Part shown: piece after piece, positions 1-64,000 of the stretch
How the letters are laid out: every line of letters begins with the position of its first letter
Numbering within the stretch: the stretch's first letter is position 1
Assembly: GCF_963676685.1 (NCBI RefSeq)
Contig: NC_092347.1
Location: 91,760,001 to 91,824,000 of the forward strand
DNA from: Mytilus edulis
Lineage: Eukaryota
Direction of reading: 5' to 3'
DNA length: 64,000 nt
Notes under the pieces: model-generated
What the model was told of the DNA's origin: nothing
The model's database searches: none
Seen by the model: the letters and a program-made list of their open reading frames with translations, nothing else
Made by a program: the position numbers and the translations under genes

Positions 1-104
1 AAAGCTGAAGTTCATTTTAAAGTTTCGAAACTTCCTTATCATTCAATTTGACCTTAGACGACCGTGTTACAACATTTTACCTTATCAGCTAACGGGGCAA
101 CACA

Positions 105-1918
105 ATGGATAACTTAAGTTTCCTGATATGTATCGGTATGTCTGTTTAAGTTTGGTCGTTTTTTTTTTAATCATGCAAATTACTAACAAGTCTCGAAGCA
201 AAGCAAATATTTGAACTGTTAATTTATATACATTTACAACAAGTATTTTGATTTATCGCCTTGGCGACTACATGTTTTTATGAAATATGATTTTGCTTCC
301 ATTATAGCCTTTGTGTACTGTATTTGTGTTATTAAGATACCATACTATGTTGGCCAGTTCGTTTACAAGTACATCACGATATATATGTCAATTCAAGTCT
401 GAAAAAGTGCCATATATTATGCCATGTTATAAAGTGGCCAAAGACTACAAACAATTAAGACTTTGATGAAACGGAAGATCCTATATACATTTTTAGAATA
501 GGTGATTAAGTTGGGAAAACGTGTAATATGTATTAGTTGAAATTCGTCTTTGGACCATCTGTTTGTAACTACAAGAACTCGGATGCCTATTCTTTGTTGT
601 GTGTTATATTTTTTGTCTCGCTTATATTTAGTACGACTTCATAAAGCCGCTAGTGTTCTCTTCTCAATTGTTCCATATTTCAGTTAAATTGGTTATTTCA
701 AGGTCGTTCATAGTCTCACTGTACAGTTTACTTTGTAATTTGTTCGTTGTTGAAGGCCAACCTGTGACATGTATTGTCTTTTGGCTTTTTTCAGTCGTTG
801 TCTCGTTGTCAATCATAAACCGTGTCCTTATTATATATTTGTAAACACATGATCAATGACTTATGTTTTGTCCAATGAAACTATATTGATGTTTATTTAC
901 AGGATATTTGATTATTACTGCTGACACCTCACGTGAGTAACAATGAGTATTTAAAAGTAGACTTTTGTAAGTAAGAAAGAAGAAAGTAGGTAACTTTCTC
1001 TCTGTAGAAAATAAAACAAACAACGATGTGATTTTGTTTGCATTCATACTTTTTTTTATAAAAAGAATGAAACCCAACACATGCAAGATATATACTTTGC
1101 ATAATAAAACGTAGCATATCCAAACTTTATTATTCACTATTTTCCGTCGGGGAAAAAGTATTTACTAGTCTTTCTGCTTCTCCACTTTACACTCGGTATA
1201 TTTTTGCAAGAGCGAATACTGATCAACTGGAGTCCGAATGTTTATGAGCGAAAGATCAATTAAAGTTCTACAAAATAAAAACACAACAAAATTATCCAAT
1301 ATATAAAAACTAAAATGATTAAAAAGACTAGAAAACCAGAATAAGAACACTTTTTTTTTTTTTTTATCTATAGGGTCGATAAAAGGAGTAGGCATGATTT
1401 ACACAATCTCTGATTTAACAAAAATTATATATGTTTTTTTTTTTAATTCCTTTGACAAAGTTAATTCCCTTTAGTTATAATAATATTGAAGAAAAAAGCG
1501 AGAATTATTCATACCCCCTTTGCCTATGGTGACAATTATACAATTCTGCAATACGCAGTGTATTTTAATTTTGTTTCAGCTATTAATTCGATTAATGGAG
1601 TGATAATTAATGCAACTGTTCAGATAAAGATAGCCAACACAACCATTCCAACAACAAGTGAGTAAATATGTGTTTTTATTATTCGACAGAATGTTTATTA
1701 TATATATATGTGTTACAATTATAGCAACAACAATCCCAGGCTCTTTTCCTTAATTGTTTCCTACCGATTTAGACTTGTTACATATTTTGTTTTAATAAGC
1801 AACATGACGGGAGCCAAATACGGAAAAGTTTCTGCTTATGCCTTTTCGTAGCACCTGTTAAATCTGAATATGAATCTAAAAGGTAACTTCTAAGCTATGC
1901 AATTTCGAGTAGGTTTAC

Positions 1919-1951
<33 letters not shown>

Positions 1952-4900
1952 CACCATAAGTTATCAAATCCATACCCAACGAATTGAAATAAAAATCTCC
2001 GACCTAAGTTATAACATAGAGAAATAAATACCCGATTTTGCAAAAGTTTTATAGGGAACAAAAAAGCAATGACAAGAATAATTCTAAACTAAGGCTGTTT
2101 GAGCATTATGGGGTTGGGACGATCGTCGGCAAGACTTATTAAGTTTGTCGATGTGCATTTACAATCGGATATAAATAGGGAGCATGAGTTCAACAGTAAG
2201 CACGTGGAAAATTTTATTTGCTCTGTATTATTTCTGATAACAGATGAAATATAAATTCCTCAATTGCTTTCCCTGGGAAATACAAGTTTATTTGTCACAA
2301 TAAACAAATCAGAAGTTTGAGCATAATGGAGAGATGGATAAGACATTTTCGATTTTCTGTTAAGAGGAACTGTATGTAAGAATTAGAATGTTCCTTATTT
2401 ATTTAAAAAGAGCAAAAAATCTTTGAAAAAATATGATGTTATAGTTTAGATATAATTTTTGTCGGTATGCAAATAACTTAGATATCCAAGTAAATATAAA
2501 AGAAATAATAGATATTATTCAGATATTAGATCCAAACAAAGCATCTGGTCCTGATGTGATCAGTCATAAGATGCTAAAGCTGTGTCCAGAAAAGGTAGCA
2601 GTTCCGCTCCATATTATATTTAATAAATCCTCAAGAGAGGGGATATACCCAACTAGCTGGAAGATAGCTAATCTGATACCCATTTTCAAAAAGGGAGATT
2701 CATCTTTGCCATCAAATTATAGACCGATATCCTTAATTAGTTGTGTAGGAAAAGTTATGGAAAGAGTTGTGTTCAAGCACTTATACAATCATTTAAAAGC
2801 TAATAAATTAATTTATGAGTATCAATCAGGATTTCTCCCTAAAAATTCAACTGTTCATCAACTCTTAGAAATATATAATTGCATATAAAACTCCTTTGAA
2901 AAAAAGATATAAACTGTTTTGTATTCTGTGACTTCTCTAAAGCTTTCGACAAAGTTTGGCATAGGGGTCTTATATGTAAAATGAAAGCTTATGGTGTTGA
3001 CGGAAACGTATTGAATTGGTTTCAGGATTATCTACACGACAGACAACAGAGAGTAGTATTAAATAACTCGTCTTCTTCCTTCTGCAATGTCTCAGCTGGT
3101 GTTCCCCAGGGATCGCTTCTGGGCCCTCTTCTCTTTGTCTTATACATTAATGATATTGCTGATAAGCTTACTTCACTGTGTCGGCTATTTGCTGACGACA
3201 CATCATTCAATTATTCTGGTAACGACGGAGAACAGATTGAATCTGTTATCGATCGCGACTTGAAAGAGCTGGATGTTTGGTCTTCTAAATGGCTTATGTC
3301 ATTTAACCCAGATAAAACCGAAATTATGATTTTTTTTTCAAATATTGAGACTCCAGACCTTAGCTTTTCCTTAAATGGTAAATATATCTTTAAGTACATT
3401 TCATTAGCACCTGGGAGTTATTTTCAGTAGTGACACAAAATGGAACAATCATATTGAAAGTATAATTCTAAGTGTAAAGAAACACTTAAATGTTTTACGT
3501 AAACTTAAGTACCGATTATCTCGAAATAATTTAGAAAAACTATACTTAGTTTTTATTCCACCCATTTTTGAATATGCCACGGAAGTGTGGGATAATTGTG
3601 GAATAGGCTACTCACATAAATTAGAAAATTTGCAATTAGAGGCCGCAAGAATAGTAACAGGTCTACCAATATTTACAAAAACTGAAACTTTATATTCTGA
3701 GGTTGGTTGGGAATCTAGCTCTTTTTGAAAGAAGAAGGAGAAGAAAATTACAAATGTTTTATAACATGATCCAAAAGCATGCACCAGACTATCTATGTAA
3801 TCTTGTACCTCCTTGTGTACAAAGTACAACCAACTACCCGTTTCGAAATGGTCATGATATTATTGTTCCATTTTGTAGACTTTCCCTTACTACTGAATCG
3901 TTTTTTCCCTCAACTATACGTGAATGGAATAAACTTGATCCAAAAATTCGCAGTGTCGACTCTATTTCTAAATTTAAGAAAGAATTAAAAAACGATAGTC
4001 TATTATGTAAAATTGAAACGTTTTATTTGTACATCCCAAGGAAATTAAATATTATCTTAACGCAATTGCGATGTTCCGCTTCATTCTTAAACAATAACCT
4101 ATTTAGAGCTTATATTATAGATGATCCTTCTTGCCATTGTGGGTCCGATATTGAGGATGTCTACCATTACTTCTTAGTTTGTCCAAAATACAAAATTCAG
4201 ACACTTTGAAATGTCACTGAAATCCATTTTATTTCTTCTGAAATATAAGAAAAGTTAAAAACAAAAAACAAAAAACAGGAGAAGACGATGATATGACAAT
4301 TATTTAAAACAATACTATTCCTGAAAAAACATCAACAAAGATATGTATTCTCTGATACGTATATGGAACTATATGAACATTAATATTTTGTAACCATAGC
4401 TTTGTTTAATGACAGGTGTTCCTCCTCCTTGTCCACGAGATTTCTTAGGCCATAGTACATCATGTTATCATGCTGCTCATATCTTGGCAACATGGCCCGA
4501 GGCTGCGGTAAGTTTTTTTGTCAAGCCCTTTCTACCCCTTTTGCTTTTTATAAAAGAGTATAATATAAACAACCTTGTATAAAAGGTCACATTAGGGAGT
4601 AGATAAACTGGCCTTATCTAAAAGTTAAGCGTTGAATTGAGACCCAGAATGCCATAGACATTATTTCAGCAGGACAAGACCTGACAAGACAGGTTTAAGC
4701 TTAACACGTGTGAATTTTATAGCAGGTTTGACAAATTAAAATACACCAAAAAAGTCCTATTCACGTAGCAGACATTAATCTATGAAAATCCAGATAATGT
4801 GTTGCTTCGTTCCTGTTGCGTTAACATATATCTGAGCTCAGATCTGCACTTGGTGCCTTTTTGTTGTTGGGATGTACAAGTACTCGGCCACGTCCACTCT

Positions 4901-6837
4901 GTTTTAGTTAGATGTATTTTGTTTTTTTACCCATCTGATGAGTTAAGTCTTTTTCAACTGATTTTCATATGTTTGTTCTTATGTTGTACAGTTACACCAT
5001 TGTCCCAGGTTAGGTGAGGGTTGGGATCCGCTAACATGTTTACCCCGCTACTTTCTGTATGTATGTGCCTGACACATGTCAGGAGCCTGTAACTTAGTGG
5101 TTGTCGTTTGTTGCTGTGTTACATATTTTTTTTTTCGTTCATTGTTTTTGTTCGAATGGTTTTACGTTTGTGATTTCGAGGTCTTTTATACCTAACTATT
5201 CGGTATTGGATTTGCTCATTGTTGGACATTTTTTAATGTACATGTAATACAATTTTTCACATTTAACACTATTTAAGGCCTACTGTGAATCATTTGGTGC
5301 TGAGCTTGCAACTATCGAAGACGCACAAGAGCAAGCTTACATAGAACAAATGCTGAATGGCCTTCCTCGTAAGTCATATCAATAGTTATGTCGTCCAAAA
5401 AGGATTAATATGTATATATATAAAAAGAAGATGTGTAATGATTGCCAATGAGACAACTCTTCGCAAGAAAACAAATGGCATAGAAATTAGCAACTATAGG
5501 TCACCGTACGTCCTTCAGGATTTATTTCATTTTACTAAATTTAAATTAATTGGCATCGCAAGATTTACCATTTCACTTTTCTTTAGAACAATAAGGCTTG
5601 TAAATTTGTAGATTAAAGACAAACTACGAAATAGAGAGACAAAATAAGGGATAATTATCATATTCAGAAGGTCAACGTTATATATATGCGTGTGTAACCT
5701 CCACTTTCAACTTTTTTTCTTTTTTTTAAGTTGGAAAAATGGACGTGATAAATCATATTTTAGCATTGAAATCGGTCGTAATATCTTATTTGGCTTGTTA
5801 ACTGATTAAAGGCATAAGAAGAAAAAAATGTTCTTGTCCTCAACTAATCTTATAACCCATACACTCTCTTTCATTTACGAGTATCTTTAACCAGGTGCAA
5901 ACAGATTATCAAACACAATTCATTACGTTTATAAGGATTTCTTGTACATTACATATTAACTCATTTCTTTTAAGATGATAAAAACCAAGCAGCGTTCTGG
6001 CTAGGAGGTCATGATATATTAACAGAAGGGGAATGGCAATGGGTTATATCAATGAACAGAATCATTTACACCAATTGGGGTGACGGACAGCCGGACAACT
6101 CACATACATCCGAACATTGTCTGGAATTGTCCGGACAAAGATCATTCAAGTGGAACGATGATGGCTGTGAGGATCATCATTACTTCATATGTGAAACTGG
6201 GTTAGTATATTAGTTTTGGACATTGCATAGTCCAGAGGCGAATGTAGGTGGATCATCCCTCCTTTCCCATTGTTACATATATGGTTAATACATTCACTTT
6301 TTACTTTTACAAACCCAGTTCTAACGTTATCAAGCTGGGGATCCCCTATTTCTGATTTTTTTATGCGCACCTGCCAAAAAATGATTATAATTTTGTTGAT
6401 CAAATAACAATATAAACATACATAGTTATATTATACACCGGTACCTGTTACTGTAAGTATATGATATAGTTTTAGCAATAATATTGTATAGTGTACTTTT
6501 ACATGTTTTAGTTAATTTACTTTTGAAATGCATCTTTAATATTTATAGAATATTTTCGTTTAAATTGGGAATATATCTTTAAACATAATCATTACATTTC
6601 TGCATTATGTTGCAGACCATAATACTTGTATTCATGAAATATAGTAAAAACGCAGACGCTGATGAAAAAAAAAATAATAGTAGACTTTTCACGTGATGAA
6701 AAATTCGGATTGAGGGGAACCTCCTCTGACTTTACCAAAGAAACTTTTACAATTGATTTAGTTCGTATTGAAATCCTGTTTTGTTTTGTTGTTTCAGAAT
6801 CATTAAAAACGGTGGTAGTATACTTGGAAAGAAATGA
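105..6837 (+). CDS. Secreted C-type lectin (perlucin-like), paralogue 1, about 195 aa
   Basis: Phase-consistent GT-AG exons: 105-135 (MDNLSFLICI), 903-932 (GYLIITADTS), 1580-1657 (Thr-rich), 4416-4507 (VPPPCPRDFLGHSTSCYHAAHILATWPEAA), 5278-5368 (AYCESFGAELATIEDAQEQ), 5975-6200 (FWLGGHD..EGEWQW..YTNWGDGQPDN..EHCLE..WNDDGC..FICE), 6798-6837 (IIKNGGSILGKK*). Total 588 nt. Canonical CTLD cysteines with WIGL-like, QPD and WND motifs. The N-terminal exons are less certain than the CTLD exons. Confidence 0.88.
2466..4210 (+). mobile_element. 5'-truncated, frameshifted CR1/L2-group non-LTR retrotransposon (RT plus C-terminal Cys/His region) in an intron of lectin 1
   Basis: ORFs 2556-2888 (NYRPISL), 2981-3430 (GVPQGSLLGP, LFADD) and 3703-4209 (CHCGSDIEDVYHYFLVCPKY). 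DFSKAFD lies between the first two ORFs. Several frameshifts. Confidence 0.93.
4826..5225 (+). repeat. Interspersed repeat family B (PLE 3'-end-like), with a decayed twister core at about 5005-5090
   Basis: Homologous to 7565-8100 (-), 20700-21212 (+) and 46775-49140 (+, interrupted). Contains GAGGG-TTGGGATCC-AACATGTT-CCCCGC..CCTG..CAGGAGCCTG. Confidence 0.75.
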
Positions 6838-7564
6838 AGATACATGGATTACACATTTGTTATTATTGTTTATATGAAAAGTATATTGGGATGATGAACA
6901 TGTTAAAACCCAATAAATAGCGTCCACATACTCTAGGTCCACACAATTTAACTAGATAAAATGCCGGTTCCAAGTCAGAAATATGACAGTTGTTATCCAT
7001 TCGTTTGATGTGTTTTGGCTTTTGATTTTGCCATTTGATTACGGACTTCCTTTTTGAATTTTCCTCGGAGTTCAGTATTTTTGTGATATTACTTTTTGGA
7101 TACTAATTCAATTATTAAGACTCTTCAATAGACTTAACACATTAAACAGGTCGGTTAGCATACACGGCAGCGTCATAACTGTCACGACGTTAAAGAATAC
7201 TGTCAGCACAAACTTTCTGGCAGGAAAATAATAATATAAGATTCAGTGATTTCGTAGCTGTTCATCAGACCGAATAGCCATTAATGTTATACATAAATTC
7301 AACAGTAGTTTAACGGTGTTCAAAGGTCTTAAATCGACTGAGAGAAAACTAATCCGGGTTACAAACTAAAACCGTGGGAACCACTTCAACTATAAGAGGG
7401 AAAAAATGGAAATAGGAACACTGAAGTGCAACAAAATAAAAACTGAAAACATATATATAAACGATCTATTTTATAACAACTGCCATATTCCTGTTAAAAG
7501 ACACAGTTCCTATCAATGTATGTGCTCATTACATATAACAATGGAAATGATTATGTTACTTGCT

Positions 7565-8100
7565 CTCGGGTGGAGTCAGCTATAAAAGGCCCCGAAATGA
7601 CGAATTTAAAACAATTCAAACGAAAAAACTAGCGGCCTAGTTTATGTACACAAAATAAAGAACAACACATCAACAAACGACAACCGCTGAATTAGTCTCC
7701 TGATTTGACAACCACATACATACAGAATGAAGTGGGCTTAAACATGTAAGCGGGATCCAAACCCTATCCCTAACCTGAGACAGTGGTGTAACAGTACAAC
7801 ATAATAAAGAACTGTAAAAATCAGTTGAAAAAAGCTTAACTCATCAGATGGATAAAAATAGACATACATCTAACAAAAACACGGAGTGGCCATGGCCGGG
7901 TATTTGTATATACATGTACCAACAACAAATAATAAGTACTGATCTGAGAGTACTCGCAGTTACTGACAGATGGTTCAAAGCCAATAAATAACAATTAATA
8001 TAAAAATCATGCATCTAATACTAAATTATCAATCAGTACACATCCAACATCAAAAGGATTTAGTGAAAAGACGTCATAAAATGTCAGAGAAAAACATGAC
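7565..8100 (-). repeat. Family B repeat copy, inverted relative to 4826-5225
   Basis: Reverse-complement match to 4826-5225 (CATCTGATGAGTTAAG, GGATCCCGCT, GGGGCCTTTTATAGCTGAC). Confidence 0.75.
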
Positions 8101-8657
8101 CTATCTTTTTTTAATCTGTAAAGGCCAAATATAAGATCATATGTCGGAAATAATTCTAGTTTACTATATATGATTCACCATATCATATTTCGATATTTGT
8201 ACTTGGTTAATCTCCAAATACAAACATTCAACCATACACAACAATTTTAAAAGTATAAGTAAGTAAACCGAAAATGTGTGTTCCAATGTCTAAACAAACA
8301 TGTTGTAGAAGGTAAAGAGCTTCTTATCCTTGCTTGGTAGTAGTTTCGTAACTCATGGCACAGTAAAAAAAATCCAGACAAACATCTATAAAGAGAAAAG
8401 GGTGGACGATCTTTATAATGGCATAACTGCATGCGGAAGCTTTGACACAAATTAAAGGTTTAACATACTGGGTTCATGCATATTGTTAATAAAGCCATTC
8501 CGTTTGTTTTAAAGTAAACATGATATGATTTCTGTGCAACAACACTATGATTCTTGTATTATGGTTTTACTTTAATTTCCCGGTTTCAACTTGATAATTA
8601 TATAAATAAAAAAGAACGTAATTTGGATCCATCAAAAAGCTTGTAAGCAATTGCCAA

Positions 8658-9430
8658 ACTAGACGATTTTTATTTTAAAATTATCAATTTCCCCTCCTAA
8701 GTAGCAATATACAAACTTCACCTGCATATGGGATATACATTTCCCAACTTATTCGATATTCAAGAGCTTGCAGCAATTACTCAGACTTTGTAAAACGTCA
8801 TCAGTGTCTGAACAGAAAGTTGATGAACAAGGGGAATGTCAAAGAACGTCTCGTCCTTTTTTCTAAAAGAAAGTTCATCGGAAAGCATCTCAATTATTCT
8901 GTATCAACTTCACAAATTATACGCGATAGTCTTGAAGTATATATTCTGGGTACTGACGGTTGTTTTTCATCTTAATAGCGTGTTATAGTGTTCTTTTATC
9001 TGTCATTATTAATAATACTTTTACTGTTTAGTATGTTTTTGGTGGTATCTATTTTACGTGGCTCTGTTCTATTTATACCGTTACATATATTATTTCCAAT
9101 CTCTTTCAAGTAAATGCTTAAAATACATTGTTGAAACTTGACTATTACAAATGCTTCACTCATTTAAAATGTTACCTCCCTGAACCAAGGTCTACCCCTT
9201 TATACCTTCGTGAACCTACTTTTTTTTATTGTATGTGTCCATTCAAAGCCAGGATCATGTAATTCAGTTGCTTTCGTTGGTTGGTGTCTGCCATATTTGG
9301 TGTTGTTTATTGTTTATAGAAATATTCATGCCGTTTGGTTTCTGATTTGAGTGTCATCATATGTGTTATGCCTTGGCTTTTATAGCTTTCTATACGATAG
9401 GAGTCTTGCTCAATACATTGTTTCTATAGA
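8658..9430 (+). mobile_element. Decayed Penelope-like RT C-terminus followed by a degenerate 3' region
   Basis: Translates, with frameshifts, to DDFYFKIINFP..SSNIQTSPAYGIYISQLIRYSRACSNYSDFVKRHQCLNRKLMNKG, homologous to the 47770-48255 ORF. Confidence 0.8.
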
Positions 9431-9628
9431 TTATTTATTGTTGTGCAGCTTTGATTTTCCTATACAATAAATCTTGTATAACAAATATCCGATGCAAATA
9501 ATGACCTTGTGGCTTTTTGCTTTTATTCATGAAGGTCAAATAACTGTATATCGGTTAAGGTTTCAGAACATAAACACATCCCTTATCGTTACAATAATTT
9601 AACCTACTTTGATAGTTCATACACAATT

Positions 9629-12600
9629 ATGGTTAACAGCATGATGGCTTTCTTTTATTTCTTCTTACATATTGGTAAGAATTTATTTAATTTTTGGGTT
9701 ATTTCTTTTTAAATTCAGTGATAAACACGATAAAAAAGGATTGAATTTTTGTGAGAATATATTGATTTATATATTGTTGGGTACCAGTTTTATTATAAAT
9801 AATTTTGTGTTGAAAAATTGGTATATAATATCGTATAAAATAAGTCGAACAGAAATAGTTAAAGTTATCGTGTAAGATACATTGAATTTCAATAATAGCG
9901 CTATTAATTAGCGCTGAGAGAAAACAAAAAGATAAAACAAAAAGCAGAAAACAAATTTTTTTTTTTTTCAAATCCATCAAGATAATGCGTTCGACTTGTA
10001 GCATTACGGTATTGTGTTTACGACCGGTTTTGTTAGATTTTTATTACGATATAGTTGATACCTTGTTCATTTAACTCTATACAGATGTATAAAAAGTAAA
10101 ATCACAAAAATACTGAACTCCGAGGAAATTCGAAACGGAAAGTCTCTAATCTAATGGCAAAATCAAAAGCTAAAACACATCAAACGAATGGGAAACAACT
10201 GTCATTTTCCTGACTTGGTACAGGCATTTTGTTATGTAGAATATGGTGGAGTCAACCTGGTTTTATAGCTAGCTTAACCTCTCTTGTATGGCAGTCGCAT
10301 CAAACTCCATTATATTGACAACGATACGTATAAAAAAACAAACAGACATAATAGGTAAATATGTCAACTATACAGCAGTCAACATTGTGTTATATGAAAC
10401 ATTGTGTTATAATCGTAATCACTAAAAAAACAAACAAAACGATATGTAACAAAGAAGCATAAAATGGCATATAGACTAAGCATATCACCAAAAATTAAAG
10501 ACAAGAATACACACATTTGTCATCGCATATATGATTTCTGGCAACTGTACCAGGGGATGTCTTGCATTAGCATTGAGTTATGAGCTATTCCTCCATGTTG
10601 AAGGCTATGTGGTTGTAACCTTGTGAGATAAGTAATTGCAAAGTTCTGTTTCTTTGCTTTCTATTTTGTCATGTGGTTTTATAGGATATTTTGTCCGAGC
10701 ATGATATGTGAGTAAATTACGTCATTACGTTTACTGTCAAGGATGCATTTATTAATTTGAGAATATCAGTTATTGTTAATGAAAAATATGGCATCATTAC
10801 TAAAAATATCAGTTACATTAGGCAATGCACCAAATCAATTACAAAATGACAACAAATCATATCTATATTCCAGGGAATATCATGGTGGTCATATCAAGAT
10901 GTAAGTGTCAATATATAAATACTGGTATTATTTACTAGGACTACAAAATGGGTGTTTTATCATAAAATGAAACATTTTATTCTTTGAAACTGCAATAGTG
11001 CAACTATATTTTTTTCTGAATAAAATGTAGTAGATTATCTAAATCTATATATATTATAATCTGTTTGCATATAAATTAATTAAAGAAAGATAAATAAAAT
11101 GTAAAGAAAATAAAAAAGTGTGAGGGTATCCAGATATTTTCAGATTGCATTAATTGATAAAAAAAAATCGTGTGTAAACTAGGATTTTTCGCAATTGTTT
11201 TTTTTTTAACGCCGTTTATATCACTAAAATTTAGAATTTTAGAAATACTAAGGCTTCTCTACCTCAGGAATAGATTACCTGAGCTGTATTTGGCAAAGCT
11301 TTTAGGAATTCTGGTCCTCAATGCTCTTCAACTTCGTACTTTATTTGGCCTTTTAAACATTTTTTGATTCGAGCGTCCCTGATGAGTCTTTTGTAGACGA
11401 AAAGCGCGTTGGTGTAAATTTAAATGTTTAATCCTGGTATCTATGATGAGTTTATTCACACCCATAATAAGTTTGCGGATGACGGTCAAATTGAAAAAAG
11501 TAAACAGAGAGAATTAGAAATGTTTGAAGGCAACATTTTCTAATCTTGCATGGAACAATCTCGCATGTTTCTCGATAATCAACAATCGCCCTGATAAATG
11601 CATGCAGTAATATTTGAATGTTCTCTATAGAAGCAGTATTACTAACTTTACTTGTTGTTTATTTTAGCGACTTTGCCAAACATTGAAACGCCTATCCCAC
11701 CAAGTACAAGTCAGACATTGCCTAACATGGAGACACCATTTCCGCCTAGTACGGTACAATATTTACCAAACAAAGAAACGCCGTTTCCACCATCAACAGT
11801 TCAGCCACTGGGAGTCGTGACCAATGCCACTGATTCACCTACAACTACATGTAATAATAGTTGCTTTATTTATTAATGTTTTATTAACAGTATTTGATAA
11901 TAACATGTAATTTTGTAAATTACATATTTCGTTGTGTAGTCATTTGAATTTTTCAAACATTCTTCAATAAAATTCATTTATTATTGGCCAATACCGTGCC
12001 AAGTCAAACAAAATTCTAGATTACATCTATTGTTTTTACACTTTTTGTCAATTAAATCCCTTCTGTGTAATGATCATTTTGGTGTTCCTTGCCTCGCAGT
12101 GTGCATGGTAGATTTTCCAAAAGAGATTTGTAGAATTACCTATGATACAGCTACGACAAATCGAACATCCGTGGTCATTTGGGACACTTATTCTTGAGAC
12201 AAAAAGACTATGAACAAAAAATTTAAAAAAAATGCGCATTTTCAAAACTTACAGTCATTTTTTAAATAAATTTTGAAAATCTATGCACAATAGCTTCATA
12301 ATATGAAGCAATGTCTGAACGTTGATTGTAATATACTAAAATGACTATAAATACCTTTGAATTATGGATAAAAGTATAACGCACTATATCTTCTACATTA
12401 TCTTAACACGAAATTAAGATTGTGACGATTAATCTCAAAGTAGAGATTTTACAAAACCCAAGCGTCCACGTCATCATGAACTGTAGTAGCAAACATTACA
12501 GAAATTAAATAAACATTCTGCGATACAGTGCATTAGATGATCATATATAACAAGCTGATGTTCACATGACCCATTTTATTTTAAGATTTAATTATAAATA

Positions 12601-15409
12601 TTAAAGTTGCATGTCCGAATTCTATTTTAATGTACTAATTAGCTTATACAAATGATACATTTTATGATGTTTCATCATTAGATGTTCCTCCGCCATGTCC
12701 AAAGGATTTCCTTGGCCATAGTAACTCGTGCTATCATGCTGCACGTGTCAAAGCAACATGGCCAGAATCAGCGGTAAGATTATAAACTTGCCATGTATCT
12801 GGCAATGAAAACTAATTTAATATGTGCTGATGCTATAGACATTAAATGCTGAAAAAATGAAAACAACACGTGAAATAATTTCATACGTTCAAAGCAATGT
12901 TCTGGATTTCCCTTTATCAGTAACACTCAAATATATGAAAACCAAGTTAACATGCAGGTACTAATATACATGAAAACAGAATACACATTTTAAATATTAC
13001 AATTTCAGGTAGAGAGAAAAACTAAAGGCTGAAACGATCTGAAACAGTAGGAATCGATTAAGATTTAGAACGTATTATTACCATGAACGTCCACATGTAG
13101 TGAGCGTTCCTGATATGCCGGCATCGCCCGGAATATATTTCCAATAGATAACATTAAAATAAACATATACAGTATAATATATTTTCTTTATGCACTTTTA
13201 TTGTAGGCATATTGTGATTCTTTTGGTGCAACTCTGGCAGTGATTGAAGATATACAAGAACAGTTATATTTAGCACAAATGCTGAAGACTTTACCAAGTA
13301 AGAGAGATTTTTTAAGCAATAAGTGTATATGTATACATATTGTATCCACGCAATGTTGACGGAAAACATAAAGAGTTCTATGTAAAATCCTTTCGTGTCC
13401 AATTATTACAAAAAGTAACATGGGGGCACACGAACTTTTTTTACACAGCTTGAACAACTTTAAAATATCCAATTGAATTACCGACAAACTTTCTCTTAAC
13501 ACTTTTATACACTTGATGTTCTAGTTAACTCAAAAAATTACATTTCTGATAATGCCGGAAATAATGCATTTTGGTTGGGTGGACATGATATACTGGTGGA
13601 GGGAGAATGGCAATGGGCGATAACTCTTGAAAAAGTACAGTACATGAACTGGGATTCCGGTCAACCTAATAACAATGACAATAATGAACATTGCATGGCA
13701 ATGACTGGCAGCCGAGGATATAAATGGGAGGACAAAAAATGTGAGGATCACAATTACTTCATATGTGAAACAGAGTAAGTATGTTCATAAAGTACAATTA
13801 AAAACCAATTCTTCAGAGAACAATTGAAGGTCTTTCCACCTCGATAATAAGAATGAGATTTAGAAAACGATGTTAGAAAATGTCACTCCTTGTTGATGTA
13901 ATTTGGTTCTTCAAAGTGATATAAAAACATAAAATTAATAGGTATATGCAGAAGACTTAAATGTTTTATTATGAACAATAATTTTTAGCAAAGGTCAAAA
14001 TCTGGAATGTCAAATTGACCTTTGAACTTGATCTAAATTTCAAGGTCATAGCTCAGTTATCTCAAATTAAAAGACCCCAGGTCAATCATTTGTATGGTTG
14101 TGGAGAAATACTGATTTCAAATACATAAGGGGAGAAAACTCCTATAAGGGTTAATCAAAGTACTTCGACTGAAATAGGTTGAAGTTGCACCTTTTTGTAA
14201 ACAGTAATTTGGCAAACAAATCATATCAGTAACTGTAACAGTTTCTTTTGAATAACGATAACAAGCAAAATTCAAAATTTATAACATAACCTTGACCTTC
14301 GACCTTGATCTCAATTTCAAGGTCACAGGTCAGTGAACTCAAAACGGAAGACCGGAGGTCAATCACTTGTATGGTTGTGGAGAAATACTGATTTGAAATA
14401 CATAAGGGTTGAAAACTCATATAAGAGTTAACCAAAACACTTTGACTGAAATAGGTTGAAGTTGCGCCTTATTGTAAACAGTTATTTGGCAAACACATCA
14501 TATCATTTACTGTCACAGTTTCTGTGGAATAACGATAACAAGCAAAATTCAAAATTTAGAACATAACCTTGACCTCAATTTCCTTCAAATGGACCAAGGA
14601 CTTCATATGAAAAGACTGTAGGCCTCTACGACTTATAACGTATGAATTTATCCAACAAATCGCCTATCTTAAATTTTCAAAGGGAAATAATTGCCATAAG
14701 ATGTCTTCCGATCACTCAAGTCAAAATAAGCCAAATCATTCTCAAGAATAGACGAACAATTTGGTGAAAACAGTTTTCTAAAATCTTTAACGATAACCAG
14801 AAAAAGGGACGCAGGGAGAGACTCCTATAAGATTAAGTGTTCGGTCACACAGGGTGAGTTTTGAAACCCCCATTACTGTACAACATCATTGGCCAAAAAA
14901 TCCATTCGATATGTTGTAAGACAAAAAAGAATCTCAGACGGCAGAAGAAAAAAAAAAGAAAAAAAATAATCAGAAGAAAAACAAAAGGTCTTTCCACGAA
15001 AAGTGGAAAGACCTAATTAGTATTCCATAGTTGCCTACAAAACATGATTTAGAAACAAACGAACAGATAATAATTTTAGACATATATATGTTTGTACAAG
15101 AATCAAAGTTCCAATTGTAACTTCCAGAATTAACACTAGATATATAAAAAAGTGCAAATTCAATGGTTTAAATTCATACCATACTCAAAACTCCCTACTT
15201 ATCACAAAAAAACATTTTTAGAGCGGAAATAACTGTTTCAAAACAGTATTCAAATTAAAAACATTTTTAGCTAGTTATAGTTACAGAATCTTTACAAATG
15301 ATCACACTTTTATGAAGAGATTTCAAATTATTACTTTTATACGTTTTCTCCATTTTTTTTCAGCCACAAAACCACTATGAATACAAACATAATATTTGGG
15401 AGGAAATAA
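9629..15409 (+). CDS. Secreted C-type lectin with a Pro/Thr-rich repeat stalk, paralogue 2, about 244 aa
   Basis: Exons 9629-9674 (MVNSMMAFFYFFLHI), 10874-10900, 11668-11850 (three 15-aa repeats of the type TLPNxETPFPPSTVQ), 12682-12773, 13207-13297, 13525-13774 (FWLGGHD..QPNNND..EHC..WEDKKC..FICE), 15364-15409 (HKTTMNTNIIFGRK*). Total 735 nt. The 92-nt and 91-nt exon sizes and phases match paralogue 1. Confidence 0.85.
10093..10520 (-). repeat. Interspersed repeat family C with a mutated twister-like core (10198-10295)
   Basis: Close match to 17818-18125. Fragments of the same family at 6957-7097, 17460-17670, 25838-25940 and 40257-40456. Confidence 0.8.
11225..11456 (+). repeat. Retrozyme/pLTR-like repeat with a decayed minimal type I hammerhead (11373-11415)
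   Basis: CTGATGA-GTCT(TTTGT)AGAC-GAAA-AGCGCG-TT core with short flanking stem I. Related decayed copies at 22336-22620, 23048-23400, 27744-27820 and 44985-45190 (+), and at 17055-17220, 24175-24500, 30140-30350 and 38500-39300 (-). Confidence 0.7.
13819..15016 (+). mobile_element. Non-autonomous Helentron-type (HINE/DINE-like) element in the last intron of lectin 2
   Basis: AGGTCTTTCCAC near the left end (13828) recurs in the terminal hairpin AGGTCTTTCCACGAAAAGTGGAAAGACCT (14986-15014). Internal duplication of about 290 bp (14016-14580). Confidence 0.7.
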
Positions 15410-16271
15410 TTGGACGGTTCAATCACCCAGTTATCAATCCTTGTATTAAAACTGATGATTAATAACTATAGTTTATTAATTAGCAATGAGCTTTCATGCA
15501 ATGAAGCTTTAACTATACAGAAAGTGCACTTCGAATTAATGTCTTTGACATGTACATGTAGTACTGCAACAAGAGTTAATTTCTTAAAAACTTTTCAGAG
15601 AGAACCCACATCTAATTGCACATCGTTTTGTTTGTTTGTCTTTTTTTTTGTGATCTCTGTGTTTCTTGTCTGTCTTCGTTTATGATTTCTGATTGCCCGC
15701 TCAGAATTTTGCGTTTTCATTTTGATACATTCGCTGATCAAGAAAAAACATATACGTGCATCACATACATGTATTCAATTCTTGTCCTACATGTTCTAAG
15801 TGGATGTTGTGGTTTTGCTAATTGTTTTTCTATCTGTGGTTTTGTTGACAATGTCACTGACTGACCGACATTGTTGAAGAATATTGGCGCACACGTCCCT
15901 ATACTTTATTTTGTCTCTACTTTCTAGTATCTTTCGCCTCCTATGCGTTCTTCCCTTTGTTAAAACGTGTACAGGTTCAACTCGGAGGGTTCACCTAATT
16001 TATTCTATATATATTAAATATATTACTTTTATAAAATTAAGATCGTTATCTCTGTGGGAACTTCCTGCTTGACCGCGTAATTTATTATATAATATAATGT
16101 ATCATTACATAACCTATATCATTAGGCTACTCTTTTTAAGATATCACTGATTAAATATCTGTAATTTATTTCCATTAAATGCATGGTGTGTTTATATACA
16201 TATGGTCGTATGATTAATCGTTAACTATTGTCTAGACGTGACCTATATATCGAATTGCATGTTATAGATCA

Positions 16272-16495
16272 ATGAACAACACGACGGTGCCAAATGTGGA
16301 GCATGATCTGCTTACACATCCAGAGCACTGGAAATTACCCAACACTTGAAATTATCCAAGTTTAAAGTGAGGTTCGTGTTGCTCAATCTTTAGTTTGCTT
16401 TGTTATGTTTTAAGATTCATTTTAGCAATGGTGTTGTCGGTTTATTTCGACTTATGAGTTTGCATGTCCGTTTTGGTATCTGCTGCCTCTCTTTT
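16272..16495 (+). repeat. Short interspersed repeat (retroelement 3'-tail type)
   Basis: ACGACGGTGCCAAATGTGGAGCATGATCTGCTTAC..GGTTCGTGTTGCTCAATCTTTAGTT. Related pieces at 1803-1857, 21320-21420 and 27470-27660, the last lying downstream of a PLE RT relic. Confidence 0.55.
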
Positions 16496-17920
16496 ATTCT
16501 TGCCAATCTAATGTATCGTTCCCTCGAAGATGTAATGCCAATCGACTGGCAGTGGTGGCTGTAAATGCTACGTTTACTGCAATTTGAAAAAAATGATCAT
16601 ATCTTAAATACCACTTTCTAAACGTCAAAAATATTTCGGTCGGTAATATGATTTTGTAGTTTTAAACCAGTATCGTTGTAACTCTGATCAGACATTACTG
16701 TAATAAATTGTTATTTTGATGGAGAGTTGTCTCATTGGCACTTACACCACATCTTCCTATATCTATAGTTCCAACGTAGGAATGGCCACAGTAGAAATAT
16801 AACTGCAAACAATAACACTCAACCATTCCTAAATGATTCCGTTCAGTCGTCATTTGCAGGTGAAAAAAGTAACAGCTGAGAGAGATTATGAAGAAAGAAA
16901 TGAAAAATACACCAGATTGGACCAATGAACACATATAATTCGACAAGTACCGTGCTTCAGTTATATGACTTATAAATACAAAGGCATGAACTGTTTAACA
17001 ATATAATCACAATCACATGACAGTCGATCAAAATGATACTTGATTGATTTCTGTGTTCGAAGCGCTTTTCCGAATTATTTTTTTTTACCAGAAACGGTCA
17101 AAGCCTGACATTTGAAAGACATTAGTTTATAAATAAATAAAAGGGCCTAAAAAGAATAGCTAAATTAGGCTAAGTTCAAATTGAGGATGATAAACATACA
17201 GTTTCATAGTAATTTCTACATTTACCAAAGAGGAATTTTAGACACATATTATACGTTCTAGATAAAGGCAACAGAAGTATACCACTGCTCTATAGTCATA
17301 AATCGATTTAGAGTAGATAAATCAGGGTTCCAAACTAAACTGAGGTTAGCATTAGCTATAAAAGGAAAACAAAGTAACAACAAGAACACTGATCTACATC
17401 AAAAACAAATGCCAATATACATAGATTCGGACTATTTAAAATTCATATCAGTACCGAAAAAAGTAAAACAACAAAAAAAATGAACTCCGAGGCAAAGTTA
17501 AACGAGAAGTCCTTAAGCATATGGCAAAATCAAAACTTAAAACACATCAACCCCCTGGATAACAACTGTCATCTTCCTGACTTGGTACAGGCATTTCCTT
17601 ATATCGAAATGATGATTTAACCTGGTTTTAAAGCTAGGTAAACATCGCACTTGTATGACAGTCGCAAAAATCATGTACTACTGAGCTAGGGATAACCAAG
17701 GAGGTCGGTATCAACCCACTGCTTAAAAATCTTTATAAATATCATGACTCCGAAGCCCTTTACTAACTCAACCCTCAGCAGGATCGCTGAAAAAAAACAA
17801 GTATATATAAGTATTGAAAAGTAAAATCACAAAAATACTGAACTTAGAGGAAAATCTAATCGGAAAAGTCCATAACCACATGGCAAAATAACAAAACACA
17901 TCAAAAACGAATGGACAAGA

Positions 17921-18019
17921 ACTGTCATATTCCTGACTTGGTACAGGCATTTTCAAAATATAGAAAATGGTGGATTAAACCTGGTTTTATAGCGCTAAAC
18001 CTCTCACTTTGATGACAGT
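17921..18019 (-). ncRNA. Twister-like ribozyme (P5-type permutation) in a family C repeat (17818-18125)
   Basis: Minus strand reads ACUGUCAU..GUGA-G-A-GGU-[UUAGCGCUAUAAAACCAGGUU]-UAA-UCC-AC-CAUUUUC..GAAAAUG-CCUG-UACCAAGU-CAGG-A..AUGACAGU. P2 is imperfect. Confidence 0.6.
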
Positions 18020-20064
18020 CTCATCAAATTCCGTTATATTTACAATGATGCGTGAACTAACAGACATAATAAATAAAATAAGTCAAAATATGGGTACAGC
18101 AGTCATCGTGTAACAATTTTAAAAGAAACAAGTGAAGACCTATATGACAAAAGAGGGGAAAAAGTAACAGCCAAATTAATTTAAGGTTAACTTTGCTTGA
18201 CGATATTACATTTTTTTCTTGATATATAAAGACAATGATGTATGTTATGAATTATGTCAGTTCCACATACTGACACTGAGTTGAGGATAACAGTGGGGAT
18301 GATAACCTTCCTGCAGCAGTATAAATCCAATGCTATAAAAATTAAAATTACAACTTCTAATGACAAGCTGTATAAGGATATATAAGAATAGACACAGGTC
18401 AAGAGCCATTTGGCCAAAAGTTATTCGCCAAATCAATCAATATCAAGTTGACCAGAGGAAGTATAAAACTAGTAGGACGCTCAAAATTTTAGGACGGGAA
18501 AAGTGTCTCATAAAACTAACTACCTAGGTGATTTTTGACGCCCTTTACTGGTTGGTAAGACATTGAACGGTCTTCAAAGTGTCCAAAGGCGTTTGGTGAG
18601 CATTTAGATATCATGTTTTCAAGTTCGAAAAAGGCGGCCATTTCGGGTTTTTTTACTGTTATTTTGATTGTTGTCTACTTCCCTCACAACGGCTGTTTTC
18701 AAGGCCAGGTATGTCAGCCATGCAGCTAGTTTCAAAAACCATGATGTTGAAGTGCTGGTTGATGAGTCTCCAACCTAGTATTAACGATGACAGGAAGCAT
18801 TATCAGGACCACAGTCGGGAGACCGTGAAATGACAGTACATTATTTAACATTTCTACTAAGGATACAGTCCCTTGGATGTCAGTCGTCATCCATAATGTG
18901 TTGTTGTATGCTGAGGCGGGTATTTACACTAAGCAAAATATATACTGTGCATCGTTGCACTGGTTTCTGTCATCGAAAGTAGTACGTCGTTGAACCATCT
19001 AATAGTAAACAAACATTGTAAATAGCGGGTAAAGAGGAGCTGACCAACCACGTCCTTTCAGCTGATAACGAACATATTTCAAGGAGTTAAGCACCATTTA
19101 TTATTAGTCATTTTTTTTTCACTTAAAATTAATAAATGAAAATTTCAGAGTGCTCGAACACCCGCATTTTGAAACCCTTAATGATCTATACAGCCATTTT
19201 TTCGCCAATTTCCGATCCTTTGGCAATCAAAATCCTGTTTAGTATTTATCATAAAGCAAACACATTAACGACAAAAACTTAACGACAAAATGAACATAGA
19301 CATATCTAAAAAGGCAGCAGCATACAGTCATCAACAATTTCAAAAAGACGGATGTCCTTTCAATATGTTCAGGATCAAATTCCTCCTAAGTATAGACATG
19401 GAATTTCAAAATTCAGGATCTTCGCTTTTTTTAAAACATTAAATGCATCTAAATTTTATTCATATAGTTCCTGCCATGCATGTCGATACATTTATTTTTG
19501 GCATTGCACAAGTCATGTCTTCTCTGACTGTTCATGACGTTAAATAATAAATTCCTTGGATATGTTTTAGTTGATTTTAGTCTCTGATGCATGATTTTTT
19601 ATTATTAATTGTTTTTGGCTTTTAACTAGTTGTCAGTAACTGCGAGTACTCTCAAATCGTATTTTCTTGTTAATTCTATCTGTTGATACTGTTTATAATG
19701 TTTTTTTATTATTTTATATTAATATGGATTTTGTCTATATACCAGCTTTGATTATTTGGAATATCTACTAATTTTCATTTCTTCGTACTACATTTGTATG
19801 AACTTCAAGATTATTCCCCTTAAATCTGTACAGGGTAGTTTTAGCTAGCTCTAATTGTATAGTTTTGTTGTTGATATTCACCCCAATTTGTATCTAGTGT
19901 TAAATTATGTATTTATATGACAGAACCTTCTTGGTATTCCTAATTATTGGAAGAATTTTATACACATATGTAGTATACCTAAAACGACAAAGTTTTTTTT
20001 TCATTTACCTTTATATATTATTAAAACCGGTTTTTTTCAAAAGTGATTATTTTCGAAGGGTTAA

Positions 20065-20653
20065 GGTTCATCATAAGGAATTGAAAAATATGGCCGTGTT
20101 TACACCTCCAAAATTACTATGAGTACAGACAAACTGGTACATCCAGGAAAGTTTTAAGGCATGGCAGGAACTAGATATATAAAAGTTATATGAAGTCTAC
20201 GTTTCAGAAAATTAAAAACTTGCCTGGATTTTGATGTTCATTTTTTTCCAGTCGGCAGAAGATAGCAAAATAAACAAACACCTGAGTTTCATTTGATACG
20301 GTCCACTCAGTTACACAGTTTAAACCTGTTAAATCACCTATTGTTTACAGGTGTCTATTGTCCATCTATTGTCCATTTAAATCAATACTACTCACAACAT
20401 TGATTATATGAGGGGAGCTTCTCAATCGTTTTCACTACTTAGTTAATTTTTGCACCTTCTGCAGGAACGAAAAAAAATGGATAGCAAAATCTAGAAAAGT
20501 TTATAATTTTCTGAAACATAAAATGCATTTAAAATTTATATATCTAGTTCCTGCCATCCCTTAAAACTGTTGCAGGTGTATAGGTTAGTCTGTACTCAGA
20601 GTAAAATTTGGGGTGTAAATACGGCCATTTTAGCCAAAAGGTTATGATGAACC
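20065..20653. mobile_element. Non-autonomous Kolobok-type DNA transposon (MITE)
   Basis: TTAA on both flanks (20061-20064 and 20654-20657), termini GGTTCATCATAA..TTATGATGAACC, imperfect inverted repeats extending about 130 bp. Confidence 0.8.
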
Positions 20654-20699
20654 TTAAATATTTCGCGATGGTGTCTTGCCATGGCTTTGTTTGGACTTT

Positions 20700-21212
20700 T
20701 TTGTTTACTTATTGGCCTTGAATGTTTGTCCCGAATATTTTATTAACTGTGCATTTGCATTCAGCTATCGCAGATCTAATTTATTCGTTCATAGTGTGTT
20801 AATTTACGTTTTTTGATTGAGTTAAGCCTTTCAATAGATATTTTATCGTGTGTTTTCTATGTTGTGATGTTATGCCATTGTTTCAGAAAAGGGAGAAGGT
20901 TTAGTACCATTAAAACGTTTAATCCCGCTGCAAATGTTTGCACCTGTCCTCAGTCAGGAATCTGATGTACAGTAGTTGTCGTTTGTTTATGTAATTTATA
21001 AGTGTTTCTCGTTTTTTATATAGATTAGACCGTTGGTTTTCCCGTTTTAATGGTTTTACACTAGTAATTTTGGGGCCCTTTATAGCTTTTTGTTCGGTGT
21101 GAGCCAAGGCTCCGTTTTGAAGGCCGTACATTGACCTATAATGGTTTACTTTTATAAATTGTTATTTGGATGGAGAGTTGTCTCATTGGCACTCATACCA
21201 CATCTCCATATA
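20700..21212 (+). repeat. Family B-related repeat carrying a near-intact twister core and the shared 3' tail
   Basis: Ends in GAGAGTTGTCTCATTGGCACTCATACCACATCT. The same tail occurs at 700-838, 5414-5517, 16697-16765 and 60620-60718. Confidence 0.75.
20883..20965 (+). ncRNA. Twister ribozyme (P5-type), one loop-4 substitution
   Basis: UCAGA..GGGA-G-A-AGG-[UUUAGUACCAUUAAAACGUU]-UAA-UCCC-GC-UGCAAAUGUUUGCA-CCUG-UCCUCAGU-CAGG-A-AUCUGA. Confidence 0.7.
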
Positions 21213-21779
21213 TCCACTTAACACTTTATCATGTACACCTGTTTTCTCTTAATCAGATGTGAACTAGTGTCTGCTTACCGTTCTATAGCTACTGTGACCA
21301 TTCCATTTTTTTTTGGGGGGGGGAGGATTCTTCTTGCTCAGTCTTTAGTTTTCTACATAGCATTCTGTAGATTGTTATTATTTTATTCGTCGTTTTTCGT
21401 CTTTTGTAATGGTATGATCCTTGTTCTAAAGAAATAAGTTTTAGTTGTCCATATAGTATCTCTGTCATGTTATTGTGAATTAAACAGACACGACCTTTCA
21501 ACGCCAATATGCAGCACATCAATCTAAAATGCTGTTTCGATATATAAAGTATGCCTTGATAAATTTTAGAAGAAAACATATGTTAAAATTTTACAACCAG
21601 TTCAAGTATTCGTATCTGAAAAAAAAAATATTTCATTGGTTAAAGTCATTTATTATTTAATATCTAAAGTCTATTTGCATTTCCTCGTCAGATTAGTTTA
21701 ATAATTACATTAAATCAATACGTTTTACTAAATCACACAGTAACATTATTTATCTTATATAGTTTTATCAGTTAGCTGT

Positions 21780-21960
21780 TATCTGCATCCTGTGTGTGGA
21801 GTACTTTATTTAGTATAGCGACTAATTGATGTAATTTGAAGTATCAAACGTTGGTTTGCTGAAAGTTTATTGGTCAAGGAAACGGAGACTGGTGACGTAT
21901 TATTACTTCAGCAATGACTTTAACGAAGAGTTGAAATGGACCATGATCACTAATGTTTCA
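21780..21960 (+). other. Possible non-coding 5' exon of the GPCR gene
   Basis: Non-repetitive segment ending at a strong GTAAGT donor (21961). The GPCR exon has an acceptor TTTTCAG at 28694, and no other + strand gene here would use this donor. Start is approximate. Confidence 0.4.
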
Positions 21961-24900
21961 GTAAGTTGTATTTTAATAGTTTATATAAAAAAAAAATGAA
22001 GTGATGCAATTTTTTTTTTCAAATATGAATTGAATATATTGACTACTAAAGTATGTAATATTTAAAGTTTTAAATTGATAAAACCAATTTTCATACTTTA
22101 TAAAGTTTTTTTTATTTTCATTAAGTAGTATTTTGTTTTAAATTACAATGTATACATAATTCTATAAACAGTATATACATAATATTGGCATTTTAATTTC
22201 AATAATATTTTAAGTAGTTATACACATAATTGGTATGCAAAATGTATGTCTTGTACTGTTAACGCGATACTCTCTTCTTTTTTTTACCGTGTATGTTTTA
22301 CTTTTTTAGCCAGGTGTCTTAAATTAGTTTTTATAACCCCTGAGTCGCTACAATTGTTGGTTCACGTTTCGTTCCATAGTGTATCACCAGCCCAATCGTC
22401 AGCACTTTTATGTTGAGATGAAATATGTTCTTTTTCTGTACATTTACTGTTGATAGAAAAAATGCTATGTATTGCCTAATGCTTACTTGGGACAACGTTT
22501 TTGAGAATTTCCGATTTGATGGCTCTTGAATTTCGTTTCTTATATGGCCTTTCAACTGTTTATCATTTTTACATCACTAATGAGTTTTATTTAGTCTGGC
22601 GTACGAACTTATTAGCCAGGCATAAAGTAAAGTTTAAGAAAAATACTGAACTCCAATGAAAATTCAAATCGGACAGTCCCTTATCAATTGGCAAAAACAT
22701 TAACTCAAACATCTTTGATGATTTTTTTTACTTTTGCCTTTGCCTTTAACAATGAGCTACTGACAGGAAATTGATACTTTCTGGTAATTTTGATCATTTT
22801 AATTCAATCTGTTATCTGTATCATCTATGTACTCATAGCTAAATTAAGGAAAGTTTAAATTTACCTTACTGTTGTGCATCTATTATCAATAAATCCGTGA
22901 AAAAATACTAGCATATTTAACATTAGCAAGGTATATTTCCGAAAATACAAAAGTAGGAATGATCCTTTATAAAGTAAAACATTTAAAGACAAATTATTAG
23001 AAAAAAGCTGCGAACACATGACATTTGTAAAGTGTTGTTTTTACTTTTTCACACCTCTGAGTCGCTACCACTGCAGGTGAATTATCCGTCTCTTAGATAT
23101 TATCAACTCAATAGTTAATACTTCGGTGCTGAAATGATTTATGATAAGCCTGTCTTAAATTGTTCGTTTATACATTAATGAACTATAGAGAAACTAAGCT
23201 GTCAACTCTCTCAGACAAAATTTACTTCAGATGGATTATCTACTATTTCTAGTCCTTGTTTTGTCATATAGCGCTTCAACTCTGTAACTTCTCATCCATC
23301 ATCAGCTTTCAAATATTCGACTTTGATCGTTCCTAATAAAGACAAATCCAGAAAATAAAGCTTCATATCCTTGAAATGAATAAATTTACGTTTACCATTT
23401 TTTAAAATTAATTTCCTTCATTCCGTAAGAAATGAAAACTATCTATCACCACTGAAGCTCATTAAGGAAACCAATTGAAATGATTTTTTATCAGATGTTA
23501 CATTTTACATATTTCAACAATTAATTTTCTTAAAACTTATTGATGATAAAAGTGTGATTTAATGTTGTTCATATAAAAAAAATGATCTTGATATAAATAT
23601 TTCGAAACAATTACATGATGTCACATATATTTTGTACAAATAAAAAAAGTCCGCATTTTTGAAAAACATTAAATTTATCGACGTACAAGAATTCAAGTGT
23701 GTGAAAATGTTTTTCTCGATTTTAAGTAACTGCTACTGTGTTCCTCCCCTAAAAGATCTACAACGTGTAATATAATTGACAATTTTGATCGTTGGAATAT
23801 CATCTTTGTTATGTCAAACTTCCTATCTTGATTAGTGGAACTCAATGTTTTTAGTTTCCAGTTTTTGAAATCAAAGGGATTTTGGATTTTGTCTTGGGTG
23901 TTAATCAATTGCTGTTAGAAAATTCTACGGACTGGTAGAATACAATTTCTATGGAGAACATTCATAAGGATAGGAAATTGGCGTCCGAAACTCGGAGAGC
24001 GACTGCATCTAACAGTTCCGGTATATCGAGATCCTAGTGAATATTTGTAATGTGTCTTAATAAGAAAAGACAATATTACATTCTTAAAGGAACCACAAAC
24101 TAACGTCCTAAACAATACAACATTCAAAAAGTATCGAATGTCTGGAAAAATAATAATTTAGTCGCTAATCTTACTTTTTAACCACGTTAGATTTTAAACC
24201 AGTAATTGAAGCTGGAATATTTTGATAAAGTTCAATCGTTGTGGATTTACCTTAATCAGGAACGCCCAAAGCCGATTTTATGAAAGCCAATAAGTACGAG
24301 AACTAAAACAGTTGAAGAGCTGCAAGAACAAAAAGAACATAAACATAGTCTTATCCATATAAGTCAATTTTGCCTGAGAGAGCTATAAAGATGCTAAAAA
24401 ATATGTTTTTAATGGCCAGCTTTGGTCAAATATAACAATTTCAACATATGCATAACAACATCGCAAGTCCTTATCTGCGCTGGAGTGTCCAGATTATATA
24501 AACCTGGTCATTTATCAATAAAACTAACACAATTTTGAAAGGTCCGATTAATTTTATAAGTTAACTATTTTTTTAATGTCTATGCAAAACCATAGCTCTT
24601 ATTATACCTCCTCATGTGTCATACGTTTAAAGAGTTGAACAAGTTTGTCGTTTTTGCAATTTCAGGGTTCAAACATAGGCTCTTATCATACCTCCTCCTT
24701 TTACTTTTCAAATGACAGATCTGGGTTTTTTTTTTCTTACTTTATTTCTTTATAGCTTTTTAGATTATTCTCCAAACATGCAAAACAATATAACATACCT
24801 TTCTCACGATAAATAAACCATTGGATATGGGAGTCGAAAGTTGGTATTTCTATTTAATATGACCTTTCCCTATTATTGAACGCCATATGTTTTTTCCGAT

Positions 24901-27136
24901 ACTTTCATATTTTTTTCAATTCTTCGGTATGCTTGAATATTTCCTCCAAGAATCTAATGCAATCCTAGAAGCTACTGATAAAAAATTGTTAAAAAAAAAA
25001 GACACAATAACCAAGTCTTGCCGCATGCTTTCGTACTTAACTTTTATTATGTTGCGGTTCCTAGTGAATGTCATAACAATGTTCTAAATGACAAAGTTGT
25101 GCAGTTGTAAAATTTTGCGAATATTCAATCAACAATAGAAGGCAAAGAAAAGAATAATGAACATTCTACTGAGCGTTAAAATGCAATCTTTGCAAAAGAT
25201 GTATGAAAAATAGATTTTGAATACACAGAACATGGGACTTTAACAAGAAACGAAACAAGTCGATATGACATATCTATCTTGATTGATATTTCCCATTTTT
25301 TATATTAATTTTTATCCGTTTTTCCAACATATGTATCAAACATTATCTTATCAAAAGTAAATCTATTAAAAGATTGCAATATGCTTTCGTACTTTTCATT
25401 GATTGGAGACCATGCATGCATATGATGGTCTAAAGGTGATCATTTGATTAAAAAAAGTTTGTTTTCTTGGGATTTTGTTTTTTTGTTTTTTGTTTTGTAA
25501 TTATTTTAGGGAGAGGGATTCTTTTGATATTCTTGCAGTTTCCAATTCTTAACGTTATTCACATATATATATCTTTTTATTAAATAAATCGTAAAGTTTG
25601 AGCTACAGAAATGAAATAAACGTTTTGCAACTTTAATAATTAAAAATACAAAGGAAATGAATCTCTAACAAATAACTTGATATCTTATTAGGTTCTAATG
25701 ATTCTGCTAGAATCAAACGTCTAATTAATGTTATATGATTGGAATGGGGTTTGTGGAACAGAAAAGAACATATCATAAAGTATCTATGTTAATGAAATAT
25801 AATGGTTGCAAATAATCCAAGGGTAGAATGACCAGAACATTCGTTTGAAATGTGTGAGCTTTTGATTTGTGCCATTTGATTAGGAACTTTCCTTTTTGAA
25901 TTTTCCTCGGACTTCAGTATTTTTGTGATTTTATCTTTTTTTTCAAGGCAAATGTAGATTTCAGGTGAAAGGATAAAGGAACGGTTGTTTTTCGGATAAA
26001 AGACACAAAGCGATAAGAAAATGTTATACTAGGACCTAAAAATGGATAGATACAGGAAATCCATCATAAAGATTTCAATGTGCTATGGACAAAAAATTAT
26101 AAATCTTTGAACTGCAATTATAATATATTGGTGGTTATGACTTTAAGATCATATGTTCTCTCATTATAGATCAAATGAAGGATGTTGTACTTTAGTGAAG
26201 TGTTTCTTAATATAGAAACAGACATCAAAGGTGTTAAGTTCTTTATTTAATTGGGGTTTAACACGTGAATTCGCATTTGGTCTGTCATAGATTTAGGTAA
26301 GATTCTTTTTAATATTTTGTTTTTATCCTTTATTAATTTTGGGAGAATGAATGTATTTCGAAATCAATTACAAGGATGAGCATTTTTCAGTAACAATGCC
26401 TTTGATTTTGCTACTTGATTCCGATTCGAATTTTTCTTGTGGTTCGGTAAGTTTTTTGTTTTACTTTTTTTGCAGTCTGGAGAATTCAAAGAAATTACAA
26501 AAATAATTTGATAGAGGGTACACAATTTCAAGGGATAATTAAAAATCACAATTATGAGAAAGACAGATACCACAATTGCCGTACAAAAAGACGAGCAGAT
26601 ATACATCAGTCCATTACTCTATTCCGAAAAAAAAAATTACCAGTTCAGAAATGAGTTGAAATAGTGCTCTACAAGCCTGGTTTATTGTAAACATTCGTCG
26701 TTTTCTATTTCAAATCTGTATTGTCACTGAAAATGATTCAAAGAATAGCAGATTGGTACATGTAAACTGCCATTAAGGCAGTTATACAGCTATCTCGCAA
26801 AATATTGGAGTATGATAAAGCGAGATAATCAGTACAACTTGTATTCCGCAAACATTTGACTCTGTTAGTTGTACATGTATTTGGTTTTTTTATATATATA
26901 AATAAATAACACCTTTTAAATACAAATTTGTGTTTTAGGAAAAACCAATTATCCATAAAAAAAACTCTGATTAAAAAAACTGGGTTAACTGTGTAACTGA
27001 CATGATGCTTGAGTTTTTCGTTGTTTTTATACAATATATATTAGTATGTTTTGGAGTCTGCTTTTCGCTAATCAGTATGTTTTCTTAGAATAACCAAATG
27101 TACTCTTTTTATCACTAAAATGTTTCTTTTACTGTA

Positions 27137-27660
27137 TGAGACAGGGTTGAGGAAGATTTTGATTTTCTCTGTGAACTTTCCATTTCTGTGTAGTAACATT
27201 CCAGCAGGACATGCATATTAAATAAATGTTACCAGGATTGAAATTGATGTTATATTCCAGAGCTTGCTATTCCTATCACTTGATTCGAGTCGATGTTCTG
27301 ACAATTGTTTAGACAATTCAATCGACCGTTTTAGTGGTATACTACTGTTGCCCTGATTTAATATATTTGTGTTATATGTGACACTCAGTTCAGTGTTCCA
27401 TTTGTCGGAACAACAATCTCGTCTGTCTTTCTCCGACTGACGCCATATGTCTCATCATGCAATGAACTATACAACTTATGATACTCGTAGAACAGAAACC
27501 GCTCACCCATTCGTAGGTACTCTCCCTGCAGTTTTCGAAGGGATTGATTCGTGTATGTAATCTCATTAGTTTTTTGTGTTATATTAAGTTATTGCTGTTT
27601 GTCTTTTCGCTTTTGTTTTTTTTTTGGTGGAAGGTGTCCATTTGGTATTTCATTCGACTT
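27137..27660 (+). mobile_element. Highly decayed Penelope-like RT C-terminus and tail
   Basis: GTGAACTTTCCATTTCTGTGTAGTAACATTCCAGCA encodes VNFPFLCSNIPA, and TATTCCAGAGCTTGC encodes YSRAC. Confidence 0.6.
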
Positions 27661-28708
27661 TTTTTTTTTACAGGATATCATTTTTATGCTATGCATTTAT
27701 TGCCAGAAAGATTGTATATAAACTGTCAATATTATTTAGTCTAGAGCGTCATTAATGAGTTTTGTGCAGACGTAACGCGCGTCTAGCGAATTAAATCATA
27801 ATCCTGGTACCCTTGATGACTATTAGTACGTACCATTCGAAACATTACTACGGTCTACGCATTTCATGCAAATGAAAATAAAACAGCAGCAGTAATTTCT
27901 TTATCCAATTCCAATGGAATGCATGAAGGGTTTAAAATCTTATGATTAATAAAGTACTGAAATATTTGAAATGCAGTTAAGGCTGTACGAAGACAGGAAA
28001 ATGGCCATTGTTATATTATAGTTCGTTTCTGTGTGTTACATTTTAGTGTTTAGTTTCTGTTGTGTCGTAGTTCTCCTCTCATATTTGATGTGTTTTCCGC
28101 AGTTTTAGTTTGTACCCCGGATTTGTTTTTCTTCTCAATCGATTTATGAATTTGGAACAGCGGTATACTACTGTTGCCTTTATTTTTCAGAACGAGCAAT
28201 AAATTAAGTCACTCACAAACCGTATTTAAACAAAATAAAATGTGACACAATTACCAATGCAACAGCTATCTATAAAAAACAAAGGTCGAAGATGTGGACA
28301 ATCACATATCATATGTTTTTGTGATATCAAAGATGAAAATGTGTCGGTTTTGTTTTTATCATAAATATTTTGAGTGCAATAGTACACGAAACACAAGTGT
28401 AAGAATCATTTTTTTCATATTACCGGACATTTGTACTTGTTTGTTCATTTTAAGAAGTGCTTGTTTTTTACTACCTAAATCGAACTGTAAGTAGATCTTG
28501 ATTGATACTTTGGTTGATGACAACATTATTTGTAGAACTTTATGGAATGGTAATTATCCTCGATAAACACTTAAGAGTTGAAATATTGGTATAATTATTT
28601 CATAAACATTCTTAGTCATCTGTACGTGGCCAGCAACCCACGTTTGCCATGTAAAGTTGTAACTTTGATGATTAATTCACATCCTCTTTTTCAGATCAAG
28701 ACTGAAAT

Positions 28709-29815
28709 ATGGTAGATACAACAGAGAACAAGTCTTATTTCTTTGATGAAGAGGTTGGCTGGGGAAATAGGTCATACTTTACATTTTTCTCTGAATTCAA
28801 TCGACCATGGAAAGGACTATCTTATTTGGAATCTGTTATATATATCGTGTTATTTCTAATATCAATGTTTGTTAATATTCTCATATTTTACCAAATAATA
28901 AATATTAAAAGCACGCGAACAGTGACAAACTATTTTATGTGCAACTTGGCTTTAGCGGACATCTTCTTTACTCTTACAAGTCCATTAATAGCAATACAAC
29001 GCATTACTGAAACCTGGGTACTTGGTGGATTTATTTGTCACATGATGGTTTTCAATTTATTTGTCTCCGGTTCCGTCATTATATGGACCATGACAATGAT
29101 AAGTATTGACCGCTATATATGCATAAACAGACCATCATCAAAGAAAATTACACCTAGAATGGCAATCATTTTCATAATAATTATTTGGATCGGTGGATTT
29201 TCGGTATCATCGCCTATTGCAATGTACTTTGTCGTTCGACAATTTCCTTTCGGAACACAAACTGTAAAAATCTGTACACTAATTTGGCCCGTATCTAAGA
29301 TCCGGATATCTGTCGTTTTCACCGTTTTTCTATGTGCATTAGGATTTTTAATTCCGTTGGCTATTCTCGCAGTGAACTATTTTCTCATATTGAAAAGATT
29401 CTGTAAATCCAGACGAGCTATAGCCAGCATTAATGGAAATACGTTAACAAAGAACAAGCGACATAGAGAAGCCCGAGATCTTCGAGTGATTCAAACACTG
29501 GTTCTAGTGGTAGTTTTATTCCTGTTAATGTGGTCGCCGATATTTATTGTATTTGTTTTAATTCAATTGGACGGTATGGACGATAAAATGAAAATGTCAT
29601 CTCAAATGTTCATAGCAACTTTAGCCATAGCAGTTTGCAATGGTTGTCTTAATCCATTTGTATATGGAATTCGTAACTATCGGATTAAACGATCTGTTTT
29701 AAGATGTCTATTGCATCGAAAGCGACAAAGAAGAATAAAACAAGACAACGAACCAAATCATAACCAGTCTGTATATGCAATGAGTTTTACTCAAAACTCA
29801 AGTTCTGTTTACTAG
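28709..29815 (+). CDS. Class A (rhodopsin-like) GPCR, most similar to free fatty acid receptor 4 (GPR120)-like receptors
   Basis: 368-aa ORF with seven hydrophobic segments, NLALAD, TM3 Cys, DRY, WSP and NPFVY. N-terminal YFTFFSEF resembles the FPFFSD segment of FFAR4. An in-frame TGA just upstream fixes the start codon. Ligand class is inferred. Confidence 0.92.
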   Translation: MVDTTENKSYFFDEEVGWGNRSYFTFFSEFNRPWKGLSYLESVIYIVLFLISMFVNILIFYQIINIKSTRTVTNYFMCNLALADIFFTLTSPLIAIQRITETWVLGGFICHMMVFNLFVSGSVIIWTMTMISIDRYICINRPSSKKITPRMAIIFIIIIWIGGFSVSSPIAMYFVVRQFPFGTQTVKICTLIWPVSKIRISVVFTVFLCALGFLIPLAILAVNYFLILKRFCKSRRAIASINGNTLTKNKRHREARDLRVIQTLVLVVVLFLLMWSPIFIVFVLIQLDGMDDKMKMSSQMFIATLAIAVCNGCLNPFVYGIRNYRIKRSVLRCLLHRKRQRRIKQDNEPNHNQSVYAMSFTQNSSSVY

Positions 29816-30820
29816 TTTATTAGTTATTTTTCCTGTTCTTGTATAAATATACATCCTTGGCATAATATATACTGTTATTGAATCAATTACGATTAAAATA
29901 GTTATAAAATAAAGTTTATAGTAGAGATTTTCTTTATATTCATTTAAAGCTATATAACATATATAGTTACTTTGTCGGTAAGAGAATGTCTGCACGTAAC
30001 GTCACCACATCATTCCTTCCAACTCGGGTTTGAAAAAAAACACGTATCTATGGAAATAAGGTGGCGTTATTATAGCTTGGCATAGGCTATTCTTTATTTA
30101 ACAAAATGGATCAAAAACTGAAATTTAAAAAACAAGTAGTAACCTCAATCAGGAATGCTCAAAGCCGAACATTTAATGGATTAACATGTAAACGAACCGA
30201 AACAATTAAAGTGGTATATGACAATGAAGGGATATAAATAATAGTCTAATACATATAAGGTCAACTTTGCCCGATCACTTTATCAGTTGATGACTCTATA
30301 GAAACAAATTCAACATAGTATCAGTGATTCAAATGTATGTTTTTATTGAAATTGATGAATCCTCCGTAAAACTAACACGTGCCTCGCCTTCTCTGCATTT
30401 ATAGTTTATTGTAGGCGGGCCAGTATGAAATTGATTTCTGTGTAATTTTTTTTATCTTAAAGATTAAATCGAACCGACAAAATAAGAAGGAAACCATATA
30501 AAAACTATCAGCGATTTTATTCTTAATTCATAATATAACAAGTGGCAAAAATTTAAAATAAATATAACATAATCACAGTAACAACTACAATGTAAATCAA
30601 CGACTAAACATCTACGTTAACAAACAAACAATACCCGTACATAATAATGCATACTTATGACAAAATAACATAGTTCTAAGATCTTTGGGATTTGAAAAAA
30701 AAACAATATCGTTTTGGCAAATAATAAAGCTTTTAATCGAGACCTCTTTAGGTCATTATTATACTGAACATTTTTGGTTAGACAAATCTATGTTTAGTAA
30801 GGAAAAACAAAAATAACTAA

Positions 30821-30926
30821 AAATAACTTACTCCGAGGAATACTCAAAACGAAAAGTTACTTATAAATGAATGAAATAACTTACTCCGAGGAATACTCAA
30901 AACGAAAAGTTACTTATAAACGAATG
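30821..30926. repeat. Tandem duplication, 2 x 53 bp
   Basis: AAATAACTTACTCCGAGGAATACTCAAAACGAAAAGTTACTTATAAAYGAATG starts at 30821 and at 30874. The unit resembles the end of family C. Confidence 0.85.
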
Positions 30927-31235
30927 TCTGTGTAAATGTTCAATAAATAACTAATATAGGCAAATGTAAAAATATTGGAAAAGCACCCTTTATCATTTTT
31001 CATGGTTTTTAATTTAAGTACATTCATACATTTGTCATATCAACATTTAATAATAAGAATTATAATATTTCACTTTTTTATGTAATATATATATGTTTTC
31101 TTTTTAAAATAAAATCTGCGTGGTACGAGTGGTCTAGAATCTACTCGTAAGACAATAGTAAACAATAATTTGTTAGGATCGAAGTTTCAATTTGTTCATA
31201 TGGCACAGGATAAAACACTTGTATTTTCAAAAATT

Positions 31236-31365
31236 TACACCCCAGTTCTATTGTTATACTTCATGACTATTATTTCTGAAACAAAATACACCTCAGTTCT
31301 ATTGTTATACTTCATATCTATTATTTCTGAAACAAAATACACCCCAGTTCTATGGTTATACTTCA
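31236..31365. repeat. Minisatellite, about 2.6 x 51 bp
   Basis: TACACCCCAGTTCTATTGTTATACTTCA units start at 31236, 31287 and 31338. Confidence 0.85.
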
Positions 31366-34082
31366 ATAATTCTTATATGATTTGCATACTAGGGAATACG
31401 TTGATATGATTGGTCGAGAGGAATTCCGGTAATTGATCTAGACGTTGGTTATTTTTCGATAGACGACGTTGACCGAACTTCTTTGCGTTACCAATGTAAA
31501 CAAGATGGCGACGATAATAACACCGACATTAACAAAAAAAAATTTCACTGCACGTTAATTTGTGAATAAAATAATACACAAACACATTCGTTTGAATGAT
31601 AATTAGAGTTTTGCAGTTTACTTTGTATCAGATAGCAAATTTCATCGAGTACACATGTTTGCGTTAACCAACAAATGTATTCATGCACCAGGTCTATCCA
31701 ATGACATAAATATACAATTTACGTGTGATAGAGCTAAGGAGTGTGGAACAATATATGCCCTTTCTCCAATTTTAAAGAATCATAAGGATTAAACGCCTTT
31801 TTTAAGGAATTTATTGGTGTATAAACTGGACCAAGTCACTCACAAACATATCATAAAAGACCTTGGGACCTTTATTTGTTTGTGGCGTTTAATCTTATAT
31901 AAATTTTATTTCTGAATGAAGTGTCAATAGAATAAATCTATTGTTACGGATAACAGTGAATTTTGACGGCCGGAGGGGTTTCTTATCCCGACACACTGTA
32001 TTTTTTACAGTGAGATTGTCGGCCAGTTTATGACATAATTTGTTAGATTGATTTGCCAAAGATGATTAAATAATTTGTTGTGATTACCCACAATGTTATC
32101 TTCTAAAATGCACATTTAAAGAATGATCGACCTCAAGCAAATAATTTTGCTCAAACCGGTGATAGAGGTCGTCGTGAACCTGCAGTGAGACTGATTTGTT
32201 TTATCAGTGAAGAAGGCCTTGTTGCTACATTGAAATAAATTTCGTTTCAGGTGTATTCATTGAATGAAAAATTCTGCTAACCATAACATGGAAATGACGT
32301 TTGCTATTTTGACTTCATTCTAACCTCTTACTTTTTCTGAGCAAAGCATTTAAAAGTTGCATATTAATATTTTAGATTTCTAAATATTATCTAACTCAAT
32401 CTGTAGAAAACAAAATGCATGTTGTTTCAATTACTAGACAGTATATGTTTTTATTCAGTTAATGTTCATTTATTCCAATACCTAAAAATCCAAAGCTATA
32501 ATTGTCCCTTTAAGATCATATAAATCACATCCAAAGTAAAGCAATATGTTAAAATATACATGCTTTTCACATAGAATTTAATTATACTAGTACTCAATGT
32601 ATACTTATTATTGTTTATCACAGATATGCAAATTGCAAATAAAGAACAATCCCATATACAGTCTACACAAAATACATAATGCCATCCTCTTAAGAAATCA
32701 TAACATTGGTACATAAAAAACAGTGTATATTTTTATTGGTTAATTTGGTTATACAGTATCAGTATACATATAACTATAAAAAAAAAATTTAAACAAATTC
32801 TAGGCTTCCTACTACTGATACATCGACGGGCACTTAACAAAAAGCAGATATTTAGGATTAATTATGATTGTTCTGTAAAAAATGATTAAGATATATCATA
32901 TATAAGGATATTATTAAATGAATAAATTACAAAATACCAAACGTTTGACCAAAAAAATGTTTCACTCTAATTACGAGTTTTCGAAATGATTATATCCTTT
33001 TACAACACGTACAATGTGCTACGATCGATGCAAATAGCATAGTTATATTTTAGGGAGGAAGATGACCTTTTTTTAAGAATCTTCAGCGAATATCAAACTT
33101 GTTTCTGCATTTTGTCAATCAAATTATAAGAATCTGAATAGAACAAATAACATACTACTGTTAACTTTTTAAACTATACACTACATATTAACTACAACTT
33201 GACAGGAAAATTGATATATTAAGTTTGTAGTAATTGGTAACATGCTTTTTTTATTTATTTGTATAACTGTTGAAATAGTTTGTGTATGCCTAAATGTTGC
33301 TATTTTATGCATAAGAATGATCGTGGTATTTAAACGTTCCTTTGCTTATATTTACATTTACCTTTTTAACATCAAGCTGTTTCAGTATATCGCAACATGA
33401 CACGATGTCAGCAGAGAGACGATCAAAATCAAATTCAAAATTCAAAGTTCAAATTTTTAATCACTTTCAAAAGAACATGAAACATATCAATTTTTAAAAA
33501 CAGAAGAGTAAAATGCAATGGAAAAAATCATCAATGGACTTTTTCAATAGCAATTAGCATTTCATTACCAATTAATTTGGATCAAATAGTATAGCACAAT
33601 CATTATCAGACAGAAAATGGCAAACCATTGCGTTTTAAATGACGCAAACTATTGCATTTTTATCAATTATACATTAGCTTAATAAATACATACTGTGAGG
33701 TAATTGAAATTAACTATAAGAGTAAGATCACTGTTAAAGCAGTGCGACAAAAATTTCACAAAAAATTAAAAAATAAATACTCAGGTCTGGTAAAACATAT
33801 CACATCAGCAGTATTTGACAATTTGGGTTAAAGCCTTTGTTTTGGTAAATACAACTGTAAATATGTGCAATACTGATCGACATTAAGCGAACATGTTCTT
33901 CTTTGGCATACATTTAAACATTAAAGCGAGGAATGTTGGCAGTTTACTTATCATTTTGTACACATGAAACAGCAGAACAACAAATTGGTAATAGCCTCAA
34001 TCAGCAGAAGAAAGTTCTTCCATTCTTTTCATGGTATTTCAAAACATTTCCAATAGGATGACACTCCTAACGTCTAGATAGT

Positions 34083-37000
34083 TCAGACACAAGTTTCTGG
34101 AGCAAACCCAACTATACGAACATTTCGGACACGTCTGACCAGACCACTTATATCTGGTCTCATGCAGGATACATGCCGTGGCGATTTAGGTGATGGTGGT
34201 CCCACCCAGGAATTCGGATGGACTCTTTTTGGTGATCGTGGTCGTTCCTCCTCCACTACTATGTTACGTGTTTGGATGGGTTGTGGTCTGGGAGACTGAC
34301 GAGGTGATCCATCTACTTCATCTTTACCCTCGAATCTCAGATTTTGTTTTGTTTCATCTACTTCTTTTTCATTGGTTGGTGTTTTGATAATTCCATTTAG
34401 AACTTTGCTGCATTTAGAAAAATAAATTTCGTTTTGTATATATGCAAACAGGGCAATATTCACATAATTCATATACAAAATAGCATTATAACAGTAGATA
34501 CTGTAAAACATGTAATTGTTTTCATGCAAACTTAAGTTCACATAAAATATAAAAAAGATAATGAATACATTGATTGAACATGCGTACATAAAATAAAACG
34601 TCAATCATTATAATAGAATTATAATAGAATTTTGATAGAAGAAACATTAATTATTTTTTTAACTGCTACAGTTTCCAGAGACACATTTTTACAATATACG
34701 AAGGTGAAGGATCACATTGTTTTTACATTGTGGGTACGAATTATGATTTGAAATCAAATCTTGGGTAGTAATATAGAAGTAAGATTCCATAGTGACGGCC
34801 ATTTAATTAAGTCTTTTCTAATTTTCGTCTATATATCTGAAGCCCTTTTTCAGGACTTGCTGCAAATGGCACAGTTGCAAACAACAGCATTACTTAAACA
34901 TTCAGCAAATAAACAGACGTCCCAGAGTTATACAATCGAAACGGTAAAAAACCCACTGGCAGAAATTACCATATCAATATACCCCAGTCAACACTTGTGA
35001 TGCTAGTAAAATTAGAGAAATACGAAAACAACTGAACGCGGAAACCTTTTTGTGTCGACATGCTAAGATATAAGGAACTCCATAAAGTCGTGGAATAAAA
35101 CTGTAAATTTATTACCAATTTAGAATTTTGCTAACATAACCCTTACAGGAGCACTATCCCAAAGAAAACAGCATAACTGTAAACTAACAAATAATCCTTG
35201 AATATCTGTTGTACTTTTGAAGGGCCCCGAATATAAATAAAGGCATAAAGGCATAAAGATATGTCCCAATAATTTGTTGTCGATGTTTTGCTGGGTGTAT
35301 TTGCACTATATCTGTACTCTTATAATGTTTAAGTTGGTTTTTGGGGGAATGGTATTTTCCTTTCCTTTCAATAAGTCGAATCATTATCAAATTGTACATG
35401 TATGATATAATATGTAGTGTACTTATGCAGCATAATACAAAGATGATCATTAATACAGAGAACACAAACATTCACCTATCAGTGAATATAATACTGAACC
35501 ATATGGTGCATCAAAATAAGGAGACTATTTGTGATTCTATATGATAAAATAAGTTGTCGTAAGACGTTTTTACTTTCAATGACTATATTTTTTTCGACTG
35601 ATTTCACTATTCTTTTATAATACTATAAAGCAATATCAAGGCGTCCTATATTTTTTAGGAAATAGTTTTCTTATTTCAAAAAATTAGCTTAAGATTGTTT
35701 TTTACGTAACAATATCTTTAATGCATATTTGCTTTTCTAAATACAAAAGGAATAGAGCGAGAGCTTTCTTAACCTGGCATTATGTCATAAAAGTTTACTA
35801 TGTTTAACAATATACATTGTTTTGTATGTATGCTGACGTTTTGTCTTTGAAGTACATTGCAATCTTAAGCTAAGAAAAAGTACAAAAGATACGTATTTGT
35901 GACACAATAACTTATTAAATCGTTTTGTCTTTGAAGTACATTGCAATCTTAAGCTAAGAAAAAGTACAAAAGATACGTATTTGTGACACAATATCTTTTG
36001 TACTTTTTCTTAGCTTAAGATTGCAATGTACTTCAAAGACAAAACGTCAGCATACATACAAAACAATGTATATTGTTAAACATAGTAAACTTTTATGACA
36101 TAATGCCAGGTTAAGAAAGCTCTCGCTCTATTCCTTTTGTATTTAGAAAAGCTAAGATCGCAATTTATTTCGAAAAATATAAAACTTCCATCGAACTTTA
36201 ACAAAAATGCAGAAATACAAGTTCATACAGTGATACAAGTTTAGTAGTGTTCTAATGATTTAAACAAAAACCACAAATAGGATTTACAATATGTACAAGT
36301 TAGAGTTCTTTTGTTCGGATTTGTTTAACAACTGTGTATAAATGAATCCATTTGAATGTTGCTTATAAGTGAATTTGCCAAAAGCTAATATCGAAATACA
36401 AAATACTAAACCTAACTGAATGGTATATTCCTTCATAAAGTGGTGGACATTACAGTATAAATACTCTATCGACATTGAAGAGAATAACACCCATAATAAT
36501 AAAATACTATTTATTCAAAAATTTATCACAAAATTGTCCTGCTAAGTCAAACGCAAATTTCTCTGGAAAAAGAACAAAACATATAATCTTTATACAGTTT
36601 CTCACAAATGTAGCATGCCTGTTCGTTTTCTTTGTTTGTAAGATTCGGAAACATTCTTGTCGGATTTTATCGACATCTGTTTCTTTGATGTATTTGGTTG
36701 GTCTTGTTCCATTTTTCTGAAAATGGACAATATTCACAGAATAACAACATATACTACACTTTCCGATGTTTAAACAATAAATGCAAGTGTAAATAAAAAA
36801 AACAATGCTATTTAACAACCGCGATTCGTACCTTTCTTAGTGTATTGAATAGTTTCTGAACAAAATGAAAACCATCAATATTAAATAATTTCAGCGATTA
36901 CCGTCTCAGCTTTGATAAAAATAAAAGTGTCAGGAAACAAAACTTTTGAAGATGAAAATCTCTGACTGTTAGGTGAAAGATCAACTAAAGAGTCAAAATT

Positions 37001-40000
37001 AACTGACTAAAATTAAAATAATCCGTGAATAGCTGATAAGACTTTTTCTTTATGTTAAGAAGTTAATGCCAAATTTTACCTTCAAAATTTTAAAAAAAAA
37101 GCGCATACGAGTATCGTATTTATTAATCTTAAGCAAACTCGAGTATATTGGAATATAAAGCTCGATAACATTTAATTCTTAAATTCAATCAATAAGGCGT
37201 ATGCTTAAAGACTCAACATCACTAATTTTCTGTTAATAATAATCCTACTTTCCTATGTTTATAACCCTACTTTCTCGTGGTAAATTATTCTAATTTCCCG
37301 TATATATAACCATTCGTTCCTGTTGTCAATATTCTTACTTTTCTGTTTTAATCACCCTATGTTCCTTTTTATATAAACCTACTTTGCGTGCTTAATTATC
37401 ATACTTTCCGTTGCTAATAATTCGACTTTCCCATTGTACATAACCCAACCTACCCGATGTTAATTATCTGGTGTGAATAATTTTACTTTCTTGTTGTAAA
37501 TACTCCTACTTTCGCCCTGTTAAAACACGATTCCCCAGTTATTAAAATCGTTATAGAATCAAAATCAACAGAAAAGTTATCTGGCGATTGTAGAAAAGAC
37601 GTAAATACATGCAAAATGTGTATTAGTTTTTTAGCAATGTTATGCACGTACTTGCATCATCAATCATAACAGTGTTATTCTTAATTAATGAAGACTACAT
37701 TTTACAATATATAACATCAATGTGTGGCAGTCAACCCCAACGATTAAAAATTAAACAACTTACAAATCAAACAACGAAAACACTTCAGAATGTGATAGAA
37801 TCAAACATTCTCGACATTAGCATGGCATTTTACACTTACTTGAATAAAATCACAACCGTTCGCTAATCACAGACAATGATGTGAAAGTTCCTAACATGAA
37901 GTTCCAGTAATAAGTATTTGATCAAATCTAAAAGTTATTGTAGCTATAGGTGGAAAATACAATGATATATTTTATTGTTTCTATTAATTCGCCTTAGTTT
38001 TCGGCAACTGGATCCCAATTATTGTCACATTAAACTATAATGTCAATTTTGGTTGTTATCCTAATTTGACAATATAACGTTTTACAACTTTTATACAAGG
38101 TTAAGCTAGCCAACATTTTGTCAGTAGGAATGACGAAACCTAGCCTTAATTATTACACATTCTTTTTGTTACAAACGTTGGTTTTGCCAGTTTTGTGGAC
38201 TTCCAATCTACAATTTCAGAAAATAAACTTATATTTCATTTAATTATTTATTGTTCCATCTATCTATAATAATGTAAGAGTTTCGTCAAAATTCTACTTG
38301 GCACATCAATTGCAAATAAATGAACCTGCTCCGCATCCCAATCTTTCTGCGTATTGTAAAGATTGGTGTTTACATGCGAAAGCATACAACCCTTATGATT
38401 CTTAACTGCAGAACATATAGAATCACGAAACTACATAATTTTGCAGAATCCCGTTTCCAAAGACGAATATCTAACAACCAAGAATTCTTTGTATTTAAAC
38501 ACTTGTAGAGCTATATGACCAAACAGGACCTAAGACAACAGGCCAAATCAATCTAAGAAAGGAGTAGGTCCGGTAAGGACCGATTTTGGCCTCAAATTTC
38601 ATGTTCATCTGACGAAAGATTTTGACCACTTTTTAAACACTGAAGTATCTATTTCATTTGAATCAAGTAGTTTATGTGGACGATTTTAACTGATTTAGTC
38701 ATTAAAAACGTTCCGATTCAAGCTCAAATATGACAAATCTACCAAATACGCCGAAAAATGTCACTTTTCAGATGTTTTTTGTCAAAAATGAAAGTGGCCG
38801 CATCCGTGTTCATCCTTAACCTTTATATATGTTATGTATTATCATCAAATACAACTTACATTTCAATATTAAGGATGAACACGAATGCGGCCACTTCCGT
38901 TTTACACGAAAACCGTCTAAAATTTAACTAAAATGATAGAATTGTGAAGATTTCAGTAATTTAGCATGACTTTATGGTTCTATTACCCGATATATGTGCA
39001 TTGTATTGTCAAAAACAGTCCATATTTATGTAGCAGAAGCATTCTACTGTCCAATAAATAACTAAAAGTTTACAATTTAACAATTTTGTAAAACTGCTAT
39101 ATTTTTGGGCCAAAAAGGGGTCTTACTGGACCTTCTCCTTTGCCTGAGGGAGTTGAAACTTTCTAAATAATTTTTAAATCTATAAATGGATAGTGTTTGT
39201 TACGAATTATGTCATTACCGAATTATTGACTACTGAGCTGATGAAAGCCTCTAGGGAAAAAAAGTAAATTAGCATTGATATCAACCATGGTTGTAAAAAA
39301 AAAATTTTTGCATCAGCTGGTCAGCTGAGGTCTTAATCCAGAAAGATTTCCGTATTACCGATGTCAATCTTAGTCGGGAAAGGACTGAATTGACAAAGGT
39401 TGAAGAAGGTGAAGTGTCGTATCAACAAGCTGCTTCTAATGTTGACTAAGTGCGAGAAACAACTGCATCGTGTACACAGATCTCTCTCAAATTCGAAAAT
39501 AAAAGGAACAACTGTAACCTGATTGATATTGTTTGACTAAAACAGTTCTACCACGGGCCGGAAATATATTCTTTCGTCGTGGACGGTAAAAATGGTGATA
39601 AAAAAATACAACACATAACTGTTTCAAAGGGAAAGGTGTTTCATTTAAGCCATCGAAATGAGTATTGTTATAGAAGACCTGGGTGAATTTAGAAAAGCTT
39701 ATATGCAATCGAATACAAATACGTACAAATTTAAAAAGGACTGAATAAAAAAGTATGAAAAAGCAACCAAGACCATGTGCTACGGAAATTTTATTAATCC
39801 CCCTTCCTATTCAATCCTTTTGGCTTCAATTCTATGGTCCGTGTAACAATCTTTACCATAATTGAAGTATTAACACACAAGTCAATTGTTAAAAGCAAAC
39901 TAGCACCTCTAACAGCGCCTGATTCGAAGATCAGAATACAATTTGACAGAGATAAGAAAAAAATTTGAAAGTCCGAAGAAAGATTCATTAATTGATGTGG

Positions 40001-43000
40001 TAGATATTCCGTAATCTCCACATCAATTATCCTCACAAAATAAAGAAAACATATAGTTTTTACTAAATGTCTATAGTCTGATGAAAATATTACTTATCTT
40101 AGCTCCTATTATCGGTTATCTTATAGCGTGTCGTTTACAGTCACTATTCCTTAATGCACATTTGATGACTGTTGTACCCAAATATTTTGCCATTTATATT
40201 TATTATGTCTAGATCTGTTTACTTTGTTCACCTATTGTGGTCAGTCTAGTGAAATTTAATGTGAATGTGATGCAAATGAGAGGTTTAGCAAGGTATAAAA
40301 CCATGTTCAATCCACCATTTGTTTTACATCAGGAAATGTATGTACAACGTCCAGAATGTGACAATTGTTTTTTATTCATTTGGTGTGTTTGGACATTTGA
40401 TAAGCGACTTTCTGTTTTGATTGTTCCTTGAAGTTCGGTATTTTTGTTATTTTACTTACAATGACGACTTGCTTGAAAATCTATCATAAGGAGATGGAAT
40501 TTTTTTTATTTTTATTGTACTTCCAATCACTTCAATCTCCTCAAGTTTAAAACAGATAGATTGTGTTGTTCCAGATTTCTTGAAAATTTGTTTATCAAAT
40601 CAAAGATTGCAACTAACTGCCTTATTTTTTGTTGTTGAAAAAAGCAAAATAAAGATTCATATGTGACCACATCCCATTTATAATTCATCAAACTCAAACT
40701 TGATCGGTGTATTGTGGTGATCTAGGTACTGAGCTACTAGGCTGGTGATAACTTCAAAGACTAACATTTCTTCATGAGATATTATTATTTTTGCATGGTT
40801 TCTTGCGGATTTGCTCTTACCCCAGTTGTATGAACAACATTTTACTGCATCAGATGCACATTGCAATAGTTGATCTGTTTCAGTGATGCTCAAGGTCAAA
40901 ATGTTTGGAAGTTATTGGTTATACTATGTTGAAAAATTATACAAGACTATTGTACTTTGGTATAAAAATAAAATTGTAGATGGCTAAATTCAAAGTCAAA
41001 AGTCAAGATTTTATATGCAGAACATTCACTTATAAAAAGCCAAATTGTGGTTTCTAAGATTAATATTCGTGAACATAGTTGCTTAAATTCGTATTCTTAG
41101 CAGTCAACACTATGAACAATACTGAAACAGCAGAGATGAATGAGACATTTCAAGATCATGCTGTAGTAAATCCTGTCAATATATATAATAATCATTTGAA
41201 TTCCCCGGCATGTATAGTCAATAGACAAAGACTATAGAAGTTTACCTTTGTTCAATAGTCATAAATCGATAAGACAGAAACAAATCCTGATAACAAACCA
41301 AACTGATGGGGAACATCAACTATAAGAGCAAACTAAACGGAACAATAGAACATTGAACTGCTACAATAACAAACGTCAACATACACTGAAACCAACTACA
41401 TATGTGATAACAGTTGCCATATTCCATTCATTAAATATATTCATATTCATATAAACACTTTTACTGCAACAAATGCTTATTTCAACAAACTGGGCTTAAA
41501 GTTTTACGAGATTGTTAACAAAAAAATAATTTAGTAATGATTATAATGTCAATTTCATGAACAAGAAAGTTATAAACTAATGTGTCATCAAATCATTCAA
41601 ATTAAATTAACCTGGATCAGTCTGATTCATACGTAATTTTCCTTATTTCATTGTCCAGTTTGTTTATCATTTCCTTGTAAAAATGTTGATTGGCATGCTA
41701 AATTCTTATGATCACTAATACACTAAGACCTGTCTGATCAAATACTAACTATACCTGAAAACTGTGAATTGTAAATGCAAATGTAACAGAGACAACAACT
41801 CTACCAAAGAGCAGAAAACAGATTAAGGCCACCGATGGGTCTTTAATACAACAAGAAACCCTGCACCCGGAAGGTGGCTTCAGCTTGCCCCTGAACACAA
41901 ATTTCTACATTTTCAATGAATAATGGGCGTAACAAAAAACTCCCAAACATAAAAATGAAATAATATATTTTGAACCTGTGTGAACTGAACCTCTATTTAA
42001 AGGGAATGAACTCTTTGTTTGTGAAGGAAACAGCTTAGACAAATTTTACTATGTTAATATATGGCATCATGATTGTAGTGATAGGTAAACTGGTGTATGG
42101 CTCAAATGATGGATGTAGTAAAACTGTAGATCTACAACTGTCGACACTTTAAATGCACTGCACATGAAAATTGTAATCTTGGGCTGATCAGATATGTGTA
42201 TGACCTACACGGAAAAAATAAATGAAAAAGATAAAGGGGAAGTCTTAAGCTTCAGAAATGAGTATATTGGGACATTGACAAAAGATATTGCTCCATAGAC
42301 ATACTTTTCATGCCTTAGTATTGAAACTCTTATAAAATAAAAGTTGAAATATAATACTCAATAGGCATACAGGAAACTAATAGTAAGCATGCATGTACAT
42401 AAACAAAAGAAATGAAAAATACAGATTTTATTTCTTAAAAGATAACAATGTAAACATTATAACAAAACTACATTTGGTCTCATTCTATAAAAGTGATTTC
42501 TAATGCTGGTATCTGATATGATTGTATTATTTGTTTAAACCACCACATGACCCCTTACATGTTGGGATGCTAAATTCCTCATTATATCTAAGAAACAAAA
42601 TGTTGAAACATGTAGATGCTTCTAATTTGATCTCACCTTGTGATAATTAATCCCAGATTTAAAATGCAGTAATAAATGAATTTTGATACTTATTTTCATT
42701 AAAAGTTATAAAACTACAAATTAAATCTAAATTTTCAAAATGACAAATTCTTTGCATCCGTTTCACAAACTGAATATAAGATTCAAAGAGCATTTTATAA
42801 GTATATATGATACAGAAATATTAATTATCCAATTTTTAAATTTTATTTTCAAATATTTAGAGAAAGATTGATAAAGGTACCTCTAAGACAAGGTGGAACC
42901 AATAAAGCATATATGGATATTAAGATGAAAACATTCCTTAATGAGGGTTAAAGGTCATAAATATATCAAATCAAGCAATACTCACATAGCTTAGTGCAAA

Positions 43001-46000
43001 ATTAAATGGAACTGTTTTCCTATTTTCATATAAAATATATTAAAGCTTTCTCTTAAAATTGAAATACTTTTCTATCAAGTTTATAATAATTTTTACAGTT
43101 TCTATTTTCATTTTTAACAAACATGATAAAATTTCATTACATATTCATGATCATCAACAGGTACTTTTTCTTGTTTACAATACATAGAATTGGATCCCTG
43201 TTCTGAATAGTTAATGCATTTTCTACAGATCCATGTAAATTATATATGTGTGCCCAGATTGCCCATTGTATTTCAATTGATAATATGTGAAAAAAATTTG
43301 GTGTGTGCTTATGTTATTTGTTAAAGATTATCTAACAAATGTGGTTCATGGAATGTAAGTAAAATCAGTGAATGTATATTTTTTTTATAGTATCTTATGA
43401 CATTTGTATTTAAAGATGTAATTGTTTCATTACAGTTGTCTTTATGAATTTCTACATGAACTCTATTTTCACTTTTCCAAGAGTTTGCTGGAATCCATCA
43501 TTGTACATTAAACTGATTTTCATTGAAAGTATATTGCTGACAATTTTTTCTACTTTTGAAATGATATTGATTGTGAAGCGTCCAAGTATATTTCTATGAA
43601 CTCAATATAAAAAGTTATTTTGATTTCTAAGTGATGCTTGTGTTAAATGAGATTAATTTGTCAAGGTTTTATATACAGAATAATAAGTTTTACAATCTTC
43701 AGTAAAATAATATAATAACTGACATTTAAGCTCTGAACAGAAAGCAATTATTTGCAACCCATCTTAAATCCCTGATTGAATATAAGAAAATATCTTATTT
43801 ATTTCATAGACCCTAGTCCATACAAATTTCTAAATTATTGTTACTTATTATGGATTTATTCAGACAAACTAAATGTTTTGGCTAAAATCCCTTCTAGGTC
43901 AAAACTAGGGTCATACCAGTATGCAGAACGTTTTTGATTTAAAAGCTGAGCTACTATCAAAATTATATGTCATAGGTTGTGCACATCAAACTTTTTATTA
44001 GAACTAATTAAGATATATGTTTATTAAAAAAAAAATGTGGAAATACATAAAATAAAAATATTGCAACTGCTACAATTTCCCCCATTTCACAATGAATTAA
44101 TACTTGTTGTAGCACATTTCTCATCATGCTTAAAAAATAAACAAAATTAAGCCAGAGTAAAATTCACAATACAACAAAGGACAAACTGAAAAGTGGATTT
44201 CACAGAGAGGACAACAGTCTTACTTGTCTACAGTAGTTCCATATAAACCATGTTTATTAACATAATCTATCACACAGTCTTGTAGTAAATATTTAACACT
44301 ATCTCCTCTTCGTAAAGATCTCCTGAAAAATATGTATGTTAGACAATAATATATAAAGCCATCGTCAGAAAAAATTAAAATAACAGACTTGTGATATTTG
44401 TATACTTCTGTTAAAAATTAACGATATAAATAACAAAAGTATTTGTTCCTTATAGTATCTTTTATAGCTCAGATGTCAGTGATTTGGTGGCCCGAGAACA
44501 CAGTTATTTCGTAGTGCATTTCTTTTAGACAATGAATTCAAATTAAAAAAATCGCACCTGCTCTTTCTCAAAAAGATTTTTAGGGAAGTGTACTACTAGT
44601 GGGATAAATAATATCAAAATTATAGAAATTTCTACCAGTTCTTACTCAACACTTGACAATTCTGTGTTAAGGGGGTGTAAAATTCAGTTTGACAGCTTCA
44701 GTTGTAATGAAATTTGACCTTTTTTAACCAGACCAAATCACTACTTACATAAAGATTCAGCACCCAATTTTTTTTTAAATGTAATTTCATCCCCCTACTT
44801 AATATTTCAAGCATTAAATATCAAGAAATAAATTGGGAAAGTGTATCAAATAAAAAATGCAAGTTATACATGGTTCATGCTAGGGACTATATTGGTAGAC
44901 AACGAAAACCAAAGGACGATAACTGTGTCCTTGGACCTGGTAATGACATTTTTCATTCCCATTTGATAATAAAAAATTTATGCAGAGAAGTTCCAATTCC
45001 CTCAGACAACACTTATCTTGGATGCATTTTGGTTTTGTTTTTAGGTCCCTTATAGTCAATATAGTTTCTAATATTTTCTATGTATCAAATAACGCTGCCT
45101 TTCAAATGTTAAGGTTTGAGCCTTCCTGTTGAAGGTAATTCCAAAGAAAAAAGTTTCTGCTGAAAATAATTTATACAGTGATATTTTAAATAAGAAAATA
45201 TCTAACTATAAGGCAATTACCTAAACTTTCAACTTAATGTAGTTTTTAAAATAAGCTGCATACACATAGTATTAACTCAATCCTTACCTAATTTTTGTAG
45301 AACTTATATCATTATGTATCCATTCTGTTAGTATATGAATATTGTCCTGTAAAATAGTTATCATAATAAAAATTAATTTAAAAAAAATATAGAGAACAAA
45401 GAACTGATCTAAAAAAAATTCTGACAATTATTATCCTTATATTTTTGTGTTGTCAATTTTGTGAATTTCAATTTAGATTGAATCTGTGATGTTGAAACAT
45501 TGTTTTCTTATTCCATAATTTAATTCTAACTATGTATGTACAATATACATTGTATATAAACAAAAGAGGTGACTGAGTGTCAAGATCAACCATGTAAGTG
45601 AAAGGTTTACGTTGAATATGTAATGAGCAACTGATTTATCTCATATTGTGCAACTATATTTGAACTATATAATGTTGGAGCTCAGTTTTCATATGTATTT
45701 GGTTCAACAAAAAGCATCTTCTCAAATAGCCTCTAATTTCCATTTTAATGTACTTGCTGCAGGGAACGTAAAAGTATGAAATAAGTTTTCCTGTCAGAAG
45801 TTTTAAAAAATTTCCACTAAATGTATCTGATTCAATAGACATTCAGGCTTTTTTTCACTTGCATTTTCTGTTTTCAATGTAGATATCTATCTGTGACATA
45901 CAATGACCTACCTCATATTTAGTTAAAACATCAGATTCATATATAAACTTTCTAGGATCAGAGCCTTCTCTTGTTATACACACTAACCCGTGTTTACCAA

Positions 46001-49000
46001 CTATATACTCAATCTGTAACATAATCAAGCTTTATTAAACTTTAAACCAAACATCAATGAATTATTAATTAACATACAGAAACCAATGATATAATATGCC
46101 ATTCAATTTTACCCTTTTCATTTTTGTTTTATAAAAAAATTGGTTGCAAATTTAAAATGAAAAAGTAAGTAATAACATAAAGATAACACATAGCTGAGAG
46201 GATGACAGAGCAGACTGACAAAACGTTGTAAACCGAGGTGATTGACAATGTGTTTTCAAGGGGTAACAATCTACAGTATAACCCTCTTAATTTTATATGT
46301 GTGCCTAAATGTTCAGTTATTACTGCCTATTAAATTTCTAATTCAACATCATAATCATAATCATTTAATAAAGCACACAATTGACCAAGCATCTCTGTGA
46401 ATGGTAATAGAGTAAATTATCTCCCTTGTATAAACCTATCAAAATCAGGCATTTAAACTTGAAGTATAATAACCAATGATATTTCACTTCAACAATAGAG
46501 GGCAACTATAATAACTTTCTCATACTGTAACATGACAGTCAATAGTAGTATAAGTGAAAATCATTATCATAATATCTTTACAGTGTCAGTTTTATTTCAA
46601 TTCTGACATTTAAATATCTTACATCTTCTTCTGACCAAAGTCCAGGTGTACCAAAGGACTCCAATAAATCAGCACCACATAACAGACGTAGATTGACGGA
46701 ATTATCTGATTTATTTCTTAAATTGTGATTAGCATTGTCATCATCTGTAAAACAAATATTTACATTTTAACAGTTTGTTCTTATATAGTGCTGTAACACT
46801 ACTGATCCAGGTAAGGGGAGATAGAGGGTTCCTAAATGTCTTACCCAAAACATTCTATAAGCCAGTATCAAGTCAGGAGCCTGTAATTGAGTGGACGTCT
46901 TTGGTTGCTGTCTTACATATTTGCACTTCTTTTATCAGTCAGGGGACTTACTTAAACAAGTGATTTTCTAAATCACTGATTCAAGTAACATTATTTCCAT
47001 AAAAGTTGGAAGTTAGAGTTGTCTTTCTTTAATAATCACCTATTTAAGTAGTACAAATTAATCACTAGAAGAAGTGATTTAATATTAGTGTAGCTTTAAA
47101 TATAGAATACTAATGATCCAGGGACTAATTATGTTTCTAAACTTATCAGAACCAACATCTGTGTTGTCTAGGATGACCAGGTCATTTCAGGTGATGACCT
47201 TGTACTGAATCTAGGATAATGACATAAAAATCACTTGTTTAAGTATCAGACCCCAATTTCCTTCCCAAAAAGCACTTCTTTAAGTACATTCTTTAATAAC
47301 CCCAACTAATTTCAACACCCCCGAACAGTGAAATTTTTATCACGAACAGTAGAATTTTATTACATAATCTAAAAGATGAAACCTTGAACTTCACAGGAAA
47401 AATACTCCCACTGCTGTGAAAAATCTTTTAAGAAAGTATCAGCTCATTATGTAAAGCCATTATTATAGCATTTTTTCAACTAAAATAGAGTTTTCAGGTA
47501 AATGATAGCATCAAAGGCACAAACCTTGCTACTTAAAAGAAGCAAAAAGTTCATATTTTTTAATTTTACTAATTAAAAGATGTTATTTAATAATACTTTT
47601 AGATATTTGGATGATATTTTGGCTCTCAATAATGACGACTTCAGTATGTATATTAATGAAATTTTTCCTGTTGAACTTACTTTAAATAAAGCTAATACTA
47701 ACAATGACCACTGCCCTTTTCTCGATCTTGATATCTATATCACTAATGGAAAGCTGAATACTAAAATTTATGATAAAAAGGGATGATTTTTCATTTCCGA
47801 TCGTTAATTATCCGTTTTTAGATGGTGACGTTCCCTTGTCACCATCTTACGGTGTTTATATATCTCAACTTGTACGATTCGCTCGTGTATGTAACAATGT
47901 TTTAGATTTTAACGAGAGAAATTTATGTATTACTGAAAAATTATTACACCAGGGTTTTCGATATCACAAACTAGTCAAAACATTTACTAAATTTTATCAT
48001 CGGTATAAAGACATCATTCGTAAATATAGCTCAACATGCAGACTTCTAATACGTTCAGGTATTTCACATCCAATTTTTTATGGAAATATTCTTTATAAAG
48101 CACAAAGGTGTCAGTATTCACATCAGAAACTTACAAAACCTTTGAATAGACTTATTAAGAAGGGATATAATTACGATACTGTTGTCAAGTCATTAAAGAT
48201 TGCATATTTTGGCGTTAATATTGAGTCACTGATAAGGTCTTTGCATCGGAACTAAACACATTTATTCTAAAAACAGTTGTTGGCATGACACGGGTTATGT
48301 TCTTCTCATATATGTTATGATGGTATGATACTAAACCCCTAACGGGAAGGATTGTGCCTGATGTTCATATGATGAAATCATAATCTTTCAGTCAGTTTAA
48401 TTGAAGTCTGGAGCTGGCATGTCAGTTAACTGCTAGTAGTCTGTTGTTATTTATGTATTATTGTCATTTTGTTTATTTTCTTTGGTTACATCTTCTGACA
48501 TCAGACTCTGACTTCTCTTGAACTGAATTTTAATGTGCGTACTGTTATGCGTTTACTTTTCTACATTGGTTAGAGGTATAGGGGGAGGGTTGAGATCTCA
48601 CAAACATGTTTAACCCCGCCGCATTTTTGCGCCTGTCCCAAGTCAGGAGCCTCTGGCCTTTGTTAGTCTTGTATTATTTTAATTTTAGTTTCTTGTGTAC
48701 AATTTGGAAATTAGTATGGCGTTCATTATCACTGGACTAGTATATATTTGTTTAGGGGCCTGCTGAAGGACGCCTCCGGGTGCGGGAATTTCTCGCTACA
48801 TTGAAGACCTGTTGGTGACCCTCTGCTGTTGTTTTTTATTTGGTCGGGTTGTTGTCTCTTTGACACATTCCCCATTTCCATTCTCAATTTTATTTAAACC
48901 TATGTGTTTAAAATTTTGAAAAAACTACAAAATCCCAATTTGTGACAAAACCTCGAATTTGCTATTCAAATAAGTGATTTAAAAATCACTTATTTCAGTA

Positions 49001-61041: not shown

Positions 61042-61267
61042 TGGAAAATATAAAATCTGAGATGCGTTTGAATCGAAACTTAAACAATACCAAGACAAAA
61101 TGTTTATACAGTTATACAAATGGTTTATTTGCCACTGGACGTAAAGCAACAAAAATCAGTCAATTACATGGTTTAAGATTGGCTGCTTGGAGTGGGTTCA
61201 CCAAAAAATGCACAGGACAGAAACATGCTCCAAAACTGCTTACTGGATTTGTAGGAACTGTCATTGA
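61042..61267 (+). pseudogene. Degenerate PHD-finger coding segment downstream of the transposase
   Basis: After an acceptor-like TTGTTTTTAG, switching frames gives TKCLYS..TWFKIGCLEWVHQK(C)TG..YWICRNCH*. Confidence 0.5.
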
Positions 61268-61661
61268 AAATACAAAGTTTAAAAAAATGTATACAACATA
61301 GTAGATGTTACATTAAAGGTTTTATTTATACATACATATATATAATAGTCCAATCGTACATTGAAGTCTTTCCTGTAACAACAACACACAGTATAAACTG
61401 TAATCTGTAATACATTGTATATATTCTGCCAATGTATATAGACACACCTCTTCTGAGTAATGGAGTTCACAACATAAATAAAAATATCTTCCACCAATAT
61501 CACTGTACACTGTTTACATTGGACATTCTTGACGATAAAAGTGTGCTTAATGTCAATATGTAAGCTGCAGTATTACATTAATTACTTTAAAATCTGAAAT
61601 ATTTATATATATATATAATATATCACTGTTTGAGAGTAGACAACCAATCGTTGACCCAAAT

Positions 61662-61806
61662 ATTGAGGGAGGGTAGGAGGGGTCCTGATCCCGGAATCCC
61701 AACTTTAAATAAATTTAAAACCGATATCCTGAAATGGTCAATCCCGAAATCCCGAGCTTAAAAACACCCGATCCCAGAGTCCCGAATAAGACCCTCCCCC
61801 CTCAAT
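61662..61806. mobile_element. Small MITE inside the pogo element
   Basis: Termini ATTGAGGGAGGG and CCCTCCCCCCTCAAT, internal ATCCCG repeats. Confidence 0.6.
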
Positions 61807-62675
61807 CTTATTGTTTATTCCGTAATTAATCAGTTCCATACCATGCCTGCATTCCGGCAATTAGTCCTCGATGTAACAATATTTTTATTTTAATAATTGT
61901 TACATTTCAATGTAACCGTAGCCATGCAGTGCCTACCAACAACAGGAATTATTCAGTAAAAAATTACGAAATGCATCAACAATACCAATGATATTTCACG
62001 TCAGATGTCAAAGAGCAGCAGCTTAGTATATTCAATATAATATTTTAGTTGCCTGGATAACTGATATACACTATTGACACATTGTTCCAAAACTATATAA
62101 GCATAATAAGATCGTTAAAATTCCTAACATTCTATAAACCAACGGGCTGACATAGCCATGTCATTATCGTCCGAACTTACCCGAAACAATGTCCGAACAT
62201 ACCCGAAACTGTCCGAAGTTCCCCACAGGTGGTTTTACCCGTGGATATGCATTTTTTTAACTGTTGATAAGTGATATTATAACAAAAGAGGAATAAATCA
62301 TAACTATAATATGCCCACAAAAATGTGACAAAAAAATTTACACATTCTGACAACGGAAAACCACTTTCGGAGCCTGTTTCTATAAAGGTGTCCGAACATC
62401 CCCGGTTGTACCCTAGTCCAAATAGGTATGACGTCATAAGAGACGTATAATAGCCTTTCAAGACTTCATAATTATTTGGACTAGGATTTATATAGTTACA
62501 GGTATCAAGTGAAGACAAGATTTTTTTTAATATGTTGTAGACTTGGAGATATAAAGCTTAAGGTACATGTAGTCTATAGCTAACTGGTTGAGTTAGGGAA
62601 TATCTTCTCTCGCTTAATTGGTTCGAGCGCTGAGTTTATCAGGTTGGACTCGAAGTCTAGAAAAAGTAGGACATT

Positions 62676-63913
62676 CACCCTCTACCATACATGTCAAGTG
62701 ACATGATATTCGCGTGTAATACACGCTTTTTCAACGGTTTACACGCGAGGATTTTGTCACATGGCGTGTACACGCTTTTCACCACTTTACACGCAATTAC
62801 ACGCTTTTTCGTTCTTTTCATTTTTTGGTCGTTAGTGATATCGCTATTCTCGGGTTTTTTCCTTATTCGGTGATAAATACCCAAAAATTCGAAGCAATTG
62901 TTTGGCTGCCGTATTGTTTATTTTTCTATATGGACAAACAGTAAAAGGTAAGTAGTTTGTGATTAGTTTTAACGATTTTGTGACTTTCTTTCAAATTCAC
63001 TTTATAGGGGAAATGTGCACAGAAAGAGGTCACTTTTCAGGACCTGTACCGTCGCCTAAAGTGCCAATTGTTAAGCCAAAACGATGTGTGCGGCAAGATT
63101 CAAGATTTATAAATTATATTTTGGAGTTCGAGTTTAAATGATCGAGTGACAAGTAACGCATAATTTGTGCATTCTATGTTGCAATGATAAAAAAAAAAAA
63201 ACAATACATGTGAGAGGAGAAATACAATGTAGCTATTTGAATAAACATTTAACATGTTTATCTAATAGAAATCAAATTTATAAAACATTTTTCTTTTTCA
63301 ATTTCAGTTTCAAATCTAGCCAACACGGCAACAGATTTCTACAGGCCATGGGGATAAAAATACCACAGAACTGTTGCATCAGCTCTGATAGTACCAGCTT
63401 TCTTCTGATGAACTACCAAGTTTTAACCAGGCAATAGCAATGGGAGCAATGGCAGAGATAATCTATAGATGACATTTTACATTGCCAAAAAAAAAAAAAA
63501 CATTATGACATTCTTTCAAATCTTGATGAAGCTAATTCAGTCAAATATCAATTCCTACTGTGGGAGAGCCTTTTCAATTATAAAGAAATTAACACTGAAT
63601 TCTGATCCGAACTTGACTATGTTACATTTGTATTGTGTGCTGTTATCAAATAAATGTAACTAAAATTGAAACTGGCAGTTGTTTTGAATATGTGCCTAGT
63701 GGTGGTGCTTTAAAAGCAACATAGCAGACCACTGTTTAATACAATAAAAGTTCAAAGTAGAATATAATTTGTTTTTTTATATTCACAAATTTGTATGAAA
63801 TTATGAACATTACAACATTCATATTAACAAGTCCGCATCTATGTCACGCGTTTTCACACGCTTTTTGACATATCATGTCATGTCATGACATGATTTCCCA
63901 TTGTCAGAGGTTG
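62676..63913. mobile_element. Probable decayed non-autonomous TIR element
   Basis: Imperfect termini CACCCTCT and AGAGGTTG, flanks ACATT/ACATG, ACACGC and CATGTCA motifs clustered at both ends. Confidence 0.4.
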
Positions 63914-64000
63914 ACATGTATGCCCTCTACATGTAGTAAAATTAACAATGATTTAAGATAGCAAAAATAACTTAATATTGGTGTATTTATTAAATCTCAT

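Follow-up and report, generated by a model that had tools for sequence, protein, structure and literature searches.

The abundant short repeat termed family C in the mussel Mytilus edulis, one copy of which lies on the minus strand of the analysed window (the whole stretch of 64,000 nucleotides, positions 91,760,001 to 91,824,000 of contig NC_092347.1), is by sequence identity the 5'-truncated 3' end, or pseudo-LTR, of the Penelope-like element Naiad_Mgal, and it carries a variant motif that likely works like a twister ribozyme. The element can be named, both of its pseudo-LTRs hold the motif, its 3' end is fixed, the twister geometry is kept with compensatory changes, and two palindromes are conserved beside the predicted cleavage site. 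The explanation that is favoured here, with somewhat better than even confidence, is that the pseudo-LTR of Naiad_Mgal harbours a type-P5 twister predicted to cleave itself at U|A; such cleavage would probably require two copies to pair through their palindromes and would free a unit-length RNA.

Read 5' to 3' on the minus strand, the blocks of the motif follow one another as P5, the 3' strand of P2, GA, the T1 strand, a 22-nt linker, UAA, the 5' strand of P2, the T2 strand, P3, P4 with its loop L4, and P5, which is a type-P5 permutation with P3; these blocks were assigned by eye against the twister domain table of PMC8501958 and are collected in Table 1. The NAA at the cleavage site, the GA before T1 and the U and AA of L4 are all present, as are the P4 hairpin and the closing P5, and the minimum free energy (MFE) fold contains P3, P4 and P5 together (z -3.14; 1 of 200 shuffles as good). 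A preliminary description, made from the letters of the window, had named a large pseudoknot of ACC/GGU, a 2-bp pseudoknot that is fully Watson-Crick (AC/GU), a P3 of CAUUUUC/GAAAAUG, P5 strands of ACUGUCAU and AUGACAGU, and a P2 one base short (UCC against GUGA, three against four); all of these were confirmed base by base on the minus strand, and the whole or partial copies placed at 6957, 10198, 17563 and 40268 were all located at or around those positions. What that reading missed are the two palindromes in place of P1. The ACC/GGU state occurs in 22 of 22 copies of subfamilies C2/C3; in subfamily C1, to which the window copy belongs, GGU is found in 7 of 55 copies and GGG, an A.G mismatch at the outer T1 pair, in 42 of 55. 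These counts refer to 77 parsed family C copies (C1 55, C2/C3 22), with 37 further core matches unparsed as C.

Table 1. Parts of the twister-like motif and family C copies in the window (positions are those of the window)
Feature	Position	Strand	Basis or remark
Whole type-P5 twister-like fold with P3	17921..18019	-	base-by-base reading, MFE fold, Rfam
P5 5' strand ACUGUCAU	18019-18012	-	sequence reading and MFE fold
P2 3' strand GUGA, one pyrimidine bulged	18007-18004	-	geometry shared with Naiad_Bpla and Naiad_Mphi
GA, predicted general-base G and A of the A.A pair	18003-18002	-	alignment by eye, PMC8501958
GGU, 3' strand of long pseudoknot T1	18001-17999	-	alignment by eye; pair counts
Palindrome 1 UAGCGCUA, at the place of the P1 3' strand	17990..17997	-	shuffle test
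Palindrome 2 AAACC-A-GGUUU, replaces the P1 5' strand and runs up to the predicted cut	17977..17987	-	shuffle test
UAA, predicted scissile bond U17977/A17976 (U|A)	17975..17977	-	homology, PMC8501958
P2 5' strand UCC	17974-17972	-	sequence reading
AC strand of short pseudoknot T2	17971-17970	-	sequence reading, pair counts
P3 hairpin, 7 bp: CAUUUUC 17969-17963 / GAAAAUG 17954-17948	17948..17969	-	sequence and MFE fold
P4: CCUG 17947-17944 / CAGG 17935-17932	17932..17947	-	MFE fold
Loop L4 UACCAAGU, supplying ACC for T1 and GU for T2	17943-17936	-	MFE fold, Rfam, pair counts
P5 3' strand AUGACAGU	17928-17921	-	sequence reading and MFE fold
Rest of pseudo-LTR up to the fixed 3' end; abuts the body start in full-length elements	17818..17920	-	
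Window copy: solo 5'-truncated Naiad_Mgal 3' end, subfamily C1, no ORF	17818..18131	-	88% to L050
Older family C copy, core partly decayed	17460..17666	-	
Older family C copy	10093..10471	-	
Family C copy, P4, P5 3' strand and tail only	6958..7095	+	starts 22 nt past the predicted cut; 5' half absent
Decayed family C copy, core decayed	40166..40457	+	
Tail-only family C copy	25838-25938	+	
Tail-only family C copy	22699-22624	-	

A scan of the whole window with Rfam returned no twister at E<=1, and a genome search with RF02684 gave 0 matches among 79 scored candidates. On a 141-nt stretch, twister-P1 ranked top of 4,227 families at 21 bits (E 0.017), and the motif of family A at 48581-48647 reached 23.1 bits (E 0.0033) on Rfam Twister-P5, both scores lying far under the gathering cut-off (21 vs 67.2 for family C and 23.1 vs 37.6 for family A). 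A loose twister descriptor, which served only to list family variants, matched 54 times vs 27-52 times in five shuffles of AT-rich DNA and was thus no better than chance, so a single copy alone proves little; the case for a twister fold is built on covariation and homology rather than on the match of one copy. Over ten in-register pairs in 12 copies of families A-F, 97.5% of cells pair, as against 25-45% in slid-partner controls, although the 12 rows are related and their kinship inflates the scores. T1 is 97% paired, and two of its three pairs are changed on both sides by swaps between families (G-C/A-U and U-A/G-C); T2 consists of G-U or A-U plus C-G in 12 of 12 copies (100% paired), with one-sided change only. 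The number of doubly changed pairs, two, is not above shuffles, since 313 of 500 reach that count.

The short P2 is inherited, since the 3-bp stem with its bulge is kept in 76 of 77 young family C copies, among which no 4-nt TCAC variant was found; on these sequences it is no product of decay, and published Naiads from two further mussel genera have it too. A four-bp P2 is present in families A, B, D and E and absent in family C. Besides the short P2, family C departs from the consensus by A for G13, A for C25 and U for C31, to which C1 adds its A.G mismatch. In the twister Osa-1-4, every single change at G13 lowered RA to <0.2, and Watson-Crick swaps in T1 and at C14-G30 kept activity (PMC5113685). 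In high-throughput tests of natural twisters, imperfections of P2 were tolerated and the pseudoknots were sensitive; in the long pseudoknot, A.G was one of the changes that did less harm, which bears on the outer T1 pair of most C1 copies (PMC11662667). Because it lacks P1 and a 4-bp P2 and scores under the Rfam cut-off, the motif is classed as a variant that likely works like a twister, with cleavage predicted, and not as a validated member of the class.

The host of the motif is identified by the protein start and the 3' end of the family C element, both of which match by eye the published Naiad_Mgal consensus of Mytilus galloprovincialis (supplement of PMC8557442). Thirty family C loci that were fetched all stop at one common 3' position but begin at various points on the 5' side, the longest reaching the C-terminus of a Penelope-type reverse transcriptase (RT) about 830 nt upstream; conversely, the core was found in 29 of 39 other loci picked by their RT, within the approximately 1.5 kb fetched downstream. 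One locus is complete (L050, G000:C5, minus strand), its 194-bp pseudo-LTRs being 99.5% identical and flanking an open frame of 1,053 codons, and the motif sits in both pseudo-LTRs of full-length intact elements. The protein of this locus has an N-terminal GIY-YIG domain (aa 179-269; Pfam E 2.8e-7) and a C-terminal RT (RVT_1 801-904, E 0.021, with YIDD), and its further motifs, counted from the first Met, are CDC at 443 (CxC), GPKF at 478 (GxKF) and DKA at 570. Section 6 of PMC8557442 gives a GIY-YIG N-terminus, CxC, DKA and a C-terminal RT as diagnostic of Naiads; the element agrees in domain order, in CxC, DKA and GxKF, in its pseudo-LTRs or partial tandems, in 5' truncation and a fixed 3' end, and in identity with a published family. 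The proposal of the preliminary description that such repeats are twister-bearing ends of Penelope-like elements (PLE) is upheld by these RT-picked loci, by the full-length elements and by the match to the 3' end of Naiad_Mgal, and full-length members do adjoin a PLE RT.

Twenty further long-frame loci yielded seven insertions (one fetched twice) with a 5' pseudo-LTR of 111 to >644 nt, across which the body start at the pseudo-LTR/body junction is invariant; the fixed 3' end lies 161 nt past the predicted cut and coincides with that junction. Two full-length open-frame copies (L139/L140, G000:C5:75736200-75747700) stand tail to tail in inverted orientation, and their 5' pseudo-LTRs are identical, 111 nt long and too short for the ribozyme. 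The window copy covers 157 nt on the 5' side of the predicted cut and 161 nt on its 3' side and is proposed to be a passive by-product of the element's replication process.

The 22-nt linker that stands where P1 is expected folds on its own at 0 to -1.4 kcal/mol in 12 of 12 copies, so it forms no intramolecular P1 hairpin; it holds two successive palindromes at the exact places of both P1 strands. The two-palindrome score of the window copy is reached by 0.15% of 2,000 shuffles, and the pair exceeds shuffles (p<=0.05) in 8 of 12 single copies, the other 4 having no significant pair. Homodimer energies of the palindromes range from -6 to -19 kcal/mol. The letters vary between families with self-complementarity kept; for example, palindrome 1 of family B (n=29) reads GGAUCC in 22 copies, GGUACC in 5 and GGGCCC in 1, and is broken in 1. 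Two palindromes are also seen by eye in all five published Naiad examples. Palindrome 2 departs from perfect symmetry in C2/C3 and in part of the C1 copies. In the predicted monomer fold the T1 strand is buried, with an unpaired probability of 0.00-0.14 in the three copies tested, and in family C it is the 5' half of palindrome 2 that buries it; the twister-compatible fold lies 4.8-7.5 kcal/mol above the MFE in a folding model without pseudoknot energy. Penelope hammerheads have a palindromic stem III and are cleaved as dimers, according to a review (PMC6765202), and by analogy the palindromes that replace P1 suggest dimer-gated cleavage in family C. The chances for and against such gating of the predicted cleavage appear about evenly balanced, a point against a dimer being that pairing both palindromes at once poses a linking problem.

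That the family C motif cleaves itself under some condition is judged fairly probable. Two RNA-seq runs from one study, of a kind unsuited to cyclic-phosphate ends, contained no pile-up of molecule ends at the predicted site, nor did a circle junction appear in RNA-seq at a depth of about 2 reads over the body start. The ratio of first-mate-minus reads to the opposite class is 0.55-0.64 immediately before the site and about 1.0-1.2 in the last 70 nt, where minus equals sense only under the usual library convention; part of this step comes from one expressed host copy that begins at 5506 (71 reads). The Penelope hammerhead of the anole likewise has no read ends at its site in RNA-seq and is active with protein (PMC11167929). 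Among genomic 5' ends, 2 of 66 fall within 5 nt of the predicted cut (one of these rows is a duplicate, and three are clipped at the edge of a stretch or of the query), which rules out a genomic footprint of a cleaved linear template. Separately, 20 of the 66 ends lie at 22-62 nt past the cut, over P4 and the 3' strand of P5, where RT may stall on folded RNA or alignments of old copies may drop off.

Since copies cross the predicted cut and 5' ends do not cluster there, the template would be either an uncut tandem RNA or a religated circle; the circle is put forward tentatively, at somewhat less than even confidence. In the favoured scheme, the 5' half of palindrome 2 would pair with the T1 strand in a lone copy and hold the ribozyme off, and pairing of two copies would free the T1 strand, so that both pseudo-LTRs of one transcript could be cut together and a unit-length RNA released from a transcript that runs from pseudo-LTR to pseudo-LTR. 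Ligation of the cut ends would give a unit-length circle, by which one full-length element with its pair of pseudo-LTRs could restore the junction; RT would then start at the pseudo-LTR/body junction, copy round the circle and overrun, leaving pseudo-LTRs whose 5' length varies and many solo tails that, like the window copy, are truncated at the 5' end. In the anole element RT starts internally, and insertion in vitro proceeds without need of hammerhead cleavage (PMC11167929). The fixed 3' end at the pseudo-LTR/body junction is as expected if RT starts internally there.

Thirty-five family C matches were found in sixty evenly spaced 10-kb stretches (600 kb) and 0 in a shuffle, so that the family makes up about 1% of bases, or by extrapolation some 80,000 copies in 1.37 Gb. 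In the same 600 kb, the five families with a twister yielded 70 core matches, most of them decayed, or about 160,000 by extrapolation from this even sample. The preliminary suggestion that a large share of the short repeats may bear twisters is partly supported by these 70 core matches in five families. A Naiad-type RT could be linked to families C, A and B only: in the window the family A core comes after the end of such an RT, as family B does at 1 of 30 loci, and no RT was linked to families D, E and F. Family A occupies 47588-48893 (+) and 51141-51785 (-) and comprises a Naiad-type RT end, a SECIS-like element (48307-48371) and then a twister-like core with a 4-bp P2; its inverted copy (645 nt, 99%, 2.2 kb away) has a SECIS-like element at 51663-51727 that is above the Rfam cut-off. 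Other twister-like cores or remnants, of family B (T1 CCU/AGG), E-like and F-like, lie at 20877-20972, 5068, 46862 and 27982, all on the plus strand. Family F (L151-L160, L034) also has a 3-nt P2 5' strand (CCC) and an ACC/GGU pseudoknot, with a C.C mismatch at the first P2 pair in its subfamily F1, and no RT link was seen in 15 loci.

The window holds several further features. An open frame of 615 codons with HTH_psq and DDE_1 domains (58476-60323, +) is presumably a pogo/Tigger-like transposase, a single-exon frame of 369 aa (28706-29815, +) belongs to the rhodopsin family of GPCRs, and duplicated exons at 5270-6211 and 13199-13785 (+) resemble C-type lectin domains by eye. A LINE-type RT at 2445-4209 (+) is broken over several frames, and 35725-36158, 38766-38922 and 52535-53693 contain long inverted repeats with sub-threshold Rfam microRNA matches and tandem repeats of 261 and about 161 nt.

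The same motif is present in published Naiads of other animals, where it was identified by eye in the supplement of PMC8557442. Naiad_Bpla and Naiad_Mphi, from other mussel genera, keep the 3-bp P2 with its bulged pyrimidine and have U-A replaced by C-G in P2 and P4 as well as different P5 letters; across the three mussel genera the catalytic AA and GA and both pseudoknots are conserved. Naiad-1_Movir of a box jellyfish and Naiad_Mley of a ctenophore carry canonical P5 twisters with a 4-bp P2 near their 3' ends, with T1 letters that differ yet remain complementary. Counting Naiad_Mgal, at least 5 of the 54 Naiad consensus sequences in print thus have the motif, which goes unremarked in the available text of PMC8557442, in which the word twister has 0 occurrences. 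That work describes Naiads as without a canonical hammerhead (Craig et al. 2021); its search, as given there, was for hammerheads only, and 16 Naiad families were flagged by the authors with a hammerhead core or half core.

Several other readings compete with a twister gated by pairing. An active twister could cut as an ordinary monomer, the palindromes serving template switching, RNA pairing for the RT dimer or a signal at the DNA level: other twisters can do without P1, so that one copy might cleave on its own (PMC11662667), insertions in L1 are tolerated (PMC8501958, PMC11662667), the burial model leaves out pseudoknot energy, and palindrome 2 is not perfect in every copy. The reading is nonetheless unlikely, since folding of the monomer is predicted to bury the T1 strand in each of the three copies tested, the palindromes stand exactly where both P1 strands belong, and full-length elements and thousands of solo copies have been copied or transcribed across the site without visible ends. 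It is similarly improbable that the motif descends from a twister and is catalytically dead in family C, with the fold kept as a signal for the Naiad protein or for translation, or with decay pending. The short P2, the several departures from the consensus and the missing read ends in two RNA-seq runs fit such a loss, as does a competing register, CCAC/GUGA, that in families C and F would consume the T2 strand; this alternative P2 register is weakened by an A.C mismatch in Naiad_Bpla and Naiad_Mphi, in which the T2 register is intact, and the retention of catalytic residues and pseudoknots among the mussel genera and the turn of T2 to full Watson-Crick pairing speak against a dead ribozyme.

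The preliminary description had also offered family C as a non-autonomous twister retrozyme, with a short unit of its own arranged in tandem arrays, and the high copy number and shortness of most copies would suit that reading. Its probability is now very small, and it is rejected as largely refuted: the 3' end is fixed, the ragged 5' ends are continuous with the 3' UTR and RT of Naiad, the end is identical with that of Naiad_Mgal, and the 35 sampled matches include no head-to-tail array of short units, the nearest same-strand copies being 0.67-5 kb apart, so that what was taken for an independent non-coding unit is part of an autonomous element. A merely coincidental similarity between an AT-rich repeat and a twister would agree with a loose descriptor that does no better than shuffles and with sub-threshold Rfam scores, yet it is the least probable reading, refuted in practice by compensatory pseudoknot changes between families and by canonical twisters at the same position in the Naiads of three phyla. 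The twister gated by pairing remains preferred. A wider proposal, speculative and held with clear reserve, is that a large Naiad branch, from ctenophores to mussels, swapped a dimer-cleaving hammerhead for a dimer-gated twister, that the two pseudo-LTRs of one transcript, paired by their twin palindromes so that the buried pseudoknot strand comes free, are cut together and ligated into a circular template, which would explain the pseudo-LTRs, and that some 160,000 solo copies lie silent in host transcripts.

The element is known and the ribozyme class is known; the pairing of a Naiad with a twister was not found in print. In the non-subscription literature searched, no paper joined the two, although the bivalve twister candidates in the supplement of PMC11662667 may include a family C sequence. 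Papers relevant to both Naiads and ribozymes have no mention of a twister, no match came up for twisters in bivalve transposable elements, and one Mytilus review has unrelated mentions; for Penelope-like elements, non-LTR elements and palindromic dimers, the titles and opening lines of abstracts pointed to no such report. To Craig et al., the missing hammerhead of Naiads suggested that ribozymes may be mere parasites of Penelope-like elements (PMC8557442). That a second ribozyme class, likewise accompanied by palindromes, occupies this position speaks for selection in favour of paired self-cleavage, and the twister likely does the job of the hammerhead ribozymes in related elements. The role of pseudo-LTR ribozymes becomes directly testable with short RNAs, and family C would add a naturally occurring twister, possibly one switched by dimer formation, whose 3-bp P2 and exchanged pseudoknot pairs escape current models.

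Among known systems, the element belongs to the Naiad clade, with which it shares the permuted EN-RT order, pseudo-LTRs, 5' truncation and very high copy number (PMC8557442). Its motif shares with the type-P5 twister (RF02684, in a clan with RF03160; permutations in PMC10085705) the block order, NAA, GA, the UNNNAAGY loop, P2, P4, both pseudoknots and the opening at P5; it differs in a 3-bp P2 with a bulged pyrimidine, T1 of ACC/GGU, T2 of AC/GU, P3 alongside P5, two palindromes instead of an intramolecular P1, and a score under the Rfam cut-off. Perere-3, an RTE LINE of Schistosoma mansoni, is likewise a retrotransposon that uses a twister, with a P1 that is weak or derived from the target; however, its twister is of type P1 and lies at the 5' end, where the cut defines the element end beside a target-site duplication (PMC8501958), whereas that of family C is of type P5, lies inside the pseudo-LTR, and has element ends that do not map to the cut. 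The non-LTR retrozymes of Mytilus are also abundant short ribozyme-bearing repeats linked to Penelope-like elements, but they are tandem hammerhead units without an ORF, unlike family C, the truncated end of an autonomous element (PMC7761336; bioRxiv 10.64898/2026.07.22.740005). A further parallel is offered by the minimal hammerheads of canonical Penelope-like elements, which have in common with family C a pseudo-LTR position upstream of the RT start site, palindromes, and no RNA-seq read ends at the site, and which belong to another ribozyme class whose cleavage as dimers is established and for family C is predicted (PMC6765202, PMC11167929).

Follow-up and report, generated by a model that had tools for sequence, protein, structure and literature searches.

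The window examined here, a stretch of 64,000 nucleotides of Mytilus edulis contig NC_092347.1, carries at 19481..21214 (+) a 5'-truncated family A copy of a Naiad Penelope-like retroelement (PLE), identified by BLAST to longer copies in loci L122 and L123 and reduced to its 3' UTR. The copy is split by an insertion: its segments 19481-20064 and 20654-21212 match L122/L123 at 89-92% (BLAST), while the 589 bp between them (20065..20653, no strand assigned) form an inverted-repeat insertion (20061-20270/20448-20657, 79%) with, in the junction sequences, a TTAA duplication at 20061-64 and 20654-57. With its 12-bp terminal inverted repeats and TTAA duplication, the insertion is a non-autonomous DNA transposon, presumably of Kolobok type given its GG...CC ends. 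A SECIS-like element occupies 19524..19584 (+) of the 3' UTR (Rfam SECIS_1, 22.5 bits, which is below the gathering score of 35, with E 0.023 in a 181-base search). The RNA fold that concerns us lies downstream at 20883-20965 (+), in the 3' UTR/pseudo-LTR of the element.

A family B copy is found at 47577..48893 (+), with a frameshifted RT C-terminus (stop at 48255, from the ORFs), a SECIS-like element at 48307-48371 (+) (SECIS_1, 32.3 bits) and a related ribozyme fold at 48568..48658 (+), whose predicted cut falls between 48611 and 48612; its full-length relative is in locus L189. A second, inverted family B copy at 51141..51785 (-), with its core at 51387-51453 and its SECIS at 51663-51727, is 98.8% identical to 48249-48893, and the two ends, 48249-48893 (+) and 51141-51785 (-), face each other with 2.2 kb between them. 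The motif recurs in other decayed copies, of families C and D, at 4860-5197 (+), 6958-7097 (+), 7574-7929 (-), 10078-10381 (-), 17458-17666 (-), 17802-18105 (-), 25838-25940, 40164-40457 and 46764-46922. The window also contains tandem repeat arrays at 13987-14575, 35837-35997 and 52392-53688, the last with a unit of about 139 bp at 52535-53688.

Full-length relatives identify the host element. The family A relative in locus L171 has a 1,003-aa frame with RT, in which an N-terminal GIY-YIG-type endonuclease and a CxxC finger can be recognized by eye, and a KR-rich block and the CxC, GxKY and DKA motifs are all present, again by eye, in the two element proteins P0001 and P0002. These motifs match the Naiad diagnostics in section 6 of PMC8557442, as far as that source was available, and the Naiads published there (Naiad_Scon, Naiad_Mmer, Naiad_Mgal) share the N-terminal endonuclease, CxC and DKA, pseudo-LTR tandems, 5' truncation, and TGA at cysteine sites together with SECIS. 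Pfam and PDB searches with the element protein returned no family and no match. The L171 frame contains five in-frame TGA codons, four of which correspond to TGA, and the fifth to cysteine, in an alignment with the family B protein, which has 63% identity to that of family A. SECIS-like elements lie 3' of the stop, only one of them scoring above the Rfam gathering score. L171:4219-7230 (-) and L189:3838-6987 (-) thus appear to encode selenoproteins, with four TGA codons at matching cysteine-type sites; in the available part of PMC8557442, selenoprotein Naiads are listed for clams and spiders, not for mussels.

Partial tandems of the pseudo-LTR type, a Naiad trait, are found in L171, L189 and L190, and every pseudo-LTR has the motif, one per repeat unit, with a spacing of 4,444 nt in L171 and L190 and of 4,035 nt in L189. 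Among 20 RT-anchored loci, picked for diversity from 150 matches, 16 carry a sense-strand motif 3' of the RT stop (it is absent from L174, L176, L181 and L182). Exact genome matches to four core patterns number 17,237, 6,297, 2,015 and 155. Family A 3' ends are fixed, as 30 of 35 copies end at +302 to +310 from the predicted cut, while 5' ends are scattered.

The fold at 20883-20965 has the layout of a type-P5 twister, all on the + strand. P5, the open end of this permutation, is formed by TCAGA (20883..20887, from the sequence and the predicted fold) and TCTGA (20961-65). P2' (GGGA, 20891-94), which pairs with the TCCC of P2 (20923-26), is followed by GA at 20895-96, where G20895 is the predicted general base (a layout as in Table 1 of PMC8501958, in its available part), and by the T1' strand of the first pseudoknot (AGG, 20897-99), whose partner CCT (20948-50) lies in loop L4. 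A linker of 21 nt then leads from T1' to the predicted cleavage site, between U and A at 20920..20921 within TAA 20920-22; both this site and the predicted role of A20921 as general acid derive from the twister layout. Beyond P2 come the second pseudoknot T2 (GC, 20927-28, with partner GT at 20953-54), the P3 hairpin (20929-42), P4 (CCTG/CAGG, 20943-46/20955-58) and loop L4 (TCCTCAGT, 20947-54), which has a rare A>C at 20951. The original prediction had presented this site as a second twister family, differing from 48568-48658 by paired changes in P2, the pseudoknot, the P3 closing pair (U-A here, C-G there) and P5, and retaining UAA, G-A, GC and CCUG/CAGG; all of these letters are indeed at the positions given for them. 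Moreover, a consensus built from genomic copies, the check proposed with that prediction, does not lack the paired changes: the majority of 29 other copies (the best 29 of 4,876 candidates in a search of the 1.37-Gb genome, with two locus pairs that look duplicated) keeps every one of them, so that they represent the state of the family and not a quirk of one copy.

The covariation between the two sites had also been read as support for a selected RNA fold. We agree that the fold is selected, but two sequences alone give just 3-4 covarying pairs, and the two sites are members of two among many repeat families, not independent loci; the case rests on further families. A pairing-based descriptor with few fixed core letters gave nine zero-mismatch matches in 600 kb of evenly spaced genome sequence, eight of them in these families, as against 0, 1 and 1 in shuffled sequence and 0 in reversed sequence. 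Clustering yielded six families (A, B, C, D, G and H), each with three copies or more. Across seven representatives, taken from A, B, C and H, every cell is paired (119 of 119) and both sides are altered in 4 of the 17 pairs, whereas no pair changes on both sides when the partners are slid by 1-3 columns; the representatives being related sequences, these counts do not amount to a probability. Families D and G were left out of the count because MAFFT misaligns their shorter P2.

The variants found among families are of the same kind. The first P2 pair is U-A, C-G or A-U in this genome and G-C in a clam; T1 occurs as CCU/AGG, CCC/GGG and ACC/GGU (the last in D and G, parsed by hand); T2 as GC/GU (a wobble), AC/GU (D and G, also parsed by hand) and, in two clams, CC/GG; and P4 as CCUG/CAGG, CCCG/CGGG and ACCG/CGGU. 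All P2 and P4 cells pair in A, B, C and H, while P2 is shortened and bulged in D and G. The T1 end pair is not strict, with A.G in 14 of 39 family D copies and U.U in three published consensuses. Between families the motif is 58-75% alike, compared with 49-52% after shuffling, and the flanking sequences on both sides show background similarity or little more in 11 of 12 between-family comparisons (the exception being A-C downstream, at 73%). A subfamily of G with four copies, for example at L280:1487-1595 (-), has a P2 mismatch beside the catalytic GA and is possibly in a shifted register or inactive.

The same layout can be recognized by eye in the last 600 nt of five bivalve consensuses (Naiad_Mgal, Bpla, Mphi, Scon and Mmer) from the available supplement of PMC8557442, with letters that differ among them in P2, T2, P3, P4 and P5. 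These five are among 16 published Naiad 3' ends that can be assigned, species being attributed by file order; the motif is absent from the published 3' ends of Mcor, Amil, Sdum, Ptep and Tama, as available. The ribozyme region of family D reads, by eye, like the published Naiad_Mgal 3' end. A chance resemblance spread by transposition would have some appeal, as the copies descend from few sources and any consensus can be copied thousands of times. However, the covariation extends over families with proteins of 63% identity and with flanks that cannot be aligned, and the layout recurs in clams, so that we regard this explanation as scarcely credible.

Most features of the twister class are present. 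The cleavage site is followed by two adenines (A+1 and A+2) and preceded by U or C depending on the family, a variable N-1 being expected of twister according to the portion of PMC11662667 available; G and A precede the T1 partner in all family consensuses; the 3-bp T1 pseudoknot is present and covaries (CCU/AGG versus CCC/GGG); so is the 2-bp T2 pseudoknot, the usual twister form of which is GC/GC; and loop L4 has the G-C closure, the U.A and A.A pairs and the T1 and T2 strands in the family, although the 20883-20965 copy has A>C at A.A. In contrast, stem P1, which in twister lies beside the cut, is replaced by two palindromes. A P1 in register was rejected for both window families and for all 12 representatives examined: none of the 12 has a pair at either of the first two in-register positions, and 0-3 of the six positions pair. 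Nor did Rfam twister models match, at E up to 10 locally or at E up to 1 on four loci, and neither hammerhead nor other ribozyme models matched at the site; a genome search with RF02684 gave no match, as did its control. The identification as a twister thus holds for the core and its order, but not in a canonical sense, and we file the Naiad motif as a twister variant since it departs from the class in P1 and in Rfam score.

The type-P5 twisters (RF02684; PMC5408937, in its available part) share with the Naiad motif the order P5-P2'-GA-T1', then N and AA on either side of the cut, P2-T2-P3-P4-L4-P4'-P5', as well as the L4 architecture, both pseudoknots and the predicted catalytic G and A. The Naiad motif differs in having two palindromes and no P1, in its T2 (GC/GU, AC/GU or CC/GG) and in not being matched by the Rfam model. 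Another retrotransposon twister core, with a weak or mismatched P1 and core letters near those of family B, is known from the Schistosoma mansoni Perere-3 T-variants (PMC8501958, in part available). Those are of type P1 and begin a non-LTR element at its 5' end, where the cut adjoins the target duplication, whereas the Naiad motif is of type P5, belongs to a Penelope-like element, some 300 nt short of its 3' end, and has no copy ends at its cut.

In place of P1, the linker holds two loop-less palindromes, one directly after T1' and one ending at most one base before the cut. At 20883-20965, palindrome 1 (20902..20909, +; family forms TGGTACCA, TGGATCCA and TGGGCCCA) takes the place of the 3' strand of P1, and palindrome 2 (AAACGTTT, 20913..20920, +), which ends at the predicted cut, that of the 5' strand. 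Family A thus combines TGGATCCA, TGGTACCA or TGGGCCCA with AAACGTTT. The corresponding stretches are TGAGATCTCA (48591-48600, +) and AAACATGTTT (48602-48611, +) in the family B copy of the window, GGGATCCC with AACATGTT in family C, and TAGCGCTA or TAGCTAGCTA with AACCAGGTT in family D; family G has the palindrome TGGCATGCCA. The two palindromes are of similar length and separated by 2-4 nt. In 11 of the 12 representatives (the exception being the 20883-20965 copy) both are at least 8 nt long, each with P of 0.00005-0.006 in shuffles. Two such palindromes occur in 0.005-0.6% of shuffled or random linkers, values that do not multiply across representatives, which are related. Both are also seen by eye, with other letters, in all five published bivalve consensuses that have the core, in the part of the source available.

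Palindrome 1 is maintained as a symmetric sequence. Among the first 100 of 1,654 genome matches, its centre in family A is AT in 62, TA in 33, GC in 1 and non-palindromic in 4 (counted by hand); self-complementarity is thus kept in 96 of 100, double changes preserving the symmetry and single changes being rare. As the central bases of a loop-less palindrome cannot pair within one strand, the pairing must join two copies. Predicted self-duplexes have energies of -12.5 to -19.2 and -5.9 to -9.2 kcal/mol, palindrome 2 being weak in family A, while the linker alone has nearly no predicted fold. Short loop-less palindromes are typical of DNA sites, and they might accordingly act in DNA, bound by a dimeric protein or a promoter factor in the pseudo-LTR independently of the RNA fold. 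PLE promoters are indeed located in pseudo-LTRs (PMC6765202, in its available part). However, the letters are almost wholly different between families, and even subfamilies, that share the symmetry; there are extensions of G.U type, and the palindromes hold a constant position relative to the RNA fold, all of which makes such a DNA role very improbable.

Replacement of P1 by two self-complementary stretches suggests instead a fold that likely cuts only when two copies pair. On balance we favour the view that the Naiad 3' tail carries a type-P5 twister-type fold without P1, which likely self-cleaves between U20920 and A20921 upon pairing of two copies through their palindromes. We hold cleavage of the core between N and A to be highly probable, because the catalytic positions have been preserved and twisters can do without P1 according to the accessible portions of PMC5408937 and PMC11662667. 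Given such cleavage, it is likely that each of the two palindromes pairs with its own counterpart (1 with 1, 2 with 2) in a second copy. The similar palindrome lengths and the 2-4-nt spacer lead us to picture two side-by-side intermolecular helices with one core at each end, in which a helix would reach the cut as P1 does. In the predicted monomer fold the cut site lies inside a competing hairpin, from which dimer pairing would free it. Monomer folding energies are unremarkable (z -1.5 to -1.6 in family A, +1.2 in family C). The opposite strand was rejected as the folded one (z -0.96), as it folds worse and is without the core. Full-sequence cofolding energies were not used because they include neither pseudoknots nor both palindrome helices, and other stems swap strands in them.

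A precedent for dimer-dependent cutting is provided by the minimal type-I hammerheads of PLEs (PMC4209133 and PMC6765202, both available in part). These too lie in pseudo-LTRs and have a palindrome in place of a stem, a feature conserved in the Naiad motif; those with a palindromic stem III cleave only as dimers or trimers. They belong to another ribozyme class and have one palindrome, where the Naiad motif has two. Unit-length cutting and circle formation have been proposed for them, and our proposal for the Naiad motif is modelled on those in the two papers, as available. Tandem transcripts (with a family A unit of 4,444 nt) would hold two copies of the fold and be cut to unit length. Since the cut falls within a closed loop, both ends of a unit would come together again in the fold and be held for ligation into a circle, and reverse transcription round the circle would generate pseudo-LTR tandems. 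Lone copies would mostly remain uncut.

The core could also be active as a mini-twister in monomer form, with the palindromes dimerising the RNA for some other purpose such as RT loading or end joining. Tolerance of P1 deletion without loss (PMC5408937) and the lack of effect of P1 imperfections in natural twisters (PMC11662667, which also finds T2 wobbles tolerated) speak for this in the parts of these sources available. Another Naiad motif, described below, likewise has two palindromes, so dimerisation may serve the element and not the twister. Yet the palindromes occupy exactly both P1 positions, one of them ends at the cut in every family, and free cutting would remove the last 305 nt, which are present in 30 of 35 family A copies. 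We therefore consider monomer cutting a less likely arrangement than cutting upon dimer pairing, though one to be taken seriously.

Genomic copies leave no footprint of cutting. Their 5' ends do not cluster at the predicted cut, with 1 of 103 within 5 nt (a sample without D or H and with nine partial G rows left out), so that a cut which becomes the 5' end of inserted copies, as in R2 or Perere-3, is not seen. The two upstream pseudo-LTRs whose start is visible begin at about -110 and about +20, and among young family A copies such a start is reached in only 1 of 20. The predicted cut is spanned by 8 of 35 family A copies, and only 1 of 103 starts within 5 nt of it; the insertion template must therefore be uncut or re-joined there. 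Circular templates and gated cutting are both compatible with this, but so, to the same degree, is a fold that derives from twister, is catalytically dead and has been retained as the binding site of an element protein. A dead fold would also be consistent with the absence of an Rfam match and with the invariance of the P4 and loop letters within the genome, as expected of a protein site. Against it, none of the families and none of the five published bivalve consensuses (as available) has lost the predicted catalytic G or either adenine after the cut, while stems change, and N-1 varies between U and C in a twister-like manner. Loss of catalysis thus seems improbable to us.

Selection acted on active source elements and not on the 20883-20965 copy, which is a decayed, 5'-truncated fragment without an ORF. 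The original prediction had noted that this copy has loop TCCTCAGT where the family has TCCTAAGT, and had suggested that it may be inactive for that reason. The difference is real, as TCCTAAGT is found in 26 of the 29 other copies and the C at 20951 in only 6 of 2,015 exact genome matches to the P3-P4 stretch. The suggested inactivity is weakly based, however, because the base concerned is the trans A.A partner, at which A-to-C showed no significant difference from controls in the available part of PMC11662667; taken by itself, the loop change is no sign of inactivity. Under the dimer model it would be outweighed by a G>A at 20903, within palindrome 1, which is seen in none of the first 100 genome matches and in 4 of 39 similarity-biased loci. 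This change reduces the predicted palindrome 1 self-duplex from -13.0 to -3.6 kcal/mol, and the copy is probably weakened by it.

A literature search, carried out mostly outside subscription journals, found no report of twisters in Naiads, Penelope-like elements or bivalves, nor, in the available parts of sources including 10.64898/2026.07.22.740005, PMC10085705 and PMC11620745, of a palindromic twister dimer. The text of PMC11662667 contains neither 'Mytilus' nor 'mollus', although its supplement and the lists of the original twister paper may hold bivalve entries. According to PMC8557442, Naiads are without canonical hammerheads, an absence presented as their chief difference from other PLEs, which hammerheads may merely parasitise; the word 'twister' does not occur in its text and supplement as available. 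If our interpretation is correct, the twister fold supplies the ribozyme that Naiads were reported to lack. A palindrome-gated ribozyme of another class would then argue that unit-length cutting of tandems belongs to the replication cycle, and the circle-template model could be put to the test with a 90-nt RNA. Such a ribozyme would moreover count as a new twister architecture, with copies numbering in the tens of thousands within one animal genome and missed by current Rfam models. More tentatively, bivalve Naiads may hold the first natural obligate-dimer twister, with two side-by-side helices; the PLE hammerhead may have been replaced in Naiads by unrelated palindrome-gated folds, of which a second motif (in an oyster, a hemichordate and other Naiads) would be self-cleaving too. 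We put forward this broader scenario as a speculation that may well prove wrong.

The second motif is another conserved structured element of an abundant repeat, observed at L100:4047-4177 (+), with palindromes CCACATGTGG and TCCGGA, and also in L080, L121, L156, L199, L220, L223 and L276. Rfam models did not match it at E up to 10. It may be a second self-cleaving RNA, as yet undescribed, and its letters GCAG and GCUYAC are reminiscent of twister-sister. Among the published Naiad consensuses, in the part of the set available, CGi, Sglo, Olur, Tgra, Pmar and Skow-1 finish in a motif of this layout whose palindromes have different letters.

What the first reader, a model, noticed from the sequence alone, without database searches (positions are those of the whole stretch)
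48568..48658. Intact P5-type twister ribozyme in the 3' region of a Penelope-like retroelement
Seen: 310 nt after the RT stop the sequence has the twister elements in P5-permuted order. These are a 10-bp P5, P2 (GGGG/CCCC), the G-A-GGG strand, a UAA cleavage site (predicted U48611/A48612), P3, and P4 CCUG/CAGG with loop UCCCAAGU, giving pseudoknots CCC/GGG and GC/GU. Known: PLE terminal repeats characteristically carry hammerhead ribozymes, and twister is a separate self-cleaving class. Inference: this PLE lineage uses twister instead of hammerhead to process its transcript ends. I cannot confirm from here whether this association is already described.
Basis: partly seen in the sequence, partly recalled or inferred. 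Interest (0 to 1): 0.92.

Follow-up and report, generated by a model that had tools for sequence, protein, structure and literature searches.

The report
Twister ribozyme fold in Naiad retroelement tail
The 91-base stretch is a well-conserved, rearranged copy of the twister self-cutting RNA in the tail of a Naiad-type Penelope-like jumping gene, a group described as lacking the hammerhead ribozyme of its relatives; cutting itself is unproven, and two indirect tests found no trace of it.

Summary
When only the motif is searched, Rfam's one meaningful hit is Twister-P5 in the predicted register. It scores 23.1 bits, below the gathering score of 37.6.

The host is a 5'-truncated, frameshifted copy of a Naiad-clade Penelope-like element (PLE). 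Naiads have an N-terminal GIY-YIG endonuclease and a DKA motif. This family also has three in-frame TGA codons and a SECIS element. The core segment of the motif occurs at least 7,210 times in this genome.

In 80 marine-metagenome contigs encoding related reverse transcriptases, a model of the motif hits 29 times, always on the gene's strand. Of these, 28 lie downstream of the gene, usually about 300 nt after it. Both pseudoknots and all four helices covary.

Helix P1 is missing. In its place are two self-complementary boxes. The first is a perfect palindrome in 22 of 22 distinct variants, with about 15 different sequences.

Cleavage is not shown. RNA reads cross the site with no pile-up of ends, and genomic copies do not start there.

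The searched literature says Naiads lack hammerheads and never links them to twister. This scan has already reached the same reading at least eight times elsewhere in this genome.

The parts
47585..48894 (+). 5'-truncated, frameshifted copy of a Naiad-clade Penelope-like retroelement. It corresponds to positions 5406-6714 of a 3,859-bp longer copy, L070:2856-6714.
   Evidence: copies share the 3' end at about 48894 and have variable 5' ends; reverse-transcriptase C-terminus with the YLDD motif.
47580..48255 (+). Remnant of the C-terminal part of the reverse-transcriptase reading frame. It is two overlapping ORFs in different frames, with the stop codon at 48253-48255.
48307..48371 (+). SECIS-like element 52 nt after the stop codon.
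   Evidence: 32.3 bits, against a gathering score of 35. The inverted copy scores 36.8 bits.
48568..48577 (+). P5, 5' strand.
48581..48584 (+). P2, 3' strand (GGGG).
48585..48589 (+). GAGGG strand. Positions 48587-48589 form pseudoknot T1 with loop positions 48637-48639.
48591..48600 (+). Palindromic box 1 (UGAGAUCUCA), in the place of the 3' strand of P1.
48602..48611 (+). Palindromic box 2 (AAACAUGUUU). It ends with U48611, the nucleotide 5' of the predicted cut.
48611..48613 (+). UAA, with the predicted scissile bond between U48611 and A48612.
   Evidence: alignment to Twister-P5. Cleavage not demonstrated.
48614..48617 (+). P2, 5' strand (CCCC).
48618..48619 (+). GC of pseudoknot T2, pairing with G48642 and U48643.
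48621..48630 (+). Optional P3 hairpin (GCA/UGC).
48632..48647 (+). P4 (CCUG/CAGG) with the 8-nt loop UCCCAAGU.
48649..48658 (+). P5, 3' strand.
48659..48894 (+). Rest of the 3' tail, up to the common 3' end of all copies. The last 55 nt or so are shared with other families.
51141..51785 (-). Inverted, 99% identical second copy of the tail. It carries its own twister motif at 51374-51463 and a SECIS at 51663-51727.

Best explanation
Window 48568-48658 is a twister-class ribozyme fold opened at P5. It was inherited with, and conserved in, the 3' untranslated tail of a selenoprotein-coding Naiad-type Penelope-like retroelement. It sits about 310 nt after the stop codon and about 283 nt before the element's 3' end.

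Shown: the fold (P5, P2, P3, P4 and both pseudoknots), its conservation with compensatory changes, and its fixed position and strand relative to the Naiad gene in many lineages.

Inferred: it self-cleaves between U48611 and A48612, and so fills the role that hammerhead ribozymes fill in canonical Penelope-like elements. That role would be to cut read-through or head-to-tail (pseudo-LTR) transcripts.

Also inferred: because P1 is replaced by two self-complementary boxes that cannot fold within one molecule, efficient cutting probably needs two motifs to pair, either two RNAs or two tandem copies. Single-copy template RNAs would then stay whole. This would explain why genomic copies and bulk RNA run through the site.

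My estimated odds:
- Genuine twister fold under selection: about 0.9.
- Catalytically competent: about 0.65.
- Dimer-dependent: about 0.4.
For: Rfam:
- Twister-P5 is the only meaningful hit to the motif. It covers the full model in the predicted register (23.1 bits).
- Sister families also hit the twister clan (18.5 bits, 21 bits).

Covariation within this genome:
- 91.4% of cells are paired, against 83.1% in shuffles.
- There are 84 double-sided changes, against 19.4 in shuffles. None of 500 shuffles reached either value.

Covariation in metagenome relatives:
- 91% of cells are paired, against 67% in shuffles.
- 18 of 23 pairs change on both sides.
- The covariation score is 0.648, against 0.198 in shuffles and at most 0.108 with partners slid.
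- Pseudoknots T1 and T2 covary although they were not part of the search model.

Host and association:
- The host is a Naiad with N-terminal GIY-YIG motifs, CxC and DKA motifs, and three in-frame TGA codons. It has a SECIS element.
- Copies share their 3' end and have variable 5' ends. A head-to-tail junction is seen in L068.
- All 29 model hits in the metagenome loci are on the ORF strand, and 28 lie downstream of the ORF.
- The motif is present in 15 of 16 loci with at least 48% RT identity and at least 700 nt of downstream sequence, mostly 295-325 nt after the ORF.
- Between families, the twister is the only alignable island in the tail apart from the extreme 3' end.

Palindromes:
- Box 1 is a perfect palindrome in 22 of 22 distinct linkers, and is at least 8 nt long in 21. 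Only 7.8% of shuffled linkers have a palindrome of 8 nt or more.
- The linker alone does not fold (0 kcal/mol) but pairs as a dimer (-15.4 kcal/mol).

Literature:
- P1 is dispensable for twister cleavage (PMC11662667).
- Hammerheads in Penelope-like elements act as dimers (cited in PMC6765202).
Against: - The Rfam score is below the gathering threshold (23.1 against 37.6). There is no hit in the whole-window search or the 601-nt search.
- There is no P1 helix.
- Raw RNA reads (run X24) cross the site with no pile-up of ends and no step in depth.
- Contigs from RNA libraries also span the site (table 8).
- There is no excess of genomic copies starting at A48612: 8 candidates against at least 7,210 copies spanning the site. 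Efficient cleavage in cis should have left many such copies.
- The nested minimum-free-energy fold pairs GGGUUGAG with UUUAACCC, which hides the cleavage site.
- More distant Cys-type Naiads mostly lack a detectable motif (1 of 7), so the element can do without it.
Confidence: 0.6

Rival explanations
1. The motif is a twister-derived fold that no longer cuts. It is kept as a structural signal in the 3' tail, for example as a recognition or positioning element for the element's reverse transcriptase during target-primed reverse transcription, or for RNA pairing or packaging through the two palindromes.
For: - No RNA ends at the site.
- No genomic copies start there.
- All copies carry the motif together with the common 3' end.
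- P1 is missing.
- The Rfam score is below gathering.
Against: - The nucleotides that make up the twister active site and its pseudoknots stay fixed or covary over lineages whose RT is only about 50% identical. These include the A after the scissile bond, the GA before T1, and the loop AAG.
- A protein-binding fold would not be expected to keep exactly the catalytic layout.
- P1 is dispensable for catalysis (PMC11662667).
Confidence: 0.22
2. The motif is an ordinary monomeric, P1-less twister that cuts every transcript in cis. The two palindromes serve something else, such as a DNA-level site or pairing of template RNAs.
For: - P1 is dispensable (PMC11662667).
- The core is complete.
- After cutting, the 10-bp P5 together with P2 and T1 could hold the two products together.
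Against: - Constitutive cutting would sever the coding part from the 3' end used for priming, and would produce many 283-nt copies starting at A48612. These are not seen.
- RNA reads show no break.
- The strict palindromy of box 1, with about 15 different sequences, calls for a symmetric duplex next to the active site.
Confidence: 0.15
3. The motif is a chance resemblance, or a low-complexity artefact of an abundant repeat.
For: No Rfam hit at gathering score.
Against: - A full-length hit in the correct register.
- Covariation in every helix and in both pseudoknots.
- 29 of 29 hits on the ORF strand.
- The pattern is expected 0.00 times by chance.
Confidence: 0.01

Closest known systems
Type-P5 twister ribozyme (Rfam RF02684, clan CL00120)
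   Same: - Order of elements: P5, P2 3' strand, GAGGG, the P1 region, UAA, P2 5' strand, GC, P4.
- The 8-nt loop UCCCAAGY.
- Both pseudoknots.
- An optional P3.
   Different: - There is no P1 hairpin. A 21-22-nt linker with two palindromic boxes stands in its place.
- The score is below Rfam's gathering threshold.
- It lies in an animal retroelement present in thousands of copies.
Minimal hammerhead ribozymes in the pseudo-LTRs of canonical Penelope-like elements, which act as dimers (Cervera and de la Pena 2014; Lunse et al. 2017, both cited in PMC6765202)
   Same: - Same kind of host element and the same region, the tail that forms the pseudo-LTR.
- A closing helix too weak to form within one molecule, with a palindrome that could pair two copies.
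   Different: - A different ribozyme class.
- Here there are two separate palindromes, not one extended helix III.
- Dimer action is inferred, not tested.
Twister variants at the 5' end of Perere-3 (RTE-clade) non-LTR retrotransposons of Schistosoma mansoni (PMC8501958); twister in the 5' end of RTE elements, mentioned as in preparation in PMC7761336
   Same: A twister-class ribozyme carried by a retrotransposon.
   Different: - Those are type-P1-like motifs at the 5' end. Part of their P1 comes from the target-site duplication, and genomic footprints of cleavage are present.
- Here the motif is opened at P5, lies in the 3' tail of a Penelope-like element, and no footprint of cleavage was found.
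Selenoprotein-coding Naiad elements of clams and spiders (Craig et al. 2021, PMC8557442)
   Same: - N-terminal GIY-YIG, CxC and DKA motifs.
- In-frame TGA at conserved Cys positions.
- A SECIS element just after the stop codon.
- Very high copy number.
- 5' truncation, with tandem and inverted arrangements.
   Different: That paper reports no canonical hammerhead in Naiads and does not mention twister (0 occurrences). Here a twister fold lies downstream of the SECIS.

Membership tests
Twister ribozyme (type P5) | Helices P2 and P4, supported by covariation | tested here: met
   The P2 pair at columns 15-58 shows GC 9, UA 9, AU 2, CG 2. The P4 pairs at columns 166-182 and 168-179 change on both sides in 10 and 11 sequences.
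Twister ribozyme (type P5) | Two pseudoknots between the P4 loop and the strands next to P2 | tested here: met
   T1 pairs show GC, AU, GU and UA. T2 pair 62-177 shows CG 12, AU 5, GU 5. Neither pseudoknot was in the search model.
Twister ribozyme (type P5) | Conserved core nucleotides: N-A-A at the cut, GAGG(G), GC after P2, loop YCCNAAGY | tested here: met
   alignment to RF02684; rows of A5.
Twister ribozyme (type P5) | Score at or above Rfam's gathering threshold | tested here: not met
   23.1 bits against 37.6. No hit. A genome-wide search with RF02684 found nothing, but only 79 of 31,236 candidates were scored.
Twister ribozyme (type P5) | P1 helix next to the cleavage site | tested here: not met
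   The linker 48590-48611 has no internal fold (0 kcal/mol). Rfam skips the P1 positions. P1 is reported to be dispensable (PMC11662667).
Twister ribozyme (type P5) | Site-specific self-cleavage giving 5'-OH and 2',3'-cyclic phosphate ends | not testable with these tools
   Indirect tests found no trace. RNA reads show no ends at the site, and there is no excess of copies starting at A48612.
Penelope-like element, Naiad clade | A single ORF with an N-terminal GIY-YIG endonuclease, a CxC linker, DKA instead of DKG, and a C-terminal RT | tested here: met
   (L070:3214-6075) shows IIYLL...YVGET...R..EH, CNC, PADKA and FRYLDD. The same layout is seen in metagenome relatives. Pfam models are silent on both pieces, so this rests on motifs and on 3,166 homologues without names.
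Penelope-like element, Naiad clade | Common 3' end, variable 5' truncation, and partial tandem and inverted arrangements | tested here: met
Penelope-like element, Naiad clade | No canonical hammerhead | tested here: met
   No hammerhead at gathering score in the window. The literature agrees (PMC8557442).
Selenoprotein-coding Naiad | In-frame TGA at conserved Cys positions, plus a SECIS in the 3' UTR | tested here: met
   TGA at codons 37, 48 and 473. Cys stands at the DKA-box position in Cys-type relatives. SECIS scores 36.8 and 32.3 bits. Sub-threshold SECIS hits occur in 8 of 15 relatives.

The most novel reading that the evidence does not exclude
Naiad elements carry a twister that works only as a pair. 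The two palindromic boxes of similar length (6-10 nt) that replace P1 would form two intermolecular helices bridging two ribozyme cores. Cutting would then be switched on only in tandem transcripts or at high RNA concentration. That would be a convergent copy, in a second ribozyme class, of the dimer-gated hammerheads of the other Penelope-like elements. It would imply that a pairing-gated self-cleaver is a general requirement of this retroelement class.
Probability: 0.35. Interest if true: 0.85.

Novelty: new variant of a known kind. Interest (0 to 1): 0.72.

Why it matters
Penelope-like elements are defined partly by their hammerhead ribozymes. The Naiad clade dominates many invertebrate genomes and was reported to lack them. 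This raised the question of whether the ribozyme is needed at all (PMC8557442).

A conserved twister fold at the equivalent place in Naiad tails suggests the role is kept but filled by another ribozyme class. It also gives twister, whose function in animals is largely unknown, a concrete and testable genomic role.

The P1-less design with two palindromes would be the first natural hint of a dimer-dependent twister.

The negative results here matter too. No RNA ends and no genomic copies start at the site. Any model must therefore explain how template RNAs escape cutting.

Tried and rejected
- **Rfam at gathering score and in a 601-nt search:** no twister hit. Only the 107-nt search found one.
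- **Genome-wide RF02684 search:** nothing, but only 79 of 31,236 candidates were scored. Uninformative.
- **Family 2 (window 20876-20972):** no Rfam twister hit, although my own model and the covariation include it.
- **Pfam on the ORF pieces:** no RT or GIY-YIG model matched.
- **RNA evidence for cleavage:** none.
- **Genomic 5' ends at the cleavage site:** none above background.
- **A lone 5'-truncated family-4 copy that seems to start at the AA after the cut (L033:1574-1647):** a single case, not supported by the family-1 count.
- **The consistent read continuation after 48897:** not found in any locus I held.
- **Box 2:** shows no formal covariation in alignment A3. Its outer AAAC/GUUU arms are simply conserved.
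- **Supplementary consensus sequences of PMC8557442:** not held.
- **Allowance for DNA from the window's genome:** As a result, families 2-5 could not be traced to full elements in this genome.
- **Chance resemblance:** rejected.

Full report
**1. The observation**

- a 10-bp P5 (48568-48577 with 48649-48658, three of the pairs G-U);
- P2 (GGGG at 48581-48584 with CCCC at 48614-48617);
- GAGGG at 48585-48589;
- UAA at 48611-48613;
- GCC at 48618-48620;
- a small P3 hairpin at 48621-48630;
- P4 (CCUG/CAGG) with the loop UCCCAAGU at 48632-48647.

The upstream reading frame stops at 48255, so the motif starts 312 nt after it.

Rfam gave no twister hit at gathering score over the whole window, and none in a 601-nt search. 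When only 107 nt were searched, the one meaningful hit among 4,227 families was Twister-P5 (RF02684). It covered the full model at 48581-48647 on the + strand, in exactly the predicted register, at 23.1 bits and E = 0.0027. The gathering score is 37.6. The 20 model positions of P1 were skipped and P3 was treated as an insertion, which accounts for the low score.

The 16-nt P4-plus-loop pattern occurs six times in the window, against 0.00 expected.

**2. The host element**

The window has an inverted pair of 645-nt arms at 48249-48893 and 51141-51785, 99% complementary.

Genomic copies share a 3' end at about 48894 and have variable 5' ends. That is the mark of 5'-truncated retrotransposition. 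The window copy begins at 47585 and has a frameshift.

A longer copy (L070:2856-6714, 3,859 bp) has a frame of 954 codons that stays open if three TGA codons (37, 48 and 473) are read through. That frame shows, in order:
- N-terminal GIY-YIG motifs;
- a CxC motif;
- PADKA followed by a TGA codon;
- a reverse transcriptase with FRYLDD.

These are the features that Craig et al. 2021 give for Naiad-clade Penelope-like elements, including the selenoprotein-coding forms (PMC8557442). A SECIS_1 match lies 52 nt after the stop codon, at 32.3 bits. Its inverted twin at 51663-51727 scores 36.8 bits, above the gathering score of 35.

Pfam models are silent on the protein, so the assignment rests on motifs. 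A protein search found 3,166 unnamed homologues.

In L068, a tail is followed head-to-tail by the 5' region of the next copy. This is the partial-tandem, pseudo-LTR arrangement. A 35-nt segment spanning GAGGG to the cleavage site occurs 7,210 times exactly in the genome.

**3. Is it a real twister fold?**

I built a covariance model from six sequences of three families.
- It finds 10 motifs in the 64-kb window.
- It finds 66 in the other loci.

On that alignment, 91.4% of cells pair, against 83.1% in shuffles. There are 84 double-sided changes against 19.4. None of 500 shuffles reached these values.

Other families also hit the Rfam twister clan:
- family 4 hits Twister-P5 at 18.5 bits;
- family 3 hits twister-P1 at 21 bits;
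- family 2 has no hit.

Between families, the twister is the only alignable island in the tail apart from the extreme 3' end.

**4. Independent material**

A search of public metagenome contigs with an alignment of the reverse-transcriptase part returned 80 loci at 37-99% identity. The model hit 29 of them, all on the strand of the gene. Of these, 28 are downstream of the gene, mostly 295-325 nt after its estimated end. The exception, L099:44-144, lies upstream, as expected for a pseudo-LTR.

Among loci with at least 700 nt of sequence after the gene:
- 15 of 16 with at least 48% RT identity carry the motif;
- 1 of 7 with lower identity does.

A search with filters off found nothing more. No hammerhead reached gathering score in the 20 twister-negative loci that were scanned.

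The twister-positive relatives are again long frames with 3-6 in-frame TGA codons and the PADKA-TGA box. Eight of 15 have a sub-threshold SECIS between the gene and the twister. Two Cys-type lineages, L120 and L124, also carry the motif.

On this alignment:
- 91% of cells pair, against 67% in shuffles;
- 18 of 23 pairs change on both sides;
- the covariation score is 0.648, against 0.198 in shuffles and at most 0.108 when partners are slid.

The two pseudoknots were not part of the model and so were not fitted to it. They covary too. T2 shows CG 12, AU 5, GU 5. T1 shows GC, AU, GU and UA.

I regard the fold as established.

**5. P1 is missing**

The 21-22-nt linker between GAGGG and UAA has no complementarity between its ends, and it does not fold on its own (0 kcal/mol). 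It holds two self-complementary boxes instead.

Box 1 (48591-48600) is a perfect palindrome in 22 of 22 distinct linkers. In 21 of them it is at least 8 nt long, and there are about 15 different sequences. Only 7.8% of shuffled linkers have a palindrome of 8 nt or more. Four of its five pairs change on both sides in the in-genome alignment.

Box 2 (48602-48611) follows the pattern AAAC-NN-GUUU and includes the U before the cut. Its centre is often self-complementary, but it shows no formal covariation.

A palindrome that runs through its own centre cannot be a hairpin. It fits a symmetric duplex between two copies. The linker dimer is predicted at -15.4 kcal/mol.

This recalls the dimer-acting minimal hammerheads of canonical Penelope-like elements (cited in PMC6765202). 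P1 is reported to be dispensable for twister cleavage (PMC11662667).

**6. Does it cut in the animal?**

Two indirect tests found no trace.

Raw reads of an RNA run of the same species label (X24; 4,710 reads laid) cross U48611/A48612. There is no place where many molecules begin or end, and no step in depth. Both strands are covered, and reads run on into diverse AT-rich flanks. Much of this signal is therefore read-through transcription or DNA rather than the element's own RNA. The tool's threshold is a fifth of the local depth, so a modest pile-up would be missed.

Among genomic copies, only 8 have all four bases before AACCCC different from the element's own sequence. Most of these can be read as small internal deletions. 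At least 7,210 copies span the site. At this family's rate of 5' truncation, a few such cases are expected at any position.

So template RNAs were not cut at this site, or cut products are not copied. The nested minimum-free-energy fold also offers an alternative pairing that hides the cleavage site.

**7. Mechanism**

Shown: a twister fold kept by selection, at a fixed place and on a fixed strand in Naiad tails.

Inferred, by analogy with hammerheads in other Penelope-like elements: it cuts multimeric or read-through transcripts at the upstream tail of partial tandems. Because P1 is replaced by two palindromes, it probably cuts only when two motifs pair. That would let single-copy templates reach the 3' end intact.

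Rivals:
- a non-cutting structural signal for the reverse transcriptase;
- a constitutive monomeric ribozyme whose palindromes serve another purpose.

**8. Novelty**

In the searchable literature:
- Naiads are said to lack canonical hammerheads, and twister is not mentioned (PMC8557442; 0 occurrences).
- No paper holds both 'Naiad' and 'twister'.
- Papers that mention both twister and Penelope-like elements do not link them.
- Twister is known at the 5' end of RTE-clade elements (PMC8501958, PMC7761336).
- Bivalve twisters have been predicted in a survey restricted to type P1, with no mention of retrotransposons (PMC11662667).

Subscription journals were not searched.

This scan has already reached the same reading at least eight times on other DNA of this genome. 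Notes on this window gave me the coordinates of two sister families and the palindrome idea, which I tested.

**9. Limits**

Frames were only read, with TGA marked.

Noticed in passing
window 48307-48371 (+) and 51663-51727 (-); L070:3214-6075: The element is a selenoprotein-coding Naiad. It has three in-frame TGA codons at conserved Cys positions and a SECIS element just after the stop codon. Metagenome relatives have 3-6 in-frame TGA codons and sub-threshold SECIS hits.
   Followed up: partly
window 5004-5096(+), 7688-7777(-), 10194-10294(-), 17561-17661(-), 17918-18017(-), 20882-20971(+), 46806-46890(+), 62497-62583(+, weak): Eight further twister-like motifs from other repeat families lie in the same 64-kb window. 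That is roughly one per 6-7 kb.
   Followed up: partly
G000:C4:73658954-73660977: Family-2 motifs occur three times on one strand, 800-920 nt apart. This could be a short tandem, non-autonomous element of the retrozyme kind. The DNA could not be fetched.
   Followed up: no
L076:4157-4247 and L077:2114-2204: Family-2-type twisters (GAAGG with loop CCU, a compensatory change in T1) lie about 680 nt after a Naiad gene that is 67-68% identical to this one. Family 2 is therefore also a Naiad tail.
   Followed up: partly
window 48840-48894: Read depth doubles over the last 55 nt or so, and reads from other families join at 48839 and 48841. The extreme 3' end is shared by several families, perhaps as the site the reverse transcriptase recognises.
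   Followed up: no
window 48897 onward (table 7): 247 RNA reads continue past the element's end with one consistent sequence (agreement 0.9). I could not find that sequence in any locus I held.
   Followed up: partly
window 48605-48638 (table 5): 14 reads go back 34 nt (48638 to 48605), and 8 reads skip 48600-48653 with extra letters. These point to variant copies with a duplication or rearrangement inside the twister.
   Followed up: no
window 48587-48617: The nested minimum-free-energy fold pairs GGGUUGAG with UUUAACCC, hiding the cleavage site. This is a possible inactive conformer.
   Followed up: no
L099:44-144: In a metagenome relative, a twister lies about 2.36 kb upstream of the start of the RT match, on the same strand. 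This is as expected for an upstream pseudo-LTR tail.
   Followed up: no
window 52392-53693: Several tandem repeat families with units of about 66, 161 and 261 nt lie just beyond the inverted tail copy.
   Followed up: no
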